This document shows positions 1 to 64,000 of a stretch of 64,000 bases of DNA, in pieces. Origin of the DNA: a virus; IMG/VR virus record IMGVR_UViG_3300036772_000425, positions 138,924 to 202,923 of that record. The stretch is one strand, 5' to 3'. A program made the translations under genes and the position numbers. The notes under the pieces were generated by a model that saw only the letters and a list, made by a program, of their open reading frames with translations, was not told the DNA's origin and ran no database searches. How positions within the stretch are numbered: position 1 is the stretch's first letter; the number at the start of each line of letters is the position of its first letter.

Positions 1-55
1 TGTTGTAAGCCCTACGTTCTGCCGGTTTCACCATCGCTCGCGGAACGCGGGCCGA

Positions 56-250
56 TCAGCTGCACGTCCGCGGGTCGAAGCCCAGGACGAGCGCGTCCCG
101 GTACCGTGCCAGGGTCCACCCGTGGGCCTCGACCAGTGCCTGTGCCAGGTCGATGCGTTCATCGATCTCCGTCTCGGTGGTGGGCCTGGGCTCGCTCAGC
201 AGGAGCGTCTCGACCTGCGACACCAGGACGGTGAACGGGATGACGATCAT
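56..250 (-). CDS. hypothetical small protein (64 aa)
   Basis: ORF track; starts 3 nt after stop of upstream minus gene; mixed composition. Confidence 0.4.
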   Translation of the reverse strand: MIVIPFTVLVSQVETLLLSEPRPTTETEIDERIDLAQALVEAHGWTLARYRDALVLGFDPRTCS

Positions 251-253
251 GGT

Positions 254-613
254 TCAGTACCCTCCGAACAGCATGCAGCTGATGTCGTGGGCCTCGTCGG
301 TGACATCGTGCGAGGAGATCGCGGACCACTCGAAGTCCGCCTCCTCAGCGGTACGACATGCGCTCTCGAAGTGCCCACCCACGCGGGCCTCGGTGAGCGG
401 GACGCGGAAGAAGCGCCCGCCGTCCATGTCGTACACCAGGACGGTCCCATCATGGCGCGGGTAGCTGACGATGACGCAGGCCTGCCCCTCGCACGAGAGG
501 ATGACGTTGCAGTGTTCCTGCGCGAAGGCGCGGCGCGCGCCCTCCGTCACCCTCTCGAACCAGTGGGTGTCCTTGCGCCAGTCCTGCGGGGCCGAGAATT
601 CGTTGGTTTCCAT
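254..613 (-). CDS. hypothetical protein (119 aa)
   Basis: ORF track; conserved promoter motif ends 6 nt upstream of ATG. Confidence 0.55.
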   Translation of the reverse strand: METNEFSAPQDWRKDTHWFERVTEGARRAFAQEHCNVILSCEGQACVIVSYPRHDGTVLVYDMDGGRFFRVPLTEARVGGHFESACRTAEEADFEWSAISSHDVTDEAHDISCMLFGGY

Positions 614-619
614 GGTTCC

Positions 620-649
620 AGTCTACCACGAACGCCCGGTTGATTTCAC
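620..649 (-). promoter_or_regulatory. phage promoter GTGAAAT-N17-TAGACT (leaderless)
   Basis: minus-strand reading GTGAAAT..17 nt..TAGACT then GGAACC ATG; same architecture repeated upstream of 8+ genes. Confidence 0.5.
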
Positions 650-655
650 CCCCGA

Positions 656-934
656 TCAGAAGCGCCCGAAGAACAGGTACTCCGGACCGCCCATGTTGAT
701 GCAACCGCACGGACCCTGCGGGTCGCTGCAGCGCCGGTCGAGCTGCTCCAGGAGTCCCTGGGCGAGCTGGACGCCGTCGACCGAGGGCTCACGGAGGATC
801 ATGGTGAAGCGTTCCTTGGAGCCCAGGTCCACGTGGCCCAGGTTCTCCCGGACCCGCTGCCGGGCCACCTCGAAGGCCGCGTGGGAGTTCCTGCCGGTGC
901 CACGGGTGAAGAAGCTGACGGGCTGTTTCTGCAC
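656..934 (-). CDS. hypothetical protein (about 92 aa), GTG start
   Basis: Frame of ORF 656..1141 has about 90% G/C at codon position 3. Its 5' part overlaps the upstream gene and is low-complexity, so the start was moved to a GTG preceded by GGAAGGAA (SD-like). The motif-associated ATG at 966 lies in a frame with A-rich third positions and was rejected. Confidence 0.45.
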   Translation of the reverse strand: MQKQPVSFFTRGTGRNSHAAFEVARQRVRENLGHVDLGSKERFTMILREPSVDGVQLAQGLLEQLDRRCSDPQGPCGCINMGGPEYLFFGRF

Positions 935-966
935 GGTGCGTTCCTTCCTGTTCGGGTTCGTGTCAT

Positions 967-996
967 GTCGTACCACACGCCATCCGCCCGTTTCAC
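967..996 (-). promoter_or_regulatory. phage promoter GTGAAAC-N17-TACGAC
   Basis: same motif/spacing; here followed by about 30-nt leader with SD. Confidence 0.4.
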
Positions 997-1439
997 CCCC
1001 GGAGGCGGGTCCGGTTGCCGTTCTCGTCCTGGTACTCGGTGGCGACCGCACCGAGCCCGCCCATCGGCACGCAGTGGTTCGGGTCCGCGTGGGCCACCAG
1101 CTTGGTCCTCGGCTCGCCCTCCTCCCTCGCGGCATGCACACGGCACGCGTACTTGCCGGGGGTCGACGGTCGGTTGCAGTCCTTGTGAGGGCATCCGAAC
1201 CGGCCGGTGGGCTTGGTCACGATGGCGATGGTCTGGTGTTTCAGGGCCTGCATCCGGCGCTCTTGGAGCTCTGGGTAGTCGGAACCCAGCATCACGTCCG
1301 CGTCGGAGACGGTGTGTTCCGTGAAGCCCTGGCTGTCCAGGAAGCGTTGCAACGCGATGGCCAGCGTCGTCTTCCCGGCGCCGGCTGCACCCGTGATGGT
1401 GATGGTGATCGCAGGGGCAGGTGACTTGGTAGATTCCAT
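993..1439 (-). CDS. P-loop NTPase, nucleotide-kinase-like (148 aa)
   Basis: Walker A ITITGAAGAGKTT resembles thymidylate/dNMP kinase P-loop; promoter motif and TAGGATAGGACCC directly before ATG. Confidence 0.6.
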   Translation of the reverse strand: MESTKSPAPAITITITGAAGAGKTTLAIALQRFLDSQGFTEHTVSDADVMLGSDYPELQERRMQALKHQTIAIVTKPTGRFGCPHKDCNRPSTPGKYACRVHAAREEGEPRTKLVAHADPNHCVPMGGLGAVATEYQDENGNRTRLRG

Positions 1440-1446
1440 GGGTCCT

Positions 1447-1476
1447 ATCCTAGGCCTGTTCGCCGTTGAGTTTCAC
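1447..1476 (-). promoter_or_regulatory. phage promoter GTGAAAC-N17-TAGGAT (leaderless)
   Basis: motif; 7 nt between -10 and ATG. Confidence 0.5.
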
Positions 1477-1737
1477 CAAGTAGGGCTCCAGGTCACGCCA
1501 GTAGCCCATCTTTTTCGTCTTTGCGTCGGTCCAATAGTCAGAGCTCGACCCCGTCGTGCATACGATCGATCGCATCGATCGAGGGTTAACGTAGACGTAT
1601 GAACGAACGAAACCGATGCCCTCTTGGGTGACAGCATCGAAACCGTTCCGCAGCATGATCGGGTAATGCCACTGGGTTTCGACCGGGTGCACCTTCTTGT
1701 CAGCTGCTTCGAAGGAGAGACGCTCTTCGTTGTTCAT
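1450..1737 (-). CDS. hypothetical protein (95 aa; start moved to internal Met MNNEERL)
   Basis: N-terminal 72 aa of track ORF are low-complexity and overlap upstream gene; promoter GTGAAGG-N17-TACAAC-AGGATC-ATG pinpoints internal ATG. Confidence 0.5.
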   Translation of the reverse strand: MNNEERLSFEAADKKVHPVETQWHYPIMLRNGFDAVTQEGIGFVRSYVYVNPRSMRSIVCTTGSSSDYWTDAKTKKMGYWRDLEPYLVKLNGEQA

Positions 1738-1743
1738 GATCCT

Positions 1744-1773
1744 GTTGTACCTCAGATCGTGTTCTGCCTTCAC
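1744..1773 (-). promoter_or_regulatory. phage promoter GTGAAGG-N17-TACAAC (leaderless)
   Basis: motif and spacing. Confidence 0.5.
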
Positions 1774-1798
1774 TCGCTGCTCGCGGAACGCGTGCGGA

Positions 1799-2029
1799 TC
1801 ACTCCGACACGCCCGGGATGCCGTTCCGGCCCAACGCGACGAGCCCCCACTCGTTGACCTCCCGGGTGATCCGTTCCTGGAGCTTGGTAAGATCCTCCAC
1901 GGTGCCGGTGCTCGACCGCACGTTAGGGAGCACGATGCAGTACCGGATGTCACCGTTCTCCAGGTAGCAGAACGACACGTCGAACTTGTGGCCGGCGAGC
2001 TTGTGCTTGGTGGTGGACTTCATGGCCAT
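1799..2029 (-). CDS. hypothetical protein (76 aa)
   Basis: ORF track; -10 element TAGATC abuts the ATG (true leaderless; second in-frame ATG at +6 may be the start). Confidence 0.5.
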   Translation of the reverse strand: MAMKSTTKHKLAGHKFDVSFCYLENGDIRYCIVLPNVRSSTGTVEDLTKLQERITREVNEWGLVALGRNGIPGVSE

Positions 2030-2059
2030 GATCTACCTCATTCGTCAGGGTGGGTTCAC
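2030..2059 (-). promoter_or_regulatory. phage promoter GTGAACC-N17-TAGATC (leaderless)
   Basis: motif and spacing. Confidence 0.5.
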
Positions 2060-2355
2060 CGGCGGATTCGGATGTAGGCCACGTAGATGCGTTCCCCGGG
2101 TCCGAGGAGCTCCAACGGGACGTACAGGATCCGACGGTCACCGTCGTCCGCGATGCGGGAACGCGTGTCCGCCTGCAGGGCGTTCAGGATCTGGCGCCGC
2201 ATGTGGTGCTTGAAGTGGTACCGTCCCCTGCAACGGCAGGATTCATGGTACATGCTGGAGCACCGGCGGGCGACGGCACCGGCACGGTCGGTGTAGACGT
2301 AGTCCACATCGCTGACCTGGTAGCGCTCCGGGTCGGTTGAGCTGGGGCTGCACAT
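2056..2355 (-). CDS. hypothetical protein (99 aa)
   Basis: ORF track; promoter motif 6 nt upstream. Confidence 0.5.
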   Translation of the reverse strand: MCSPSSTDPERYQVSDVDYVYTDRAGAVARRCSSMYHESCRCRGRYHFKHHMRRQILNALQADTRSRIADDGDRRILYVPLELLGPGERIYVAYIRIRR

Positions 2356-2361
2356 GCCCCC

Positions 2362-2391
2362 AGTTTACCACCGTCGCGATCCTGGTTTCAC
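2362..2391 (-). promoter_or_regulatory. phage promoter GTGAAAC-N17-TAAACT (leaderless)
   Basis: motif and spacing. Confidence 0.5.
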
Positions 2392-2454
2392 TCCCGAAAT
2401 GACGAAGGGTGCCGTTGGGCACCCTTCTCGGTCGATGATGCGGTGTCTCCCTCT

Positions 2455-2703
2455 CTACCAGAACTTGGAGACGAAGTGGACGATGACGCAGACGATGGCC
2501 ACCGAGGCGGCGAGGCTCAGCAGGGCCCAGACCGCCCATGCTGCGATGAAACCTTTGGCAAGCGACATGTTGCTCCTCTGCATCTCGTCCATCTGCTGGC
2601 GATGCTGGGTGAAATGATCGTTGAAGATTGGGTGCAGGGGCCCTGGCCCACCGGTGCGACCGTGCATGTTGGGATGGTATGCCATGATGGCCCCGGTGTT
2701 CAC
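2455..2703 (-). CDS. small membrane protein (82 aa, C-terminal TM helix)
   Basis: GTGA overlap with upstream gene stop; hydrophobic C-terminus AAWAVWALLSLAASVAIVCVIV. Confidence 0.45.
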   Translation of the reverse strand: MNTGAIMAYHPNMHGRTGGPGPLHPIFNDHFTQHRQQMDEMQRSNMSLAKGFIAAWAVWALLSLAASVAIVCVIVHFVSKFW

Positions 2704-3236
2704 CGGTCCATCGACTTCATGGCACGCTTGATGAGGGCGACGTCCTTCCGCATGTCACGCATGGTGTACGTGGTGGCGTAGAACTGCTTCAGCACCGTCT
2801 CCGGGACCTCCATGAGGTGCTCCTGGACGTGCGAGAAGTGGTGAGGGCGCTCGGTGCGGTACCTCATGGCATCGTCGAGGGTCATCCCACCGAGGTACTC
2901 CGCCGCCCGGAAGTAGCTGGGCGCCCAGGTGAGGGTGTTGTTGGTCATCTTCGCCGCGGCACGGGCGATCCGGCCGTCGGCAAGCATCCTGTCACCGATG
3001 ATCGGGTAGAGGGAGGCGATGTTGTAGCCCGTCTTCTTCGGGCGCTGCCAGCTGGACTCCACCCGCGGTTCACCGCCGGGGTCGAGCTGGACGTCCAGCC
3101 CGCACCAGAACTTCCAGTGTTCATGGGGTGCGCTGTTCTCCCACATCCCGTCCGAGAACTGCCCCTGCAGCTCATGGTCGAAGATCGCGACGGCGGGCAG
3201 GGTGGGCAGGAAGATGGTGCCGGTGTGGTTGCTCAT
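2700..3236 (-). CDS. hypothetical protein (178 aa)
   Basis: ORF track; promoter motif directly upstream. Confidence 0.55.
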   Translation of the reverse strand: MSNHTGTIFLPTLPAVAIFDHELQGQFSDGMWENSAPHEHWKFWCGLDVQLDPGGEPRVESSWQRPKKTGYNIASLYPIIGDRMLADGRIARAAAKMTNNTLTWAPSYFRAAEYLGGMTLDDAMRYRTERPHHFSHVQEHLMEVPETVLKQFYATTYTMRDMRKDVALIKRAMKSMDR

Positions 3237-3242
3237 GGTCCT

Positions 3243-3272
3243 AGTCTACCCCCGTCGCGGATCAGGTTTCAC
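3243..3272 (-). promoter_or_regulatory. phage promoter GTGAAAC-N17-TAGACT (leaderless)
   Basis: motif and spacing. Confidence 0.5.
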
Positions 3273-3279
3273 CGTGTTG

Positions 3280-3570
3280 TCAGACGCGTTGCTCGGGCCA
3301 CACGATGGGTTCCCCCAGGTCGTTCTGGATGCGCTGCAGGGCGCCCAGCAGGTAGCAGTGGACATCGTGCCCCACCGCGCTCTGCTCGCCGTACGCCTCC
3401 AGGGCGTGACGAAGGGCCAGCAGCTCGCCCTTGGTCAGCGCCATGTGCACGGTGAACGGGTAGGTGTCGGATGACCGCTTCCCGTTGACGAAGATGGGCT
3501 TGGCGGGAGGCCCAGCGACGATGGTGTGCTCGCGCAGCAGCTCTTCGGTGTCATTCTTCGTGATCTTCAT
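3280..3570 (-). CDS. hypothetical protein (about 96 aa; start at internal Met MKITKND)
   Basis: internal ATG preceded by GGAAGGGAA SD; upstream variant promoter. Confidence 0.5.
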   Translation of the reverse strand: MKITKNDTEELLREHTIVAGPPAKPIFVNGKRSSDTYPFTVHMALTKGELLALRHALEAYGEQSAVGHDVHCYLLGALQRIQNDLGEPIVWPEQRV

Positions 3571-3595
3571 GGTGCCGTTCCCTTCCGCAGGTGGT

Positions 3596-3627
3596 AGGAT
3601 ACCACCTTCCTGGGTCAAAAGGTTCAC
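3596..3627 (-). promoter_or_regulatory. variant promoter GTGAACC-N19-TATCCT
   Basis: same -35-like element, longer spacer, followed by SD-containing leader. Confidence 0.3.
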
Positions 3628-4244
3628 GTGGGGGCTTGGGTGGGCTTCCAGGGCCAACCCAGGTCCATGGACTCAGCCTTGGTGTGCCTGTCCCAGAGGA
3701 GCCAGGACCCGTCGTCCTGGCGAGCGTAGAGCTCGCCGTCGACCAACCGGAACTCAGTCCGGCAGTCCTCCGCGAGAAGCTCCAAATACTTCATGTACGC
3801 GGACTCCGACACCTTCCTCACCTCGTTCAGGTGCAGGGTGCCCAACGCTCGGGTCCGGACCCTCGGGCACGCTCCGCAGCATCCCGGGTTGGCCAGGCCC
3901 TTCCGGACATGGATGCACCCGTCCAGGAAGGCGCGCAGCACGTTGAGGTGTGGGACCGATCGACCGCCGATGCTCCAGCGGAAGCTGGGCAGGGCCCGAA
4001 ACTTCCGGACGCTGGGCATCGCACGGTCGTACAGCCTGGTGCTCTTGCACTCGTAGATGCTGAAGCGCTCGCCGGTGTGGGTGTCCTTCACCTCCCAGTG
4101 GGTGGAGACCTTGTTGTCGGACGTCGGCGGCAGGGACGGGCCGAAGGCCGAGCGCAGCTCGGCGTAGCTCGCGTCGAAGTCGCACACGTGGCCGCCCGTG
4201 CGGGGCCTGTCGCTGTCACCGCGGATGAACCTTGCCATGATCAT
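3624..4244 (-). CDS. hypothetical Cys-rich protein (206 aa), possible nuclease/zinc-binding
   Basis: ORF track; CCGAC and scattered Cys/His; promoter motif immediately upstream. Confidence 0.55.
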   Translation of the reverse strand: MIMARFIRGDSDRPRTGGHVCDFDASYAELRSAFGPSLPPTSDNKVSTHWEVKDTHTGERFSIYECKSTRLYDRAMPSVRKFRALPSFRWSIGGRSVPHLNVLRAFLDGCIHVRKGLANPGCCGACPRVRTRALGTLHLNEVRKVSESAYMKYLELLAEDCRTEFRLVDGELYARQDDGSWLLWDRHTKAESMDLGWPWKPTQAPT

Positions 4245-4250
4245 GGTACC

Positions 4251-4280
4251 AGTCTACCTCCGGCGTCGGATCCGTTTCAC
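4251..4280 (-). promoter_or_regulatory. phage promoter GTGAAAC-N17-TAGACT (leaderless)
   Basis: motif; abuts 3' end of tRNA. Confidence 0.5.
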
Positions 4281-4281
4281 G

Positions 4282-4356
4282 GTGGGCACGCTCGGGTTCG
4301 AACCGAGACACTCCCGCTTATGAGGCGGGTGCTCTGACCGGTTGAGCTACGGGCCC
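4282..4356 (-). tRNA. tRNA-Met: tRNA-Met (anticodon CAU; could be Ile2 if lysidinylated)
   Basis: minus-strand cloverleaf GGGCCCG-TA-GCTC-AACCGGTCA-GAGC-A-CCCGC-CTCATAA-GCGGG-AGTGT-CTCGG-TTCGAAC-CCGAG-CGTGCCC-A-CC; T-loop TTCGAAC; one C5-U68 acceptor mismatch. Confidence 0.75.
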
Positions 4357-4372
4357 AGAAATGCGGACCGGG

Positions 4373-4396
4373 CGGGAGGGACGAATCCCCCTCCCG
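4373..4396 (-). terminator. candidate hairpin terminator downstream of 4426..5166 gene
   Basis: inverted repeat CGGGAGGG-acgaatcc-CCCTCCCG; T-poor tail so weak. Confidence 0.3.
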
Positions 4397-4425
4397 GCCC
4401 GTTCTTCACACCACCACGGTGCCCG

Positions 4426-5166
4426 TCAGCCCGCGGCCGCGATCGGTTCGACCTCCTCTGCAGGGGCGGCATCGACCGGTTCCGCGGCCGGAGCAGCATC
4501 GCTCATCTCGAGGACGGGCGGGAGCTCGGCCTCCGCGGCGACCGCTTCCACGTCGCTGCAGTAGAAGTAGAAGCCGTCGCCCCCGCCCGGGACCGGGCGG
4601 TTCTTCTCGCCGGGCACGTTGACGTAGCACCGGATCCGGCTCACCTTGACGACGGTGCCCGTCGCACCCAGGATGTGCGGGTAGTCGCCGCCGCGCACCT
4701 TCACCGTCTGGCCCACCACGAGCTCGCCGCCGGCGTCCAGGGCAAGCTTCGTCGACTGTGCCCGGCAGAAGTGGATGACGTGGTCCGCGAAGTTGGCCAG
4801 GTCCGGGCCCTCCAGGTTCGTCGTCGCCTCGTTGAAGAGCAGCTGTGCCCGGTCCGACATGGGCCGCAGCTTCGCCGCAGCAGCCTCCACCTTCTTCATG
4901 TGGGCAGGCGCTGCCGCCGCCGCACGGGCCTCGGCCGCGTCCTTGCGCTCCTGCTCCTTGGCCGCCTTGCGCTCGTTGCGCTCCTGCTCGATCTTTTCCT
5001 TCGCCGCGGCGCGCTCGGCCTCGGTGAGGCGGGGCTTCGCAGGCTCGGTCGACGCAGCGGAGGCGCCGGCGGTGCCCGCCTTCTTCGCGGCCGCACGCTC
5101 CTTTGCGGCGTTGATGGCCTTGTCGATGTCGGCGGTCGAGGCGGTGACGTTCTTCGTGTCGCTCAT
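4426..5166 (-). CDS. Lys/Ala/Glu-rich (H1-like) protein with C-terminal KOW/Tudor-like barrel (247 aa)
   Basis: start at internal Met MSDTKNV preceded by AAGAAGGA SD; AAKKA/KEKIEQER low-complexity coiled region; C-term GQTVKVRGG...GATGTVVKV. Confidence 0.55.
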   Translation of the reverse strand: MSDTKNVTASTADIDKAINAAKERAAAKKAGTAGASAASTEPAKPRLTEAERAAAKEKIEQERNERKAAKEQERKDAAEARAAAAAPAHMKKVEAAAAKLRPMSDRAQLLFNEATTNLEGPDLANFADHVIHFCRAQSTKLALDAGGELVVGQTVKVRGGDYPHILGATGTVVKVSRIRCYVNVPGEKNRPVPGGGDGFYFYCSDVEAVAAEAELPPVLEMSDAAPAAEPVDAAPAEEVEPIAAAG

Positions 5167-5399
5167 GGTGATTTCGTCCTTCTTTGCCGGCCGGTCCATC
5201 GGCCGTGCTTGATGGGTCCAATCTAACATGGGGGCAGGCATGACTACACAGTCGTGCATGGAAAACCTTCAACGCTGAAGGGCCTCGGGCGATCGACGCG
5301 CGATGTAAGGATCGCGTCTGCACCCTCGCGAGGGGGAACGTCGTCGCATCTGTCGGTCTGGCGCCGATCGGCAGAAGTTCCATGCTGCCTGCTTCTACG

Positions 5400-5428
5400 G
5401 TGAAGCGCAGGTCCAGCTGTGGTAGAAC
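5400..5428 (+). promoter_or_regulatory. candidate promoter GTGAAGC-N16-TAGAAC for plus-strand module
   Basis: motif resembling minus-strand family, about 65 nt upstream of 5495 start with SD GAAAGAAGAG. Confidence 0.3.
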
Positions 5429-5494
5429 TGGACTCAAGGAAACTGACCGGCAAGCAAGCCGGCCAAGTTATCCACCCTGAAAGAAGAGTACACC

Positions 5495-5788
5495 ATGTCG
5501 ATGCGTACCAAGTCCGCTCCCCGCCGCATCTACGTCCGTGCCTCCAAGTCCCTCGTCTGCTTCGGCGGCCTGTACTTCGGCCCCTCCGAGAAGAACGGCA
5601 GCGAGCTCGACGTCGCCACCGAGGTCACCATCGAGACGCTCGCACCCGTCGGCGGTCGCAAGCGGATCAAGGTCACCCAGGTCATCGGCGACAAACGCTC
5701 CTCGGAGAACTGGGTCGAGAAGCACCTCAACTTCGCCACCCGCAAGGCGGCGACCGAGTCGGACGCGGAGCAGGAAGCCGCGCAGTAA
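5495..5788 (+). CDS. hypothetical protein (97 aa)
   Basis: ORF track; SD-like GAAAGAAGAG upstream. Confidence 0.5.
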   Translation: MSMRTKSAPRRIYVRASKSLVCFGGLYFGPSEKNGSELDVATEVTIETLAPVGGRKRIKVTQVIGDKRSSENWVEKHLNFATRKAATESDAEQEAAQ

Positions 5789-5869
5789 TCACCGGTACGC
5801 ACCGAGCGCCTTTGGGCCTGGCAGGGAACCTCCTTGCTGGGCCTGAGGCCGTGGAAGGGGCAGGCGACA

Positions 5870-6088
5870 ATGCGACCCTACGGGCTCCGGATCATCGAGC
5901 ACCCCGACGTGGCGGACCTCCAGGAGATGGGGGCGAAGACCAGTGCCGGCGGGCGCAACTACCTCCGTTCGTCGGCCCAGAAGCGGGTGACCAGGCGGCG
6001 CTGGAAGCGCCTGGCGCGAGGGCAAGGGAAGGCAGAGACGGCCGAACAGGCCGAGGAAGGTACGTATGAGGCGGTTCAAGAACCCTGA
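5870..6088 (+). CDS. hypothetical basic protein (72 aa)
   Basis: internal Met of ORF 5834..6088; Arg/Lys-rich. Confidence 0.35.
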   Translation: MRPYGLRIIEHPDVADLQEMGAKTSAGGRNYLRSSAQKRVTRRRWKRLARGQGKAETAEQAEEGTYEAVQEP

Positions 6089-6190
6089 GACGAAGCGCTG
6101 GCGTGGCCGCAGCTACAAGCGAGGCGGGCAGCGCGTTCGCATGCTCCGTGACAGCTGCACCAGGGCGACCGACGCCCGGCAGGTGGACCG

Positions 6191-6382
6191 ATGAGGGCCG
6201 GCGGGTGCCTGGGGGTGCTCGCCGCGGTGCAGTTCCTGCTGCTGCTGGTCGCGGGACTCGCCGCGGTGGGTGGGCAGTCGATCGGGTGGGGCTGGATCCT
6301 GTCGCCCGTCCTGGTCCTGGGCGGCATCAGCGTGGCCTTCTGGGCGCTGTTCCTGACGGCCTGGGCGAAGTTCGGGAAGTGA
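6191..6382 (+). CDS. small membrane protein (63 aa, 2 TM)
   Basis: ATGA overlap with preceding short ORF; two hydrophobic helices. Confidence 0.45.
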   Translation: MRAGGCLGVLAAVQFLLLLVAGLAAVGGQSIGWGWILSPVLVLGGISVAFWALFLTAWAKFGK

Positions 6383-6556
6383 ACCACGGGCGGGGATCGT
6401 AAGGGTCCCCGCCCTTCTTCACGCGTTCTTCTCCACCCCTGGGCGCCCAGCTGCGCCGGCGGGGAACCACGCAGCCTGCGCGGTCGTCGGGATCAGAACG
6501 GCGTCGCAGCACGCGTGGCGGTGCAGGCACCGAAGCACCGGTGGTAGACTGGCAGC

Positions 6557-6748
6557 ATGCTGACTGACAAGGACAGGGTACGGTTGGAGTCGGAGATCGT
6601 GGACCTCAACGCCACCCGCATCTGGGTGCGCGGGCTGAAGGAGAAGAAGGAGCAGGAGAAGAGCTCGAGCCTGGCGGTCCGCCTGTATTACGCGGAGCGC
6701 GCCCTGGAGCTCGCCATCCGGGACCTGAACTGCGTCCTGAACGGGTGA
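6557..6748 (+). CDS. hypothetical protein (63 aa)
   Basis: ORF track. Confidence 0.4.
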   Translation: MLTDKDRVRLESEIVDLNATRIWVRGLKEKKEQEKSSSLAVRLYYAERALELAIRDLNCVLNG

Positions 6749-6808
6749 ACTGCACTGATCGATCCTGGTAGAACAGGATCACCAACCGGCAACCAGGAGG
6801 AACTTCCA

Positions 6809-7603
6809 ATGAGCGGGATGCAGCTGAACGTGTCACGTGGTTTCGCGACCGGCACCATGATCAACACCATCAACGTGCCCGAGGCCCTGCGCGTCAAGCA
6901 CAGCAGCGGGATCGGGTGGTTGGACGATGCGCTGGGCGGGGAGGGCGGCTTCACCCCGACCACCACCATGATGCTGACGGGCGGCCCGGGCGCCGGTAAG
7001 AGCACCCTGCTGCGCCAGATGGCCGACACCATGACGGAGAAGGGCCACCTGGTGCTGTACAACACCGGTGAGGAGAGCCTGTTCCAGGCCAAGATGTCCT
7101 GCGAGCGCCTGGCCCTGAAGAACGACTTCCCGGTGGGTGAGGAGACCATGCTGCCCCGCCTGCTGGAGTTCATGGACAAGGTGAAGGCCGACCCGAAGCT
7201 GCGGGGCCGCCAGCTGGTGCTGCTGCAGGACTCCCTGCAGACCCTGGACGACGGCAAGTACGTGGACTCCGTGGGGCGCAGCCGGGGCACCACCAGCAAG
7301 ACGCCCACCTACTGCGCGGAGATGCTGGTGGACTGGATGCAGAAGAACTTCGGCATCTGCGTCTTCATCGGCCAGTGCACCAAGGGCGGCGAGTTCGCAG
7401 GGCAGAACACCATCAAGCACGCCATCGACACCCATGCACACATGTATTATGATGAGAAAGAGAAATCGGACACCTACGGCAACCTCCTCTTCGAGGTGCA
7501 GAAGAACCGGTGGGGCTGCAACGGGAAGACCTTCATCCTCGGCCTCACGAAAACGGGTATCGAGGAACGTGGAAGCTTCAAGAAGGCGGGTGCGGTAGAG
7601 TAA
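6809..7603 (+). CDS. RecA-superfamily ATPase (RadA/Sms- or DnaB-C-terminal-like)
   Basis: GIGWLDDALGGEGGF...TGGPGAGKSTLLRQMA Walker A and RadA-like context; AGGAGG SD 8 nt upstream. Confidence 0.8.
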   Translation: MSGMQLNVSRGFATGTMINTINVPEALRVKHSSGIGWLDDALGGEGGFTPTTTMMLTGGPGAGKSTLLRQMADTMTEKGHLVLYNTGEESLFQAKMSCERLALKNDFPVGEETMLPRLLEFMDKVKADPKLRGRQLVLLQDSLQTLDDGKYVDSVGRSRGTTSKTPTYCAEMLVDWMQKNFGICVFIGQCTKGGEFAGQNTIKHAIDTHAHMYYDEKEKSDTYGNLLFEVQKNRWGCNGKTFILGLTKTGIEERGSFKKAGAVE

Positions 7604-7726
7604 AGAAGCAGCATTCCTCACGCGTTCCGGGCTCGCCCCCTTCGTTGGGTGCGGGCCTTGGGCCGTCGGAAGCGCCAAGATGCATCGGCTGGTGGTGCAC
7701 CATCTACAACTGAGGGCGGTGACAGC

Positions 7727-7915
7727 ATGGAGCTGAAGGGCATCAAGGGTGAGGAACTCACTGTCGTCATCACGCGTGACGAGCTGAGCATGCTGCGCTT
7801 CGCGGCGGCGATGTGGTCCAGCAAGACCTCGTCTGAGACCGCCGCCGAGCGCCTTGGGAAGCTCTATGACCAGATGTCGAGGATCCTGGAGGAAAAGGAC
7901 AATGTCAAGGATTGA
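7727..7915 (+). CDS. hypothetical protein (62 aa)
   Basis: internal Met with GAGGG SD. Confidence 0.4.
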   Translation: MELKGIKGEELTVVITRDELSMLRFAAAMWSSKTSSETAAERLGKLYDQMSRILEEKDNVKD

Positions 7916-8111
7916 CGTCAAGCAGTTCACCAACCTCGTCGTCCAGCGTAGCACCGGCAGCGCGATCGACGAGGTGCAGATCACCATGCCTGCCGAGACC
8001 GCACGCATCTTCCAGCGTCGGTTGTTCATCACGTTGGCATCAGCAAAACCCGAGGATCGGAACGAAGGCCTGGTCGAGGTCATGCAGGCCCTGGACGATG
8101 TGCTCGGATGA
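7902..8111 (+). CDS. hypothetical protein (69 aa)
   Basis: ATG overlapping previous stop. Confidence 0.4.
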   Translation: MSRIDVKQFTNLVVQRSTGSAIDEVQITMPAETARIFQRRLFITLASAKPEDRNEGLVEVMQALDDVLG

Positions 8112-8121
8112 GGAGGGAGCC

Positions 8122-8340
8122 ATGAACGAGCCCAAGGTCATCGAGCGCGGAGCGCTCCACTTCAGGCGGGTGGACAGCATCGGCCACGATCGACGGTACC
8201 AGGGCGTCGTCGTGGAATGCTGGCTCGGACCCCCCGACGACCGGGAGTCGGAGCACGTCTTCACGGTCGACCAGACGTACGTCCCAGACATCATCGCCGG
8301 CCTGCGGGCCCTCGAGCCCAGGAAGATGAAACGACCATGA
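8122..8340 (+). CDS. hypothetical protein (72 aa)
   Basis: GGAGG SD; internal Met of ORF 7912..8340 (5' part low complexity). Confidence 0.45.
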   Translation: MNEPKVIERGALHFRRVDSIGHDRRYQGVVVECWLGPPDDRESEHVFTVDQTYVPDIIAGLRALEPRKMKRP

Positions 8341-8579
8341 ACACGCGTGTCCACAACCCGCACTCCCGGGCCCCCCGGCTCCACGTCAGCCTCACCGTCG
8401 AGGAGGTCCAGCAGCTGAAGGCTGCGTTGGACCACCTGGGCTCGCTTCCCGGCCCCCGGGGTGACTTCCGGGGCTGCTTCACCGGCAACATGCAGTCAGC
8501 CTTCTTCGACCTGCTCGCTGGGTTGAACCACGCGTTGGTGACCCCGCTGCCCAAGGGGATCAAGGGGGTGGCTCCGTGA
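8337..8579 (+). CDS. hypothetical protein (80 aa)
   Basis: ATGA overlap. Confidence 0.45.
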   Translation: MNTRVHNPHSRAPRLHVSLTVEEVQQLKAALDHLGSLPGPRGDFRGCFTGNMQSAFFDLLAGLNHALVTPLPKGIKGVAP

Positions 8580-8803
8580 GCGCCCGGAACGGAGGGCCCT
8601 CCCTCACGCAGGTCCGCCTGAAGCTGATGGAGCTGGACCACGAGCTCAACGCGCTCGTGGATGCGATGGCCCCGATGGTGGGGCCCGAGGAGGAACCCGG
8701 CATCGATCCGATCGGCACGGACCCGATCAGGACGGCGCAGTTCTGGTTGGAGGGTGCCGCCAACAGGACGGCCTGGGCCCTCGATGCGCTCGACAAGGGG
8801 TGA
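8576..8803 (+). CDS. hypothetical protein (75 aa)
   Basis: GTGA overlap. Confidence 0.45.
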   Translation: MSARNGGPSLTQVRLKLMELDHELNALVDAMAPMVGPEEEPGIDPIGTDPIRTAQFWLEGAANRTAWALDALDKG

Positions 8804-8829
8804 AACCACGCGTGCCGGTGTGGTACCCT
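8800..8829 (+). promoter_or_regulatory. phage promoter GTGAAAC-N17-TACCCT
   Basis: same motif on plus strand, followed by leader with CAGGAAGGTGG SD before ATG 8871. Confidence 0.45.
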
Positions 8830-8870
8830 GGAACCGGAAGAGGCAACGTCCCAACAGGAAGGTGGCTCGC

Positions 8871-9455
8871 ATGCATGCGAAGCGGTTGAAGGACGGGACC
8901 GGGAAGGTCCACGTCGGGGTGATGATGACGCTGGAGGAGGCGAAGGAGGCGGCCAGCACCCTGGGCCCGTTCACGCAGGGCAGCGGGCTGCTGCACCGGA
9001 TGGCGAGCGCCATCGCCTCCGAGCTGGAGGACCACGAGCTGTGCGCGCTGGCACCCGCCCCCACGCCGGCGACCTTCCATCGGGAACGGGTGATCACGCC
9101 CCTGCACCAGGACCTGCCGCCCATCCACGTACCGTCGATGCCGGCGAAGGCGACCCCGCAGCCCGTGGCGACCACCGAGTGGGTGGTCAGGGTGTGGCGC
9201 ACCGCGGTGGGCGGCCGCCGCGAACCGCACCACAGCATCTCCCGGCCCTTCACCACCCTGGGCGCGGCCCATGACTTCTTCGAGCGGACCCAGAACGTGC
9301 ACCGGACGAAGGCGGCACGGGGTGAGGCACCCGGCTACGACGTGGTGCTGGGCCGCCGGGACCTGCGGGGGGACACGCGTGGGAGGGAGACCGGGTGGGA
9401 GGAGCTGAAGGTTGAGAGCGTTGGGATCACCTCGTACGCGGGGCAGGAGGAGTAG
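8871..9455 (+). CDS. hypothetical protein (194 aa)
   Basis: internal Met of ORF 8661..9455; promoter and SD upstream. Confidence 0.5.
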   Translation: MHAKRLKDGTGKVHVGVMMTLEEAKEAASTLGPFTQGSGLLHRMASAIASELEDHELCALAPAPTPATFHRERVITPLHQDLPPIHVPSMPAKATPQPVATTEWVVRVWRTAVGGRREPHHSISRPFTTLGAAHDFFERTQNVHRTKAARGEAPGYDVVLGRRDLRGDTRGRETGWEELKVESVGITSYAGQEE

Positions 9456-9458
9456 AGC

Positions 9459-9800
9459 ATGGAACTGACCCTCAAACAGGTGGCACGGTTGCGGGGCCTG
9501 CAGGAACGGGTGACCGCGATCGATGCTGGTCTCGGCGTGTCGCTCCCATTCCCGGAGTACCAGCTGCCCACCGACCGCGCCAGGCACGCGTTGCTGCGGG
9601 GCCTCCGGCTGCTGCTGGTGAAGGACAGGGACCTGGAACGACCGCTCGTCTTCCCGAACGGGGAGGGCGGCTACACGGTGGAATGGCGCGCCGGAGCCAC
9701 CGGGCCCGACCTCTACGTGGACCGCCGGGGCACCTGGTCCAGCTGGGACGACCCGGACACCGAGCTGGCGCTGGACCCGACCGGGAAGCGGGTCAACTGA
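9459..9800 (+). CDS. hypothetical protein (113 aa)
   Basis: ORF track. Confidence 0.5.
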   Translation: MELTLKQVARLRGLQERVTAIDAGLGVSLPFPEYQLPTDRARHALLRGLRLLLVKDRDLERPLVFPNGEGGYTVEWRAGATGPDLYVDRRGTWSSWDDPDTELALDPTGKRVN

Positions 9801-10234
9801 TGGACGTGCTCACGCAGCGCTGCATCGCCTCCTTCCTGGGCGGTGTCATCGGAGCCGTCGCGATGGAAGCATGGAACCGGTACCGCGACCGTCCCAGGCC
9901 TGCACCGAGCGCAGCGCCCGCCCCGCAGCACCCGTACCGGACCGCAGCGGAGGATCCGGAGGCGGCGCCCTCCACCGACTGGAACTGCACCAACTGCGGG
10001 CAGGTGCACCGATGGTACCCACCCGGGTGCTCAGAATTCCCGGCACGGACAGATCCTGTCGATGCAGCACCGATCGTCCCGTCGGTCCACAGCGCGGCCG
10101 CCCTGAACGAGCTGGTGAAGCATGCCCGACGGGCGGTGACCACGCGTGACGAGGTCCTGGCCGCTGCGGACGAGGATCGCATCCCGGTCGGGTGCATATG
10201 TTCGGACTGCGCGCCCTGGGACCACACCGGTTGA
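9800..10234 (+). CDS. Cys-rich zinc-ribbon-like protein (144 aa)
   Basis: TGATG overlap; CTNCG...C and CICSDC motifs. Confidence 0.5.
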   Translation: MDVLTQRCIASFLGGVIGAVAMEAWNRYRDRPRPAPSAAPAPQHPYRTAAEDPEAAPSTDWNCTNCGQVHRWYPPGCSEFPARTDPVDAAPIVPSVHSAAALNELVKHARRAVTTRDEVLAAADEDRIPVGCICSDCAPWDHTG

Positions 10235-10537
10235 TCGACCACGATCCGTGGCGGTGGTCTGCCGCGGGCACGCGTTTCCGTCCGACCCTGCTTCGCGCGC
10301 GATACGACTAGCGTGCCCGTGCCCCTGCGGGTCGCGTTATCGACACGCCCCCGTGTGGACCCGCGACGGGCGGGATCGTGTATCGGGCGCGAGGACACCG
10401 ATCGATCGTCACGATCTTTCGGAGGTCCGTGGGCCCAACCGCACGCCTTTTCCGCCGCAAAATGTAGTCCATCAGCCACCGACATCCTCACAGCGCACAT
10501 CCGTGTACTTGGGAACGCGGGACGGTACCATGCAAGG

Positions 10538-10759
10538 ATGAAGAAGCAGCTGACCGTGTACCGACAGTGCACCGCCGCCGAGCTGGAGGGGCTGACCCGG
10601 GCGGGCTGGAAGATGTCGAAGAAGCACTTCGCACCGGAGGGCGGCTACCTGCTGTTCCAACGCTGCTCCCCGCCCGAGAAGGTGCAGAAGGACAGCGAGA
10701 AGGACTGCTGCAGCAGTCCACCGGTCGGTGCTGGTGCACGTCGGACAAGTGCACCCTGA
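10538..10759 (+). CDS. hypothetical protein (73 aa), possibly 5' part of a frameshifted gene
   Basis: internal Met MKKQLTV after 300-nt noncoding gap; continues in another frame (see 10567..11034). Confidence 0.4.
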   Translation: MKKQLTVYRQCTAAELEGLTRAGWKMSKKHFAPEGGYLLFQRCSPPEKVQKDSEKDCCSSPPVGAGARRTSAP

Positions 10760-11034
10760 AGATCCCCGCTGACATCCCGCAGCCGCAGCAGAAGGGCTTC
10801 ATCGCGGCGGTGAGGGAGGCGATGGAGGGACAGCACCCGAGCGCGGAGGTCGAGGCTGCGATGGTACGGCTGCGCTCCTGGCTCGACGTGCACCCAGGAT
10901 CCTCGCTCAGCGCCTGCGCCGGGCAGCTGGGACTCGACTACCGGTTGGTGCTGGTGTACGCGGCCGTTCTGTTCGACCAGGGCCTGATCCGCCGGACTGG
11001 GATCGGCAAAGGATCCAGGTGGTACGCGGTCTGA
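10567..11034 (+). CDS. winged-helix DNA-binding-like protein (3' portion credible; 5' limit uncertain)
   Basis: C-terminal GQLGLDYRLVLVYAAVLFDQGLIRRTGIGKGSRWY resembles wHTH; 5' half overlaps 10538..10759 in another frame. Confidence 0.4.
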   Translation: MHRRRAGGADPGGLEDVEEALRTGGRLPAVPTLLPAREGAEGQREGLLQQSTGRCWCTSDKCTLKIPADIPQPQQKGFIAAVREAMEGQHPSAEVEAAMVRLRSWLDVHPGSSLSACAGQLGLDYRLVLVYAAVLFDQGLIRRTGIGKGSRWYAV

Positions 11035-11128
11035 GGGCCCAGAAGCAGCACAGATCGTCAGGGTGTTGGACGGGATGGAGGCTGCGCGGGGTCTGACAGA
11101 TTTCAACTACGATCTGCGACGTCTGGTG

Positions 11129-11217
11129 CCCTCCCCACCTCCATCCTCACCTTCGCCCACCGCAGCAGTTCTACCCCTCCACCGCCGCCCACCCGGGCCT
11201 TCCCGCTGGCCACCTCC
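11129..11217 (+). repeat. pyrimidine-rich tract with 4x CCTCC immediately upstream of first array gene
   Basis: about 90 nt almost purine-free on plus strand: ccctccccacctccatcctcacc...ccacctcc ATG. Confidence 0.5.
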
Positions 11218-11610
11218 ATGGAACGATCGTGCATCACAGACCAGGACGTACCCTCACCGCAGGCGCTCGTGGCGGACGCGCGGGCGAGGGAGGGGCTGCC
11301 GGGCGACCTGGTCAGCATCTCCTACGGGGCCGACCTTGTCCGCATCCGGAAACGGGGCCACGATTGGACCTTCGACACCTGGCACGAGCTCACCAAGGTC
11401 CTGCGCCCCGCGCACTACCTGGTCGTCTCCGTCTGCGGGGAGCGGCTGGGGTTGCTAGGGAACGACAATGCCTTCCTGCCCAACGCCCGGTCCGACAGCA
11501 TGTTCTTCCGGCGTTGGCCGGGAGATCCGCTGGTGAGGGCACGGGCCGCCGATGTCAGGGTGGTCCTGGTCTCCCGCACCCAGGAGGTCACCACGCATGG
11601 TCCCGGTTGA
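11218..11610 (+). CDS. PGD-motif small beta-barrel (KOW/Tudor-like) paralog 1 (start may be internal)
   Basis: LPGDLVSISYG...YLVVSVCGERLGLLGNDNAF family motifs. Confidence 0.5.
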   Translation: MERSCITDQDVPSPQALVADARAREGLPGDLVSISYGADLVRIRKRGHDWTFDTWHELTKVLRPAHYLVVSVCGERLGLLGNDNAFLPNARSDSMFFRRWPGDPLVRARAADVRVVLVSRTQEVTTHGPG

Positions 11611-11938
11611 CAGAGGCCCGCAGCTCCGGCCCGGGGACATCATCACCTCCATCCTGTACTGCGGCATGCCCCAGCGCCTGGTCCCATCACCCAGTGGGCC
11701 CAACGGCACCTTGTGGCGCGAGCTCGCCGACTGCTGGATCACCTCCGCTCCCGTCTACCTCGTGGTCTCCTCCACCGGTGGCCCGCAGCCCCTCTACAAC
11801 CTGCAGGGCACCACCCTCCTGCCGCGCGTCGACCTGTGCATGTTGTGGCACTGGAAGGGATCGACGAGCGTGATGATCGCCGCGCGGGAGCTGTCCTTCA
11901 CGGTCACCCGCCCGCCGGGGGAGCACCGTGGTCCATAG
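11597..11938 (+). CDS. PGD-motif small beta-barrel paralog 2
   Basis: RPGDIITS...YLVVSSTGG; overlaps upstream stop. Confidence 0.5.
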   Translation: MVPVDRGPQLRPGDIITSILYCGMPQRLVPSPSGPNGTLWRELADCWITSAPVYLVVSSTGGPQPLYNLQGTTLLPRVDLCMLWHWKGSTSVMIAARELSFTVTRPPGEHRGP

Positions 11939-12332
11939 GGGCGATGTCACCGTGCCCGGGGACCTGATCCGGATCCTGTACGAGCGTGAGCCGGTGCAGC
12001 TCGCCCTCCTCAGCACCGGGTACCACCTGCTCGTCCCGGGCCGGGCCACCTACCTCGTCGTCTGCGCCCAGGGTGACATGTTGGGCCTGCTCGACGGGCC
12101 GGGCGGCCTGTTCCACCCGCGGGTCTTCCTCCACAGCCTGTGGATCGACCGTGGGTTGACGCGGCGTGGGCGCATCAGCATGCAGTCCCTCCGGATCCAG
12201 TCCCTGCGGATCGGTGTGGTCACCCGCCCCCAGGGGTTCCCGCCCGTCGATGCCGCTGGTCCCTGCCTCGCTGGGCCCGCGATTATTCTGCCGCCGAACG
12301 GTGCAACCCCGGGCCCATCCGGTGTACCCTGA
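11928..12332 (+). CDS. PGD-motif small beta-barrel paralog 3 (3' end uncertain)
   Basis: GTG start overlapping; VPGDLIRIL...YLVVCAQGDMLGLLDGPG. Confidence 0.45.
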   Translation: MVHRGDVTVPGDLIRILYEREPVQLALLSTGYHLLVPGRATYLVVCAQGDMLGLLDGPGGLFHPRVFLHSLWIDRGLTRRGRISMQSLRIQSLRIGVVTRPQGFPPVDAAGPCLAGPAIILPPNGATPGPSGVP

Positions 12333-12399
12333 CCCAGTTCTCCCGTCTCTCTACCCGTCCAGGAAGGATCGTGTGACCGTGACCGAACCCGAGACCACC

Positions 12400-12822
12400 A
12401 TGAAGATCGTGCAGACCCTGAAGAGCACCTACCTCGCCGCCGCCGTGGAGGAGGGCGACAACACCACGGTCCTCCGGGGCGCCGTCGTCATCGACCTGGA
12501 TCAGGACCACGAGGAGCAGGCCAAGGAGTACGTGCGGGGCACCCTGACGGGCCGGGTGAAGACCGTCCGCGTCAAGAACGCCTCCGTGGAGTCCATCGAG
12601 GACGCCGACGACGCGGGCCCGATGGTGGAGCTGATGATGAAGTACGTGCCCCTCGCCGAGAAGAACGCACGGGCCAGCTCCATCCTCAAGGAGCTCAACA
12701 CCCTGATCGGCACCGTGGCATCACCGCGCGGCCGGGGCCGCACCAGCCGGCCCAAGCCCAAGCGTGATGAGGATGAGGGGGACGACGAGGAGGAAGAGGA
12801 AGAGACGGGCCGGTACCGGTGA
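12400..12822 (+). CDS. acidic-tailed DNA-binding/chaperone-like protein (141 aa)
   Basis: SD AGGAAGGA; C-terminus PRGRGRTSRPKPKRDEDEGDDEEEEEE (basic patch followed by poly-acidic tail); GTG alternative start 20-27 nt upstream possible. Confidence 0.5.
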   Translation: MKIVQTLKSTYLAAAVEEGDNTTVLRGAVVIDLDQDHEEQAKEYVRGTLTGRVKTVRVKNASVESIEDADDAGPMVELMMKYVPLAEKNARASSILKELNTLIGTVASPRGRGRTSRPKPKRDEDEGDDEEEEEETGRYR

Positions 12823-13283
12823 GCTTCCTGCGCAGGCTGCTGGGCTGGTTCCGGCGGACGTTCGTCCGGTCGCTGCCGGCCGCCCGGGACGATGCATGGC
12901 ACGTGGTGTACGAGGGCCCGAGCCTCCCGGGCTCGCCCATGGTGGCCCGCGGCCGGAAGCTGACCTGCTGGGTCCCGTACCCGGACGCTGAGCACCCAGC
13001 GCGCTTCGTCGCTCCGGGCTCCCTGTGCCACCCGTCCTTCGTCAGCCTGCGCTCCCGGGAGACGTACCCGTGCATCCTGGAACCCAGCGCCGACGGCACG
13101 CCCTGGTCCACATGCCGCCGGCAGCCGTACCGGGATGAACCCGTGGTGCCCGCCCTGTGCCTGCACCACGGGCCCGACTGCTTCCTGATCCTCCACCGGG
13201 GCACCGTCGTCGGGTACCGCAGGCAGGACCCGGGCTGGTGCAACGACACCACCGCGGTGATCCTGGTGGACTTCCCGTGCTGA
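12819..13283 (+). CDS. tandem-duplicated PG(S)-motif beta-barrel paralog (154 aa)
   Basis: two motif copies LPGSPMVARG and APGSLCHPSFVSL; GTGA overlap. Confidence 0.5.
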   Translation: MSFLRRLLGWFRRTFVRSLPAARDDAWHVVYEGPSLPGSPMVARGRKLTCWVPYPDAEHPARFVAPGSLCHPSFVSLRSRETYPCILEPSADGTPWSTCRRQPYRDEPVVPALCLHHGPDCFLILHRGTVVGYRRQDPGWCNDTTAVILVDFPC

Positions 13284-13558
13284 TGGTACCCGGATCGCTC
13301 GTCATGCTGCACTACGCCGGCAACCCGGTGAAGGTGGTGGACTGGCACCAGACCGCGATCCAGCACATCGGCAGCACCGCACGGCCGGTGCTGTACCTGG
13401 TCGTCGGCATCAACCCGTCCACGTGCTGGTTGTGCCTGCTGGGCCAGGACGGGCGGATCCATCAGCTGTGGCAGAGCTTCCAGGCGTTCGACCGGCACGG
13501 CAACTACCTGTCGGTGGGTCACTTCGGGCAGCTGGGCCACACCACGGTGAGCGCATGA
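13283..13558 (+). CDS. PGD-motif small beta-barrel paralog
   Basis: MVPGSLVML...LYLVVGINPSTCWLCLLGQDGRIHQLW; TGATG overlap. Confidence 0.55.
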   Translation: MVPGSLVMLHYAGNPVKVVDWHQTAIQHIGSTARPVLYLVVGINPSTCWLCLLGQDGRIHQLWQSFQAFDRHGNYLSVGHFGQLGHTTVSA

Positions 13559-13836
13559 CCAACGAGAAGCACGACCCCGAAGAGGCACTGTCCCGGGCCT
13601 CGGCCAGGTCGCTGGACCCACAGGTCCGGAGCTGGGTCAGGCGGTTCGAACGGTTGATGCGGGACATGCCGCCCGACACCCGGATCTACTGGCAGGAGAG
13701 GCACATGAACCTGATGGTGCTGGGACCCGACGGGGAGGACTACGTGGGCGTCGACAACGGTTTCGGAGCGAGCAGCGACCCGAACGCCGTGATCGCGATG
13801 GTCATGGTCCCGCGTTCCGACTCGGGTGCCTGGTGA
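13555..13836 (+). CDS. hypothetical protein (93 aa, not family)
   Basis: ATGA overlap; internal Met of ORF 13423..13836. Confidence 0.45.
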   Translation: MTNEKHDPEEALSRASARSLDPQVRSWVRRFERLMRDMPPDTRIYWQERHMNLMVLGPDGEDYVGVDNGFGASSDPNAVIAMVMVPRSDSGAW

Positions 13837-14159
13837 GCACAGGGCTCGTCCCTGGCGCCTGGGGGCACCTACTGCTGGAGCAGCGACCCGCCCAGCTCCG
13901 GACGTGGATGCAGTCGGTCGGGTCGCTCGCCCGCAAGGTGACCACCCAGTGCGTGACCCTGTGGTGGGGGCCCGAATGGTTGCCGCCCTTCTACCTGGTC
14001 CTGAGCTCGTGCCCGCAGGACGTCCTGCTGCTGGGCAACGACGGCCGGATCTGGCACCTGCAGGGTCCGAGGCTGGCATGCGTGCTGAATGACAGGTTGT
14101 GCTACGACGACAGGGGGCTTGGGGCCCTGGGCTTCGAGACGTTCGGGGCACCCACCTGA
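13833..14159 (+). CDS. PGD-motif small beta-barrel paralog
   Basis: LVPGAWGHLL...PPFYLVLSSCPQDVLLLGNDGRIWHL. Confidence 0.55.
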   Translation: MSTGLVPGAWGHLLLEQRPAQLRTWMQSVGSLARKVTTQCVTLWWGPEWLPPFYLVLSSCPQDVLLLGNDGRIWHLQGPRLACVLNDRLCYDDRGLGALGFETFGAPT

Positions 14160-14476
14160 TGGTCGCCGCGCGCGGCTTCATCCCTGGTTCCTGTGGGTAC
14201 CTGCGCATGGAGACCGACGTCTCGTGGCTGTGGCAACCCTCTGCGACCAGGATCGTGGTCCGCTCGTGGCTCAACCACCGCCCGGGGAACCTCCCGGTGT
14301 GCCCGAGACCACCGTGCTACCTGGTCCTCGGTCACCTGCCCGGGAAGCGGTTGTGGTTGCTGGACACGTGGTCCAGGGTGTGGGACGTGGACCTGCAGGA
14401 ACTGAGGCTGTTCACGGTGGACGGCGCGCCGCGGCGGCTCGATGAACACGACGACCTGAACCTGAGCGCACCATGA
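14159..14476 (+). CDS. PGD-motif small beta-barrel paralog
   Basis: FIPGSCGYL...PPCYLVLGHLPGKRLWLLDTWSRVWDVDL; TGATG overlap. Confidence 0.55.
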   Translation: MVAARGFIPGSCGYLRMETDVSWLWQPSATRIVVRSWLNHRPGNLPVCPRPPCYLVLGHLPGKRLWLLDTWSRVWDVDLQELRLFTVDGAPRRLDEHDDLNLSAP

Positions 14477-14784
14477 CCAAGAAGAAACCCTGCACCTTCG
14501 TCCCTGGTTCCTGGGGGCACCTGGCCTTCTGCGATCGGATCTCATGGCTGTGGTCAGACAACATGCTCCGGTTGTGGAACGGGTCGCTGGGGAGCACCTC
14601 GAAACCGCCGCGCTACCTGGTCCTGGGCCATCAACCCGGGCTCAGGTTGATCCTGCTGGACAGCTCTGGGCACGTCTGGACGGTGGAGTTCCGGGCGCTG
14701 CGGCGCTTCGTGTCCGAGAGGGTCCAGTGCGAGATCTTCATCGATGACCTGTCGTTGCATGCTGTCCAGGGCACGGCACGTTGA
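14473..14784 (+). CDS. PGD-motif small beta-barrel paralog
   Basis: FVPGSWGHL...PRYLVLGHQPGLRLILLDSSGHVWTVEF; near-duplicate of neighbours. Confidence 0.55.
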   Translation: MTKKKPCTFVPGSWGHLAFCDRISWLWSDNMLRLWNGSLGSTSKPPRYLVLGHQPGLRLILLDSSGHVWTVEFRALRRFVSERVQCEIFIDDLSLHAVQGTAR

Positions 14785-15131
14785 ACGATTCTTTCGTCCC
14801 GGGTGCCTGGGGACGCCTGGTCCTCAACGGCCAGATCTCATGGCTGTGGGCGGGTAACGCCACGTACGATCCTGAGATCCGACGAACCTTCATCCGGACA
14901 TGGGGAGGCGTCGGGCGCGCCCTGAGCGGCATCTCGGAACCACCGTGTTACCTCGTTCTGGCCTACGATCCTCAAGGCAGGATCGTCCTGTTGGACAGCG
15001 CAGGCCATGTCTGGGATCTAAATCTCCACGATCTCTTCGGTCTATCAACGACGGATCCTCGCACGGAACGCACCATCTTCAGGGTTGATTTTTCACGGTT
15101 GATCTTCTGCGAGGTCGGAGACGTGGGATGA
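14781..15131 (+). CDS. PGD-motif small beta-barrel paralog
   Basis: FVPGAWGRL...PPCYLVLAYDPQGRIVLLDSAGHVWDLNL. Confidence 0.55.
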   Translation: MNDSFVPGAWGRLVLNGQISWLWAGNATYDPEIRRTFIRTWGGVGRALSGISEPPCYLVLAYDPQGRIVLLDSAGHVWDLNLHDLFGLSTTDPRTERTIFRVDFSRLIFCEVGDVG

Positions 15132-15415
15132 CCAGGCGCGTCAGGAGGGCCCTGCCGGGCGACATGGTGTGGTTACGGGCGGGCAAGAACGTCGGTTGGT
15201 GGCACCTCGCCGTCGACCAGATCGACGGCAGGATGATCCTGCGACCCTGCAGGCGCCGGTACCTGCTGGTCCAGTACGTGCCGAGGGCACGCCTGTGCGT
15301 GGTGTCGCCCACCCTGGGTTTCCTGGACGTGGACCTGGAGCACCTGTGGACGCCGATGGGCAACGGCCACGGTTGGGAGCGTGTCGGTCCCAACATCTGG
15401 CCGGAGGTGATCTGA
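15128..15415 (+). CDS. PGD-motif small beta-barrel paralog
   Basis: LPGDMVWLRAG...RRYLLVQYVPRARLCVV. Confidence 0.55.
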   Translation: MTRRVRRALPGDMVWLRAGKNVGWWHLAVDQIDGRMILRPCRRRYLLVQYVPRARLCVVSPTLGFLDVDLEHLWTPMGNGHGWERVGPNIWPEVI

Positions 15416-15693
15416 TGCGAGCGAGGCCCGGCGACATGGTCACCCTGCACCTGGGCACACCGTCCAGGGAGTACCGGTTGGCGTACGACGCGGGGCGGGA
15501 GCTCGTCCTGGTCCCGGGCAGGGAACCCTACCTGTACGTGCAGGCAGCCGCCGACGGATGCACGCTGTGGTTTGTGTCGTCCGGGTTGGGTCCCCTGACC
15601 GTGCACCTGAAACAACTGCTGGTCGAGGGGTACAGAGGCTGGGATGGTTGGCACCACATCGGCGACAGGGTCCAGCTGGCGGTGATCCGTTGA
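15415..15693 (+). CDS. PGD-motif small beta-barrel paralog
   Basis: MRARPGDMVTL...EPYLYVQAAADGCTLWFV; TGATG overlap. Confidence 0.55.
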   Translation: MRARPGDMVTLHLGTPSREYRLAYDAGRELVLVPGREPYLYVQAAADGCTLWFVSSGLGPLTVHLKQLLVEGYRGWDGWHHIGDRVQLAVIR

Positions 15694-15992
15694 TCGCTGT
15701 CGCCCAGCTGAACCCAGGCGACATGGTGCGCCTGATCCACCTGTGCGGTGTCTTCGGCACGTGCTACCTCAGGCTCCATGCCGGGGAGGCTCGTGACGAC
15801 AGCATCCTGCTGGTGCAGGACCAGGCGGCGCCTGCGTACCTGGTCGTCTCCTGCAACCCGAACGGTGGGCTGGTGCTGATGGGTCCGGCGGGACCCTGGG
15901 AGCTGGGACCTGAGGATTCCGCAGAGTTCCGCTTCGCCGGTGGGTGCCACATCTCGCAGAAGGCCCGATTGCGGTTCGAGAGCGTCCTGTGA
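15690..15992 (+). CDS. PGD-motif small beta-barrel paralog (TTG start; or ATG at 15723)
   Basis: LNPGDMVRLIHL...PAYLVVSCNPNGGLVLMG. Confidence 0.45.
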   Translation: MIAVAQLNPGDMVRLIHLCGVFGTCYLRLHAGEARDDSILLVQDQAAPAYLVVSCNPNGGLVLMGPAGPWELGPEDSAEFRFAGGCHISQKARLRFESVL

Positions 15993-16252
15993 TGATCCTG
16001 AACCCGGGCGATCAGGTCAGGTTGGGATGGTCAACCGCATCAAAAGCTGATCTTGCATCGTCATCCTTCTGGCTCCCGCGCCCGGGTGCGGCCGAGAGCC
16101 TCTCCTACGTGGATTTCGCCCTTGCCCTCGTCATATCCTGCGACCAGGATCGTCTGCTCGTCATGATCTCAGGTGAACTGCTCGATCTCCATCCGGACGA
16201 GGCAGCCTTCTCAGGGTTTACCATCATCGTCACCCGTGGGTGGGGACCATGA
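15992..16252 (+). CDS. PGD-motif small beta-barrel paralog
   Basis: MILNPGDQVRLGW...LALVISCDQDRLLVMISGELLDL. Confidence 0.5.
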   Translation: MILNPGDQVRLGWSTASKADLASSSFWLPRPGAAESLSYVDFALALVISCDQDRLLVMISGELLDLHPDEAAFSGFTIIVTRGWGP

Positions 16253-16497
16253 TCGTGCCGGGTGATCAGGTTATGATAACGATCATGCCTGCCCTACGCG
16301 CAACGCGGCCCGCCAGCTTCTGGCTCCCGTGCGGTTTCAACTCACGGAAGTACGAATACGGGCGGGGCCTCGTCATCTCGATGAAGGACGAACGTCTGCT
16401 TGTCCTGGTGGGCCATACCCCGTGTGAGTTCGAACACGATGCCGCGGCCTACATGGGCTCCACCGTGATCATCTACCGGGGGTGGGACCGTGCCTGA
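16240..16497 (+). CDS. PGD-motif small beta-barrel paralog
   Basis: MIVPGDQVMITI...GLVISMKDERLLVLVG. Confidence 0.5.
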   Translation: MGTMIVPGDQVMITIMPALRATRPASFWLPCGFNSRKYEYGRGLVISMKDERLLVLVGHTPCEFEHDAAAYMGSTVIIYRGWDRA

Positions 16498-16822
16498 CCG
16501 GTTGAAGCTGCTGCCCGGTGACCAGGTCCGCATGGACTGGATCTGGGTCAACTACGGGCTGCAGGCCGAGCATCCGCTGGGTTCCCTGTGGCTCCCTGTC
16601 TGGGCTCCCAATGCCAACATGACGGCCGCCCAGCGGGCGGGACAGCATGGTCTCCTCCCCCATTGGGAAATCCTTCCGTATCCCGGCATCGTGGTGTACG
16701 CCAGGAAGCTGGTCGGAGCCAGCAACCGGCTGACGATCTTCACGTCGCTCGGCCTGACCCGGTTGGAACCCTACCTGGGCACCGGCGCGGACTCAGCGGT
16801 GCGGGTGTCCCGTGGGTGGTAG
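16490..16822 (+). CDS. PGD-motif small beta-barrel paralog
   Basis: LLPGDQVRMDWI... Confidence 0.5.
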   Translation: MPDRLKLLPGDQVRMDWIWVNYGLQAEHPLGSLWLPVWAPNANMTAAQRAGQHGLLPHWEILPYPGIVVYARKLVGASNRLTIFTSLGLTRLEPYLGTGADSAVRVSRGW

Positions 16823-17072
16823 GGTCCACAGCGTGCTCCCCGGAGACCACGTGCGCCTGCTCTGGGTGTACCGGGTGCTTGAGTCGGGCGAGGTGGGTTG
16901 GTTGCCGACCCGTGAAGAGCACAACACGATGCGGTCGCTGAAATGCTCATGTCTGGTGGTCTGCGCGCTGGACGACATGCTGCTGATCCTGACGGATGAC
17001 GGCGTGAAGGCGATCGAACTTGACCCGAAGCCCTGGGTGATGCCCACCCTCATCGTCTGCCCGTTCCCATGA
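16812..17072 (+). CDS. PGD-motif small beta-barrel paralog
   Basis: VLPGDHVRLLWV...CLVVCALDDMLLILTDDGVKAIELD. Confidence 0.5.
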   Translation: MGGRVHSVLPGDHVRLLWVYRVLESGEVGWLPTREEHNTMRSLKCSCLVVCALDDMLLILTDDGVKAIELDPKPWVMPTLIVCPFP

Positions 17073-17410
17073 CGACGCACGTGGACCCTCTCCTCGACAG
17101 CACGCCGTCGTTCTGCACCCTGAGGATCGGGCTACGCATCTACTCGGATGTGGACGTGGTGCCGGGTGACTTCGTCATGTTCCGTTCGTTCAACGATAAT
17201 TTCCGCCTGGCACTGCACAAGGACGTCACACGAGATGCTCGCTGCAGGTACATGGGACACGTAGGACTTGCACCCACGGGCACCGTGCCCACCCTGCTGG
17301 TGCACGTCTCAGCGGCGCGCCTGGTCCTCCTGCAGGGTCCTGTCCTGATCGACCTGGAACCTGATGACGTGACGCTCATGTACGACGTCATGATGGTGCG
17401 TGCCAGCTGA
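17069..17410 (+). CDS. PGD-motif small beta-barrel paralog
   Basis: VVPGDFVMFRSF...TLLVHVSAARLVLLQGPVLIDLEPDDV; ATGA overlap. Confidence 0.5.
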   Translation: MTTHVDPLLDSTPSFCTLRIGLRIYSDVDVVPGDFVMFRSFNDNFRLALHKDVTRDARCRYMGHVGLAPTGTVPTLLVHVSAARLVLLQGPVLIDLEPDDVTLMYDVMMVRAS

Positions 17411-17715
17411 TGCTGTTCTGCACGTCGCAGGCTGCGAACCGCTGCTCTTCTACGATCTGGTCACGCCCCGACGTGGCACCGGGCGACCTCTTCCGGTTCT
17501 GGTCAGTGGATTCCGAACCGGTCACCCTGACGCTGTGCCAGATCCCGAACATCGACTCCCACTGGTACTTCTCGTACGGGAACCCATCGCATCGGACCAT
17601 GCTGATCCACATCAGCACGAACCGGCTGGTCTTCCTGCAGGGTTGCAGGCTCGTCGACCTCAGCTCCGACGATGTCATTGGTGGGGCCGACGTTCGGATG
17701 CTGCCCATTGGGTGA
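17410..17715 (+). CDS. PGD-motif small beta-barrel paralog
   Basis: VAPGDLFRFWSV...TMLIHISTNRLVFLQGCRLVDLSSDDV. Confidence 0.5.
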   Translation: MLFCTSQAANRCSSTIWSRPDVAPGDLFRFWSVDSEPVTLTLCQIPNIDSHWYFSYGNPSHRTMLIHISTNRLVFLQGCRLVDLSSDDVIGGADVRMLPIG

Positions 17716-17741
17716 AACCATCCGAGCGCCGGTGGTAAGAT
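17712..17741 (+). promoter_or_regulatory. phage promoter GTGAAAC-N17-TAAGAT
   Basis: motif; ATG of AT-hook gene 8 nt downstream of -10. Confidence 0.5.
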
Positions 17742-17749
17742 GGAAAGGT

Positions 17750-18553
17750 ATGGAAGAATCCGTCCCTCTGGTCCCGGGCAGCTACCGGCTCCCCGACAGC
17801 TTCGGCGATCCTGACGAGGATGGGATCCCGCTCGACAAGCGTGCCGACCTGCTGGCCCCCGTCGCGACCACCGCGGAGACCGAGGGTTGGTCCACCTCCG
17901 TCGTCGATGACGATGAGGGCATCACGGGCGACTGCACCGTGGTCCGCGTCGGCGGGCACCTGGACCTCGCGCCCGCCCAGCGCCTGGCCCGATGGCAGTC
18001 GCGCCGGCCCAGGATCGACCACCTGCCCACCGGATCCGTCCACGTGCCGGTGATGCTGGACGACGACGGTTCGGTGGAGGCGCTGGCGCAGGTCCTGCCG
18101 ATCTTCGACGTGGGTGACCGGATCGTGGTCGAGCGCCGGACCGACCTGCTGGACGGGCAGCCCTGGCTGGACACCCTGGTGGGCCGGGTCTTCAGCATCG
18201 ATGATGACACCGGTGTGGTGTGCATGCTGGACGAGGAGAGCGATCCGCGGTGCCCGGTGCGAAGGTACGTCAGCCTGCGGAACGAGCTCCACGATGTCCG
18301 GTTGGCCCCCGCCCGGGGCAACCCGTTCAACGCAGGCCTGGCCCGAGCGCAGCTGAAGGAACAGGAGCGGCAGCGCCAGGCGAAGCTGCTGCAGGAACAG
18401 GGGCTGGAGGCACCCGCGAAGCGCGGCAGGGGCCGCCCGGCGGGCAGCAAGAACCGCCCGAAGGAGGTGGTCGCCGCGGAGAAGGAGCAGTACCGGCAGG
18501 AGCAGGTGCAGAAACGTGAGGAACGCCGGAAGCGCCGGCTGGGCCTGCTGTGA
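17750..18553 (+). CDS. AT-hook DNA-binding protein (267 aa)
   Basis: C-terminal KRGRGRPAGSKNRPK (GRP AT-hook core) followed by Lys/Glu/Arg-rich tail; own promoter inside the array. Confidence 0.6.
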   Translation: MEESVPLVPGSYRLPDSFGDPDEDGIPLDKRADLLAPVATTAETEGWSTSVVDDDEGITGDCTVVRVGGHLDLAPAQRLARWQSRRPRIDHLPTGSVHVPVMLDDDGSVEALAQVLPIFDVGDRIVVERRTDLLDGQPWLDTLVGRVFSIDDDTGVVCMLDEESDPRCPVRRYVSLRNELHDVRLAPARGNPFNAGLARAQLKEQERQRQAKLLQEQGLEAPAKRGRGRPAGSKNRPKEVVAAEKEQYRQEQVQKREERRKRRLGLL

Positions 18554-18861
18554 GCCTGAATCCAGGTGACCTGGTAAGCATCAGCTTCAGCAGTGCTTGG
18601 AGAGCGCACAGCCTCGGGACACTTGACATCTCGTACCGGACCACGCAGGAAAGCCTTGAGCAGCTGCGCATGCTGGGAGCAGCTGCGGCGGCCGACGGCG
18701 CCAAGCGGTGGAGAATCGATGGGTGCCTGGTGATATCGAACACCTGGAGCGCTGCAGCAAGCACGCTGGAGCTGCGCATCCTGCACGGTCAGCAGGTGCT
18801 GCACCTGATCAGGTGCGATGACATGCGGGCCGACTGCCTGGTCATGCGGGTCGATGCATGA
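18550..18861 (+). CDS. PGD-motif small beta-barrel paralog
   Basis: GTGA overlap; MSLNPGDLVSISF... Confidence 0.5.
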   Translation: MSLNPGDLVSISFSSAWRAHSLGTLDISYRTTQESLEQLRMLGAAAAADGAKRWRIDGCLVISNTWSAAASTLELRILHGQQVLHLIRCDDMRADCLVMRVDA

Positions 18862-19148
18862 TCACCCGGATGTTCAGCCAGCACCCGTTCTCTTCCGGAG
18901 AGATCGTTGGTGAGATCCGACCCGGGCAGCTGTTCCTTTTCGTTTTCACGGGCGCGCCGGTATCCGGATCGCTCCTGGCAGAGTGCATGCCGCAGGGTTG
19001 GTACTTCGTCGAGAATCCGAGCGATTGGGTTCTCATGCTGGTCCACTTCAGCGAGGAACTGCTGGTGTTCATGAGCCCATCCGGCCCCGTCCGCATCGAA
19101 GCAGGAAGGCTGCAGACGGGCAGCAAGATCAGCATGGTGCCCGTGTGA
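18858..19148 (+). CDS. PG-motif small beta-barrel paralog
   Basis: ATGA overlap; EIRPGQLFLFVF...WVLMLVHFSEELLVFMSPSG. Confidence 0.5.
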   Translation: MITRMFSQHPFSSGEIVGEIRPGQLFLFVFTGAPVSGSLLAECMPQGWYFVENPSDWVLMLVHFSEELLVFMSPSGPVRIEAGRLQTGSKISMVPV

Positions 19149-19399
19149 AACCGGGCGACATGGTCACGCTGGCATGGGACCACGAGTGCCTGGACGACCA
19201 GTTCTGGATCGGCGTCGACCAACCGACATGTGAAGGGTTGCTGCTGAGCGCCTGGGACGCACGGACGACATGGCTGGTGCTGTCAGTCCTCCACGGAGAT
19301 CGGATCACCATCTTCTCCGATTTCGGTACCTTCAACGTGTACATGCCGCGGCTCGGGCGCGATGGCAACGTGCCGCGGATGCTCATCAAGCCACTGTGA
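19145..19399 (+). CDS. PGD-motif small beta-barrel paralog (GTG start)
   Basis: VKPGDMVTLAWD...TWLVLSVLHGDRITIFSDFG. Confidence 0.45.
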   Translation: MKPGDMVTLAWDHECLDDQFWIGVDQPTCEGLLLSAWDARTTWLVLSVLHGDRITIFSDFGTFNVYMPRLGRDGNVPRMLIKPL

Positions 19400-19410
19400 G
19401 GACATCGTCA

Positions 19411-19704
19411 ATGGACAGGAAGCAACCCTCGACGTGGGCAGAACCCGGTGAACTGTGCGTGATGCAGTACCTGATCGAGGGCGGGCAGCTGTCGCATCCC
19501 TTCCTCGTACCGGGCCAACCGGCGAACCTGCTGGTGGCGATCGGGCCGGTCCGGGACGGGGTGCCCGAGCACGTCTGGATCCTCCGGGGACACAAGCTGA
19601 AGCGGATCGGTCGGGCGATCCCGCTCCGCCTGGAGCATGCGGTGCACCGTTCAGCCTGCGCAGAACGGTACGAACCGGACGCTCCACCGCCCTGGGTCGC
19701 ATGA
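19411..19704 (+). CDS. PG-motif small beta-barrel paralog
   Basis: GAGGA SD; AEPGELCVMQYL...LLVAIGPVRDG. Confidence 0.5.
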   Translation: MDRKQPSTWAEPGELCVMQYLIEGGQLSHPFLVPGQPANLLVAIGPVRDGVPEHVWILRGHKLKRIGRAIPLRLEHAVHRSACAERYEPDAPPPWVA

Positions 19705-19755
19705 GGCCCGTCGATCCTGTGCAACGTACCGACCGAACCTGGTAAGGATAGGAAC

Positions 19756-20199
19756 ATGAGCGACATCCAGCACACCATCGACGGGCTACGACGATCGGCC
19801 GAGCAGGACACCAAGCGTGCCGACGGGCTGCAGCTGCTGCTGGCCGCGTACCCGGACCTGAAGCGCCACGTGGACAGGTGGGACAAGGAGACATTCTGCT
19901 CCCGCACCGTCAACGCGAAGGTGATCTCGTACGACATGAAGCGCAACTGCGGGTGCTGCGCAGACACCCCGGTGGAGGTGTGGCCCTACCTGGACACGAG
20001 CAACGGCAGGGTCCACAGCGATCCGCCTTGCTTCCGGGTCGGGAACCAGGACCCGGAGTCCTACACGTACGTGGCACGGTTCGGGTGGGAGGAGGGCCTA
20101 CGCAGCGCCGGCATCCCCGACGAGATGATCGGCAGGATCGGCCTGAGCCTCAGCCCGGCCGTCGAACCGGAACTGACGGCGGAGGTCGATTACCCATGA
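19756..20199 (+). CDS. hypothetical Cys-rich protein (147 aa)
   Basis: AAGGATAGGA SD; CGCCADTPVE. Confidence 0.55.
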   Translation: MSDIQHTIDGLRRSAEQDTKRADGLQLLLAAYPDLKRHVDRWDKETFCSRTVNAKVISYDMKRNCGCCADTPVEVWPYLDTSNGRVHSDPPCFRVGNQDPESYTYVARFGWEEGLRSAGIPDEMIGRIGLSLSPAVEPELTAEVDYP

Positions 20200-20642
20200 A
20201 GGAAAAATCGAGCGCGACGGCAGCACCGTTGGGCCCAGCGCTGGTCCACCGCTGGCACGACCGACGCCAGCTCAGCAAGACCCTGACGGGCATCTCAAGC
20301 AGCGACGTCCGCGTGCAGGAGGTCTACAAGCCTCTCTACGACGGCATCACCGACCCAGCGCTGCTCAAGGCAACAGATGACCTGGCGACTGAGATCCTGC
20401 TCGCGCTCGCGGATGGGAAAGTGCCGGAGGAGGGGACGAGCGCCGGATGGCGCCGGATCATCTGTGGATGGTCGCTGTTCACCCAGATCCGCTTCGTCAA
20501 TGCGGTGGTCTGCACCCTGGACTGGGGCGACAGGAAGGAGAACAGGCCGATGCTCGACCTCGCCAGGCTCGCTCACCGTGCCATCGGAGAATGCATGGTG
20601 TCCGCGCTGGACGTGCTGGCGGGCTACGGGCTCACGAAGTGA
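20196..20642 (+). CDS. hypothetical protein (148 aa)
   Basis: ATGA overlap; internal Met of ORF 19878..20642. Confidence 0.5.
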   Translation: MKEKSSATAAPLGPALVHRWHDRRQLSKTLTGISSSDVRVQEVYKPLYDGITDPALLKATDDLATEILLALADGKVPEEGTSAGWRRIICGWSLFTQIRFVNAVVCTLDWGDRKENRPMLDLARLAHRAIGECMVSALDVLAGYGLTK

Positions 20643-20950
20643 AGCCCAGCACGTTCTGGTTCTCGGGTCGGATCGGTGAACCCGGTGACATGTGCTGGCT
20701 GTGCGAACCTGCGGTCCACGATGAAAAGCTCTTCATGATGAAGGAGTGGATCGACCGGGTCGAGAGGGAGGGCGTTGAATACCCGCTGCACACGAAGTAC
20801 CTTCTGGGTTGGGGTTCCGGACAACCTGCGCCGCCGGTGCTGCTGCTGGCCCGCAGCATCGATCCACGTGACAGGAGCGTGGTCCTGATGCGGGGCTCGG
20901 TCCACGTGTTCACCCGGGTCACCCCCATCAACGTGGACAGCGTCCGGTGA
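20639..20950 (+). CDS. PGD-motif small beta-barrel paralog
   Basis: GTGA overlap; RIGEPGDMCWLC... Confidence 0.5.
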   Translation: MKPSTFWFSGRIGEPGDMCWLCEPAVHDEKLFMMKEWIDRVEREGVEYPLHTKYLLGWGSGQPAPPVLLLARSIDPRDRSVVLMRGSVHVFTRVTPINVDSVR

Positions 20951-21273
20951 GCGACATCAGGCTCCTGCATGCCCGGACCCGGCAGCGGATACCCGTGCCG
21001 GACGGCCTGGTCGCCCTGCCGGGTGACCTGTGCACGTTCGCCACGCTGGTCGACAACGCATGCATGCTGGTTCCGTGCGACTTTCGCCAGCGCTGGGACC
21101 ACACGCAGGCACGGACGGTGAAGGTGCCGGAGCTTGCCCTGCTCATCCACCTCGATTTCTTCCCGAAGCAGGCCTACAGGACGTTCGTCACCGTCCTGGT
21201 CGACGGCCGGATCATGCGCTTCATGTCGCTGGTACCCATCGTCATCCACTGGAAGAGCCTGGTGGCCGCATGA
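20947..21273 (+). CDS. PGD-motif small beta-barrel paralog
   Basis: GTGA overlap; ALPGDLCTFATL... Confidence 0.5.
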   Translation: MSDIRLLHARTRQRIPVPDGLVALPGDLCTFATLVDNACMLVPCDFRQRWDHTQARTVKVPELALLIHLDFFPKQAYRTFVTVLVDGRIMRFMSLVPIVIHWKSLVAA

Positions 21274-21560
21274 GGCCAGTACCGGGCGACCTGTTCCACT
21301 TCGTCATCACGGAGGCACGCAAGCAGAAGCTGCGGTCCACCCTGCAGGGCGCGCCCGAGGCGATCGAACGGATCATGCAGGTCAGGGCGCAGGGCTTCGG
21401 ACCCTTCGGCCCGGCCGCGGGCTCGGGCGTGCAGCACCTGGTCATCAGCATCGACGACACCGGGATCACCTGGTTCAACGTGTACGGCGTCCACACCCTG
21501 CGCTGGGCCGACCACCGGACCCTGACGGAGCAGTGGATCTACGACGTGGAGCGCCTGTGA
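21270..21560 (+). CDS. PGD-motif small beta-barrel paralog
   Basis: MRPVPGDLFHFV... Confidence 0.5.
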   Translation: MRPVPGDLFHFVITEARKQKLRSTLQGAPEAIERIMQVRAQGFGPFGPAAGSGVQHLVISIDDTGITWFNVYGVHTLRWADHRTLTEQWIYDVERL

Positions 21561-21820
21561 TCCGGCCGGGCGACATGGTGGTGTGGCGAGGGGCCCTATC
21601 GTTCGCGGTGGCACCCGAGGCGATCACCTGGTCGGAGCACGCCGGGCGCTTCGTACCGATCGGGTCGAGGATGTGCCACATGGTGGTGTCGGTGGTCGAC
21701 GGCGTGATCACATGGATCAACCCCGAAGGCTGCCACTCGTACGATACCTCCCGTCGCATGTCGAGCGACCCGTACCCGGTCGCCGTCCTGCCGGCCAGCG
21801 GCCCACCGGAGGTCGCATGA
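21557..21820 (+). CDS. PGD-motif small beta-barrel paralog
   Basis: GTGA overlap; VIRPGDMVVWRG... Confidence 0.5.
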   Translation: MIRPGDMVVWRGALSFAVAPEAITWSEHAGRFVPIGSRMCHMVVSVVDGVITWINPEGCHSYDTSRRMSSDPYPVAVLPASGPPEVA

Positions 21821-22116
21821 GGTGCTTTCAATACCCAAGTGAGGAAGCCACTGTCACAAGCGCGGTAGAATTCGTGTGGGCCGCAGACCGGTGGTACCAC
21901 CTCCAACCGGGCGACATGCTGTTCGTCGCCGCGTGCAACTTTTGGGTGCAATCGCACGGGTGCATGGTCGGTCCCATCGACCTGAGGAACGATGAGGAGC
22001 ACATCCAGTTCAAGGAGCCGATCGCGCTACTGGTGGTGGGCTGCACCAGGGCGTACGACCTGCAGAAGCGTGTCCTCGTCATGGTCCCGCACCGCGGGGT
22101 CTGGGCGCTGCCATGA
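21817..22116 (+). CDS. PGD-motif small beta-barrel paralog
   Basis: ATGA overlap; LQPGDMLFVAAC... Confidence 0.5.
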   Translation: MRCFQYPSEEATVTSAVEFVWAADRWYHLQPGDMLFVAACNFWVQSHGCMVGPIDLRNDEEHIQFKEPIALLVVGCTRAYDLQKRVLVMVPHRGVWALP

Positions 22117-22322
22117 TCGTACCTGGTGACATGGTGGTGACGAAGGAGCACCATGTCCTGTTCGTGGACAAGGAACGCATCGGACCGCAGGTCACGGTGC
22201 ACAACGTGGTCCGGACCCTGCTGGTGATCGGCACCAAGCTGTACAGAACCCAGCTGCTGGTGCTGGTCCCGGGCATGGGTGTGATGCGGATCCGGATGAA
22301 AGACGTGGAACGCGCACCATGA
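22113..22322 (+). CDS. PGD-motif small beta-barrel paralog (short, 69 aa)
   Basis: MIVPGDMVVTKE... Confidence 0.5.
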   Translation: MIVPGDMVVTKEHHVLFVDKERIGPQVTVHNVVRTLLVIGTKLYRTQLLVLVPGMGVMRIRMKDVERAP

Positions 22323-22609
22323 ACACCCTCATCAAACCTGGGACCTTGATCAGGGGCGGTGCATTGGTGCGCAAGCGCCGGGCCGGGCGTGACCTGGTGC
22401 AATCCTCAGCGATCGTCAGCGACCTGCTGGACGATGAGGGCACCACGGTGCTGGGCGTCAACATCATCGGGTACCTGGGCAAGGATGAGGTCGGAATGGT
22501 CATCACCCGTCTGCACCGTCCAAAAATGCACGGCCTGCTGCTGGTCCTGAGCCGCCATGGATTGGGCTGGACCCGAGAGGATTGGATCCGACGTGCTGGC
22601 ACCCGGTGA
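22319..22609 (+). CDS. PG-motif small beta-barrel paralog
   Basis: MNTLIKPGTLIRGG... Confidence 0.5.
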   Translation: MNTLIKPGTLIRGGALVRKRRAGRDLVQSSAIVSDLLDDEGTTVLGVNIIGYLGKDEVGMVITRLHRPKMHGLLLVLSRHGLGWTREDWIRRAGTR

Positions 22610-22838
22610 CATGGTCGTCCATCAGGTCCACAGCTTCATCGACCTGAAGCACGAGGCCGCCGACGGATCCACCCTCGGCTTCGCGCGCCTGCCGAAACGC
22701 GAGGTGTGCCTGGTGATAGCCTGGCGCTGGACGCAGCAGGACTACGGACCGCAGGTCATGCTGATCGGTTCGAGCGGTGTGATGGGCTGGTGCAGCGCGG
22801 ACGCAGTGTGCCCTCTCGAGATCATGAGGGGAGCATGA
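22593..22838 (+). CDS. PGD-motif small beta-barrel paralog (GTG start; ATG alternative at 22557)
   Basis: VLAPGDMVVHQV... Confidence 0.4.
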   Translation: MLAPGDMVVHQVHSFIDLKHEAADGSTLGFARLPKREVCLVIAWRWTQQDYGPQVMLIGSSGVMGWCSADAVCPLEIMRGA

Positions 22839-23098
22839 ACATCCGCCCGGGCGACCTGGTCCGCAGCCCGGAATCTTGCTCGGCGCCTATGTACGATGAC
22901 CCTGACAACGCCATGATCTACGACTGCAACCGGTTCGGCAACTTCGGCCAGGGCGCGAGCAGCAGGATCATGTACGGTCAGCTGGGGATCGCGGTCGACG
23001 TCAGGTTGGCGGGCAGGGAAAACCGCCCGGTGATCATGGTGATGAACCATCGGCTGCGTGTGGGCTGGGTCAAGGCAGAACTACTGCACCATGCTTGA
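22835..23098 (+). CDS. PGD-motif small beta-barrel paralog
   Basis: ATGA overlap; MNIRPGDLVRSP... Confidence 0.5.
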   Translation: MNIRPGDLVRSPESCSAPMYDDPDNAMIYDCNRFGNFGQGASSRIMYGQLGIAVDVRLAGRENRPVIMVMNHRLRVGWVKAELLHHA

Positions 23099-23387
23099 GC
23101 GGGAGGAGCACGTGGGAAGGCGTGAGATCGGTCCAGGCACCCTCGTCAGGACGCGGAGCAAGGACCACCGGATCCACATGTCCAGGACGCCGTACCTCGC
23201 CGGACCCGCGGAGATCGTCATCCTGGATCCTTACATCATGCCGACCGACATCATGATGGTGCTGGCGCTGCACCAGTCGAAGGGCATGCACGGTGAGAAG
23301 CACCAGAAGCGTCCCATCGTGGCCCTGATCCTGCTGCGGGGCGCGGTCGGATGGGTGGAGCTGAAGCGCTTGAAACCGGTGGAGTGA
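23091..23387 (+). CDS. PG-motif small beta-barrel paralog
   Basis: REIGPGTLVRTR... Confidence 0.5.
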   Translation: MLEREEHVGRREIGPGTLVRTRSKDHRIHMSRTPYLAGPAEIVILDPYIMPTDIMMVLALHQSKGMHGEKHQKRPIVALILLRGAVGWVELKRLKPVE

Positions 23388-23707
23388 TGCAGCGCAGGAA
23401 GAAGAGCTCCGCACGGATCGACCTCAATCCAGGCGACCTGATCAGGTGGTCACTGGGTTGGGACCCGTACTGCCTTGTCCTGCACCCGGACATCAAGGAG
23501 GCAAACACGTGTCCGGTGGGCTACCGCACCTGCAAACGAGGTGCCAAGGAGAACGCGCTGGGCTCTCAGCAGCTGGGCCTGGTGATCTCGCTGGACCGTG
23601 CCTGGGCTCGGGGACCCAACGTGCCGGTGTGCGCCCTGGTGTGGGTCAGGGGCGGGCTGATGGGCTGGTGCCGGGCACAGGAACTGAGGGCATGCGATCC
23701 GAGGTAG
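23387..23707 (+). CDS. PGD-motif small beta-barrel paralog
   Basis: TGATG overlap; IDLNPGDLIRWS... Confidence 0.5.
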   Translation: MQRRKKSSARIDLNPGDLIRWSLGWDPYCLVLHPDIKEANTCPVGYRTCKRGAKENALGSQQLGLVISLDRAWARGPNVPVCALVWVRGGLMGWCRAQELRACDPR

Positions 23708-24021
23708 CGCAGCTGGGCTTCGGCGACGTGGTGATGTGGCGCTGGAACTGGGAGAACTTCGTCCTGTGGGAGAGGGTGACCGTCACGGACCCGGCGGCCG
23801 TGCCGACGTACGAACGCGGTCCGATCAGGTTCCACGGTGCGCACCTGAAGGTCAGCACCGCATCGGCCCTCATCGTGTGCAGGGTGGTGACGCTGGACAG
23901 CGACGCTCCGTACGTCAAGGCGAACCCGCTGGCGTTCGTCATGGTGCTGGGCCACGGTGTCGCTGGGTGGTGCAGATACGACGATCTGGTGCCGGTGAAA
24001 AACTGCAGCACCATGTGTTAA
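23692..24021 (+). CDS. GD-motif small beta-barrel paralog
   Basis: QLGFGDVVMWRW... Confidence 0.45.
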   Translation: MRSEVAQLGFGDVVMWRWNWENFVLWERVTVTDPAAVPTYERGPIRFHGAHLKVSTASALIVCRVVTLDSDAPYVKANPLAFVMVLGHGVAGWCRYDDLVPVKNCSTMC

Positions 24022-24030
24022 CCTCCACCC

Positions 24031-24282
24031 ATGGCCAAGGAACGTATCCCCGCAAAGCTCCAGCCCAGCGTCGCCTCCACCGTGAAGGCAGCCTGGAAGA
24101 AGTCCAACTCTCACCTGTCCCTGAAGGCATGGGCCCGGTCCGGCTCCTCGGGCCTGGGTGAGGCCTCGGCAACCTGGTTCGCGAACAAGCGCTTGAACAC
24201 CTCCAAGCCCCCGCTGGGCCTCGGGAAGACGCGCCGGAAGAAGAGCAAGAACGGCGCACCCCTGAAGGACGCCAAGAAGTAG
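24031..24282 (+). CDS. small Lys-rich basic protein, putative nucleic-acid binding (83 aa)
   Basis: C-terminus GKTRRKKSKNGAPLKDAKK. Confidence 0.5.
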   Translation: MAKERIPAKLQPSVASTVKAAWKKSNSHLSLKAWARSGSSGLGEASATWFANKRLNTSKPPLGLGKTRRKKSKNGAPLKDAKK

Positions 24283-24293
24283 GACGCCGGCAG

Positions 24294-24689
24294 ATGGATG
24301 GGTTCATCACCACGTTGGGTCAGGTCGTCATCGATGCCGATTCGAAGGTGAACGTGGTGGTGGATCCGGCCATCGTGGACCTCGCGAGGGCCCTGCTGCC
24401 CAGGGCCTGGGTCCCGAACCGGCAGCGCTTCGCGCCCCACATCACGGTGGTCCGGGATGAGGAGCTGACCGTCATTCCGGCCCGGATCCCGGACGTTGTC
24501 ACCTTCATGTACGACCCATGCCCGGTGGAAGGCGAGGTCTACTGGTGGCTGCGCGTCCATTCGCCGGAACTGGTGGAGCTCAGGCGCGCCCTCGGGTTGC
24601 CCGATGGTTCCAGCATGTCGCGGCCACCGGACGGTGAACGGTGCTTCCACATCACCATCGGCAACAAGAAGCACCGTGTTCCCGGGTGA
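24294..24689 (+). CDS. 2H phosphoesterase-like protein (Acb1/LigT-like candidate, 131 aa)
   Basis: two H-x-T-x motifs (APHITVV and CFHITIG) at the spacing typical of the 2H superfamily. Confidence 0.45.
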   Translation: MDGFITTLGQVVIDADSKVNVVVDPAIVDLARALLPRAWVPNRQRFAPHITVVRDEELTVIPARIPDVVTFMYDPCPVEGEVYWWLRVHSPELVELRRALGLPDGSSMSRPPDGERCFHITIGNKKHRVPG

Positions 24690-24963
24690 CATGGTGATGG
24701 CTGCTTTCCCGGGAGCACAGCTGCACCCAAGCTGCGAGCAGGACACGTTGGGAAGATCCTACATGACAGGGCCGGGAACTGACATGGGCCGTCAGGTCGG
24801 GCTGTTGGTGGGCTACGACCCGAGCAGTTCCATCACCACTGTGCTGGTGGTTGACCAGGTCATGTACGTACATGCAGACAACCTGCTTCCGTACCCGGAC
24901 ATGCACCCAGGTACGGCACGGCGGTACCACAAGGATCACAGGTGGGACATTGAACACGGTTGA
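24676..24963 (+). CDS. PGD-motif small beta-barrel paralog (GTG start)
   Basis: VFPGDMVMAAFPG...TVLVVDQ. Confidence 0.45.
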   Translation: MFPGDMVMAAFPGAQLHPSCEQDTLGRSYMTGPGTDMGRQVGLLVGYDPSSSITTVLVVDQVMYVHADNLLPYPDMHPGTARRYHKDHRWDIEHG

Positions 24964-25038
24964 TTTCCTGCTCCGTGAGGCGCTCGTCCTGGGCCTTGCT
25001 GTCTCCAGCGTCATGGTCCTGTGTGCCCTTGTCTCCTA

Positions 25039-25053
25039 CTCCCGCTTCGGGAG
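25039..25053 (+). terminator. short hairpin in 120-nt intergenic gap (weak terminator or regulatory hairpin)
   Basis: CTCCCG-ctt-CGGGAG. Confidence 0.25.
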
Positions 25054-25082
25054 CTGAGTTGAGCAGCGGCGCAGGACCCACC

Positions 25083-25379
25083 GTGCATTTTCGACCGGGT
25101 CAGCTGGTCATGCAGTGCAGGGATGAAACACGTGCACCACGCAGGGTCGTGCTGTGGCCCAGCCTTGACCTGGGCCCGGGTCCTCCGGAGGACAAAGGAG
25201 CTGGGAATTGGCCCAGGATGACAGGTAGCATGGACGTAGTCCCACGCTGCAAAGCGATCATGCTGGTGATGGCGGTGGTGATGTGTCCTACGATCAGCGA
25301 GTACTCCTTCGTGCTGATCATGGATGATGATGGCATCATCGCATGGACGTGGAACAACATGCTGGAACCTGTGCCGTGA
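25083..25379 (+). CDS. PG-motif small beta-barrel paralog (GTG start)
   Basis: VHFRPGQLVMQCRD... Confidence 0.45.
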   Translation: MHFRPGQLVMQCRDETRAPRRVVLWPSLDLGPGPPEDKGAGNWPRMTGSMDVVPRCKAIMLVMAVVMCPTISEYSFVLIMDDDGIIAWTWNNMLEPVP

Positions 25380-25654
25380 TGGTGGGCACCCTGCGAACGG
25401 TGTTCAAGGGAGCAAGGTTGTACAGGACTCTCGTGCCAGCGAAGTGCGAGGGTGGGTTCCTGCTGCAGCACCTGCGCCACCACCCTGACGAAGATCGGGT
25501 CGGTTCCGAGCAGATGCTCGTCCTGTGCATCATCGGCTCGAGCTCGACACCCAACGAGATCGCGGGCCTCCTGAGCCCGCAGGGCGAGGTGGTGTGGTCG
25601 TTCCTGTACCACGTTCGATCGTTCTCGTACGACACCCACTCGGGTCCGTTCTGA
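25379..25654 (+). CDS. small beta-barrel paralog (divergent)
   Basis: stop-start overlap; MVGTLRTVFKGARLYRTLV...MLVLCIIG. Confidence 0.45.
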   Translation: MVGTLRTVFKGARLYRTLVPAKCEGGFLLQHLRHHPDEDRVGSEQMLVLCIIGSSSTPNEIAGLLSPQGEVVWSFLYHVRSFSYDTHSGPF

Positions 25655-35005: not shown

Positions 35006-35205
35006 GCGTCCTGTGGACCCATGCCCAGAATAACGGCTTCGAGTTCCGGACCCTGTTCGAGGCTGACGGAACTGAGGAGCCGGGGACCATGGTGCACCAC
35101 TGCTACGATCCGACCATCGCGGGCATCATCGTCTCCCGCAACTCCGATGATGACACGTTGATCCTGTGGTCCAGGCCGCCTCCCTTCCCGCCCGGCGGCT
35201 GGTGA
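35002..35205 (+). CDS. small beta-barrel paralog (67 aa)
   Basis: ATGA overlap; IAGIIVSRNSDDDTLILWSRP. Confidence 0.45.
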   Translation: MSVLWTHAQNNGFEFRTLFEADGTEEPGTMVHHCYDPTIAGIIVSRNSDDDTLILWSRPPPFPPGGW

Positions 35206-35420
35206 TGGAGATCAAGGCGTACGATGAGGACTGCTCGCCGGCCAGCATGCTGACGGCCCACGATCAGCATCGAAATGATCACGATTACGTGCCCGGCATG
35301 CTGGTCTCGCACCGGGTGTGGGACAGCGGTTCTGGGATCGCGATCGTGTTCGGGATAGTGGTGTCTGTGACGGGCGGCGGCACCGTCAACGTGCTGTGGT
35401 CGAGAGGACCGATCAAATGA
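35205..35420 (+). CDS. PG-motif small beta-barrel paralog (71 aa)
   Basis: VPGMLVSHRVWDSGSGIAIVFGIVVSVTGGGTVNVLWSRG. Confidence 0.5.
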   Translation: MEIKAYDEDCSPASMLTAHDQHRNDHDYVPGMLVSHRVWDSGSGIAIVFGIVVSVTGGGTVNVLWSRGPIK

Positions 35421-35758
35421 GTTCCCTGTGTACGTACGCTCGGGCCAACACGTTCAAGAAGGTCGAGCCAACAGAGGCGGGAGCAGCGCTCGCTCCGGGC
35501 ACCTTCGTGACTCTCAGGCAGGTTGTCGGCGGCGCATCAGGCTTCGGGACGGTAGTTTCGGCCGACGCAGTCTCCATCACCGTCCTGTGGTCCTCAGAGC
35601 CGGCGAAGGGCCCGAACTTCCAGTTCCCGAACGTGAAAAAGGTGCAGATGGGCCTGATCGCCCAGAACGTCATCGACATCCAACCGATGACCGGACCGTC
35701 GGCCAAGGTCTTCTTCATGGATTGGGACTACGCAAGCGGTTCCAAGGGCGCGCCGTGA
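35417..35758 (+). CDS. PG-motif beta-barrel paralog (113 aa)
   Basis: ATGA overlap; LAPGTFVTLRQVVGGASGFGTVVSADAVSITVLWSS. Confidence 0.5.
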   Translation: MSSLCTYARANTFKKVEPTEAGAALAPGTFVTLRQVVGGASGFGTVVSADAVSITVLWSSEPAKGPNFQFPNVKKVQMGLIAQNVIDIQPMTGPSAKVFFMDWDYASGSKGAP

Positions 35759-35802
35759 CCCACCCAAGAATTCGCAGGGTTCGGGTGCAGTAAACCACCT
35801 GA

Positions 35803-35830
35803 CCATCCTACGTAATCGTGGATAGGATGG
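35803..35830 (+). promoter_or_regulatory. palindrome CCATCCTA-N12-TAGGATGG in intergenic region (candidate operator/promoter)
   Basis: perfect 8-bp inverted arms; TAGGAT is a -10-like hexamer; lies in 80-nt gap before 35838 gene. Confidence 0.3.
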
Positions 35831-35837
35831 GATACAG

Positions 35838-36215
35838 GTGTCATCACCCCTCACATCACGCATGATGGTGGGTCTCCGGAAGCCGGGAGCAGAGCTCCGC
35901 GTGGGTGACCTGGTGATGTGGTACGGGAAGCCGAGCGACTACGCCAGCTTCCAGCGCCGCGTGGTGTACCAGGTGGTGGAACGGATCGAGCCCAGCCAGG
36001 ACGAGGGCCGGCAGGCACAGTACCGGTACCGTCCGGTGTTCGACCTAGAGAACCCGATCGGGGTGCCGACAGAACCCACCTGCCTGATGTCGAGCCGTGA
36101 GATGAAGCAGATCAGGTTGATCGACCTAGGGATGATGCGGATGCTGTTCGACAGCTTCATCCGGACGTGGATCGCCGACCAGGGCTCGCCAGAAGCAACG
36201 GACGACGGAGGGTAG
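35838..36215 (+). CDS. KOW/Tudor-like protein (125 aa; start may be ATG at 35862)
   Basis: LRVGDLVMWYGKPSDYASFQRRVVYQVVERI. Confidence 0.5.
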   Translation: MSSPLTSRMMVGLRKPGAELRVGDLVMWYGKPSDYASFQRRVVYQVVERIEPSQDEGRQAQYRYRPVFDLENPIGVPTEPTCLMSSREMKQIRLIDLGMMRMLFDSFIRTWIADQGSPEATDDGG

Positions 36216-36216
36216 C

Positions 36217-36837
36217 ATGGGCCAACGTGGACTGCTCGGAAGCTTGGTGATCGCGTTGGTGGTCGGCTGCTCCTGGACACCCCACGAACCCACGCAGCAT
36301 GCGCTGCTGAAGACCCACCACGTTCTTCGCCTGCACGGGGACGACACCTTCACCGGGCCTGAGCGTGAGATGGTGCAGGAAGCCGCGGACGACGTGTTCA
36401 TCCAGACGTCAGGCCTCCTGCAGGTCATCGTGAACTTCGATTTCGATTTCGACAGGTTGGGCCTGGACGCCTGGCTCACCCGCACCAACCTGCTGGTCCG
36501 GACACCGAAGGATGCCTCGTACGTGGTCTCACGCGAACGGACAGGGAAGGTCATGCTCGGGATGGTGGTGGGGGTGAACCTGCAGGACTACGATCAGACC
36601 GCGCCGATGCAGGTTCACCTGATCGCCGACAGGTTGACGGATCGGAAGGTCTTCATCCAGGTCGCTGAGCACGAGTTCTACCATGCCTTCGGCCTGAACC
36701 ACGTCAAGGATCCGCACAGCGTGCTGTACCCAGAGGTGTTCCTGCAGGCGCCTCGTACCTGCATCAGCGAGGCAGACGCAGCAGAGATCTGCAGGGTCTA
36801 CGGGTGTTGGACAGGCGACCTCAACACCTGCACCTGA
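36217..36837 (+). CDS. secreted zinc metalloprotease lipoprotein (metzincin-like, 206 aa)
   Basis: signal/lipobox LVIALVVGCS; HEFYHAFGLNH (HExxHxxGxxH). Confidence 0.75.
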   Translation: MGQRGLLGSLVIALVVGCSWTPHEPTQHALLKTHHVLRLHGDDTFTGPEREMVQEAADDVFIQTSGLLQVIVNFDFDFDRLGLDAWLTRTNLLVRTPKDASYVVSRERTGKVMLGMVVGVNLQDYDQTAPMQVHLIADRLTDRKVFIQVAEHEFYHAFGLNHVKDPHSVLYPEVFLQAPRTCISEADAAEICRVYGCWTGDLNTCT

Positions 36838-36849
36838 GATCAGGTCGTA

Positions 36850-37173
36850 TCATCCACGCTTGATGCCGCCGCCGTAGCTGAACGGTTGCGGCGCGGTGTC
36901 GACCTCGTACGGATCCACCTGGACGTACGGGACCTCCGCGGTCGGTGGGACAGGTCCGAAACAGTCCTCCCGATCGACGGTGGGCTCCCTGAGGTGCTCG
37001 GGCAACCCGTCCGGATCGTCGACGGTGTCCATCGCCTTGTTCGTCAAGGATCCGATCTGTTCACGGTCGTTGATGTCAGGCGACAGAGCGTTCCTGATCG
37101 GTTGGCCTGGGAACGCGGAGGCACCTGCCGCCTCACGGATCACCCTGCGCAGGTCTCCCAGCCTGATCCACAT
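36850..37173 (-). CDS. hypothetical protein (107 aa)
   Basis: ORF track. Confidence 0.4.
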   Translation of the reverse strand: MWIRLGDLRRVIREAAGASAFPGQPIRNALSPDINDREQIGSLTNKAMDTVDDPDGLPEHLREPTVDREDCFGPVPPTAEVPYVQVDPYEVDTAPQPFSYGGGIKRG

Positions 37174-37175
37174 GT

Positions 37176-37268
37176 ACTATGTAGGTCGTTCGGTGAGCCT
37201 GCGGCGCAGCAGACCGGCAGAGATCGCCAGGGAAGCAATGAACAGCACGATGATCAGACGTTCAATCA
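37176..37268 (-). CDS. tiny hydrophobic peptide (30 aa, MIERLIIVLFIASLAISAGLLRRRLTERPT)
   Basis: ATG overlapping upstream stop region; single TM helix; below track size cutoff. Confidence 0.3.
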
Positions 37269-37447
37269 TACCGTTTTCCCAAGGCCAGGTCGCGCAGGGC
37301 ACCCTGTAGCTGGTCCACCTGCCGCCGCAGCGCACGGTTATCGGTGTTCAATGCATCGCACCGCTCCTGGCATGCTCTCATGTTGGCACGCAGGTACACG
37401 ACCTCATCCAGCTCCCGCTTCAGGCGCAGCAGTTCCTCATCAGTCAT
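37262..37447 (-). CDS. small coiled-coil protein (61 aa)
   Basis: ATGA overlap with upstream gene; GGAGG SD; start moved to internal Met MTDEELL. Confidence 0.45.
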   Translation of the reverse strand: MTDEELLRLKRELDEVVYLRANMRACQERCDALNTDNRALRRQVDQLQGALRDLALGKRYD

Positions 37448-37794
37448 CCCTCCACCTCCGCAAAAACAGGTTTGATCGTGCACACCAGTCCGACCTTGCG
37501 CTCAGCGCGAGGAGGAACGCAAACGATGTAGCCCTTGATGAGATCGTTGAACAGCGGAACATGTGTCTTGAACCAGGCGGAGAGCCAGGTCCAGATCCAG
37601 TCTGATAACCGCTGTGCGCCCATCGGGACCCGGAACCATTGGTTCGCATCCGTGAGCCCAGGTTCCACCAGCAGGCTCAAGGTATCGTCCGTGAGACTGT
37701 AGCCCGTCGCTCGGTGGCGGCCCAGCACCATCAGCAGGACATCTTCCAGTTCCTTGCGGGAGCTGGCCTGCACCATCCCATTCACCAACCTCAT
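37444..37794 (-). CDS. hypothetical protein (116 aa)
   Basis: ORF track; divergent from 37839 gene. Confidence 0.5.
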   Translation of the reverse strand: MRLVNGMVQASSRKELEDVLLMVLGRHRATGYSLTDDTLSLLVEPGLTDANQWFRVPMGAQRLSDWIWTWLSAWFKTHVPLFNDLIKGYIVCVPPRAERKVGLVCTIKPVFAEVEG

Positions 37795-37838
37795 GCTCTG
37801 GTTGTAACTCGCGCACGTGTGTAGTACATCATGTTAAC

Positions 37839-38108
37839 ATGAGCTTTCCGAAGGTCAGGATCACAGCCAAGGTTCGTTGGTCCAAGCCTGAACGGATCGA
37901 GGCGGGGACGCTGATGTCCATGCTGGCCCCCGAGCTGGCGATCGGTCACAACCCGTGCACCAGCCCGGATCCGATCGACGGCACCCAGGAGCAGGTCGTC
38001 CTGGAGATCCTGGGCATCCGTCGGGCACCTCCGGGCACAGAGTTCACGCTTGAATCGTACGATGAGGTGCAGGCAGACCGGACGTTGGGGCACGGGGTGA
38101 TCCTGTGA
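37839..38108 (+). CDS. hypothetical protein (89 aa)
   Basis: ORF track; AT-richer divergent promoter region 37795..37838 (TTGTAA-N17-TACATC). Confidence 0.5.
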   Translation: MSFPKVRITAKVRWSKPERIEAGTLMSMLAPELAIGHNPCTSPDPIDGTQEQVVLEILGIRRAPPGTEFTLESYDEVQADRTLGHGVIL

Positions 38109-38380
38109 CCCGGTTCCTCGATCGGATCCACGTCGGACTGCACCGATTGGGCTGGCACAGGTTGGCCGCCGTCTTCGGGAGGATGACCGCGATGTTCTAC
38201 GGCGATCCGGGTCCGATCGTGCTGCCGCGGATGCCCGAACCCTTCCGATCATGGTCCCTCGTTGAACCACCGCCTGAGACGCTGCGCGTCCTGGAGTTCA
38301 AGCCCGGGCCGGAACAGAACCTTGGGTTCGACCCGGCGACCGAGATCATGGTCCCACAGCACCGCTTCGACATCAACTGA
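38105..38380 (+). CDS. hypothetical protein (91 aa)
   Basis: GTGA overlap. Confidence 0.45.
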   Translation: MTRFLDRIHVGLHRLGWHRLAAVFGRMTAMFYGDPGPIVLPRMPEPFRSWSLVEPPPETLRVLEFKPGPEQNLGFDPATEIMVPQHRFDIN

Positions 38381-38391
38381 GAAGGAGAAAA

Positions 38392-38694
38392 ATGGACACC
38401 GACAAGGCCCTTGAGTTCTGCATCGCCAGTTTCTTTTACGCGGCTGCCGCAGCAGTCGTCGCGATCGTGCTGTTCGGCGGCTACGCCATCGTGAGGTCAG
38501 CCAGTTCCACGGGTGAGGTTGACTATGACTACTGCTACATCGACACCCGGGCACCCGACAGGATGGCCCCGCAGTTCCTGCTGTACGGGCATCGCAACTG
38601 GCGCGCCGACAACGATATGGGCAGCTACCCCACCGCCGACAAGACGAAGGAGGCTGCTGATGCTGTCGGTTGCCGGATCGGGGTGTCCAAGTGA
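38392..38694 (+). CDS. membrane protein (100 aa)
   Basis: FFYAAAAAVVAIVLFGGYAIV TM; GGAGAAAA SD. Confidence 0.5.
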   Translation: MDTDKALEFCIASFFYAAAAAVVAIVLFGGYAIVRSASSTGEVDYDYCYIDTRAPDRMAPQFLLYGHRNWRADNDMGSYPTADKTKEAADAVGCRIGVSK

Positions 38695-38906
38695 GCGTTC
38701 CGGAAATCTTCTGCTGCATCGCAGCCGTGTTCGACATCATGATCTTCGTCTGGTTGGTGGGCACCTGGTTCTTCGAGGGCCACCACAAGCAGTGCAAGGT
38801 CGATGTGATCGCAACCTTCACCTGCGCCGAGTGCAAGAAGGAATTCGACGTAGAGACTGAGGTCGATTGCTCCGCATGTGCAGGGGGCCACGTCGAGGAA
38901 TCATGA
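38691..38906 (+). CDS. membrane protein with zinc-ribbon (71 aa)
   Basis: GTGA overlap; TM segment then CAEC...CSAC. Confidence 0.45.
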   Translation: MSVPEIFCCIAAVFDIMIFVWLVGTWFFEGHHKQCKVDVIATFTCAECKKEFDVETEVDCSACAGGHVEES

Positions 38907-39721
38907 CAGATCGGACCATCCTGATCGGCGACCTCCACGGCTGCGCCGACGAGGCGGAAGCGCTCCTCCGGAAGTTGCAGCCCACGGCGGCCGACTGGAT
39001 CGTCTGGTTGGGAGATTACGTCGATCGGGGCCCGAACAGCGTGGGCTGCGTGGACCTGGTCCGCAGGCGGGAACAGGTGCAGGGCCGCTGCGCCGGCATC
39101 CTTGGAAATCATGAAGAAAGGATGCTAGAGCATGAACAACGTGCCATGGAGCTGGGCCGTGAGCCTGAGATGCCCATGTCGCATGCCTTGACCCGTGCAC
39201 AGCTGCGGGACGAGCACTACGACTGGTTCAGGCAGCTCCCTCTCTTCCTGCGGATCCCTGAGCACAACGCGGTCGCGGTCCATGCCGGTGTCTTCCCAGG
39301 CCTGCCCATCGAACAGCAGACGCAGCGGACCCTGCTCCATGTCCAGATGCTGAAACCGTACGATGCAGAGGGCCGAGAGCTGTACAAGGACGGAAAACGA
39401 CACGATGCATCGTGCTGGGTCAGCAAGGTGCCCGCGGGTGAGGAGCACCTGTGGCGGTTCTGGACGCACTTCTACGAAGGTCCGGAAACGATCGTCTTCG
39501 GCCACAGCGTGTTCGACCGGCCCCTGATCACCCAGAACACGTTCGGGATCGACGGCGGGGTGCCCTTCGGCCTGCAGCTCCATGCGTTGGTCCTGCCCGA
39601 ACGCCGGATCGTCACCGTGAACTCTCCGAAGGACTACAGCAGGGCGACCCGCGGTAGCCGGAAGGATCCGATCCGGAACAAGCGGTTCTGGGTGCACGGC
39701 GACGTCCACACCTTCTCGTGA
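38903..39721 (+). CDS. Ser/Thr protein phosphatase, PPP family (lambda phosphatase/ApaH-like)
   Basis: ATGA overlap; metallophosphoesterase motifs GDLHG, GDYVDRG, GNHE. Confidence 0.8.
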   Translation: MTDRTILIGDLHGCADEAEALLRKLQPTAADWIVWLGDYVDRGPNSVGCVDLVRRREQVQGRCAGILGNHEERMLEHEQRAMELGREPEMPMSHALTRAQLRDEHYDWFRQLPLFLRIPEHNAVAVHAGVFPGLPIEQQTQRTLLHVQMLKPYDAEGRELYKDGKRHDASCWVSKVPAGEEHLWRFWTHFYEGPETIVFGHSVFDRPLITQNTFGIDGGVPFGLQLHALVLPERRIVTVNSPKDYSRATRGSRKDPIRNKRFWVHGDVHTFS

Positions 39722-39738
39722 ACACCCAGGAGACGACC

Positions 39739-40056
39739 ATGAAGTTTGAGTTCAGGTGCCCGAGCTGCGGTGCCCCGCCCAATGCATGCGGCAGGAAGTC
39801 GACCGACGTGTGCGAGGGCCGGCACCCCGAGGAACTGTGCATGGGTTTCATCTGCGAGTGCACCTCCGCTGAGGCCGACACCGATGGCCACGGTGAGCTG
39901 CTGAACAATCAGTGTCCTGAGGCCAGTTGCTACCATTGTGGATGGGGCGGAGTTTTTCCGAAGGCACCCAAGGGCATGCAGGCCTGGGAGAGGAAGGCTC
40001 TGGCCGCCGGATGGACGATGCCGCCGGCACGGAAGAAGGAGCTGGAGCACCGATGA
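39739..40056 (+). CDS. Cys-rich zinc-binding protein (105 aa)
   Basis: CPSCG...C..C...CEC...C..C; GGAGA SD. Confidence 0.5.
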   Translation: MKFEFRCPSCGAPPNACGRKSTDVCEGRHPEELCMGFICECTSAEADTDGHGELLNNQCPEASCYHCGWGGVFPKAPKGMQAWERKALAAGWTMPPARKKELEHR

Positions 40057-40328
40057 GGCCTGGGACACGGGTCAGGATGACCGATGACTACCGGTACCGA
40101 TCGTGGGGCCTATGCACCACGGGCATGCACACGGGTCCCATCGCCCTGAAGCATGGGAGGGTGCTGTGCACCGACTGCAACGGTGAACACATCGAAAGTT
40201 ACGGACACCTGGTGGGCACGGTGCAGGGCCCTGCTTGGGACCGCGATGACATGGTCGCCGTTGCCTGGGATCAGGGAGGTTCGGGTGCCTTCGCCTACTC
40301 GTGCTCGGACGTCATCGAGAGCTCCTGA
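40053..40328 (+). CDS. PG-motif small beta-barrel paralog
   Basis: ATGA overlap; MRPGTRVRMTDDY... Confidence 0.45.
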   Translation: MRPGTRVRMTDDYRYRSWGLCTTGMHTGPIALKHGRVLCTDCNGEHIESYGHLVGTVQGPAWDRDDMVAVAWDQGGSGAFAYSCSDVIESS

Positions 40329-40495
40329 AGGCGGGCGACCTCGTTGCCGTTCAGGCACCACATCGTCCCGATCAGCATGGTCACGATGCACAGAACCCTG
40401 TCCATCGACCCGGTTGGGACACAGTAGGCACAGCACACCGCTCCGATCAGGAGCAGCTTGCTGACCAGGTACCCCAACCGGGTCGGGCTCATCAA
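40295..40495 (-). CDS. small membrane protein (66 aa)
   Basis: ORF track; hydrophobic LLLIGAVCCAYCV. Confidence 0.4.
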   Translation of the reverse strand: MMSPTRLGYLVSKLLLIGAVCCAYCVPTGSMDRVLCIVTMLIGTMWCLNGNEVARLQELSMTSEHE

Positions 40496-40767
40496 AGCCG
40501 CCGGGTGACCCGACCTCGGGTCAGGTCGTACGGGCTCACGGCCAGCAGGATCCTGTCACCGGGCAGCAGCCTGATCCTGTGGATCCGCATCCTACCGCTC
40601 AGGGTGCAGATCACCTCGTGACCGGTGCTGCACTTGATCCGAAAGAGCGTCCCGGGTAGGGCCTCGACCACCGTCCCGTCAAGGTCGATGCGGTCCTGCC
40701 GCTCCTCCTCGTCGGTTGTCGACCCGTGCGCCCGGTTGCGTCCATTCCTGTTCTTCTTCATTCTCAT
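40492..40767 (-). CDS. infA: translation initiation factor IF-1 homologue with basic N-terminal extension
   Basis: DGTVVEALPGTLFRIKCSTGHEVICTLSGRMRIHRIRLLPGDRILLAVSPYDLTRGRVTRR aligns with bacterial IF-1 ([61 protein letters not shown]); start set to internal Met MRMKKNRNG. Confidence 0.7.
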   Translation of the reverse strand: MRMKKNRNGRNRAHGSTTDEEERQDRIDLDGTVVEALPGTLFRIKCSTGHEVICTLSGRMRIHRIRLLPGDRILLAVSPYDLTRGRVTRRL

Positions 40768-40945
40768 CTTCCTGGCTGGGTCCTCCCAAGCCTGGGGGCG
40801 GGTTGACCAGCGATGCCTCGCGGTCGGTGTTGGCCGACGATATGCCCCCGGTATCGTACATGCCAGCCTGGTGTCGCATGGTATCGTCGACACCGAACTC
40901 CTTGATCAGCAACCGTCGCAGGCGCCCCAGGGTGATCCTCATGGT

Positions 40946-41326
40946 CTAAGTACACAGGTCGACCAGGCGTCGGGCCCAACACATCACCCAATCCCTGCTG
41001 GCCTCGTGCAGGGTACCGTCAGCCCTCACGATCACAAGGCTCGCGCCGTACAATCCTGGCCGGGCCAGACCCGACGGTAGTTTCAGTGCGGATGCATCGA
41101 GCTCCAGCACCGACCCAGCTCCCGTCATGCACACGATCTGTGCGCCGTTCGGATGGTACCCTGCGGCCATGATCAGTCGGGCACGATCGGGAGACGTCGC
41201 GACGACGTGCAGCTCCGGATCCGGCAGCAGCTGCAGGTACTCCGGCAGCTCCATGGTGAGCCCTTGCGCCTGGTCGATGATGAGGTGACCGTCGAGTTCC
41301 AGCTGCACAGTGCCACTGTACGCCAC
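40946..41326 (-). CDS. hypothetical protein (126 aa)
   Basis: ORF track. Confidence 0.45.
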   Translation of the reverse strand: MAYSGTVQLELDGHLIIDQAQGLTMELPEYLQLLPDPELHVVATSPDRARLIMAAGYHPNGAQIVCMTGAGSVLELDASALKLPSGLARPGLYGASLVIVRADGTLHEASRDWVMCWARRLVDLCT

Positions 41327-41344
41327 GTGGCATCGGTGTTACAA

Positions 41345-41566
41345 TCACGCATGCCCAGGTTCGCTGAACTGCCCCTGCCGGGTGACATGCTCCTCAACAA
41401 GTCGAACGACAGGATGGTGATGGTTGTCTCGAGCAGGGCGATCGAGTACCCGGGTCCCTGGACGCAGTTCCATGTCAACGTCCTGGACAGGGACAGGGTG
41501 GTGCTCTACGATGTTGACGATATCCGGTTCACCAACATGTTCGAACAGATCCATGATTCCCGATGA
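41345..41566 (+). CDS. PGD-motif small beta-barrel paralog (73 aa)
   Basis: LPLPGDMLLNKS...; TGTTACAAT -10-like just upstream. Confidence 0.5.
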   Translation, partial: SRMPRFAELPLPGDMLLNKSNDRMVMVVSSRAIEYPGPWTQFHVNVLDRDRVVLYDVDDIRFTNMFEQIHDSR

Positions 41567-41804
41567 GCCTCGGATCATGCCGGGCGACATGGTGGTCGCC
41601 CTCAGGCCGACACGTGGGTGGGAGTCTGAACTGTCACGCGGTACCGACGGGATGATCGTCAACGTCGGGTCGGGTGGGTTGGTCCTGGAAACATGGCCGG
41701 AGGGCGGCCGGTTGCGCCTCCGGCTCCTGCTCGCAGGGAGGATCATCGTGGTCTCATGCAAGGCCCACAACGTGCTCAAGAACTGGACAATTGCCGCACG
41801 TTAG
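41553..41804 (+). CDS. PGD-motif small beta-barrel paralog
   Basis: IMPGDMVVALRP...; overlaps upstream stop. Confidence 0.5.
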   Translation: MIPDEPRIMPGDMVVALRPTRGWESELSRGTDGMIVNVGSGGLVLETWPEGGRLRLRLLLAGRIIVVSCKAHNVLKNWTIAAR

Positions 41805-41851
41805 GCTGTGGGGTGCACCGTCAGGTGCCTGCGAATAAACTCGTGAATGGT

Positions 41852-42079
41852 CTAGGTGACACCATGAGGCTCGATGGGCACCAGCTCCCACCTATCGATC
41901 GGTCCGAACGGGTTGGGTCCGGGCCAGCGCCTGTCCGATATCAGGATCCAGTACGATAGTGGCTGCAGGCCCAGGCCCCTGATCGCAGCGTCAGGGACAC
42001 TGTTGGCGTGTTGCGCACAGATGATCAGACCTGTCATCCCAGTCGACCCAACCCGAACCAGCTCGCCCGGCTGCAGCAT
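41852..42079 (-). CDS. PG-motif small beta-barrel paralog (minus-strand copy)
   Basis: MLQPGELVRVGSTGMTGLIICAQ. Confidence 0.5.
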   Translation of the reverse strand: MLQPGELVRVGSTGMTGLIICAQHANSVPDAAIRGLGLQPLSYWILISDRRWPGPNPFGPIDRWELVPIEPHGVT

Positions 42080-42085
42080 CTGTTG

Positions 42086-42340
42086 CTAGGTAGGCAACGA
42101 CACGTAGGGTTGGATCCATCGTTCCAGGATCCAACCCACCCGACCCGAGCGCATGCTCCAGATCAGGTACCTCCTGATGACAGAGGGCTGTGCCTCGTGG
42201 ATGACCATGACCTGGAGCACCGTGCACACCTCCCCGGGTACCACCCTGCCCGCCGGAGCGTACCAGCATCCGAGCAGGTAGTCTGGGTGCTGGTCCAGGA
42301 AGGAATGTTCGGAAGATACGACCAGGTCTCCCGGGACCAT
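42086..42340 (-). CDS. PGD-motif small beta-barrel paralog (minus-strand copy)
   Basis: MVPGDLVVSSEHS... Confidence 0.5.
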   Translation of the reverse strand: MVPGDLVVSSEHSFLDQHPDYLLGCWYAPAGRVVPGEVCTVLQVMVIHEAQPSVIRRYLIWSMRSGRVGWILERWIQPYVSLPT

Positions 42341-42343
42341 GTT

Positions 42344-42729
42344 TCAGACCGGGTGTGCTTCCGCGAGCGCCTGTGCCTTGACGACAGCGGCGTACTCGGC
42401 CGTCTTGAAGGAGAGCGCCGCCCGGCTGTACCGCCAGGTCAGGTAGCCCACCTGGACCAGCTGGCTGCAGACAGAAATTGTCAGGATGCCGAGCACCGGC
42501 AGGCGGAGCACGGATCCCAGGACCACCGAGAGCAGCAGCAGGATCCAACACGACGCCGATGACAGGATGGCCGCACGGGAGGTCCGAACATCACCCAGCC
42601 TTTCTCGGAACCCGTCGAGGGAGAGCGCGAAGTCCGCAGCCTCCGGGACAGAGACCTTGTTCCAGTCCACCTTCTCTGAATGGACCACGATCGCATGGTC
42701 CACCTCGTCCGAATTCAAAGGAGAGGGGT

Positions 42730-42733
<4 letters not shown>
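42344..42733 (-). CDS. membrane protein (129 aa)
   Basis: ATGA overlap with GroEL stop; CWILLLLSVVLGSVLRLPVLGILTISV TM segments. Confidence 0.5.
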
Positions 42734-44385
<1,652 letters not shown>

Positions 44386-44416
44386 GCAAGCATACTAATG
44401 CAGAACGGGACGGTGT

Positions 44417-44674
44417 TCAGGCATCCTTGGTGACACGCAGCGGTACCGGCAGCCCCCGACGCCATGCCACCGCGACCAGGCCCAACCGGTAGTCCTCCAC
44501 CAGCGCTGTCAGGACAGCACGCTGCTGCGGATCCTGTGCCTGAGACAGGTAGATCAGCAGCTTCCGTTCCGTGAAATCGATCACGTTCGTGGGTTCGGTG
44601 GTACCGCAGTGCAGCTGGAACTCGGTGCACCTCTCGGTGCTGCGCGGGAACTGAGCTGCGTTGCGGGTCGCCAT
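44417..44674 (-). CDS. hypothetical protein (about 85 aa) in GroES position but not GroES-like
   Basis: internal Met; N-terminal 59 aa of track ORF are Arg-rich low complexity. Confidence 0.35.
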   Translation of the reverse strand: MATRNAAQFPRSTERCTEFQLHCGTTEPTNVIDFTERKLLIYLSQAQDPQQRAVLTALVEDYRLGLVAVAWRRGLPVPLRVTKDA

Positions 44675-44685
44675 CGCAAGCATAG

Positions 44686-44877
44686 CTAGGTGCCTGGACG
44701 ACCTTCCCGCTGGACGCGTCTCCCGGTCCTGTACCAGGGAACGAGCGCGGCAACGACCGCGCCGATGGCGCAACCGATCAGCAGCACGCTCGTGCCATCC
44801 TGTACCATGTTCATAAGTACCGCTTCGCTCAGGTCTTGTATCCCTTCCCAAGCACCTGTTTCCGAAGGGCCTGCCAT
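44686..44877 (-). CDS. possible small membrane protein (63 aa)
   Basis: ORF track; overlaps neighbour, weak. Confidence 0.25.
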   Translation of the reverse strand: MAGPSETGAWEGIQDLSEAVLMNMVQDGTSVLLIGCAIGAVVAALVPWYRTGRRVQREGRPGT

Positions 44878-45146
44878 CGTTTGAAGCTGCGATGACCGGA
44901 AGAATTGCGAGCCTCGATGATCTTGTCTGCGCGCCGCAACGACCTGAAATGCTTCCTGACCTCTGAGATTGAATGCATGCTCAGGTTGGGATAGTTCCCA
45001 CGAACTGTTGGAATTCCTTGCTGAGCTAACATCCGATACAACTCATATTCATGTTCTCGAGCAGATCGAGAGAGTTCAACTTCGTCCGGGCTTCTTTCGG
45101 CAGGCGCAACCTCGTCCTGTTTCTCGGCGACGGGTTCTGCCTTCAC
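44829..45146 (-). CDS. hypothetical basic protein (105 aa)
   Basis: ATGA overlap with AAA+ ATPase stop. Confidence 0.5.
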   Translation of the reverse strand: MKAEPVAEKQDEVAPAERSPDEVELSRSAREHEYELYRMLAQQGIPTVRGNYPNLSMHSISEVRKHFRSLRRADKIIEARNSSGHRSFKRWQALRKQVLGKGYKT

Positions 45147-46525
45147 CCGTCGCCGGCGAGAGGGACCGGTTCGGTGTCAGGGGCATCGTCGTCCAACAGA
45201 TCGCCGATGGGCACCGAGGCGGTCGCTGCAGGAACAGCTCCGGAAGCGACAGCGGCCATCGCTTCCAGTTCACGTGCCCGTTCCAGCAAGACCATCATCC
45301 GGTTGATGTCACGATGATCTTCATCATCGTCACCGGAGAGCTCGTTGACCCTCTCCGTCAGCTCGACCATCGATCGTGAAGCTTCATCAGGGTCCATGAA
45401 CTTCCGACGCTTCACGTACTCGTTGATGAAAGCAATGGGCCAGTCCTTGACCAGCTCGAAAGCATCATCGTACTCGTCAAGGACATGGTGCACCACCTCA
45501 GCGTCCATCTTGTCGATGCAGACCAGTTCATCGATCCGGCCCGGTCGCTTCAGCGCAGTCTCCAACCGACCGCGGTTGTTGACGGTGGTGAAGATCAGCT
45601 TCACCTTCTCCTGGAAGAACTCCATGGTTTCCAGGAGGTCGCCCTGCGCATGGGCCCGATCGAAGTCGTCCATGATGACCACGTCAGGTTCGAAGATGTT
45701 GATAGCCTCGAACAGGGTCCCGTTGTCCAGACTCTGGAGGTCTGAGATCCGGATCCGGAAGCTCCGGAGGCCCATCAGCTCCACGATGGTCCGGGCCAGG
45801 GTCGATTTACCGGTCCCGGGCGGACCGTAGAACATCACGGACCTGCTGACGCCCTCAGCCAGTGGTCGCTTCAGGTACTCTGCGTAGCTGACGGCGCGGG
45901 CGGAGAGCTTCGACTGGAAATCATCGTCGATCTCGAAGATGATGTGCTCCTCGGCACGGGACGTGAACATGCCCGACCGATCGCTCTTCCGCATCAACAA
46001 CGATTTTCCAGAAAACTGCTCCCACAGCTGGGCCTTGATGTAGGCCCGGGCTGCGTCCAGGTGTTGAGCGTCCACGTAGATCCGTTCCACGTTCTGCTGG
46101 CGCCCACGGTAGGTCCAGCCGCACCGGATCCCACCGGGCAGGGTGCAGATCCGGATGAAGGTATGCTCTTCCGAGGTCTTGAAGCGCTCGTACGGATGAC
46201 GGACGAGGACGCTGAGCAAGGTTTGGGTGAAATCTGAGCTGTATGCCTCGCACCACTCACTGGTGGCGAAGTAGTCCTCCGACCACACCTCGGAATCCTC
46301 GACCATGATCTTTCCCATGCCGAAGATCGACTGGGCTCCCGCCCACCAGGTCGGCTTCTCCAGGAAGGGCGACATGGCACCGAACAGTTCGGTGCCAAGG
46401 ACGAACAACCGTTTCACGCGGGTGCTGCTCAGGTACAGCTGCACCTGTCGCAGGAAAGGCGCTTCAGTGTTCACCATGAGGTGAGGATCCTGGTTCGGAT
46501 CCATTGGAACTCGATTCTTCTTCAT
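45143..46525 (-). CDS. AAA+ ATPase (460 aa)
   Basis: Walker A FYGPPGTGKSTLARTIV, Walker B VVIMDDFDRA, sensor/Arg finger region LKRPGRIDE; large N-terminal non-ATPase domain. Confidence 0.85.
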   Translation of the reverse strand: MKKNRVPMDPNQDPHLMVNTEAPFLRQVQLYLSSTRVKRLFVLGTELFGAMSPFLEKPTWWAGAQSIFGMGKIMVEDSEVWSEDYFATSEWCEAYSSDFTQTLLSVLVRHPYERFKTSEEHTFIRICTLPGGIRCGWTYRGRQQNVERIYVDAQHLDAARAYIKAQLWEQFSGKSLLMRKSDRSGMFTSRAEEHIIFEIDDDFQSKLSARAVSYAEYLKRPLAEGVSRSVMFYGPPGTGKSTLARTIVELMGLRSFRIRISDLQSLDNGTLFEAINIFEPDVVIMDDFDRAHAQGDLLETMEFFQEKVKLIFTTVNNRGRLETALKRPGRIDELVCIDKMDAEVVHHVLDEYDDAFELVKDWPIAFINEYVKRRKFMDPDEASRSMVELTERVNELSGDDDEDHRDINRMMVLLERARELEAMAAVASGAVPAATASVPIGDLLDDDAPDTEPVPLAGDG

Positions 46526-46557
46526 CCCTTGCCTTTCGGGCAGTTGGCGACCGTGAC

Positions 46558-47238
46558 CTAGAAATCGATCGGTTGGGCATCGTACGATGCCGCACGACCC
46601 AACGAGAACTCACCGTTGCTCCTGTCGCACAGGAGCTCGACAGACTGTTCGATGATCCCTTGCCGCCGTGCAGCGAACTGCAGGCTGCGGCTCGCGGCCC
46701 ACAGGACACGTGGGTTGGGCATCTCCCCCACACGCTTCTGGCACCTGAAGAAACCCTTCTTGGCGTCCTTCACCATCCACCATCCGCCGGTGTGGTCCTG
46801 AGATTCGTATCCCTGCTTGAGGAAATCGTCCACTCCTTGGCGCAACGGTAGCGGGACGGTGAGCCACAGTTTCTCATGCTTCACGCATGTCACCACGTAG
46901 TCGATGAAATCCTTCCAGGCCCGGTGCTGGCGGTCCCACTCCCTCTCGGGATCCTCGTAGAACCCGATGCAGGATTCCATGAAGACCTTCGGCCCGCACA
47001 CGATACCAACCTCGATCCCTTCCGGGAAGGGACTGTCAGCCCTATGTGACTCATTGCGCATGTGAAGGACATGGAGGATGGGTCGTCCGCAGCAGGCACA
47101 CCTGCTGTTCCCGTAGTGGAAACCGCTGATGGTCCATGACCCAGCCTCGATCAGGGATCGAAAGTTCTTTCCAGAACCTGTGTAGTGCTTGCCCGCCGCC
47201 GCGGCGACCAGCACGTCATGCTGCTGCTTGGACTCCAT
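46558..47238 (-). CDS. hypothetical Cys/His-rich protein (226 aa)
   Basis: ORF track; CACCGRP, C..C motifs. Confidence 0.55.
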   Translation of the reverse strand: MESKQQHDVLVAAAAGKHYTGSGKNFRSLIEAGSWTISGFHYGNSRCACCGRPILHVLHMRNESHRADSPFPEGIEVGIVCGPKVFMESCIGFYEDPEREWDRQHRAWKDFIDYVVTCVKHEKLWLTVPLPLRQGVDDFLKQGYESQDHTGGWWMVKDAKKGFFRCQKRVGEMPNPRVLWAASRSLQFAARRQGIIEQSVELLCDRSNGEFSLGRAASYDAQPIDF

Positions 47239-47243
47239 GTTCT

Positions 47244-47978
47244 TTACCTCGTCTCGAAGGCGAGCGCCAACTGCAGGCCCTCACTGTTGCACGGGTGTCC
47301 CTCAGAGTACCAATACTCAATGCGGCCGCGGTTGGACACGGTGACGATCGATGATGACAAGGTGCCCGACCCACCATCGGGTTCGTGCGCGCATACCGAG
47401 TGTCGGGTACCCAGGTCATGGCCGTGCGATGCCAGGAGCTCGTAGAGCCTGTCCACGATGGGATCGATCCCATCGCTTTCAGAGACTGCACCGGCGGCGC
47501 GCCACTGCGTGTCCCAGGCCTTCTGTGAATCCGGATCGAACCGACGGTTGGTGATCACGTGGGTGCCCGGATGCAACTCCTCCTTGTACCGGTTGTCGCT
47601 CATGATGAAGCGCTCCATCCTGCACGGCATGCCGTAGATCAGCTCGAACTTGCCGAACTCCTTGGCCCCCAGGCTCGCGCAGTAGTTCTGGACTCCGTAC
47701 ACGGTGCCGATGCTGAGCACGTCGGTGATCAGTTTGCCGCGGGAGCGTTCGCCGGGCGGCGAGCTCCAATCATCCTCGACCACGTTGGTCAGGGCAGCGA
47801 AGAACCCATCCCGATTGATCGCGAACCACGTACCGTCGGCGTCCAGATCCCACGGTCTGGCGATCCCATCGACCAGGGTGGGTCGACCCGTCCGCCTGCC
47901 GAACCGTTCATCACGGTTCCCAGCGACGACGAGCGGGTACCCAGGGACGATATCGTTCAGCACGATCAGTGTGCACAT
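47244..47978 (-). CDS. TANGO2/NRDE-family protein (DUF833)
   Basis: N-terminal MCTLIV...VVAGNRDE hallmark of NRDE/TANGO2 family. Confidence 0.75.
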   Translation of the reverse strand: MCTLIVLNDIVPGYPLVVAGNRDERFGRRTGRPTLVDGIARPWDLDADGTWFAINRDGFFAALTNVVEDDWSSPPGERSRGKLITDVLSIGTVYGVQNYCASLGAKEFGKFELIYGMPCRMERFIMSDNRYKEELHPGTHVITNRRFDPDSQKAWDTQWRAAGAVSESDGIDPIVDRLYELLASHGHDLGTRHSVCAHEPDGGSGTLSSSIVTVSNRGRIEYWYSEGHPCNSEGLQLALAFETR

Positions 47979-47998
47979 GGATCACCCGTCCTCATTCC

Positions 47999-48178
47999 TT
48001 GCACAGGCACCGCCGGACAAAGATGCCCCAGAACAGGAGGACGGTGACGATGGACAGCTGGACGACGGGTCCGAACACGTCGTACGCCACGATGCTGGCG
48101 ACGGCGAGGAACGCCGCACCGCCCCACATCAGCGCCTCTGCCTGCTCGAACGTCAGCACCCGAAACCTCATGCTGTTC
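47999..48178 (-). CDS. small membrane protein (59 aa)
   Basis: manual translation MRFRVLTFEQAEALMWGGAAFLAVASIVAYDVFGPVVQLSIVTVLLFWGIFVRRCLCKE; below track cutoff. Confidence 0.3.
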
Positions 48179-48368
48179 CTCCTCGTTCTTCCAGATGTTT
48201 CAGGATGACCTTCAGCTGCTCGTGCGCCGGGTTGTGCGCCACCTCGAACTTCTCGGTGAAGCCCATGAGCACGTAGATCCGATCGATCCCACCTGCGAAC
48301 GCGTCCATCTCTGCCAGGGCCATCCTCAGCTGCGTCCGGGTGAATGCAATGCGACGTTCAGGTGTCAT
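48168..48368 (-). CDS. hypothetical protein (66 aa)
   Basis: ORF track; overlaps neighbours. Confidence 0.4.
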   Translation of the reverse strand: MTPERRIAFTRTQLRMALAEMDAFAGGIDRIYVLMGFTEKFEVAHNPAHEQLKVILKHLEERGGTA

Positions 48369-49302
48369 ACGCCTCCATCAACCGCCTGCCGAGCCTCTTC
48401 AGGTACCGTGGACCGTACTTCGGGTTGCCTTGAGCCTCCAGGTCCCGTTCCAGGAACTTGGGCAGGACCTCATCCTGGTGCCTGCATGAGGCGATACCCC
48501 AGGCGACGGCCGCAACGGAGTCAGTGTCACCGCCCCATTCGATCACCTTCCTCATGATGCCCATGAGGGACGTTTCCTGCCGCAGCAAGGTACACACTGC
48601 CCAGGCGGTGTTCATGCCCACGTCGTACCCACCTTCCTTGCTCCGATCCACCCGGCCCTCCCAGGGGGTGCTCAGGAATTCGAGCCCATGGAGGTGTTGG
48701 TTCATCCAACCCAGGCACTCCGAGAATTCGAGCGATTCGTAGAGTGCAAAGTGGCTCAGCATGGCCACGATGATGGCGCTCTCGCAGCCTTCCTGGGTGT
48801 TGTGCGTCACCGCAGCCTGCTCACGGGCCGCAGTGATCACCATGTTGGGTGAGAACAGGACGCCGAGCGGGACCGCGCGCATGGCGGCACCGTTCTTCGT
48901 GGAATTCGGGATGATCCTGCGGCGCATGTCCTCGTGCGAGGTGGACTCCTCCAGGATCTTCTGGAACCCTCGGCTGTACCCGTCGCGCGGATCCCGCTTG
49001 AAGGCGTTGAAGAAGTGCGGATAGTAGTTCTCCTTCTGCAGGAAGTACGGGTACGAATGCCTGTGCGTCTTGGTCCCCGAGCTCAGCAACAGGAGGTCAG
49101 CGATGGCCAAACTCATCTGGCAATCGTCTGTGTACATTCCGGGTCGAAGCTTCAAGTGTGTTGGATGTTGTTGGTACGAATCAAAACGTTCGACAGCTGC
49201 GAAAAGCTTTGGGTGTTCTTCACGCTTCACGTACTCAACGGCTGACGCAAAAGCGTCAGCCTGAGCGATCCTGAGCAGCATGTTGTCGTTTGGGTTCTTC
49301 AT
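48358..49302 (-). CDS. ADP-ribosylglycohydrolase (ARH/DraG family)
   Basis: N-terminal LLRIAQADAFASAVEYV and C-terminal GGDTDSVAAVAWGIA motifs typical of ARH fold. Confidence 0.8.
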   Translation of the reverse strand: MKNPNDNMLLRIAQADAFASAVEYVKREEHPKLFAAVERFDSYQQHPTHLKLRPGMYTDDCQMSLAIADLLLLSSGTKTHRHSYPYFLQKENYYPHFFNAFKRDPRDGYSRGFQKILEESTSHEDMRRRIIPNSTKNGAAMRAVPLGVLFSPNMVITAAREQAAVTHNTQEGCESAIIVAMLSHFALYESLEFSECLGWMNQHLHGLEFLSTPWEGRVDRSKEGGYDVGMNTAWAVCTLLRQETSLMGIMRKVIEWGGDTDSVAAVAWGIASCRHQDEVLPKFLERDLEAQGNPKYGPRYLKRLGRRLMEAYDT

Positions 49303-49314
49303 CTAATGCTCCAT

Positions 49315-49782
49315 TCAACGTGGCAGCTGGCGATCGTTGTACGCGTCGGCGAAATCCGCCATGGAATCGGCCGTGTCCCGGATGTCACACAGGAGTTGGA
49401 TCCCGAACCTGATGGCAGGCACGAATGGGCGCAGGACGAGCCTGACCTTGGAGCTGGATTCGACGATCCGGTCCAGGTCGTCCGAGTCCAGGTGCACCGT
49501 CCGCCGGTCGCGGTTCCGCCGGTACAGGGTGATGACCTGCGCGGTCACTGTCAACCCCTCCAGGAACCCGTAGCGTTCGTCCCACGCCTCGTTGCATGTA
49601 TCGCAGGGACTCTCGAAGACCTGTTCCGTCGGAGAGTCGAACTCGTTCTGACCGAACCGGACGGTCCCGGTGCAGGAGGTGCCGGCGCAGCACGAATCCC
49701 GTCCGCAGCAGCCCGGAAAGGACAGGTGGGTCCGGTACTGACCTGCGTAGAGCTTACGTAACTTCTGGTTTGCTGGGTCCAT
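49315..49782 (-). CDS. hypothetical Cys-rich protein (155 aa)
   Basis: ORF track; CCGRDSCCAGTSC. Confidence 0.5.
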   Translation of the reverse strand: MDPANQKLRKLYAGQYRTHLSFPGCCGRDSCCAGTSCTGTVRFGQNEFDSPTEQVFESPCDTCNEAWDERYGFLEGLTVTAQVITLYRRNRDRRTVHLDSDDLDRIVESSSKVRLVLRPFVPAIRFGIQLLCDIRDTADSMADFADAYNDRQLPR

Positions 49783-50377
49783 GTTTTTCCTTGCGCGCCC
49801 TCAGACGTGAGATGATACGATCACGGTACTTGGTCGTGGTCCGGACCTCGTTGTTGAGGACGGAAGCCTTCTCAAAGAAGTACAGCTCGTCGCGGCCTTC
49901 AGCACGGCCAGCAGCGGTGTGGTGATCCAGGGCGTAATCAGGGATGCAGAACCCGGGCCCGGTGCCCTCGATGCGCTGCAGCATGTCAGTCAGCATCTCA
50001 TCGACGAGCCGTGACTTGGAGCTGCGCGCCAGGTACACCGCCACGAAGCTGACGACCAACTTCCCACCCACGTACCCGGGCGGGAGGCTGTCGAAGAAGC
50101 GCCGGCAGTTCATCACCGTGTTGATGGCGTTCGGGTCGGCGATCCCTACGTCCTCCAGTGCACAGATCGTAAGTGATTCCCACATGAAATCCACGGCCTC
50201 GGCGCCCGACACCAGCATCTGGTTGGCCCAATGGAGCGCGTTCTCCTCGTTTCCGAGGCGAATCTCCTTGATCAGGGCTGACAGGACCTCCGCCAGGATG
50301 TAGCGCCCGTCTGGCGTGGTGCTCCTGTTCCAGTCGGGCCGTCGGGATGCCTGCGTTTTGAAGACGATGTTGTTCAT
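49754..50377 (-). CDS. MgsA/WRNIP1 C-terminal-domain-only protein (no AAA+ module)
   Basis: ALHWANQMLVSGAEAVDFMWESLTICALEDVGIADPNAINTV matches MgsA C-domain ALYWLARMLEAGEDP...ASEDIGLADPQAL; no Walker motifs. Confidence 0.55.
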   Translation of the reverse strand: MNNIVFKTQASRRPDWNRSTTPDGRYILAEVLSALIKEIRLGNEENALHWANQMLVSGAEAVDFMWESLTICALEDVGIADPNAINTVMNCRRFFDSLPPGYVGGKLVVSFVAVYLARSSKSRLVDEMLTDMLQRIEGTGPGFCIPDYALDHHTAAGRAEGRDELYFFEKASVLNNEVRTTTKYRDRIISRLRARKEKHGPSKPEVT

Positions 50378-50694
50378 AGACGACCCTTATTGCTGAAGAC
50401 GAAGAAGGGTCGGGTGCTCTCGTTGTAGGCGGGCTTGTCGTAGTCCACTTGCCAGCCCGCCGCCCTGTACAGGTCCTCCACATCGAGGAGGTGACGCTTG
50501 TAGATCTCGTCCTTGGTCAGGTGCATGCGTTCTGAGACCAGCTGTGCAGCCTCGTCCTGTTGGACGCAGGCGCTGTTGTTTGACCATTCCTTGGCGATCA
50601 GCTCGTTGAAGACCTGGATGATCTCATCCGGGATGTTCTGCGCCCTGGTCTGCTTGATCTCTGCGGGCGTGATGGGCTTGACGTTCCTGCTCAC
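50374..50694 (-). CDS. hypothetical protein (106 aa)
   Basis: ATGA overlap. Confidence 0.45.
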   Translation of the reverse strand: MSRNVKPITPAEIKQTRAQNIPDEIIQVFNELIAKEWSNNSACVQQDEAAQLVSERMHLTKDEIYKRHLLDVEDLYRAAGWQVDYDKPAYNESTRPFFVFSNKGRL

Positions 50695-50948
50695 TGTTCT
50701 GACCTTTCGTAGATGACCGCATTGTCCCAGCGCCGGATCGGGTAGCTCCGTTCCAGCCTCCCTCGGTTCCGTTCCCAGTGCCTGACGTTGTCGGGTGATA
50801 CCGGTTCCGGTTTGACCAACAACCGAGCGTCGTTCCCCTCGATCACCTGGGTGATGGTGGCGAGGCGCATGTAGGTGCTGCTCCCGTAACGTTGCGGGTA
50901 GGCAATGCGGTCACCCACCCGGAACTGCTTGCCGGTCACGTCGTTCAT
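50691..50948 (-). CDS. KOW-like small protein (85 aa)
   Basis: internal Met; KQFRVGDRIAYPQRYGSSTYMRLATITQV. Confidence 0.4.
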   Translation of the reverse strand: MNDVTGKQFRVGDRIAYPQRYGSSTYMRLATITQVIEGNDARLLVKPEPVSPDNVRHWERNRGRLERSYPIRRWDNAVIYERSEQ

Positions 50949-51056
50949 CCTCAGCCGTTCCTTGCCTGCAAGGCGATGGTCAGGACGGCGACGAAAACAG
51001 CAGGTGCCAGGCACAGCATGCCGAACCAGAAATTGCTCATCTCAGTGGATCCTCTT

Positions 51057-51371
51057 TCATCCCCAGCGTTTGTGGGGAACCCTGTTCTGCTCAACTGTGC
51101 CGGCGAGGGCTTCGTTGAGGCACTCGGCCGCACTTTCCAAGGGATCTTGGCTGCGGCTGAGACGGTTGTACTTCCAGCCCTGCGTTTTTCGATCCGCATC
51201 GTTGCAGATCGTTGCGAGCTGTTCGTCGAGCCATGCTCCGACAGACAGGGTGAGCCTCATGCTTGCACCCATGGCGTAGTTCTCAGGCCGGCCGACGAAC
51301 CAGGGCGCAAGGAGCCGATCCATGTCGGGCACGACGCTGTCGTTGACCAGGGTTCCGGTCCAGCGGATCAC
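51057..51371 (-). CDS. hypothetical protein (104 aa)
   Basis: ORF track. Confidence 0.45.
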   Translation of the reverse strand: MIRWTGTLVNDSVVPDMDRLLAPWFVGRPENYAMGASMRLTLSVGAWLDEQLATICNDADRKTQGWKYNRLSRSQDPLESAAECLNEALAGTVEQNRVPHKRWG

Positions 51372-51607
51372 TCGGGTGATTCCTCGAAGATCTCGTTGTC
51401 AACCTGCACCGCGATCGCCTGGAGCTCGTACGCCTCCAGCACGGCGATGAACCTGTTCGTCTCCGCGGAGAACGTGACGTTGCCGGTGTAACCCGTGTTC
51501 CGTTTCCACGCGATCGCAGCTCGAAGCACGTCCTTCCCAGTCACCTTCTTTTCATGGAAGAAGCTCATTTGGACGATCCGCGATCGTAGGTTTCCATCCA
51601 GTCGCAC
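51368..51607 (-). CDS. hypothetical protein (79 aa)
   Basis: ATGA overlap. Confidence 0.45.
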   Translation of the reverse strand: MRLDGNLRSRIVQMSFFHEKKVTGKDVLRAAIAWKRNTGYTGNVTFSAETNRFIAVLEAYELQAIAVQVDNEIFEESPE

Positions 51608-51792
51608 AGCCTCTGCTGATCACCGCTCTGCAGCGCATCCCGAAGCTCGTCGGCCATCTGGCGCTCCTGCTTACGTGCATCGCTGTTGAACTTTGAGAGC
51701 CATGTGACAAGCTGTACGGTGCACGTGCTGGCGCCGATCATGAGGCTCAACAGGGCGAGGAGTTTCCCAACAATCACCTGCTCATCGTCCAC
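51565..51792 (-). CDS. small membrane protein (75 aa)
   Basis: ORF track; LLALLSLMIGASTCTVQLVTWL. Confidence 0.35.
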   Translation of the reverse strand: MDDEQVIVGKLLALLSLMIGASTCTVQLVTWLSKFNSDARKQERQMADELRDALQSGDQQRLCDWMETYDRGSSK

Positions 51793-51811
51793 CGTTACAC
51801 GGTGGATGTAT

Positions 51812-52114
51812 TCACAGTGCGTTCTTGTGCTGATTCAGAAGGTCGTCGTCCTCGTCGATGACCATGTCTGCGATGCGCTCGTCGAGCCGATCCTTCAGCC
51901 CACGGTCCAGCGATCCGAGCTCAGAATCGTTGAGGAGGCGGATCCTCTGCAGCTCCGGCAGGTCACCCTCGGTGAGGGCCACGTCGATCTGTTTCTTCAG
52001 CGCGCTGAGACGGTTCCGACGCCTGCTCGCCCGTGACAGGAAGAAGATGGTTGTGAAGAGGACGATGCTCGGGACGAGCACCCCTCCGAACCCGACGATG
52101 ATCTCCCATGTCAT
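51812..52114 (-). CDS. membrane protein (100 aa, N-terminal TM)
   Basis: ATGA overlap with HEG stop; MTWEIIVGFGGVLVPSIVLFTTIFFL. Confidence 0.5.
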   Translation of the reverse strand: MTWEIIVGFGGVLVPSIVLFTTIFFLSRASRRRNRLSALKKQIDVALTEGDLPELQRIRLLNDSELGSLDRGLKDRLDERIADMVIDEDDDLLNQHKNAL

Positions 52115-52821
52115 ACCTGCACCTCCGGGACCGTTACGTGCAACCAAGTTTTGCCTTTGATGATGCCAAGCACGGTGAGATCAGTCACCCCAAATTTCGC
52201 AGCATAGAAAATGCATGCTGATTTGATCGTTGGGAACTCATTGAAGCTAGTTTTCACCTCGATGACTTGTGTTGTTGTCAACTTTGAGAGATTCGATTTT
52301 TCACCTCGATTCAAGGGAGACGAACGCAACCCTGCTGAAATTCGCTGTCTAGTGTTATCAGAAACATTCGCTCCCCATCGTGGGTTCTTCTCTCCACACA
52401 TTTTCCCCTGAAGTGAAGAACTGATATTTGCTCGTTGTTCAGGTGAACGTTTCTTCCCCCAGGATGGGTGCTTGGAACCACGATGATCGTGTTTGCCCTT
52501 GTTGGCTTCAGACAACTTCTGACGGTGTTCTAGACTTTTTGGGACGCCCGCCCTCTGACCAGCACCACCAGGGTTTTTGTTAGCGCCCCAACCCTTGCTG
52601 GCTTCTGTTTTGAAATGACTGATCAGGAACTTTTCACACCGCAATGTGGTTTCATGTTCAAAAGACTCGAACATGATTGTTCTGTGACTGCCGTACAAGT
52701 TGACGTAGTAGTCATGTAAATCACTACGATGAAGTCCGTTAACTCGACCTCGAGTGCCTTTTCCAACGTAGAAAGGTCTGGGTTCTGGTTCATCTGTCCA
52801 GTCTACGTACACGTATAGCAT
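52111..52821 (-). CDS. GIY-YIG homing endonuclease with NUMOD3 repeats (copy 1)
   Basis: YVYVDWTDEPEPRPFYVGKGTRGRV GIY-YIG core; repeated G.KHS.E..KIS motifs; start set to Met aligned with copy 2 (track ORF extends to 52950 over Fpg gene). Confidence 0.7.
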   Translation of the reverse strand: MLYVYVDWTDEPEPRPFYVGKGTRGRVNGLHRSDLHDYYVNLYGSHRTIMFESFEHETTLRCEKFLISHFKTEASKGWGANKNPGGAGQRAGVPKSLEHRQKLSEANKGKHDHRGSKHPSWGKKRSPEQRANISSSLQGKMCGEKNPRWGANVSDNTRQRISAGLRSSPLNRGEKSNLSKLTTTQVIEVKTSFNEFPTIKSACIFYAAKFGVTDLTVLGIIKGKTWLHVTVPEVQV

Positions 52822-52822
52822 G

Positions 52823-53653
52823 CTACGTTTGACAAATACGACACCAATGTGTCGTTCGTCCATCTGCCGTGATCTCTCGTTCAACAGAATGTCCTTGTGC
52901 ATCACGATCTCGATCGTACACACGGAAGCCAAATTGAGCTTGGCCAGCACTGCCGTCCACGTTCTTGTATGAACGTAGCGTGGCTCCTTTTGATTCGTAT
53001 GAAGATCGCATCACATCGATCGTATGTTCATGAAGCAAGACAATTTCAGCCGCTGTCAGGCTATTCACAATTCGATGTGGTGAAATCCCACTACGATGTA
53101 TACATTCTGCCTTCACGTAATTGCCCACGCCGCTGACCACCGACTGGTCCATCAGGGCCTCCACGACCGTCTTCCCGTCACGGTGGTACAGGCGATCCAG
53201 GAACTCCAGCACAGTGGGTGGGGAGTTCAGCATGTCGGGGCCCAGTGTGCTCAGCTTCTTCGCCAGTGCCTCCCGGCCCTTGACGAACTTCAGGGTACCG
53301 AAGTGCCGCTGGTCGTTGAAGTGCACGCTGGGCATGCAATCTTCCAGAATGCCGACCCGGTCGGTGCCGTGGGTCACCGACAGCGCCGAGTGGGGCGACC
53401 GTGTGGGTTCCCACTGCCCTGACATCCCGTAGGTGCACCACAACGACCAGTCCGGACCCAACGTCCAGTACATGAACTTGCCCTTCACGTCGATGCCGCG
53501 GACGATGCTCGCCCCACGATCCTGCCGCATCTCGTGCATGAACTGTTCCAGGCCGTCGGGCTGCCTGTCACGGTACCGCCCTCCGGGCCGATCGATCGAC
53601 ACGATGCGGCGACCGACCAGGATCCCACGTAGCTGATCGCGGCTCCTGGCCAA
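52823..53653 (-). CDS. Fpg/Nei-family DNA glycosylase (N-terminus atypical/uncertain)
   Basis: H2TH motif DQSVVSGVGNYVKAECIHRSGISP and C-terminal CRIC zinc finger; TTG start in track; in-frame upstream codons encode PEGPELARS (PELPEVE-like) without an obvious start. Confidence 0.7.
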   Translation of the reverse strand: MARSRDQLRGILVGRRIVSIDRPGGRYRDRQPDGLEQFMHEMRQDRGASIVRGIDVKGKFMYWTLGPDWSLWCTYGMSGQWEPTRSPHSALSVTHGTDRVGILEDCMPSVHFNDQRHFGTLKFVKGREALAKKLSTLGPDMLNSPPTVLEFLDRLYHRDGKTVVEALMDQSVVSGVGNYVKAECIHRSGISPHRIVNSLTAAEIVLLHEHTIDVMRSSYESKGATLRSYKNVDGSAGQAQFGFRVYDRDRDAQGHSVEREITADGRTTHWCRICQT

Positions 53654-53732
53654 CTCAGGTCCCTCAGGCGTATCGTTACCCTCCTTCCTCTGTGCAGAAA
53701 ATTGTCGAACCCATGGTTGGGTGTCCCAGGCA

Positions 53733-53762
53733 AGGGTATCATATGATTGATGGAGGTTTCAC
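53733..53762 (-). promoter_or_regulatory. phage promoter GTGAAAC-N17-TACCCT upstream of Fpg/Nei gene
   Basis: motif on minus strand in divergent intergenic region. Confidence 0.4.
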
Positions 53763-54581
53763 ATGATGAGGATGTTGACAGCGCTCACGTTCATGAGCGT
53801 CGTGGGGTCGGTGGGTTGCGCCGGGGTGCCGAAGCACCTGGACGATGCAGGTAGGGCGGAGCGGGCACGGGATTCCGCTGTCTCCCTGGTGAAGTGGGGG
53901 ATCAGGGGCGAGGACGGGTTGGTCGAGGTCCCGCGCGGCACCCGAGGCGCGAAGCTGGTGGCGCACTGTTCCGGGGTCTGGGTCTCACAGGACACCTTCC
54001 TGACGGCCGGGCACTGCGTGGAGGACACCGGAGAACCCGCGTCAGATCCGTTGGCCCGGATCCTGGAGCGGCTCAGCGGTTTCAAGGTGCACTGGGATCC
54101 GTCCGGGCAGACCGTGCACTTTGCCATGCACGGTGACATCCAGGTCGGCAGGGTGCACGACAACGAGACCGTCCGCACGGGTAGGATCATCGGTTACGAA
54201 AGGACGGCTGACCTGGCACTGGTGCAGCACCTGCCCGAGAACGCGGACCTGGCCCTGCCTGACCATACGATCGTCAGGATCGCATCCGAGGTCAGGGTTG
54301 GCGAGGAGGTCGACGTGGTCGGTAACCCGCTCGGGCTCGAATGGAGCTACACCCGTGGATGGGTCTCTGCCCTGAGGCCCCGTTCGCTCGGCCCGCGCGA
54401 CGGTCGGGTCAACGCGGTCCAGATCTCAGCTCCCGTCTGGTTCGGATCCTCCGGAGGCCCTGCCTTGAACCACGAGGGCGAGCTCGTCGGCATCGCCTCC
54501 TGGGTGCAGGATGGGCCCAGCCTGGGATTCTTCGTGGACCCGTCGACGATCAGGGGCTTCCTGGCGCGGGCAACGCACTGA
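53763..54581 (+). CDS. secreted trypsin-like serine protease (S1 family), probable lipoprotein
   Basis: signal/lipobox VVGSVGCAG; His LTAGHC, Asp, Ser GSSGGP catalytic triad motifs; GGAGG SD. Confidence 0.8.
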   Translation: MMRMLTALTFMSVVGSVGCAGVPKHLDDAGRAERARDSAVSLVKWGIRGEDGLVEVPRGTRGAKLVAHCSGVWVSQDTFLTAGHCVEDTGEPASDPLARILERLSGFKVHWDPSGQTVHFAMHGDIQVGRVHDNETVRTGRIIGYERTADLALVQHLPENADLALPDHTIVRIASEVRVGEEVDVVGNPLGLEWSYTRGWVSALRPRSLGPRDGRVNAVQISAPVWFGSSGGPALNHEGELVGIASWVQDGPSLGFFVDPSTIRGFLARATH

Positions 54582-54864
54582 TCCACAACCTGATGTCGGC
54601 GGTGCCTGCCGACTCTGGGTTGAAGGTGTACCACTGGTCGAGGGTGTCGTCCCACAGCTCCACGTAGGCAGGCGACACCCTGATCACGGTGCAATCGTGC
54701 CAGGTGGGCTTGGAACCCGACCGCTGGCGCCAGGCGTGCACCCGATCGCCTGGGTTCGCTGTGAACTTTCCACCGACGATGGCAGCTGCGTCGGCCGAAT
54801 GCCTCTCGAAGGGCACCGCCCTTTTCCTGGGCATGGTGTACCGGATATCCTTCTTCGCCTTCAT
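54550..54864 (-). CDS. KOW-like small protein with NPGDRV motif (104 aa)
   Basis: internal Met with AGGAGA SD; FTANPGDRVHAW... Confidence 0.5.
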   Translation of the reverse strand: MKAKKDIRYTMPRKRAVPFERHSADAAAIVGGKFTANPGDRVHAWRQRSGSKPTWHDCTVIRVSPAYVELWDDTLDQWYTFNPESAGTADIRLWISALPAPGSP

Positions 54865-54904
54865 CGGAATCTCCTGTGGACCCGGGTGGGCACGGCCGGC
54901 CCGT

Positions 54905-55144
54905 TCAATCCTCGCACTGCACCCAGAGGTGCCTGAACGGGTCGCCCCGTTCGCTGCTGTCCAGGTCGATGCGCCAGAGGTACCCGCGGCACGCCCTACG
55001 GGCGATGGTCGGGCAGTCACGTTCCTCGCAGAACAGCTCGTAGATCGTGTGCCCGCCCCTGCTGCCCATGTAATGGATGTTGTACGGCATGCATGCCGCA
55101 AGGGAAGAGACGAGGAGCAGGACGAAGGGAAGGTGCTTCAGCAT
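54905..55144 (-). CDS. small secreted Cys-rich protein (79 aa)
   Basis: signal peptide MLKHLPFVLLLVSSLAAC; 6 Cys. Confidence 0.5.
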   Translation of the reverse strand: MLKHLPFVLLLVSSLAACMPYNIHYMGSRGGHTIYELFCEERDCPTIARRACRGYLWRIDLDSSERGDPFRHLWVQCED

Positions 55145-55156
55145 CGTCCAAGGATA

Positions 55157-55618
55157 TCACCCCAGCGGTACGTTGGACACCTGGCCACGCTGCCTGCACC
55201 ATGCCCAGTACTTGACGAGCGCATGGTCCTTGGGTGCCTCGGTTCCGAGCTCACCCCTGCAGAAGATCTCCCAGGCACGGGCTGCGTAGATCCCCACACC
55301 CGGCAGTTCACGTGCATGCGACCAGCCTCCCGTCAGGTAGGCCTGCGTCATCTTCCTCAGGTTGGCCGCCCGACGATCGCCGAAGCCCAACGAACGGATG
55401 CAATCCACCACGTCACGGTGCTCAGAAAGGAGGAAAGAGGCCGGGTCGTTCCAGCGTGCCATGAACCCAGGCAGGGTGCGCTCGACCTGCTTCCGACGGG
55501 TGCAGTTCAGGAAGAGACAGACGACCAGGATCCACCACTCGGACGACGGATCCGCCGACCACAGGTCCTCCTGGATCAGGCTGTACGGGCTCCTGGGCGG
55601 TACCCAACCCTGTTTCAC
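55157..55618 (-). CDS. MBD4-like HhH-GPD mismatch DNA glycosylase domain protein
   Basis: WVPPRSPYSLIQEDLWSADPSSEWWILVVCLFLNCT aligns with MBD4 [33 protein letters not shown]; start set to GTG (GTGA overlap) because track ORF overlaps upstream gene by 145 nt. Confidence 0.6.
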   Translation of the reverse strand: MKQGWVPPRSPYSLIQEDLWSADPSSEWWILVVCLFLNCTRRKQVERTLPGFMARWNDPASFLLSEHRDVVDCIRSLGFGDRRAANLRKMTQAYLTGGWSHARELPGVGIYAARAWEIFCRGELGTEAPKDHALVKYWAWCRQRGQVSNVPLG

Positions 55619-56193
55619 GGCTTGAACCGGAACGTCTGCAGGACCCTGGCTGCCTCCACGAGGGCGGCATCGTCCGTCACCTTGAAGCAACGATCGTCCG
55701 GAAGGTCCACGACAAGGTCCGTCAGATCCTCCTGAAGGACGCTGAGGCTGTGGTACCACGGACCCGTAAGGGTCCCATCCGATGCCTCAAACGTCCGCAG
55801 CACCCGTGCCTCCGCGTGCATGCCCAGGATCCCTGGGTGCAGATCGGCCAGCACGTTGCTGCATTCGCACACGTACATGTGCTCGATGCTCGTGTTGGCC
55901 GCCAGCACCTCGTCCCAATCCAGGTCCGAGAACACGGAACCCTGCATGCCGGGAGGGAGACCCAATTCCAGGATGTGCGCGTGGAGCCGTTCCGTCAATT
56001 CGGCAACGGCGATCACCCAGACAGGGACGTTGCCCGCCTGCAGCAGCTTCCAACCCAACAGCGTCAACCCCATGCCGGGCAGCACCCTCAGGCTGCGTTC
56101 ATCGGCCCTGACCACGAAGACAACCTTCCCAGCCCGGATCAGCCCCTCACCCAGGAGCTGGTGTTCGGCCGTCACCTCGGTCCAATCCTTCAT
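55615..56193 (-). CDS. nucleotidyltransferase (GlmU/MocA-like NTP-transferase fold)
   Basis: VVFVVRADERSLRVLPGMGLTLLGWKLL resembles N-terminal G-rich loop of sugar-nucleotidyltransferases; ATGA overlap start. Confidence 0.45.
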   Translation of the reverse strand: MKDWTEVTAEHQLLGEGLIRAGKVVFVVRADERSLRVLPGMGLTLLGWKLLQAGNVPVWVIAVAELTERLHAHILELGLPPGMQGSVFSDLDWDEVLAANTSIEHMYVCECSNVLADLHPGILGMHAEARVLRTFEASDGTLTGPWYHSLSVLQEDLTDLVVDLPDDRCFKVTDDAALVEAARVLQTFRFKP

Positions 56194-56840
56194 GCATCCC
56201 TCGTCGGCCACCAGTCGGGAGCCGTAACCTTGGGTTTCCACCGCGCAAAGCGTGCCTTGTCGCCCACGTAGAACCGCCTGTACGCGGTGACGATGTCCAT
56301 CTCCTGGGTCGCATCCTTCCAGGGCTGCTTGATGGCCCGTGCAAAAGGGGTGAGGCCAACGTTCGGAAGTTCGGGTTCAGAGTCCAGCAGCAGCTCGACG
56401 ACAACCTGCGTTGCATGGACACGCCCGTAGCGCCGGGTGTACTCCTCGCACAGTGCGAGACCGTGCAGGACAGCCCACCGGTAGTTGGTCAACGATTCCC
56501 TGACCCACAGGGCACACGGATTGTTGGTGTGGGTGTGCCTGTACGGCATGGTACCGTTCGGGAAGGCGGTGACCAGCAGCTGCGCGGTCTCCACTGGCAT
56601 CTTCGTGATGTGGGCGTTGCACTGCATGCGTGCAGCGATGACCGGATCCTCCGACAGGATGAACAGGTTCAAGATGGTGGCATCGGATGCATGCGCTCCA
56701 CGCACCAACCGCAGATCCTGACACCGTCGACGACCTTCCATTTCTTGCGACGTACGTACTGGGCCTCCACGTCGTCGTCGGCCACGTCTCCCGGAGGGAG
56801 TCGATCCGGATCGCCACGTTTCTTCTTGCACGATGGACAA
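56190..56840 (-). CDS. pyrimidine-dimer DNA glycosylase (T4 endonuclease V/DenV-like); true start probably internal
   Basis: ATILNLFILSEDPVIAARMQ vs T4 DenV TRINLTLVSELADQHLMAE; NYRWAVLHGLALCEEYTRRYGRVHA vs [27 protein letters not shown]. Confidence 0.5.
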   Translation of the reverse strand: MSIVQEETWRSGSTPSGRRGRRRRGGPVRTSQEMEGRRRCQDLRLVRGAHASDATILNLFILSEDPVIAARMQCNAHITKMPVETAQLLVTAFPNGTMPYRHTHTNNPCALWVRESLTNYRWAVLHGLALCEEYTRRYGRVHATQVVVELLLDSEPELPNVGLTPFARAIKQPWKDATQEMDIVTAYRRFYVGDKARFARWKPKVTAPDWWPTRDA

Positions 56841-56859
56841 CGATGCTTGATGGGAGAGC

Positions 56860-57060
56860 TCAATTCGTCACCTTCATGTCAGGACGTTTGATGAACAGCA
56901 CGCAGGCACCCTCCTTGGACTCGGAGGCTCGGGCCAGCAGGTTCATCAAGGTCTGCTTGGACAGGATGATGACGTGTCCATCCGACACGGTGCTGCAGGC
57001 CACCCCTTGGGTTCGGGCCAGCTCCCACATGTACTCTGTCTCGGTTGACTTGATGGTCAT
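56860..57060 (-). CDS. hypothetical protein (66 aa)
   Basis: internal Met of ORF 56860..57276. Confidence 0.4.
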   Translation of the reverse strand: MTIKSTETEYMWELARTQGVACSTVSDGHVIILSKQTLMNLLARASESKEGACVLFIKRPDMKVTN

Positions 57061-57113
57061 GAATTCTCCTTGTTCAAGTTTACCACCAATGCAGCAGTGT
57101 ATACACTGCCCGT

Positions 57114-57887
57114 ATGTCTCAACTCTGGTACGTGTACGTTGACTGGACTCTTGAAATCGATCCAAGACGATTTTATGTCGGAAAGGGCAACAGAGGTCGG
57201 GTGTATGCAACACAAAGTGGTGCACGAAATGCACTTCATGGTCATTTCGTGCGGAAATACGGCCTTCATCGAACAATCATGTTTGAAACACTGGATGAGC
57301 ACGAAGCCTATGCAGTAGAAAGGCACCTCATCAAACTCTACAAGACTTTCGCCCATGGCGGCGAAGGTTGGTTCGGTGCGAATCTTGACATGGGCGGAAT
57401 GGGTGGTGAATCCACTCCGAAATCACTTGAACATCGACAAAAGATTCGAGAGTTCATGAAGACAAGGGTTGGTTCTAAAAACTCTTTCTACGGGAAACGA
57501 CACGACCCTGGAACTATTCAAAAGATCAGAGAATCGATGCTCGGTGAGCTTGGACCATGCTTTGGTCGCACTGGTTCGGCACATCCCATGTTTGGGACAC
57601 ACCACTCCAAAGCAGCATTGAACAAGATGTCTGTCTCTCATCTCGGTAAGAGCTTGACACCCTCACACGTAGCAGCCATCAAACTTGGACACCAAAAAAG
57701 AAATGAGCAACGTCGTCAAAGGGATGCACAGCTCATCGAACTTGTGAATTCAGGATTGAGCGTGAAGAGCGCCGCGGCCCAACTTGGCGTCGGAGTCAAT
57801 ATCGTTTACGGAGCTTTCAACCGTCTACGATCGCTTCAAAAGTCCCAAAGTTCGGAACAAGTTCTTGTTGTAGCGAACGAAGGGTGA
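57114..57887 (+). CDS. GIY-YIG homing endonuclease with NUMOD3 repeats and C-terminal HTH (copy 2)
   Basis: MSQLWYVYVDW...FYVGKGNRGRV; repeats G.KHD/S..K.S; C-terminal SVKSAAAQLGVGVNIVY HTH. Confidence 0.8.
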   Translation: MSQLWYVYVDWTLEIDPRRFYVGKGNRGRVYATQSGARNALHGHFVRKYGLHRTIMFETLDEHEAYAVERHLIKLYKTFAHGGEGWFGANLDMGGMGGESTPKSLEHRQKIREFMKTRVGSKNSFYGKRHDPGTIQKIRESMLGELGPCFGRTGSAHPMFGTHHSKAALNKMSVSHLGKSLTPSHVAAIKLGHQKRNEQRRQRDAQLIELVNSGLSVKSAAAQLGVGVNIVYGAFNRLRSLQKSQSSEQVLVVANEG

Positions 57888-58400
57888 TGTTTGATCAGAG
57901 ATCAACGTCTCTATGTCTACCCACTTCACCACCCCAGCTTCATCAGTGTTGATTTCACCCTCAACCTGGCATGCGAATGTTGTGGTCGTGAACCCATCAT
58001 CATCCTGTTGTTCAAAAACCTGGTTGAGATGCACGGCAGTCAATCCAGTTTCTTCCTTGCATTCTCGAGCAGCGGCTTCTTCAGGTGTTTCTCCCGGATC
58101 TACTTTCCCACCAATCATGCCCCACAAGGTCGGATCGTCCTTGCGTGACACTGCCAGGACCTTGCCATCATCACGCAGGACAAGGCAGCATGCGGCATGG
58201 AGACCGCTCTGCAGGTCATGCGTACGATCGTTCGTCTCATCGTCCAGCAAGTTACCTCCAGATCCCTTGACGGGGGCGTCGTTCTGCAGGTAACCCATGG
58301 TGTACAGGTTACCGCCGTGCAGGTCCTTTCCGGCAGACCAAGGGTCCGCCCCGCCCAACACCTCCATCAGGTACCGTCGCAGTGCCGGAAGTCGCATCAT
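57825..58400 (-). CDS. NUDIX hydrolase
   Basis: Nudix box GGKVDPGETPEEAAARECKEETGL; start set to internal Met (ATGA overlap); 3' end overlaps convergent HEG by 63 nt. Confidence 0.7.
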   Translation of the reverse strand: MMRLPALRRYLMEVLGGADPWSAGKDLHGGNLYTMGYLQNDAPVKGSGGNLLDDETNDRTHDLQSGLHAACCLVLRDDGKVLAVSRKDDPTLWGMIGGKVDPGETPEEAAARECKEETGLTAVHLNQVFEQQDDDGFTTTTFACQVEGEINTDEAGVVKWVDIETLISDQTSPFVRYNKNLFRTLGLLKRS

Positions 58401-58402
58401 CG

Positions 58403-58753
58403 TCACCTGGAGCTGGGTTTCAATTCGTGGAACTTCGTGTTGAGGATGTTCCACAGGGTCTGCTCTGCTGCACTCCGGTCACCCTTGAAGTGGTTCATCA
58501 GGCCCGGGAACCGTTGGGCCGCGTACCTGACGACCTGCGCTCGGATCCCGGGCCACAGCGGATGACCGATCTCTGATTCCACGTCAGTCAACCAGGACTC
58601 AGCGAAGGATGTCGCCTCCGGGAAATCAGACGATCGCAGGCCGGTGAACGGCAGCTTGACGCCGGTCGCACGCTGCAACCTGCCCAGGAACCGATGGTCG
58701 AGCCTGAGCTCGACCATGTAGTCCCTGATCAACCGCCGCTCGACCAACCTCAC
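58403..58753 (-). CDS. hypothetical protein (116 aa)
   Basis: ATGA overlap with endolysin stop. Confidence 0.5.
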   Translation of the reverse strand: MRLVERRLIRDYMVELRLDHRFLGRLQRATGVKLPFTGLRSSDFPEATSFAESWLTDVESEIGHPLWPGIRAQVVRYAAQRFPGLMNHFKGDRSAAEQTLWNILNTKFHELKPSSR

Positions 58754-59916
58754 CTACGCCCACCGAACAGGGAACCCATGAACCCAAGGATGGTGGACAG
58801 CACTGAAGAACCTGACTGCTGGGCCGTGGCTGTGACCGGTTCCGGTACGGGTTCAGTGGGCTCAGGAACGGCAGGTTCGGTGGGTGCCTCGGGTTCAACC
58901 TCGGCGGGCGCCTCGGTGACCGGCTGCGGAGGCTCGGTAAGGGCAGGCAGCAACCGGTCAGGATCGACCCACTCCACCAACGGCCTGTTCCAGTTGGTGA
59001 GCACGGCACCTGTTCCCTCGGTGATCGCATTGTCGGTTCGGCCGCCGCCTGCATGGTCAGCAGATCCATGCTCGTCCACCGGACCCATCAACCACTCCAC
59101 GTGGTCGTCGTTCTTTCCTACGGTGTTGTACCGCAGCAGGCTGCCCGGTTTCGGCAGCGTGTGACCATCGAACTTGACGAGGGCGCCCAGGTCCTGCGCG
59201 ACCTGCCGGACCCAGGCGACCGCCATCCCGTTGACGTAGGGTTTGCTGAGAAGCGGGTGCTCAACACCGATCTGCTTCATGATCCCGAGCGCGGTGGTGG
59301 CACAGTTGGTGGCGATGGTCACCACCTTCTCTGGGTCGTCCACTCCGCGGGCCACCAACCTGCCCAGGTCATCGCGGCGGGCCTTGAGGCTGCATCCCAC
59401 GTACGACCTGACTGTCTCGATGATCTCTTTGGCGGCGTGGCCAACATCGTCGGGCGACGGTGGTGCCTTCTGGACGATCACCGTTCCCTTCAGGAAGAGC
59501 TCACGTTCGGCCTGGCGCCTGTTGACCAACCCTTGGATCACCTTCCCACCACCGTGTGTCCACTTCAGGAACTCATCGGCTGCGCCCTGCAGGTCACCCG
59601 TGTTCAGCTTCTTCAGCAGAGTCGAGGTGGCGAACGCTCCCACTCCCACATTGAAAATGAAGCTGGCGATTGCATCGCCCTGATTTTGGGTCAATGACAC
59701 CTTGACATCAACATCGATCGCTTTTTCAGCGACCTGCACGTCTTGAGCAAGAATGGTGAGAGCCTGCTCTCGGCTGATCCCATTTGGAAACGATTCACCG
59801 GGCCTTACAACGTGTCCAACTCCGATGGTGGAAATTCCGACGCTGTCCAGGTAGGTGTGAAGGACACACCCTTCCATCTGCATGATGAACTCGAGACCCT
59901 CAGGTGATACTTTCAT
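58750..59916 (-). CDS. endolysin: GH24 (T4-lysozyme-like) muramidase + central Cys/His domain + Pro-rich linker + C-terminal TM anchor
   Basis: EFIMQMEGCVLHTYLDSVGISTIGVGH vs T4 e [33 protein letters not shown]-rich linker; terminal LSTILGFMGSLFGG. Confidence 0.85.
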   Translation of the reverse strand: MKVSPEGLEFIMQMEGCVLHTYLDSVGISTIGVGHVVRPGESFPNGISREQALTILAQDVQVAEKAIDVDVKVSLTQNQGDAIASFIFNVGVGAFATSTLLKKLNTGDLQGAADEFLKWTHGGGKVIQGLVNRRQAERELFLKGTVIVQKAPPSPDDVGHAAKEIIETVRSYVGCSLKARRDDLGRLVARGVDDPEKVVTIATNCATTALGIMKQIGVEHPLLSKPYVNGMAVAWVRQVAQDLGALVKFDGHTLPKPGSLLRYNTVGKNDDHVEWLMGPVDEHGSADHAGGGRTDNAITEGTGAVLTNWNRPLVEWVDPDRLLPALTEPPQPVTEAPAEVEPEAPTEPAVPEPTEPVPEPVTATAQQSGSSVLSTILGFMGSLFGGRR

Positions 59917-60694
59917 GTCAGTAAGTATGAGTTCATACGTCTACATGGTCCAGAACGTTCTGTCGGGAAAAGCCTACATCGGTGTTTCGAAAGGAAACCT
60001 GCACAGGCTCCAAGAACACAGAGAAGGGATCAAATCGAATGAACACCTGCAGAACGCAATCAGGCGATACGGAGTTGAAAACTTCAGGTTTGAATCCATC
60101 GAAGAGTGGGACACGTGCGAAGAGGCGCTGCAAGCAGAGCATGATATCATCGTGTACCTAAAAGCGATGGGAGCCGTGCTCTACAACAAGACTGACGGAG
60201 GTCGAGGTTGTTTGAACCCATCGCCTGAAACGAGAATGAAAATGCGGTTGGCAAAGCTCGGGGAGAGATCGCATCGATGGGGCAAGAAAGATTCTGAAGA
60301 AACCAAGACGAAGCGTGCCAAGAGCGTAAGCAAGGCGTTGACGGGACGAAAACGAGGTCCTCATTCACCTGAATGGAACGAGAAGATCCGTCAAAGCAAT
60401 CTCGGTCTAAAACGGATCATCACTGAAAAGATGCGTGAGGCGCACAGGCTTAACGGCGAACGGATGCGTGGGAAACCCACACCCATGAACAAATGCCCAC
60501 CCTGGAACAAGGGTAAGAAAACGGGTCCGATGGACCCTGACATGGTGCGCCGGCGGGCCGAGCGCATCAAGGATTCAAAGCGTTCCGAACACACGAAAAC
60601 GATGATGAAAGCGAGCGCTCGGCTTCGAGAAGCACGCAAACGTTTCCGAAAAATGGCCCACCGTTGGCTGGGTCGAACCCACGAGACATCCTAG
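59915..60694 (+). CDS. GIY-YIG homing endonuclease with NUMOD3 repeats (copy 3)
   Basis: SYVYMVQNVLSGKAYIGVSKGNLHRLQEHREG; AGGTGA SD before Met-12 of track ORF. Confidence 0.75.
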   Translation: MSVSMSSYVYMVQNVLSGKAYIGVSKGNLHRLQEHREGIKSNEHLQNAIRRYGVENFRFESIEEWDTCEEALQAEHDIIVYLKAMGAVLYNKTDGGRGCLNPSPETRMKMRLAKLGERSHRWGKKDSEETKTKRAKSVSKALTGRKRGPHSPEWNEKIRQSNLGLKRIITEKMREAHRLNGERMRGKPTPMNKCPPWNKGKKTGPMDPDMVRRRAERIKDSKRSEHTKTMMKASARLREARKRFRKMAHRWLGRTHETS

Positions 60695-60900
60695 TCGGGC
60701 TTCGTGGCATGTTCCACGCACACGCAGTCATGGTCCACGACCTTCGGTACCGCGCCAGCAGCGCACTGCCGGGTCGCACAGTCCTGGGCGTTGCTGCATG
60801 CCACGAAGTACAGGACGATCGCCAGGATCAGGCCGAAGATGCCTCCGATGCCGTAGATGGCGAAATCGCCGTCCGATGAATCGACCATGTAATCAGACAT
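60691..60900 (-). CDS. small membrane protein (69 aa)
   Basis: ORF track; IGGIFGLILAIVLYFVAC TM. Confidence 0.45.
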   Translation of the reverse strand: MSDYMVDSSDGDFAIYGIGGIFGLILAIVLYFVACSNAQDCATRQCAAGAVPKVVDHDCVCVEHATKPD

Positions 60901-61768
60901 CGTCAGTTCCCTTTCCGTCCACGCACCACAGGGAATCGAACGCCGCGACGAACGTCGACCAGTACGGCTCCTTGAGCATGGAGTTGAAACCCCATGCGCT
61001 GAAGCTCGCTTTCACAGCGTCCCAATCCCTCACGGGAGAGCTGGACGTCATCGCCAGCAGTTCATCCTCCGTCCACCGTGCGAACTGGATCAGCTGCACG
61101 TTCCGGTTGAAGAAGGCGGCGGCCGTTGGTTCGGCGCGCAGGCACTCCGCGAGGGCCTCCACGTCAGTCGCCATCTCTTGGGCGCGCTTGTCACCGATCC
61201 CAGGGAGCCCCGGGATGTTGTCGGATCCGTCGCCGCGCAGTGCCTTCCATGTCACGTAGTCGTAGTCCACGGGTGCCTGCAGGAAGGACTTCGCCACGGG
61301 GTTGTACAGCCTCACGTTGGCATGCTGCTGCAGGAGCTGGATGAAATCGGTGTCGGAGGAGACGACCACGAACTGGGCGGCGGAGGAGGCGTTCCCGATC
61401 ACGTTGGCGATCAGGTCGTCCGCTTCGTAGTCGGGCTGCCGCATCACGCTGACAGGGAAGTGGGCCCTCAACAGGTCCACGATCAGCCCCTGCTGGCGCC
61501 TGTAGTCATCGTCGGCGCGAGCCTTCTTCACGTCAGCCGGTTTCGCTGGGTCCAGGATCACGTGGCGGTTCGCCTTGTAGTCCTCGAACAGCTGGTGCCT
61601 GTGCTTCGGGTGACCTTCTAGCGTGAAGTACAGCCTCGTCGGCTTGAACTGGGCGACCAGGGCCTTCAGGCCCCGGAAGAAGTTGAAGATCACGTTGAAA
61701 TCGCCCAGTTGGAACCCGCTGCGGGCCCGGTACATCAGGTTGTGACCGTCGATGAAGAGGATGGTCAT
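60893..61768 (-). CDS. 5'-3' exonuclease / flap endonuclease (T4 RNase H / PolA N-terminal-domain family)
   Basis: MTILFIDGHNLMYRA and RGDGSDNIPGLPGIGDKRAQEM motifs; start at internal Met. Confidence 0.8.
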   Translation of the reverse strand: MTILFIDGHNLMYRARSGFQLGDFNVIFNFFRGLKALVAQFKPTRLYFTLEGHPKHRHQLFEDYKANRHVILDPAKPADVKKARADDDYRRQQGLIVDLLRAHFPVSVMRQPDYEADDLIANVIGNASSAAQFVVVSSDTDFIQLLQQHANVRLYNPVAKSFLQAPVDYDYVTWKALRGDGSDNIPGLPGIGDKRAQEMATDVEALAECLRAEPTAAAFFNRNVQLIQFARWTEDELLAMTSSSPVRDWDAVKASFSAWGFNSMLKEPYWSTFVAAFDSLWCVDGKGTDDV

Positions 61769-61980
61769 GGCTGGTTCTCCTGGCCCAGGGCCTCCCGCAA
61801 CCTGAACATCCGGTAGTTCCAGCTGTGACCAGGTTGCCACACCTCTTCGAGGCAGTACCAGCGGTACCTGCAAGCGTCCCAGAAAGTGCTGAAACCCTTC
61901 TTGCTCACTTGGCTAGATTTTCCTTTCGTTCCTTCTTGCGTTTCTTCAACCATCGATCGTCCAGGCAGATCACCACCCAA
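61765..61980 (-). CDS. hypothetical protein (71 aa)
   Basis: ATGA overlap. Confidence 0.45.
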   Translation of the reverse strand: MGGDLPGRSMVEETQEGTKGKSSQVSKKGFSTFWDACRYRWYCLEEVWQPGHSWNYRMFRLREALGQENQP

Positions 61981-62004
61981 ACGTTGGTTGCCATGGCAAC
62001 ATGA

Positions 62005-62286
62005 TCAGGCAATTGCTGACCAATGTACACGGTGCAACCAATCCTTGGTGCGCTGCAGCAGCCCTGCCTCACCCTCTATCTCGCCGATGAGCCGAAGGAA
62101 CCAACCGGGCGGTGTGTAGCTGCCCAGGTAGCGTGTGAGGTGACGATGGTAGTACACCGTCATGTGGTTCTCGGGTTGGTGATCGAAGTAGATCCGGTAC
62201 CGCCAGGTCCACAGACCCGGCAGCGGATGGACTACGTACCTGGCGGTGCCGATCCCGTCGCCGTTCTCGTCGAGCTGGACCTTCAC
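62005..62286 (-). CDS. hypothetical protein (93 aa)
   Basis: ORF track. Confidence 0.45.
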   Translation of the reverse strand: MKVQLDENGDGIGTARYVVHPLPGLWTWRYRIYFDHQPENHMTVYYHRHLTRYLGSYTPPGWFLRLIGEIEGEAGLLQRTKDWLHRVHWSAIA

Positions 62287-62630
62287 CTGTCCTCCGGGAA
62301 CTCCGCATCGATGATGCTGTCGAGGGCGCGCTGGACGGTGTTGATCCTGTCGTACACCCGGCCCATGCGCCTCTTCACCAGTTCCTTGACGCCCGCCATG
62401 ACGAGCCAGTCCCGATTCCGTTCCCAGATCCTGACGAAGGTTGCCAGCGGCACGTCGACACCGTTGATCCGGATCTCCACCTCGACGTGCTTCGCGGTCT
62501 CCTTCAGGTTGAAGACCTCGATCGCGTTTTGGTCACCCGCCGCCTCCGTCAGGGCGCCCAGCACCAATTGACCGGTGAAGGTCCGGTTGATGATCTCATC
62601 GGACAGGTTGAGAATTTCCTTCACTTCCAC
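62283..62630 (-). CDS. hypothetical protein (115 aa)
   Basis: ATGA overlap. Confidence 0.5.
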   Translation of the reverse strand: MEVKEILNLSDEIINRTFTGQLVLGALTEAAGDQNAIEVFNLKETAKHVEVEIRINGVDVPLATFVRIWERNRDWLVMAGVKELVKRRMGRVYDRINTVQRALDSIIDAEFPEDR

Positions 62631-63772
62631 ACCATCCTGTCCTGGTACGTTTTGCGGTTGGCAAGCACCTCTTGGGTGATCTTGATGTGGAAGTCACGCT
62701 CGACCTTCTGTTGTTTCTCGACCGACAGATCGTAGAATCGGTTCGAGTGCTGCCGACGTGGGTTCAACTCTCGAGCATGTCCGACGGCAGCCTCCCACGC
62801 ATCCTCTGCCAGGTCATCACCGTGACCGTTGACATACCTGTGCTTCGATCCTTCGTTGTTCTGCAGCGTTCGCGCGAGGTCGAGATCCTGTCCGTCGGCG
62901 GCCTCGAACTTCGGAGAACCCATCAGGACGATGTTTGCAGGGTGGTGGTAGTACCCAGGTGCAACTTCCGGGTACTCCCTGAACAGGTGCGCGTGCTTAT
63001 CGTACCACTCCCAGTGGCACCGTTCTGTCCATGACATGGTGTTCCACCGCTTGGAGACATCAGTCTCCTCCCTGTAGTGGAATTTCCATTTGTCGACCCC
63101 TTCCAGGTCGAGGTGCGACCAATCGTGGGCCGGTTCCGGGAGCTGGACGAACGCGTACTGATCTTTGGGGGCACCGGGCCACCTGACCCTTCCCAAGAAC
63201 AGGTGCAGGGTCTTGTCACGTTTCCGATAGATGGTGCCGAACCGGAGCGTGGACTCCGTCGGAAGCTCTCCAGACGCTTGCGCAGCCTTGAACGCCTCCA
63301 GTTCTGCCGCTCCTTTCACCATCGTGGTATGGAGCTCACCGCCGACCAGAACCAGGCGGACCTGGCTTCCCAGGATGCCCCAGACGAACTTCCCGGGCAC
63401 GGAACCACGAGGTTTGATGCCGACCAGCTTCATCACCTCGATGACCTGGTCCTCCCGGAGGTCGAACCTGCGCATCTCCTCGTCGATGACCTTGTAGGCC
63501 CGGCCACCCTCGCTCCGGACGTGGAGGTCGGTGATGGTGATGGAGAAGGGTTCGTTAGCCCTCACCAGCAGGTCGGGAGCACGGTCGGACTTGTTCCAGT
63601 ACGGGTTGGCCCACCGTTCGGCCGTTGCCGGAGCCGTCTTGGAGTCAGGGTTGTACGGGAAGGTGTCACGGATGGTGATCTTCTCGTCGATGATGTTGGT
63701 CGATTCTTCCGGTTCTCGGGAGCAGTACGCCACCCGATCCAACAAGCGTCCGGGTCCTGTCTGTGTCCTCAT
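62621..63772 (-). CDS. hypothetical protein (383 aa)
   Basis: ORF track; mixed composition. Confidence 0.55.
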   Translation of the reverse strand: MRTQTGPGRLLDRVAYCSREPEESTNIIDEKITIRDTFPYNPDSKTAPATAERWANPYWNKSDRAPDLLVRANEPFSITITDLHVRSEGGRAYKVIDEEMRRFDLREDQVIEVMKLVGIKPRGSVPGKFVWGILGSQVRLVLVGGELHTTMVKGAAELEAFKAAQASGELPTESTLRFGTIYRKRDKTLHLFLGRVRWPGAPKDQYAFVQLPEPAHDWSHLDLEGVDKWKFHYREETDVSKRWNTMSWTERCHWEWYDKHAHLFREYPEVAPGYYHHPANIVLMGSPKFEAADGQDLDLARTLQNNEGSKHRYVNGHGDDLAEDAWEAAVGHARELNPRRQHSNRFYDLSVEKQQKVERDFHIKITQEVLANRKTYQDRMVWK

Positions 63773-64000
63773 GCATCATCCTCTGCCTGCTGGCTCCAAC
63801 GGGGCGGCGCCGCATGCTCAAATTCCATGGTGTTCGCGTCACGGAGCTTGACCCAGAACCGGGCAAGCACCTTCTGCTTCTTCGACGGGGTGACGAGCGG
63901 GTGCAGGAGGAGCTGGAAGGTGATGGAGTCGAAGTCCTTGTCGACGGAGCACGCCTGCGCGTTGAACTTCCGGATGTAGATCCGATCGACCTTCAGGACG
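63769..64000 (-). CDS. partial CDS (3' end only; continues beyond window)
   Basis: open minus-strand frame ...FWVKLRDANTMEFEHAAPPRWSQQAEDDA* ending in ATGA overlap with next gene. Confidence 0.35.
   Translation of the reverse strand, partial: VLKVDRIYIRKFNAQACSVDKDFDSITFQLLLHPLVTPSKKQKVLARFWVKLRDANTMEFEHAAPPRWSQQAEDDA

Follow-up and report, generated by a model that had tools for sequence, protein, structure and literature searches.

A phage-encoded homologue of translation initiation factor IF-1 with a basic N-terminal tail encoded within the end of the preceding gene

The window analyzed here, a 64,000-nucleotide stretch of a viral genome record (IMG/VR IMGVR_UViG_3300036772_000425), contains on its minus strand an open reading frame at 40492..40767 (stop codon included), the translation of which is MRMKKNRNGRNRAHGSTTDEEERQDRIDLDGTVVEALPGTLFRIKCSTGHEVICTLSGRMRIHRIRLLPGDRILLAVSPYDLTRGRVTRRL*. 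The preliminary description of this DNA, made from the sequence alone, had placed at this position a homologue of bacterial InfA, and results of our profile searches confirm both the location and the family assignment. The product matches the PF01176 profile with E=1.7e-21 and 76.1 bits (gathering score 30.2), with residues 29-90 corresponding to profile positions 3-64 of 64, as well as the infA equivalog model TIGR00008 with 81.1 bits (cut-off 61.15 bits) over profile positions 1-68 of 69. Its scores exceed the trusted cut-off of this equivalog and not those of cold-shock or S1 family models, and they reach only 15-18 bits with the aIF1A/eIF1A models NF003082, NF003083, NF003084, and TIGR00523, whose cut-offs are 91-130. 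The identity to solved IF1 chains is 45-52% over 65-69 aligned residues. The family match is far above chance level, and the reading frame encodes a bona fide IF-1. It is longer, however, than a typical IF-1 of ~70-75 residues that starts with MAKE or MSKE, as it comprises 89 aa, 18 of which form an extra, basic N-terminal extension.

Four genes on the same strand, orf126, orf87, IF-1, and that of a small membrane protein, make up a conserved cassette that follows a phage GroEL gene (Table 1). Homologues of orf126, detected with tblastn, are located 5' of orf87/IF-1 in loci L002-L016, and orf126 itself was called by JGI as a 120-aa protein (P0365). In loci L002, L102, and L103, GroEL is encoded 2-3 genes 5' of IF-1. 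The small hydrophobic protein is also called in L001, and in relatives small hydrophobic ORFs, e.g., of the 'EHPYLTF' type, follow the IF-1 gene. Unlike bacterial infA, which has a ribosomal-protein context, the IF-1 gene of the window resides in a phage cassette by GroEL and starts inside another gene; rpmJ was found downstream of IF-1 in none of the 34 phage-type loci (0/34). That this IF-1 is phage-encoded, as had been proposed, is corroborated by the presence in the window of phage genes (an endolysin/tail-lysozyme-like protein, three homing endonucleases, and several PHROG families) and by relatives with the same gene order in IMG/VR contigs of 278-370 kb, with 14 related loci on viral contigs no longer than 369 kb. 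The proposed rarity of phage IF-1 copies agrees with tblastn matches in just 36 of 50,697 phage records. Since megablast of 5 kb around IF-1 against 50,697 phage records gave no match, no close cultured relative is to hand.

Table 1. Features of the IF-1 cassette and of the upstream GroEL gene (coordinates within the window).
Feature	Coordinates	Strand	Remarks
Phage GroEL	42730..44385	minus	phrog_5725, E=1e-147; upstream of IF-1
orf126, conserved, unknown function, first cassette gene	40946..41326	minus	Stop 3 nt before orf87 ATG
orf87, conserved small gene of unknown function	40679..40942	minus	Homologues 5' of IF-1 in clade loci
Dual-coding zone: orf87 C-terminus and IF-1 tail	40679..40761	minus	Variability by codon position
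IF-1 CDS	40492..40761	minus	89 aa + stop; alternative start 40767, two codons upstream, would give 91 aa
Lys/Arg/Asn-rich tail MKKNRNGRNRAHGSTTDEE, codons 1-19	40705..40761	minus	~18 residues past canonical IF-1 start
IF-1 core: canonical N-terminus ERQDRIDLDG, then OB barrel	40495..40704	minus	AlphaFold, residue conservation
Small hydrophobic protein, 65 aa	40295..40492	minus	ATG overlaps IF-1 stop as TGATG; sequence reading

Searches of Pfam and PHROG returned no match for orf126, orf87, the small membrane protein, or a plus-strand ORF at 41153..41566, and the only hit of a word-indexed homologue search with orf126 was orf126 itself. The Rfam scan detected nothing besides tRNA, and the scan of the IF-1 surroundings for sigma-70 promoter and terminator consensus sequences found none. 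A tRNA(CAT) encoded at 4281-4356 was considered as an initiator tRNA partner of IF-1 and rejected, since its G1-C72 pair and the lack of three anticodon-stem G-C pairs assign it to the elongator tRNA-Met or tRNA-Ile2 type. One gene caller missed both orf87 and orf126.

The predicted structure of the IF-1 core is that of an S1-like OB fold. The AlphaFold model, in which pLDDT exceeds 90 across residues 25-88, contains five strands (25-34, 39-44, 49-54, 70-75, and 82-88) and a short helix (56-60) between strands 3 and 4. In a Foldseek search, it superimposed on IF1 chains, including ribosome-bound ones, with an rmsd of 0.8-1.1 Å over 65-68 residues and a probability of 1.00. The model stops at strand 5, with neither a C-terminal helical domain nor an acidic C-terminal tail. 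In ribosome-bound IF1, K39 and M42 contact the 530 loop, R41 and R46 contact A1492/A1493, and H35, Y60, R64, and R66 face S12 (PMC10913371); binding to 30S requires R69, while the action of R64 is on h44 (PMC4611024). The window protein has R39, R41, I42, R46, Y60, R64, R66, and R70 (E. coli-type numbering), and the residues at these positions are near-invariant among 45 phage-type sequences. It thus shares with bacterial IF-1 not only the family and the OB barrel but also R41, R46, Y60, R64, R66, and R69/70.

Metagenomic relatives of this protein numbered 519, of which 80 were kept. In a neighbor-joining tree, the window IF-1 belongs to a phage-only, monophyletic clade of 21 distinct sequences (76/100 bootstraps), the loci of which range in GC content from 33% to 69%. 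The nearest cellular matches by E-value are those of Anaerolineae. A recent capture from a Chloroflexota host was nevertheless rejected, given the GC range and monophyly of the clade and its position in the tree, which is not beside the Anaerolineae sequences. Variability of the IF-1 core has a strong third-position pattern (0.31/0.21/0.67 for the three codon positions).

The basic N-terminal extension noticed in the preliminary description is real. Translation of IF-1 must begin 5' of ERQDRIDLDG, the segment homologous to the N-terminus of canonical IF-1, because the stretch from the ATGs at 40767 and 40761 to this segment contains no in-frame start codon; a tail-less IF-1 made from a downstream start is ruled out, as there is no start codon at which it could begin. 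The second ATG is the more likely start: AGGAAG is located 6 nt 5' of it, the methionine of relatives aligns there, and an identical JGI protein (P0001), found on a 340,433-bp contig, was called as 89 aa. The tail is predicted to be disordered (pLDDT < 50 at residues 1-3 and 8-20). All 21 distinct sequences of the clade have an extension, 5-20 aa in length (median 17), with a net charge of +2 to +5 over the first 10 residues; at cellular-type loci (n=53), the median extension is 1 aa.

The DNA of the tail lies within orf87. The product of orf87 comprises N-terminal helices, a PPPGLG motif, an acidic run, and a C-terminus of the QxGARVxDR type; AlphaFold predicts two helices at residues 5-25 and the rest with low confidence. 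Its family includes 94 clusters, all annotated as 'hypothetical'. The final 83 nt of orf87 overlap the beginning of IF-1, which is read in the +1 frame with respect to orf87. In most loci of the clade, an orf87 homologue directly precedes IF-1, in the same relative frame with one exception, and the overlaps are of 23-131 nt. The IF-1 ATG, which sits in an orf87 codon NAT followed by G, is kept in all aligned loci, including those of GC-rich genomes, and so the synthesis of IF-1 solely by a +1 frameshift out of orf87 is an unnecessary assumption. At the level of sequence comparison, the structure of the clade, its GC spread, the constraint on the core, and the kept ATG speak for long-term selection on IF-1.

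In the overlap, the three IF-1 codon positions have pairwise variabilities of 0.35/0.54/0.45, the pattern expected of the orf87 frame; from ERQDR onward, the values are 0.41/0.16/0.70, the pattern of the IF-1 frame. In the orf87 frame, variability is of coding type both 5' of the overlap and inside it. Judged by these patterns, orf87 and IF-1 appear to be a dual-coding (overprinted) pair, in which the orf87 frame is dominant in the overlap. Since substitutions in the overlap follow the orf87 frame, the tail sequence is not under ordinary protein-level selection, and conservation of the tail is limited to its composition and its first 5-7 residues. The basic character of the tail can be derived from the acidic tail of orf87, whose GAA/GAG codons are read out of frame as AAG/AAC/AGA (AGN) in IF-1. 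Of the view that the tail is a designed modification of IF-1, implied in the preliminary description, the extension stands and the design is not supported: the tail is inside a conserved overlapping gene and evolves mainly under its frame, so that its composition may in part result simply from the overlap.

These observations bear on an alternative which we regard as quite possible, if somewhat below even odds, namely that the tail is a passenger. The position of the IF-1 start inside orf87 would be incidental, perhaps serving to couple the expression of both genes, and the basic composition would be automatic and add nothing to function. Besides the out-of-frame reading of the GAA/GAG runs, this is consistent with the finding that the most variable position of the overlap is the third position of orf87 codons (0.54 vs. 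0.35 and 0.45) and that conservation is higher for the C-terminal motif of orf87, QxG(A/V)RVxDR, than for the residues of IF-1 that share its DNA. Moreover, in one clade member (L034), orf87 ends just before IF-1 and the extension has just 5 residues, which indicates that a long tail is dispensable. However, basic tails persist in relatives that lost orf87 (L009, L013/14, and L048) and in the product of gene 4 of phage DAC16, which suggests that the tail has a use of its own. The first tail residues, M-x-K-K/N-K/N/R-K/R-N, are alike in genomes of 33% to 69% GC. Additionally, in P0359, a natural in-frame fusion of orf87 and IF-1, the basic MKNKNRHQ still comes after the acidic segment, although no frame trick is needed there.

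We therefore prefer, with a probability of roughly 0.6, the reading in which the gene encodes a functional IF-1 paralogue of an old phage lineage, with an overprinted tail that plausibly makes an extra contact with rRNA or mRNA. The tail would have originated by overprinting, with the IF-1 start codon arising within the part of orf87 that encodes its acidic C-terminal tail. As to its use, eIF1A/aIF1A proteins have a homologous OB domain, occupy an equivalent A-site position, and possess an unstructured basic N-terminal tail, which in yeast eIF1A contacts tRNAi, mRNA, or rRNA in the closed complex (PMC5756025, PMC5037330). By analogy, the most plausible role of the phage tail would be to add electrostatic contacts to rRNA or mRNA close to the decoding center, although the two tails are alike in composition only and the window IF-1 is not a member of the aIF1A/eIF1A family. 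The N-terminus of IF1 tolerates additions, as E. coli IF1 with an N-terminal His tag is functional in kinetic and cryo-EM experiments (PMC13345285).

The OB core keeps the determinants of binding to the 30S A site, and during infection the phage protein would most likely sit there like the host IF-1. It may thereby raise or sustain IF-1 activity, which in turn would favor 30S initiation, 70S scanning or re-initiation, and the translation of leaderless-type and tightly packed phage genes. The premise of leaderless transcripts in this genome, put forward in the preliminary description, has sequence-level support in the enrichment of hexamers that resemble -10 elements and are spaced from ATG such that transcripts would begin at the start codon or right beside it: GGTANNNT-N6-ATG occurs 7 times (0.4 expected) and TANNNT-N6-ATG 16 times (4.5 expected). 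In at least 10 such sites, the ATG is the first start codon of a coding-like ORF. One of these ORFs is GroEL; its promoter-like element, TAGTAT-N6-ATG at 44383-44397, has been conserved in L002 and L102. The pattern is enriched in relatives, too. IF1 and IF2 were reviewed as stimulating leaderless mRNA translation in vitro, where IF3 is inhibitory at high concentration, and IF1 also stimulates 70S scanning in vitro (PMC9031893). Hypothetically, the window IF-1 might discriminate between classes of mRNA, e.g., by favoring leaderless ones, the tie between the two being, as far as the sequences indicate, one of co-occurrence only. What the sequences establish is the family and fold of the protein, the conservation of its residues, the structure of the clade, the overlap with its frame-specific constraint, and the leaderless-type starts, whereas binding to 30S, an effect on initiation, a function of the tail, and a preference for leaderless mRNAs are what we infer.

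The core differs from that of bacterial IF-1 at several otherwise conserved positions. Throughout the clade, including the window protein, T replaces H at position 35 (H/Y35 to T in 91%), and further clade-specific changes are Y/F44 to R/H/K (95%), L26 and A34 to C, and K/M42 to I/Q; the window IF-1 carries T35, R44, C26, C34, and I42. The T35 and R/H44 changes could affect how the protein works with the ribosome or with IF2/IF3 instead of preserving normal function. Conceivably, the protein is an IF-1 mimic directed against the host, which would occupy the A site with altered S12, IF2, or IF3 faces and so weaken IF3-dependent discrimination or block host initiation, resulting in shut-off or reprogramming of host translation. 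We consider this unlikely, even though H35 is among the S12-facing residues that are perturbed upon 30S binding (PMC10913371), the conserved anchoring points of IF1 hold the C-terminal domain of IF3 in its discriminatory position (PMC5037330), and leaderless translation is antagonized by IF3 (PMC4611024, PMC9031893). The retention of all reported rRNA-contact residues and the unchanged fold are what would be expected of a working factor. R44 is, moreover, shared with a cellular group in which rpmJ is downstream of infA (L038, L060, and L066), and is thus compatible with normal function.

Still more speculative, and in our opinion improbable, is that the tailed IF-1 and orf87 act together as an initiation module of two parts, specific to this jumbo-phage lineage, which would re-tune host 30S/70S ribosomes to leaderless mRNAs, e.g., via looser IF3-dependent discrimination. 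The basic tail of IF-1 would then correspond to the N-terminal tail of eIF1A and the acidic tail of orf87 to its C-terminal tail, the latter supplied in trans or, in the natural fusion, in cis. If true, viruses would have evolved a eukaryote-like elaboration of bacterial IF-1. The role of an off-ribosome RNA chaperone or cold-shock-like RNA-binding OB protein, whose tail would raise the affinity for phage transcripts, appears very unlikely, because despite the small S1-like OB fold, the basic surface with the added basic tail, and the RNA chaperone activity reported for E. coli IF1, conservation is concentrated on residues contacting h44, the 530 loop, and S12, and it is the infA equivalog cut-off that is passed.

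Phage IF-1 genes themselves have been known since 2020; what is new here is that the tail is dual-coded within the end of the preceding gene. The novelty of a phage IF-1 implied in the preliminary description was too high, as IF1 is listed, together with IF3, among huge-phage genes by Al-Shayeb et al. 2020 (PMC7162821), where such genes are interpreted as a means to intercept or redirect host translation. Those IF-1s, as well as the ones of Lak phages and Sinorhizobium phage Phosso, are likewise encoded by phages with genomes of hundreds of kilobases. In contrast to the window protein, however, they have canonical starts (MAKE..., MAKT..., MADK...) without a tail and are placed outside its clade in the tree. 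In the passages on such genes, phage rpS21 is described with N-terminal extensions of basic and aromatic character, and none is mentioned for IF1 (PMC7162821). In the literature searched, no mechanism was described for any phage IF-1, and initiation factors go unmentioned in a recent review of jumbo phages.

A similar tail in a cultured phage is that of Bacteroides phage DAC16 gp4 (QIG63237.1) and its DAC/SJC relatives, an IF-1 homologue with a basic extension of ~30 residues. A few small genes separate its gene from an upstream phage GroEL gene, the gene begins in overlap with the ORF before it, and the protein ends in RITRRL, as does the window IF-1. The two proteins nevertheless have only 38% identity, DAC16 gp4 keeps Y44 and is outside the clade in the neighbor-joining tree (0/100 bootstraps), and no orf87 homologue was detected in DAC16. 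Other overprinted genes of phages and viruses have similarly long out-of-frame overlaps, with an older constraint in one frame and a disordered, compositionally biased extension in the other. In the case of orf87/IF-1, by comparison, the segment joins a universally conserved translation factor, and an in-frame fusion is also found in nature. The pair cleanly illustrates how overprinting can give a new segment to a protein that is among the most conserved in bacteria.

Translation factors encoded by phages are viewed as a means of redirecting the ribosomes of the host, and this IF-1 lineage offers a defined, testable case, with a kept A-site surface, an eIF1A-like basic tail, genomes with many leaderless-type starts, and a conserved partner gene that shares the DNA of the tail; DAC16, as a cultured relative with a similar tail, is open to experiment. 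In current annotations, phrog_30201 is labeled 'unknown function' and DAC16 gp4 'hypothetical protein'.

Judged from the comparison of related loci, the phage lineage to which the window protein belongs has a conserved IF-1 core that is under purifying selection, possesses its own start codon and lies in a GroEL-proximal cassette. The preliminary description had placed an IF-1 homologue with a basic N-terminal extension in the window, and profile matches agree with this assignment: the ORF matches PF01176 with E=1.7e-21 (76 bits; gathering score, 30), the infA equivalog TIGR00008 of NCBIfam with 81 bits vs. 61 (profile positions 1-68 of 69), and also phrog_30201, labelled 'unknown function'. 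Residues 21-88 of the 89 aa form align without gaps with twelve solved IF1 sequences (E=1e-13 to 1e-22). The AlphaFold model of the protein, built on 23 relatives, is five-stranded and has one short helix; its pLDDT is >90 at residues 25-88 and <50 at residues 1-3 and 8-20. Foldseek superimposes this model on IF1 structures, ribosome-bound chains among them, with rmsd of 0.8-1.1 Å over 65-68 residues.

The extension (tail) is also real. ERQDRIDLDG corresponds by homology to AKEDxIExxG at the N-terminus of canonical IF-1s. Before this segment, its frame contains two start codons, both ATG (40767 and 40761), and no others, so the extension is not a gene-calling artefact. The second ATG appears more likely to be the start, because it is preceded by AGGAAG 6 nt upstream, aligns with the Met of relatives, and is the one from which the identical database protein (P0001) was called at 89 aa. 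A purine-rich stretch precedes the IF-1 ATG, there is no -10-like hexamer at this place, and the gene is internal to its operon.

Features of the window discussed in the text
Feature	Position	Strand	Match or remark
tRNA(CAT)	4281-4356	-	sole tRNA in the window; G1-C72 pair, anticodon stem CCCGC/GCGGG
887 aa vault-domain protein	30572-33235	+	major-vault-protein shoulder domain PF11978, E=5e-29
IF-1	40492-40767	-	91 aa, or 89 aa from the second ATG
orf87	40679-40942	-	starts 3 nt after orf126 stop; 3' end overlaps IF-1 by 83 nt, out of frame
orf126	40946-41326	-	conserved ORF upstream of IF-1
GroEL, phage-type	start 44385		phrog_5725, E=1e-147
Host-like genes beside GroEL	47244-47978, 48358-49302, 49754-50377, 45143-46525	all -	TANGO2-domain protein (PF05742, E=8e-27), ADP-ribosylglycohydrolase, MgsA_C-domain protein, AAA ATPase
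Homing endonucleases, GIY-YIG type	52111-52950, 57114-57887, 59882-60694	-, +, +	phrog_314
Endolysin/tail-lysozyme-like protein	58750-59916		phrog_7, E=2e-57

The closest database proteins (P0002-P0025) are 52-71% identical to the window IF-1 over the full length and all have the extension, while the next-best matches, IF-1s of Chloroflexota, cover the core only. A scan of IMG/VR and JGI metagenomes yielded at least 21 distinct sequences of this clade, from loci with GC of 33% to 69%. In a neighbour-joining tree of 70 sequences, the clade was monophyletic in 76 of 100 bootstraps, with the sequences of Chloroflexota, Lak phages, two Al-Shayeb huge phages, Sinorhizobium phage Phosso, and the cultured Bacteroides phage DAC16 outside it. 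In E. coli-type numbering with Met1 (the E. coli reference used had three spurious C-terminal residues, which leaves positions 1-70 unaffected), the cellular H/Y at position 35 is T in 91% of the clade, Y/F at position 44 is R/H/K (95%), L at position 26 is C (60%), A at position 34 is C (67%), and L57 and Y69 are replaced by V and W, respectively. In IF1, K39 and M42 touch the 530 loop, R41 and R46 touch the flipped A1492/A1493, and H35, Y60, R64, and R66 face S12 (PMC10913371), while 30S binding requires R69, and h44 is acted on by R64 (PMC4611024). The 30S-contact residues are kept in the clade except for position 35, with the window protein having R in place of K39 and the clade I/Q in place of M42. 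The deep, conserved, and phage-only distribution of these IF-1s argues against their recent capture from a host and for retained function.

In the 21 clade sequences, the tail extends 5-20 residues beyond the canonical start (median 17), opens with M-x-K-K/N-K/N/R-K/R-N, and has a net charge of +2 to +5 over its first ten residues. In contrast, other huge-phage IF-1s start canonically, without the tail, which is therefore not general to phage IF-1. A basic extension of ~30 residues, like the clade tail, is present in the 101 aa IF-1 homologue of DAC16 (gp4, QIG63237.1; MT074137.1; L017 627-932), annotated as 'hypothetical protein' and separated from the upstream GroEL gene by a few small genes; since GroEL lies at the opposite end of this linear record, the genes are close to each other where its ends meet. 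The same arrangement is found in five related DAC/SJC phages.

N-terminal extensions, of ~13 residues (MSKEKKNTNDG...), occur also in a group of cellular infA products (L038, L060, L066; also L078, L079, L086), which have in common with the phage clade the motif HRIRLLPG/NRIRLLPG. The rpmJ gene directly follows infA in three loci of this group, and follows IF-1 in none of the 34 phage-type loci. Certain IF-1s of Chloroflexota/Anaerolineae (P0028, P0031, P0034, P0048, P0062, and P0087) have a basic-then-acidic C-terminal extension (e.g., ...YRFKKKSPVPEEE), reminiscent of the acidic tail at the C-terminus of eIF1A.

The phage origin of the window is well supported. Its GC content is 62.7%, its small ORFs are densely packed, and, in addition to GroEL, it encodes an AAA ATPase and an exonuclease, a NinI-like phosphatase, and other phage-like products. 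An identical IF-1 is carried by a 340,433-bp JGI contig, 14 related loci belong to viral contigs from IMG/VR as long as 369 kb, and the order AAA - GroEL - ... - IF-1 - ... - metallophosphatase is common to the window and a 369-kb relative. No near match to the window was found among 50,697 phage records, and no capsid, portal or terminase genes were found within the window. Directly after IF-1 lies a gene of a small hydrophobic protein, the ATG of which overlaps the IF-1 stop codon as TGATG. The three homing endonuclease genes are in low-GC islands (0.55 vs. 0.63), and one of them flanks the endolysin/tail-lysozyme-like gene.

In nearly all relatives, IF-1 has both orf87 and orf126 before it; one gene caller missed the two and called the plus-strand ORF 41153-41566 instead. 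An HMM made from the non-overlapping part of orf87 detected, in most of the clade loci examined, a homologue adjoining IF-1 on its upstream side. In all but one of these loci, IF-1 is read in the +1 frame with respect to orf87 and overlaps it by 23-131 nt; in the exception, L034, orf87 is in the IF-1 frame and stops just before IF-1. The orf87 family comprises 94 database clusters, all 'hypothetical', and has no Pfam domain. In the AlphaFold model of its product, residues 5-25 form two N-terminal helices, and the chain beyond them, modelled with low confidence, is probably disordered. The tail is basic because the orf87 acidic run, GAA/GAG/GAC, is read out of frame as AAG/AAC/AGA, and the basic tail is still present in loci without orf87 (L009, L013/14, L048).

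To measure frame constraint, 18 loci were aligned with MAFFT in a frame-neutral manner, and mean pairwise nucleotide differences were calculated for each codon phase. In the orf87-only region, the values for orf87 positions 2/3/1 are 0.46/0.70/0.49, as in normal coding in the orf87 frame; in the overlap they are lower overall and still follow this frame (0.35/0.54/0.45), and from ERQDR onward the values for IF-1 positions 1/2/3 (0.41/0.16/0.70) correspond to normal coding in the IF-1 frame. An ungapped three-sequence comparison was concordant. In the overlap, which is part of the IF-1 coding region, conservation is higher for the C-terminal orf87 motif (K/S)Q-x-G-(A/V)-R-V-x-D-R than for the IF-1 residues read from the same DNA. 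In every aligned locus, the IF-1 ATG is made up from an orf87 codon NAT and the following G, with NAT kept even in GC-rich genomes, where the synonymous NAC would be expected, which suggests that independent initiation at this ATG is under selection. A natural in-frame orf87-IF-1 fusion of 147 aa (P0359) is encoded by two contigs from two lake-type samples (L102 5001-5444 and L103 2578-3021), directly after GroEL, a 68-aa gene, and an orf126 homologue.

The premise of the preliminary description that this genome has leaderless transcripts was, against our expectation, supported at the sequence level by the enrichment of start motifs. The arrangement GGTANNNT-N6-ATG occurs at 7 sites in the window vs. 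0.40 ± 0.59 expected. Five of them read GGTA(G/A)ACT(G/A)G-N4-ATG, at the starts of minus-strand ORFs ending at 613, 2355, 3236, and 4244 and of the plus-strand ORF beginning at 6557. TANNNT-N6-ATG occurs at 16 sites vs. 4.5 ± 2.1 expected; 14 of the 16 lead into ORFs of 50 aa or more, and at least 10 coincide with the first start codon of an ORF whose GC3 is coding-like, GroEL being among these ORFs. Leaderless-type start sites are located at 254-6748 (both strands) and at 24019, 26198, 44383, 52791, 55142, and 57102. In relatives, GroEL is preceded likewise (TAGAAT-N6-ATG in L002, TATGAT-N5-ATG in L102), and the arrangement is enriched over shuffles in L002, L007, L008, and L023. By the spacing known for sigma-70-type promoters, transcription from a -10-like hexamer ending 6 nt before ATG would begin with the A of this ATG or beside it. 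The recurrent motifs look like a promoter family giving leaderless mRNAs.

The 2020 huge-phage paper (PMC7162821) reports IF1 and IF3 in such phages, so phage IF-1 is already known; phage rpS21 with basic N-terminal extensions is described there as well. A limited literature search found no description of an IF-1 lineage that is monophyletic, confined to phages and basic-tailed throughout, of dual coding of an IF-1 tail with a conserved partner gene, of a natural orf87-IF-1 fusion, or of a tailed IF-1 co-occurring with leaderless-type gene starts.

The simplest reading is that the phage IF-1 would bind the 30S A site as IF-1 does and, as a supplementary factor, would keep initiation going on the many leaderless-type, tightly packed genes of the phage. 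Translation of leaderless mRNAs is inhibited by IF3 at higher concentration (PMC9031893, PMC4611024), and IF1 anchors the IF3 C-terminal domain in a discriminatory position (PMC5037330). The tail may have been born by overprinting and then kept, as a short stretch of basic residues by the decoding centre could be harmless or useful. IF1 is functional despite an N-terminal His tag (PMC13345285), and in the closed complex, the basic N-terminal tail of eIF1A, the counterpart of IF1 (PMC5037330), touches tRNAi, mRNA or rRNA (PMC5756025).

Two further features of the window deserve mention. The vault-domain protein, which is unusual for a phage, has also weak Vault-repeat and SPFH/Band 7 matches and no PHROG match. 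The G1-C72 pair and the anticodon stem of tRNA(CAT) rule it out as an initiator, and from its sequence it is assigned as an elongator tRNA-Met or a tRNA-Ile2 precursor; just downstream of it there is a GGTAGACT-N6-ATG start.
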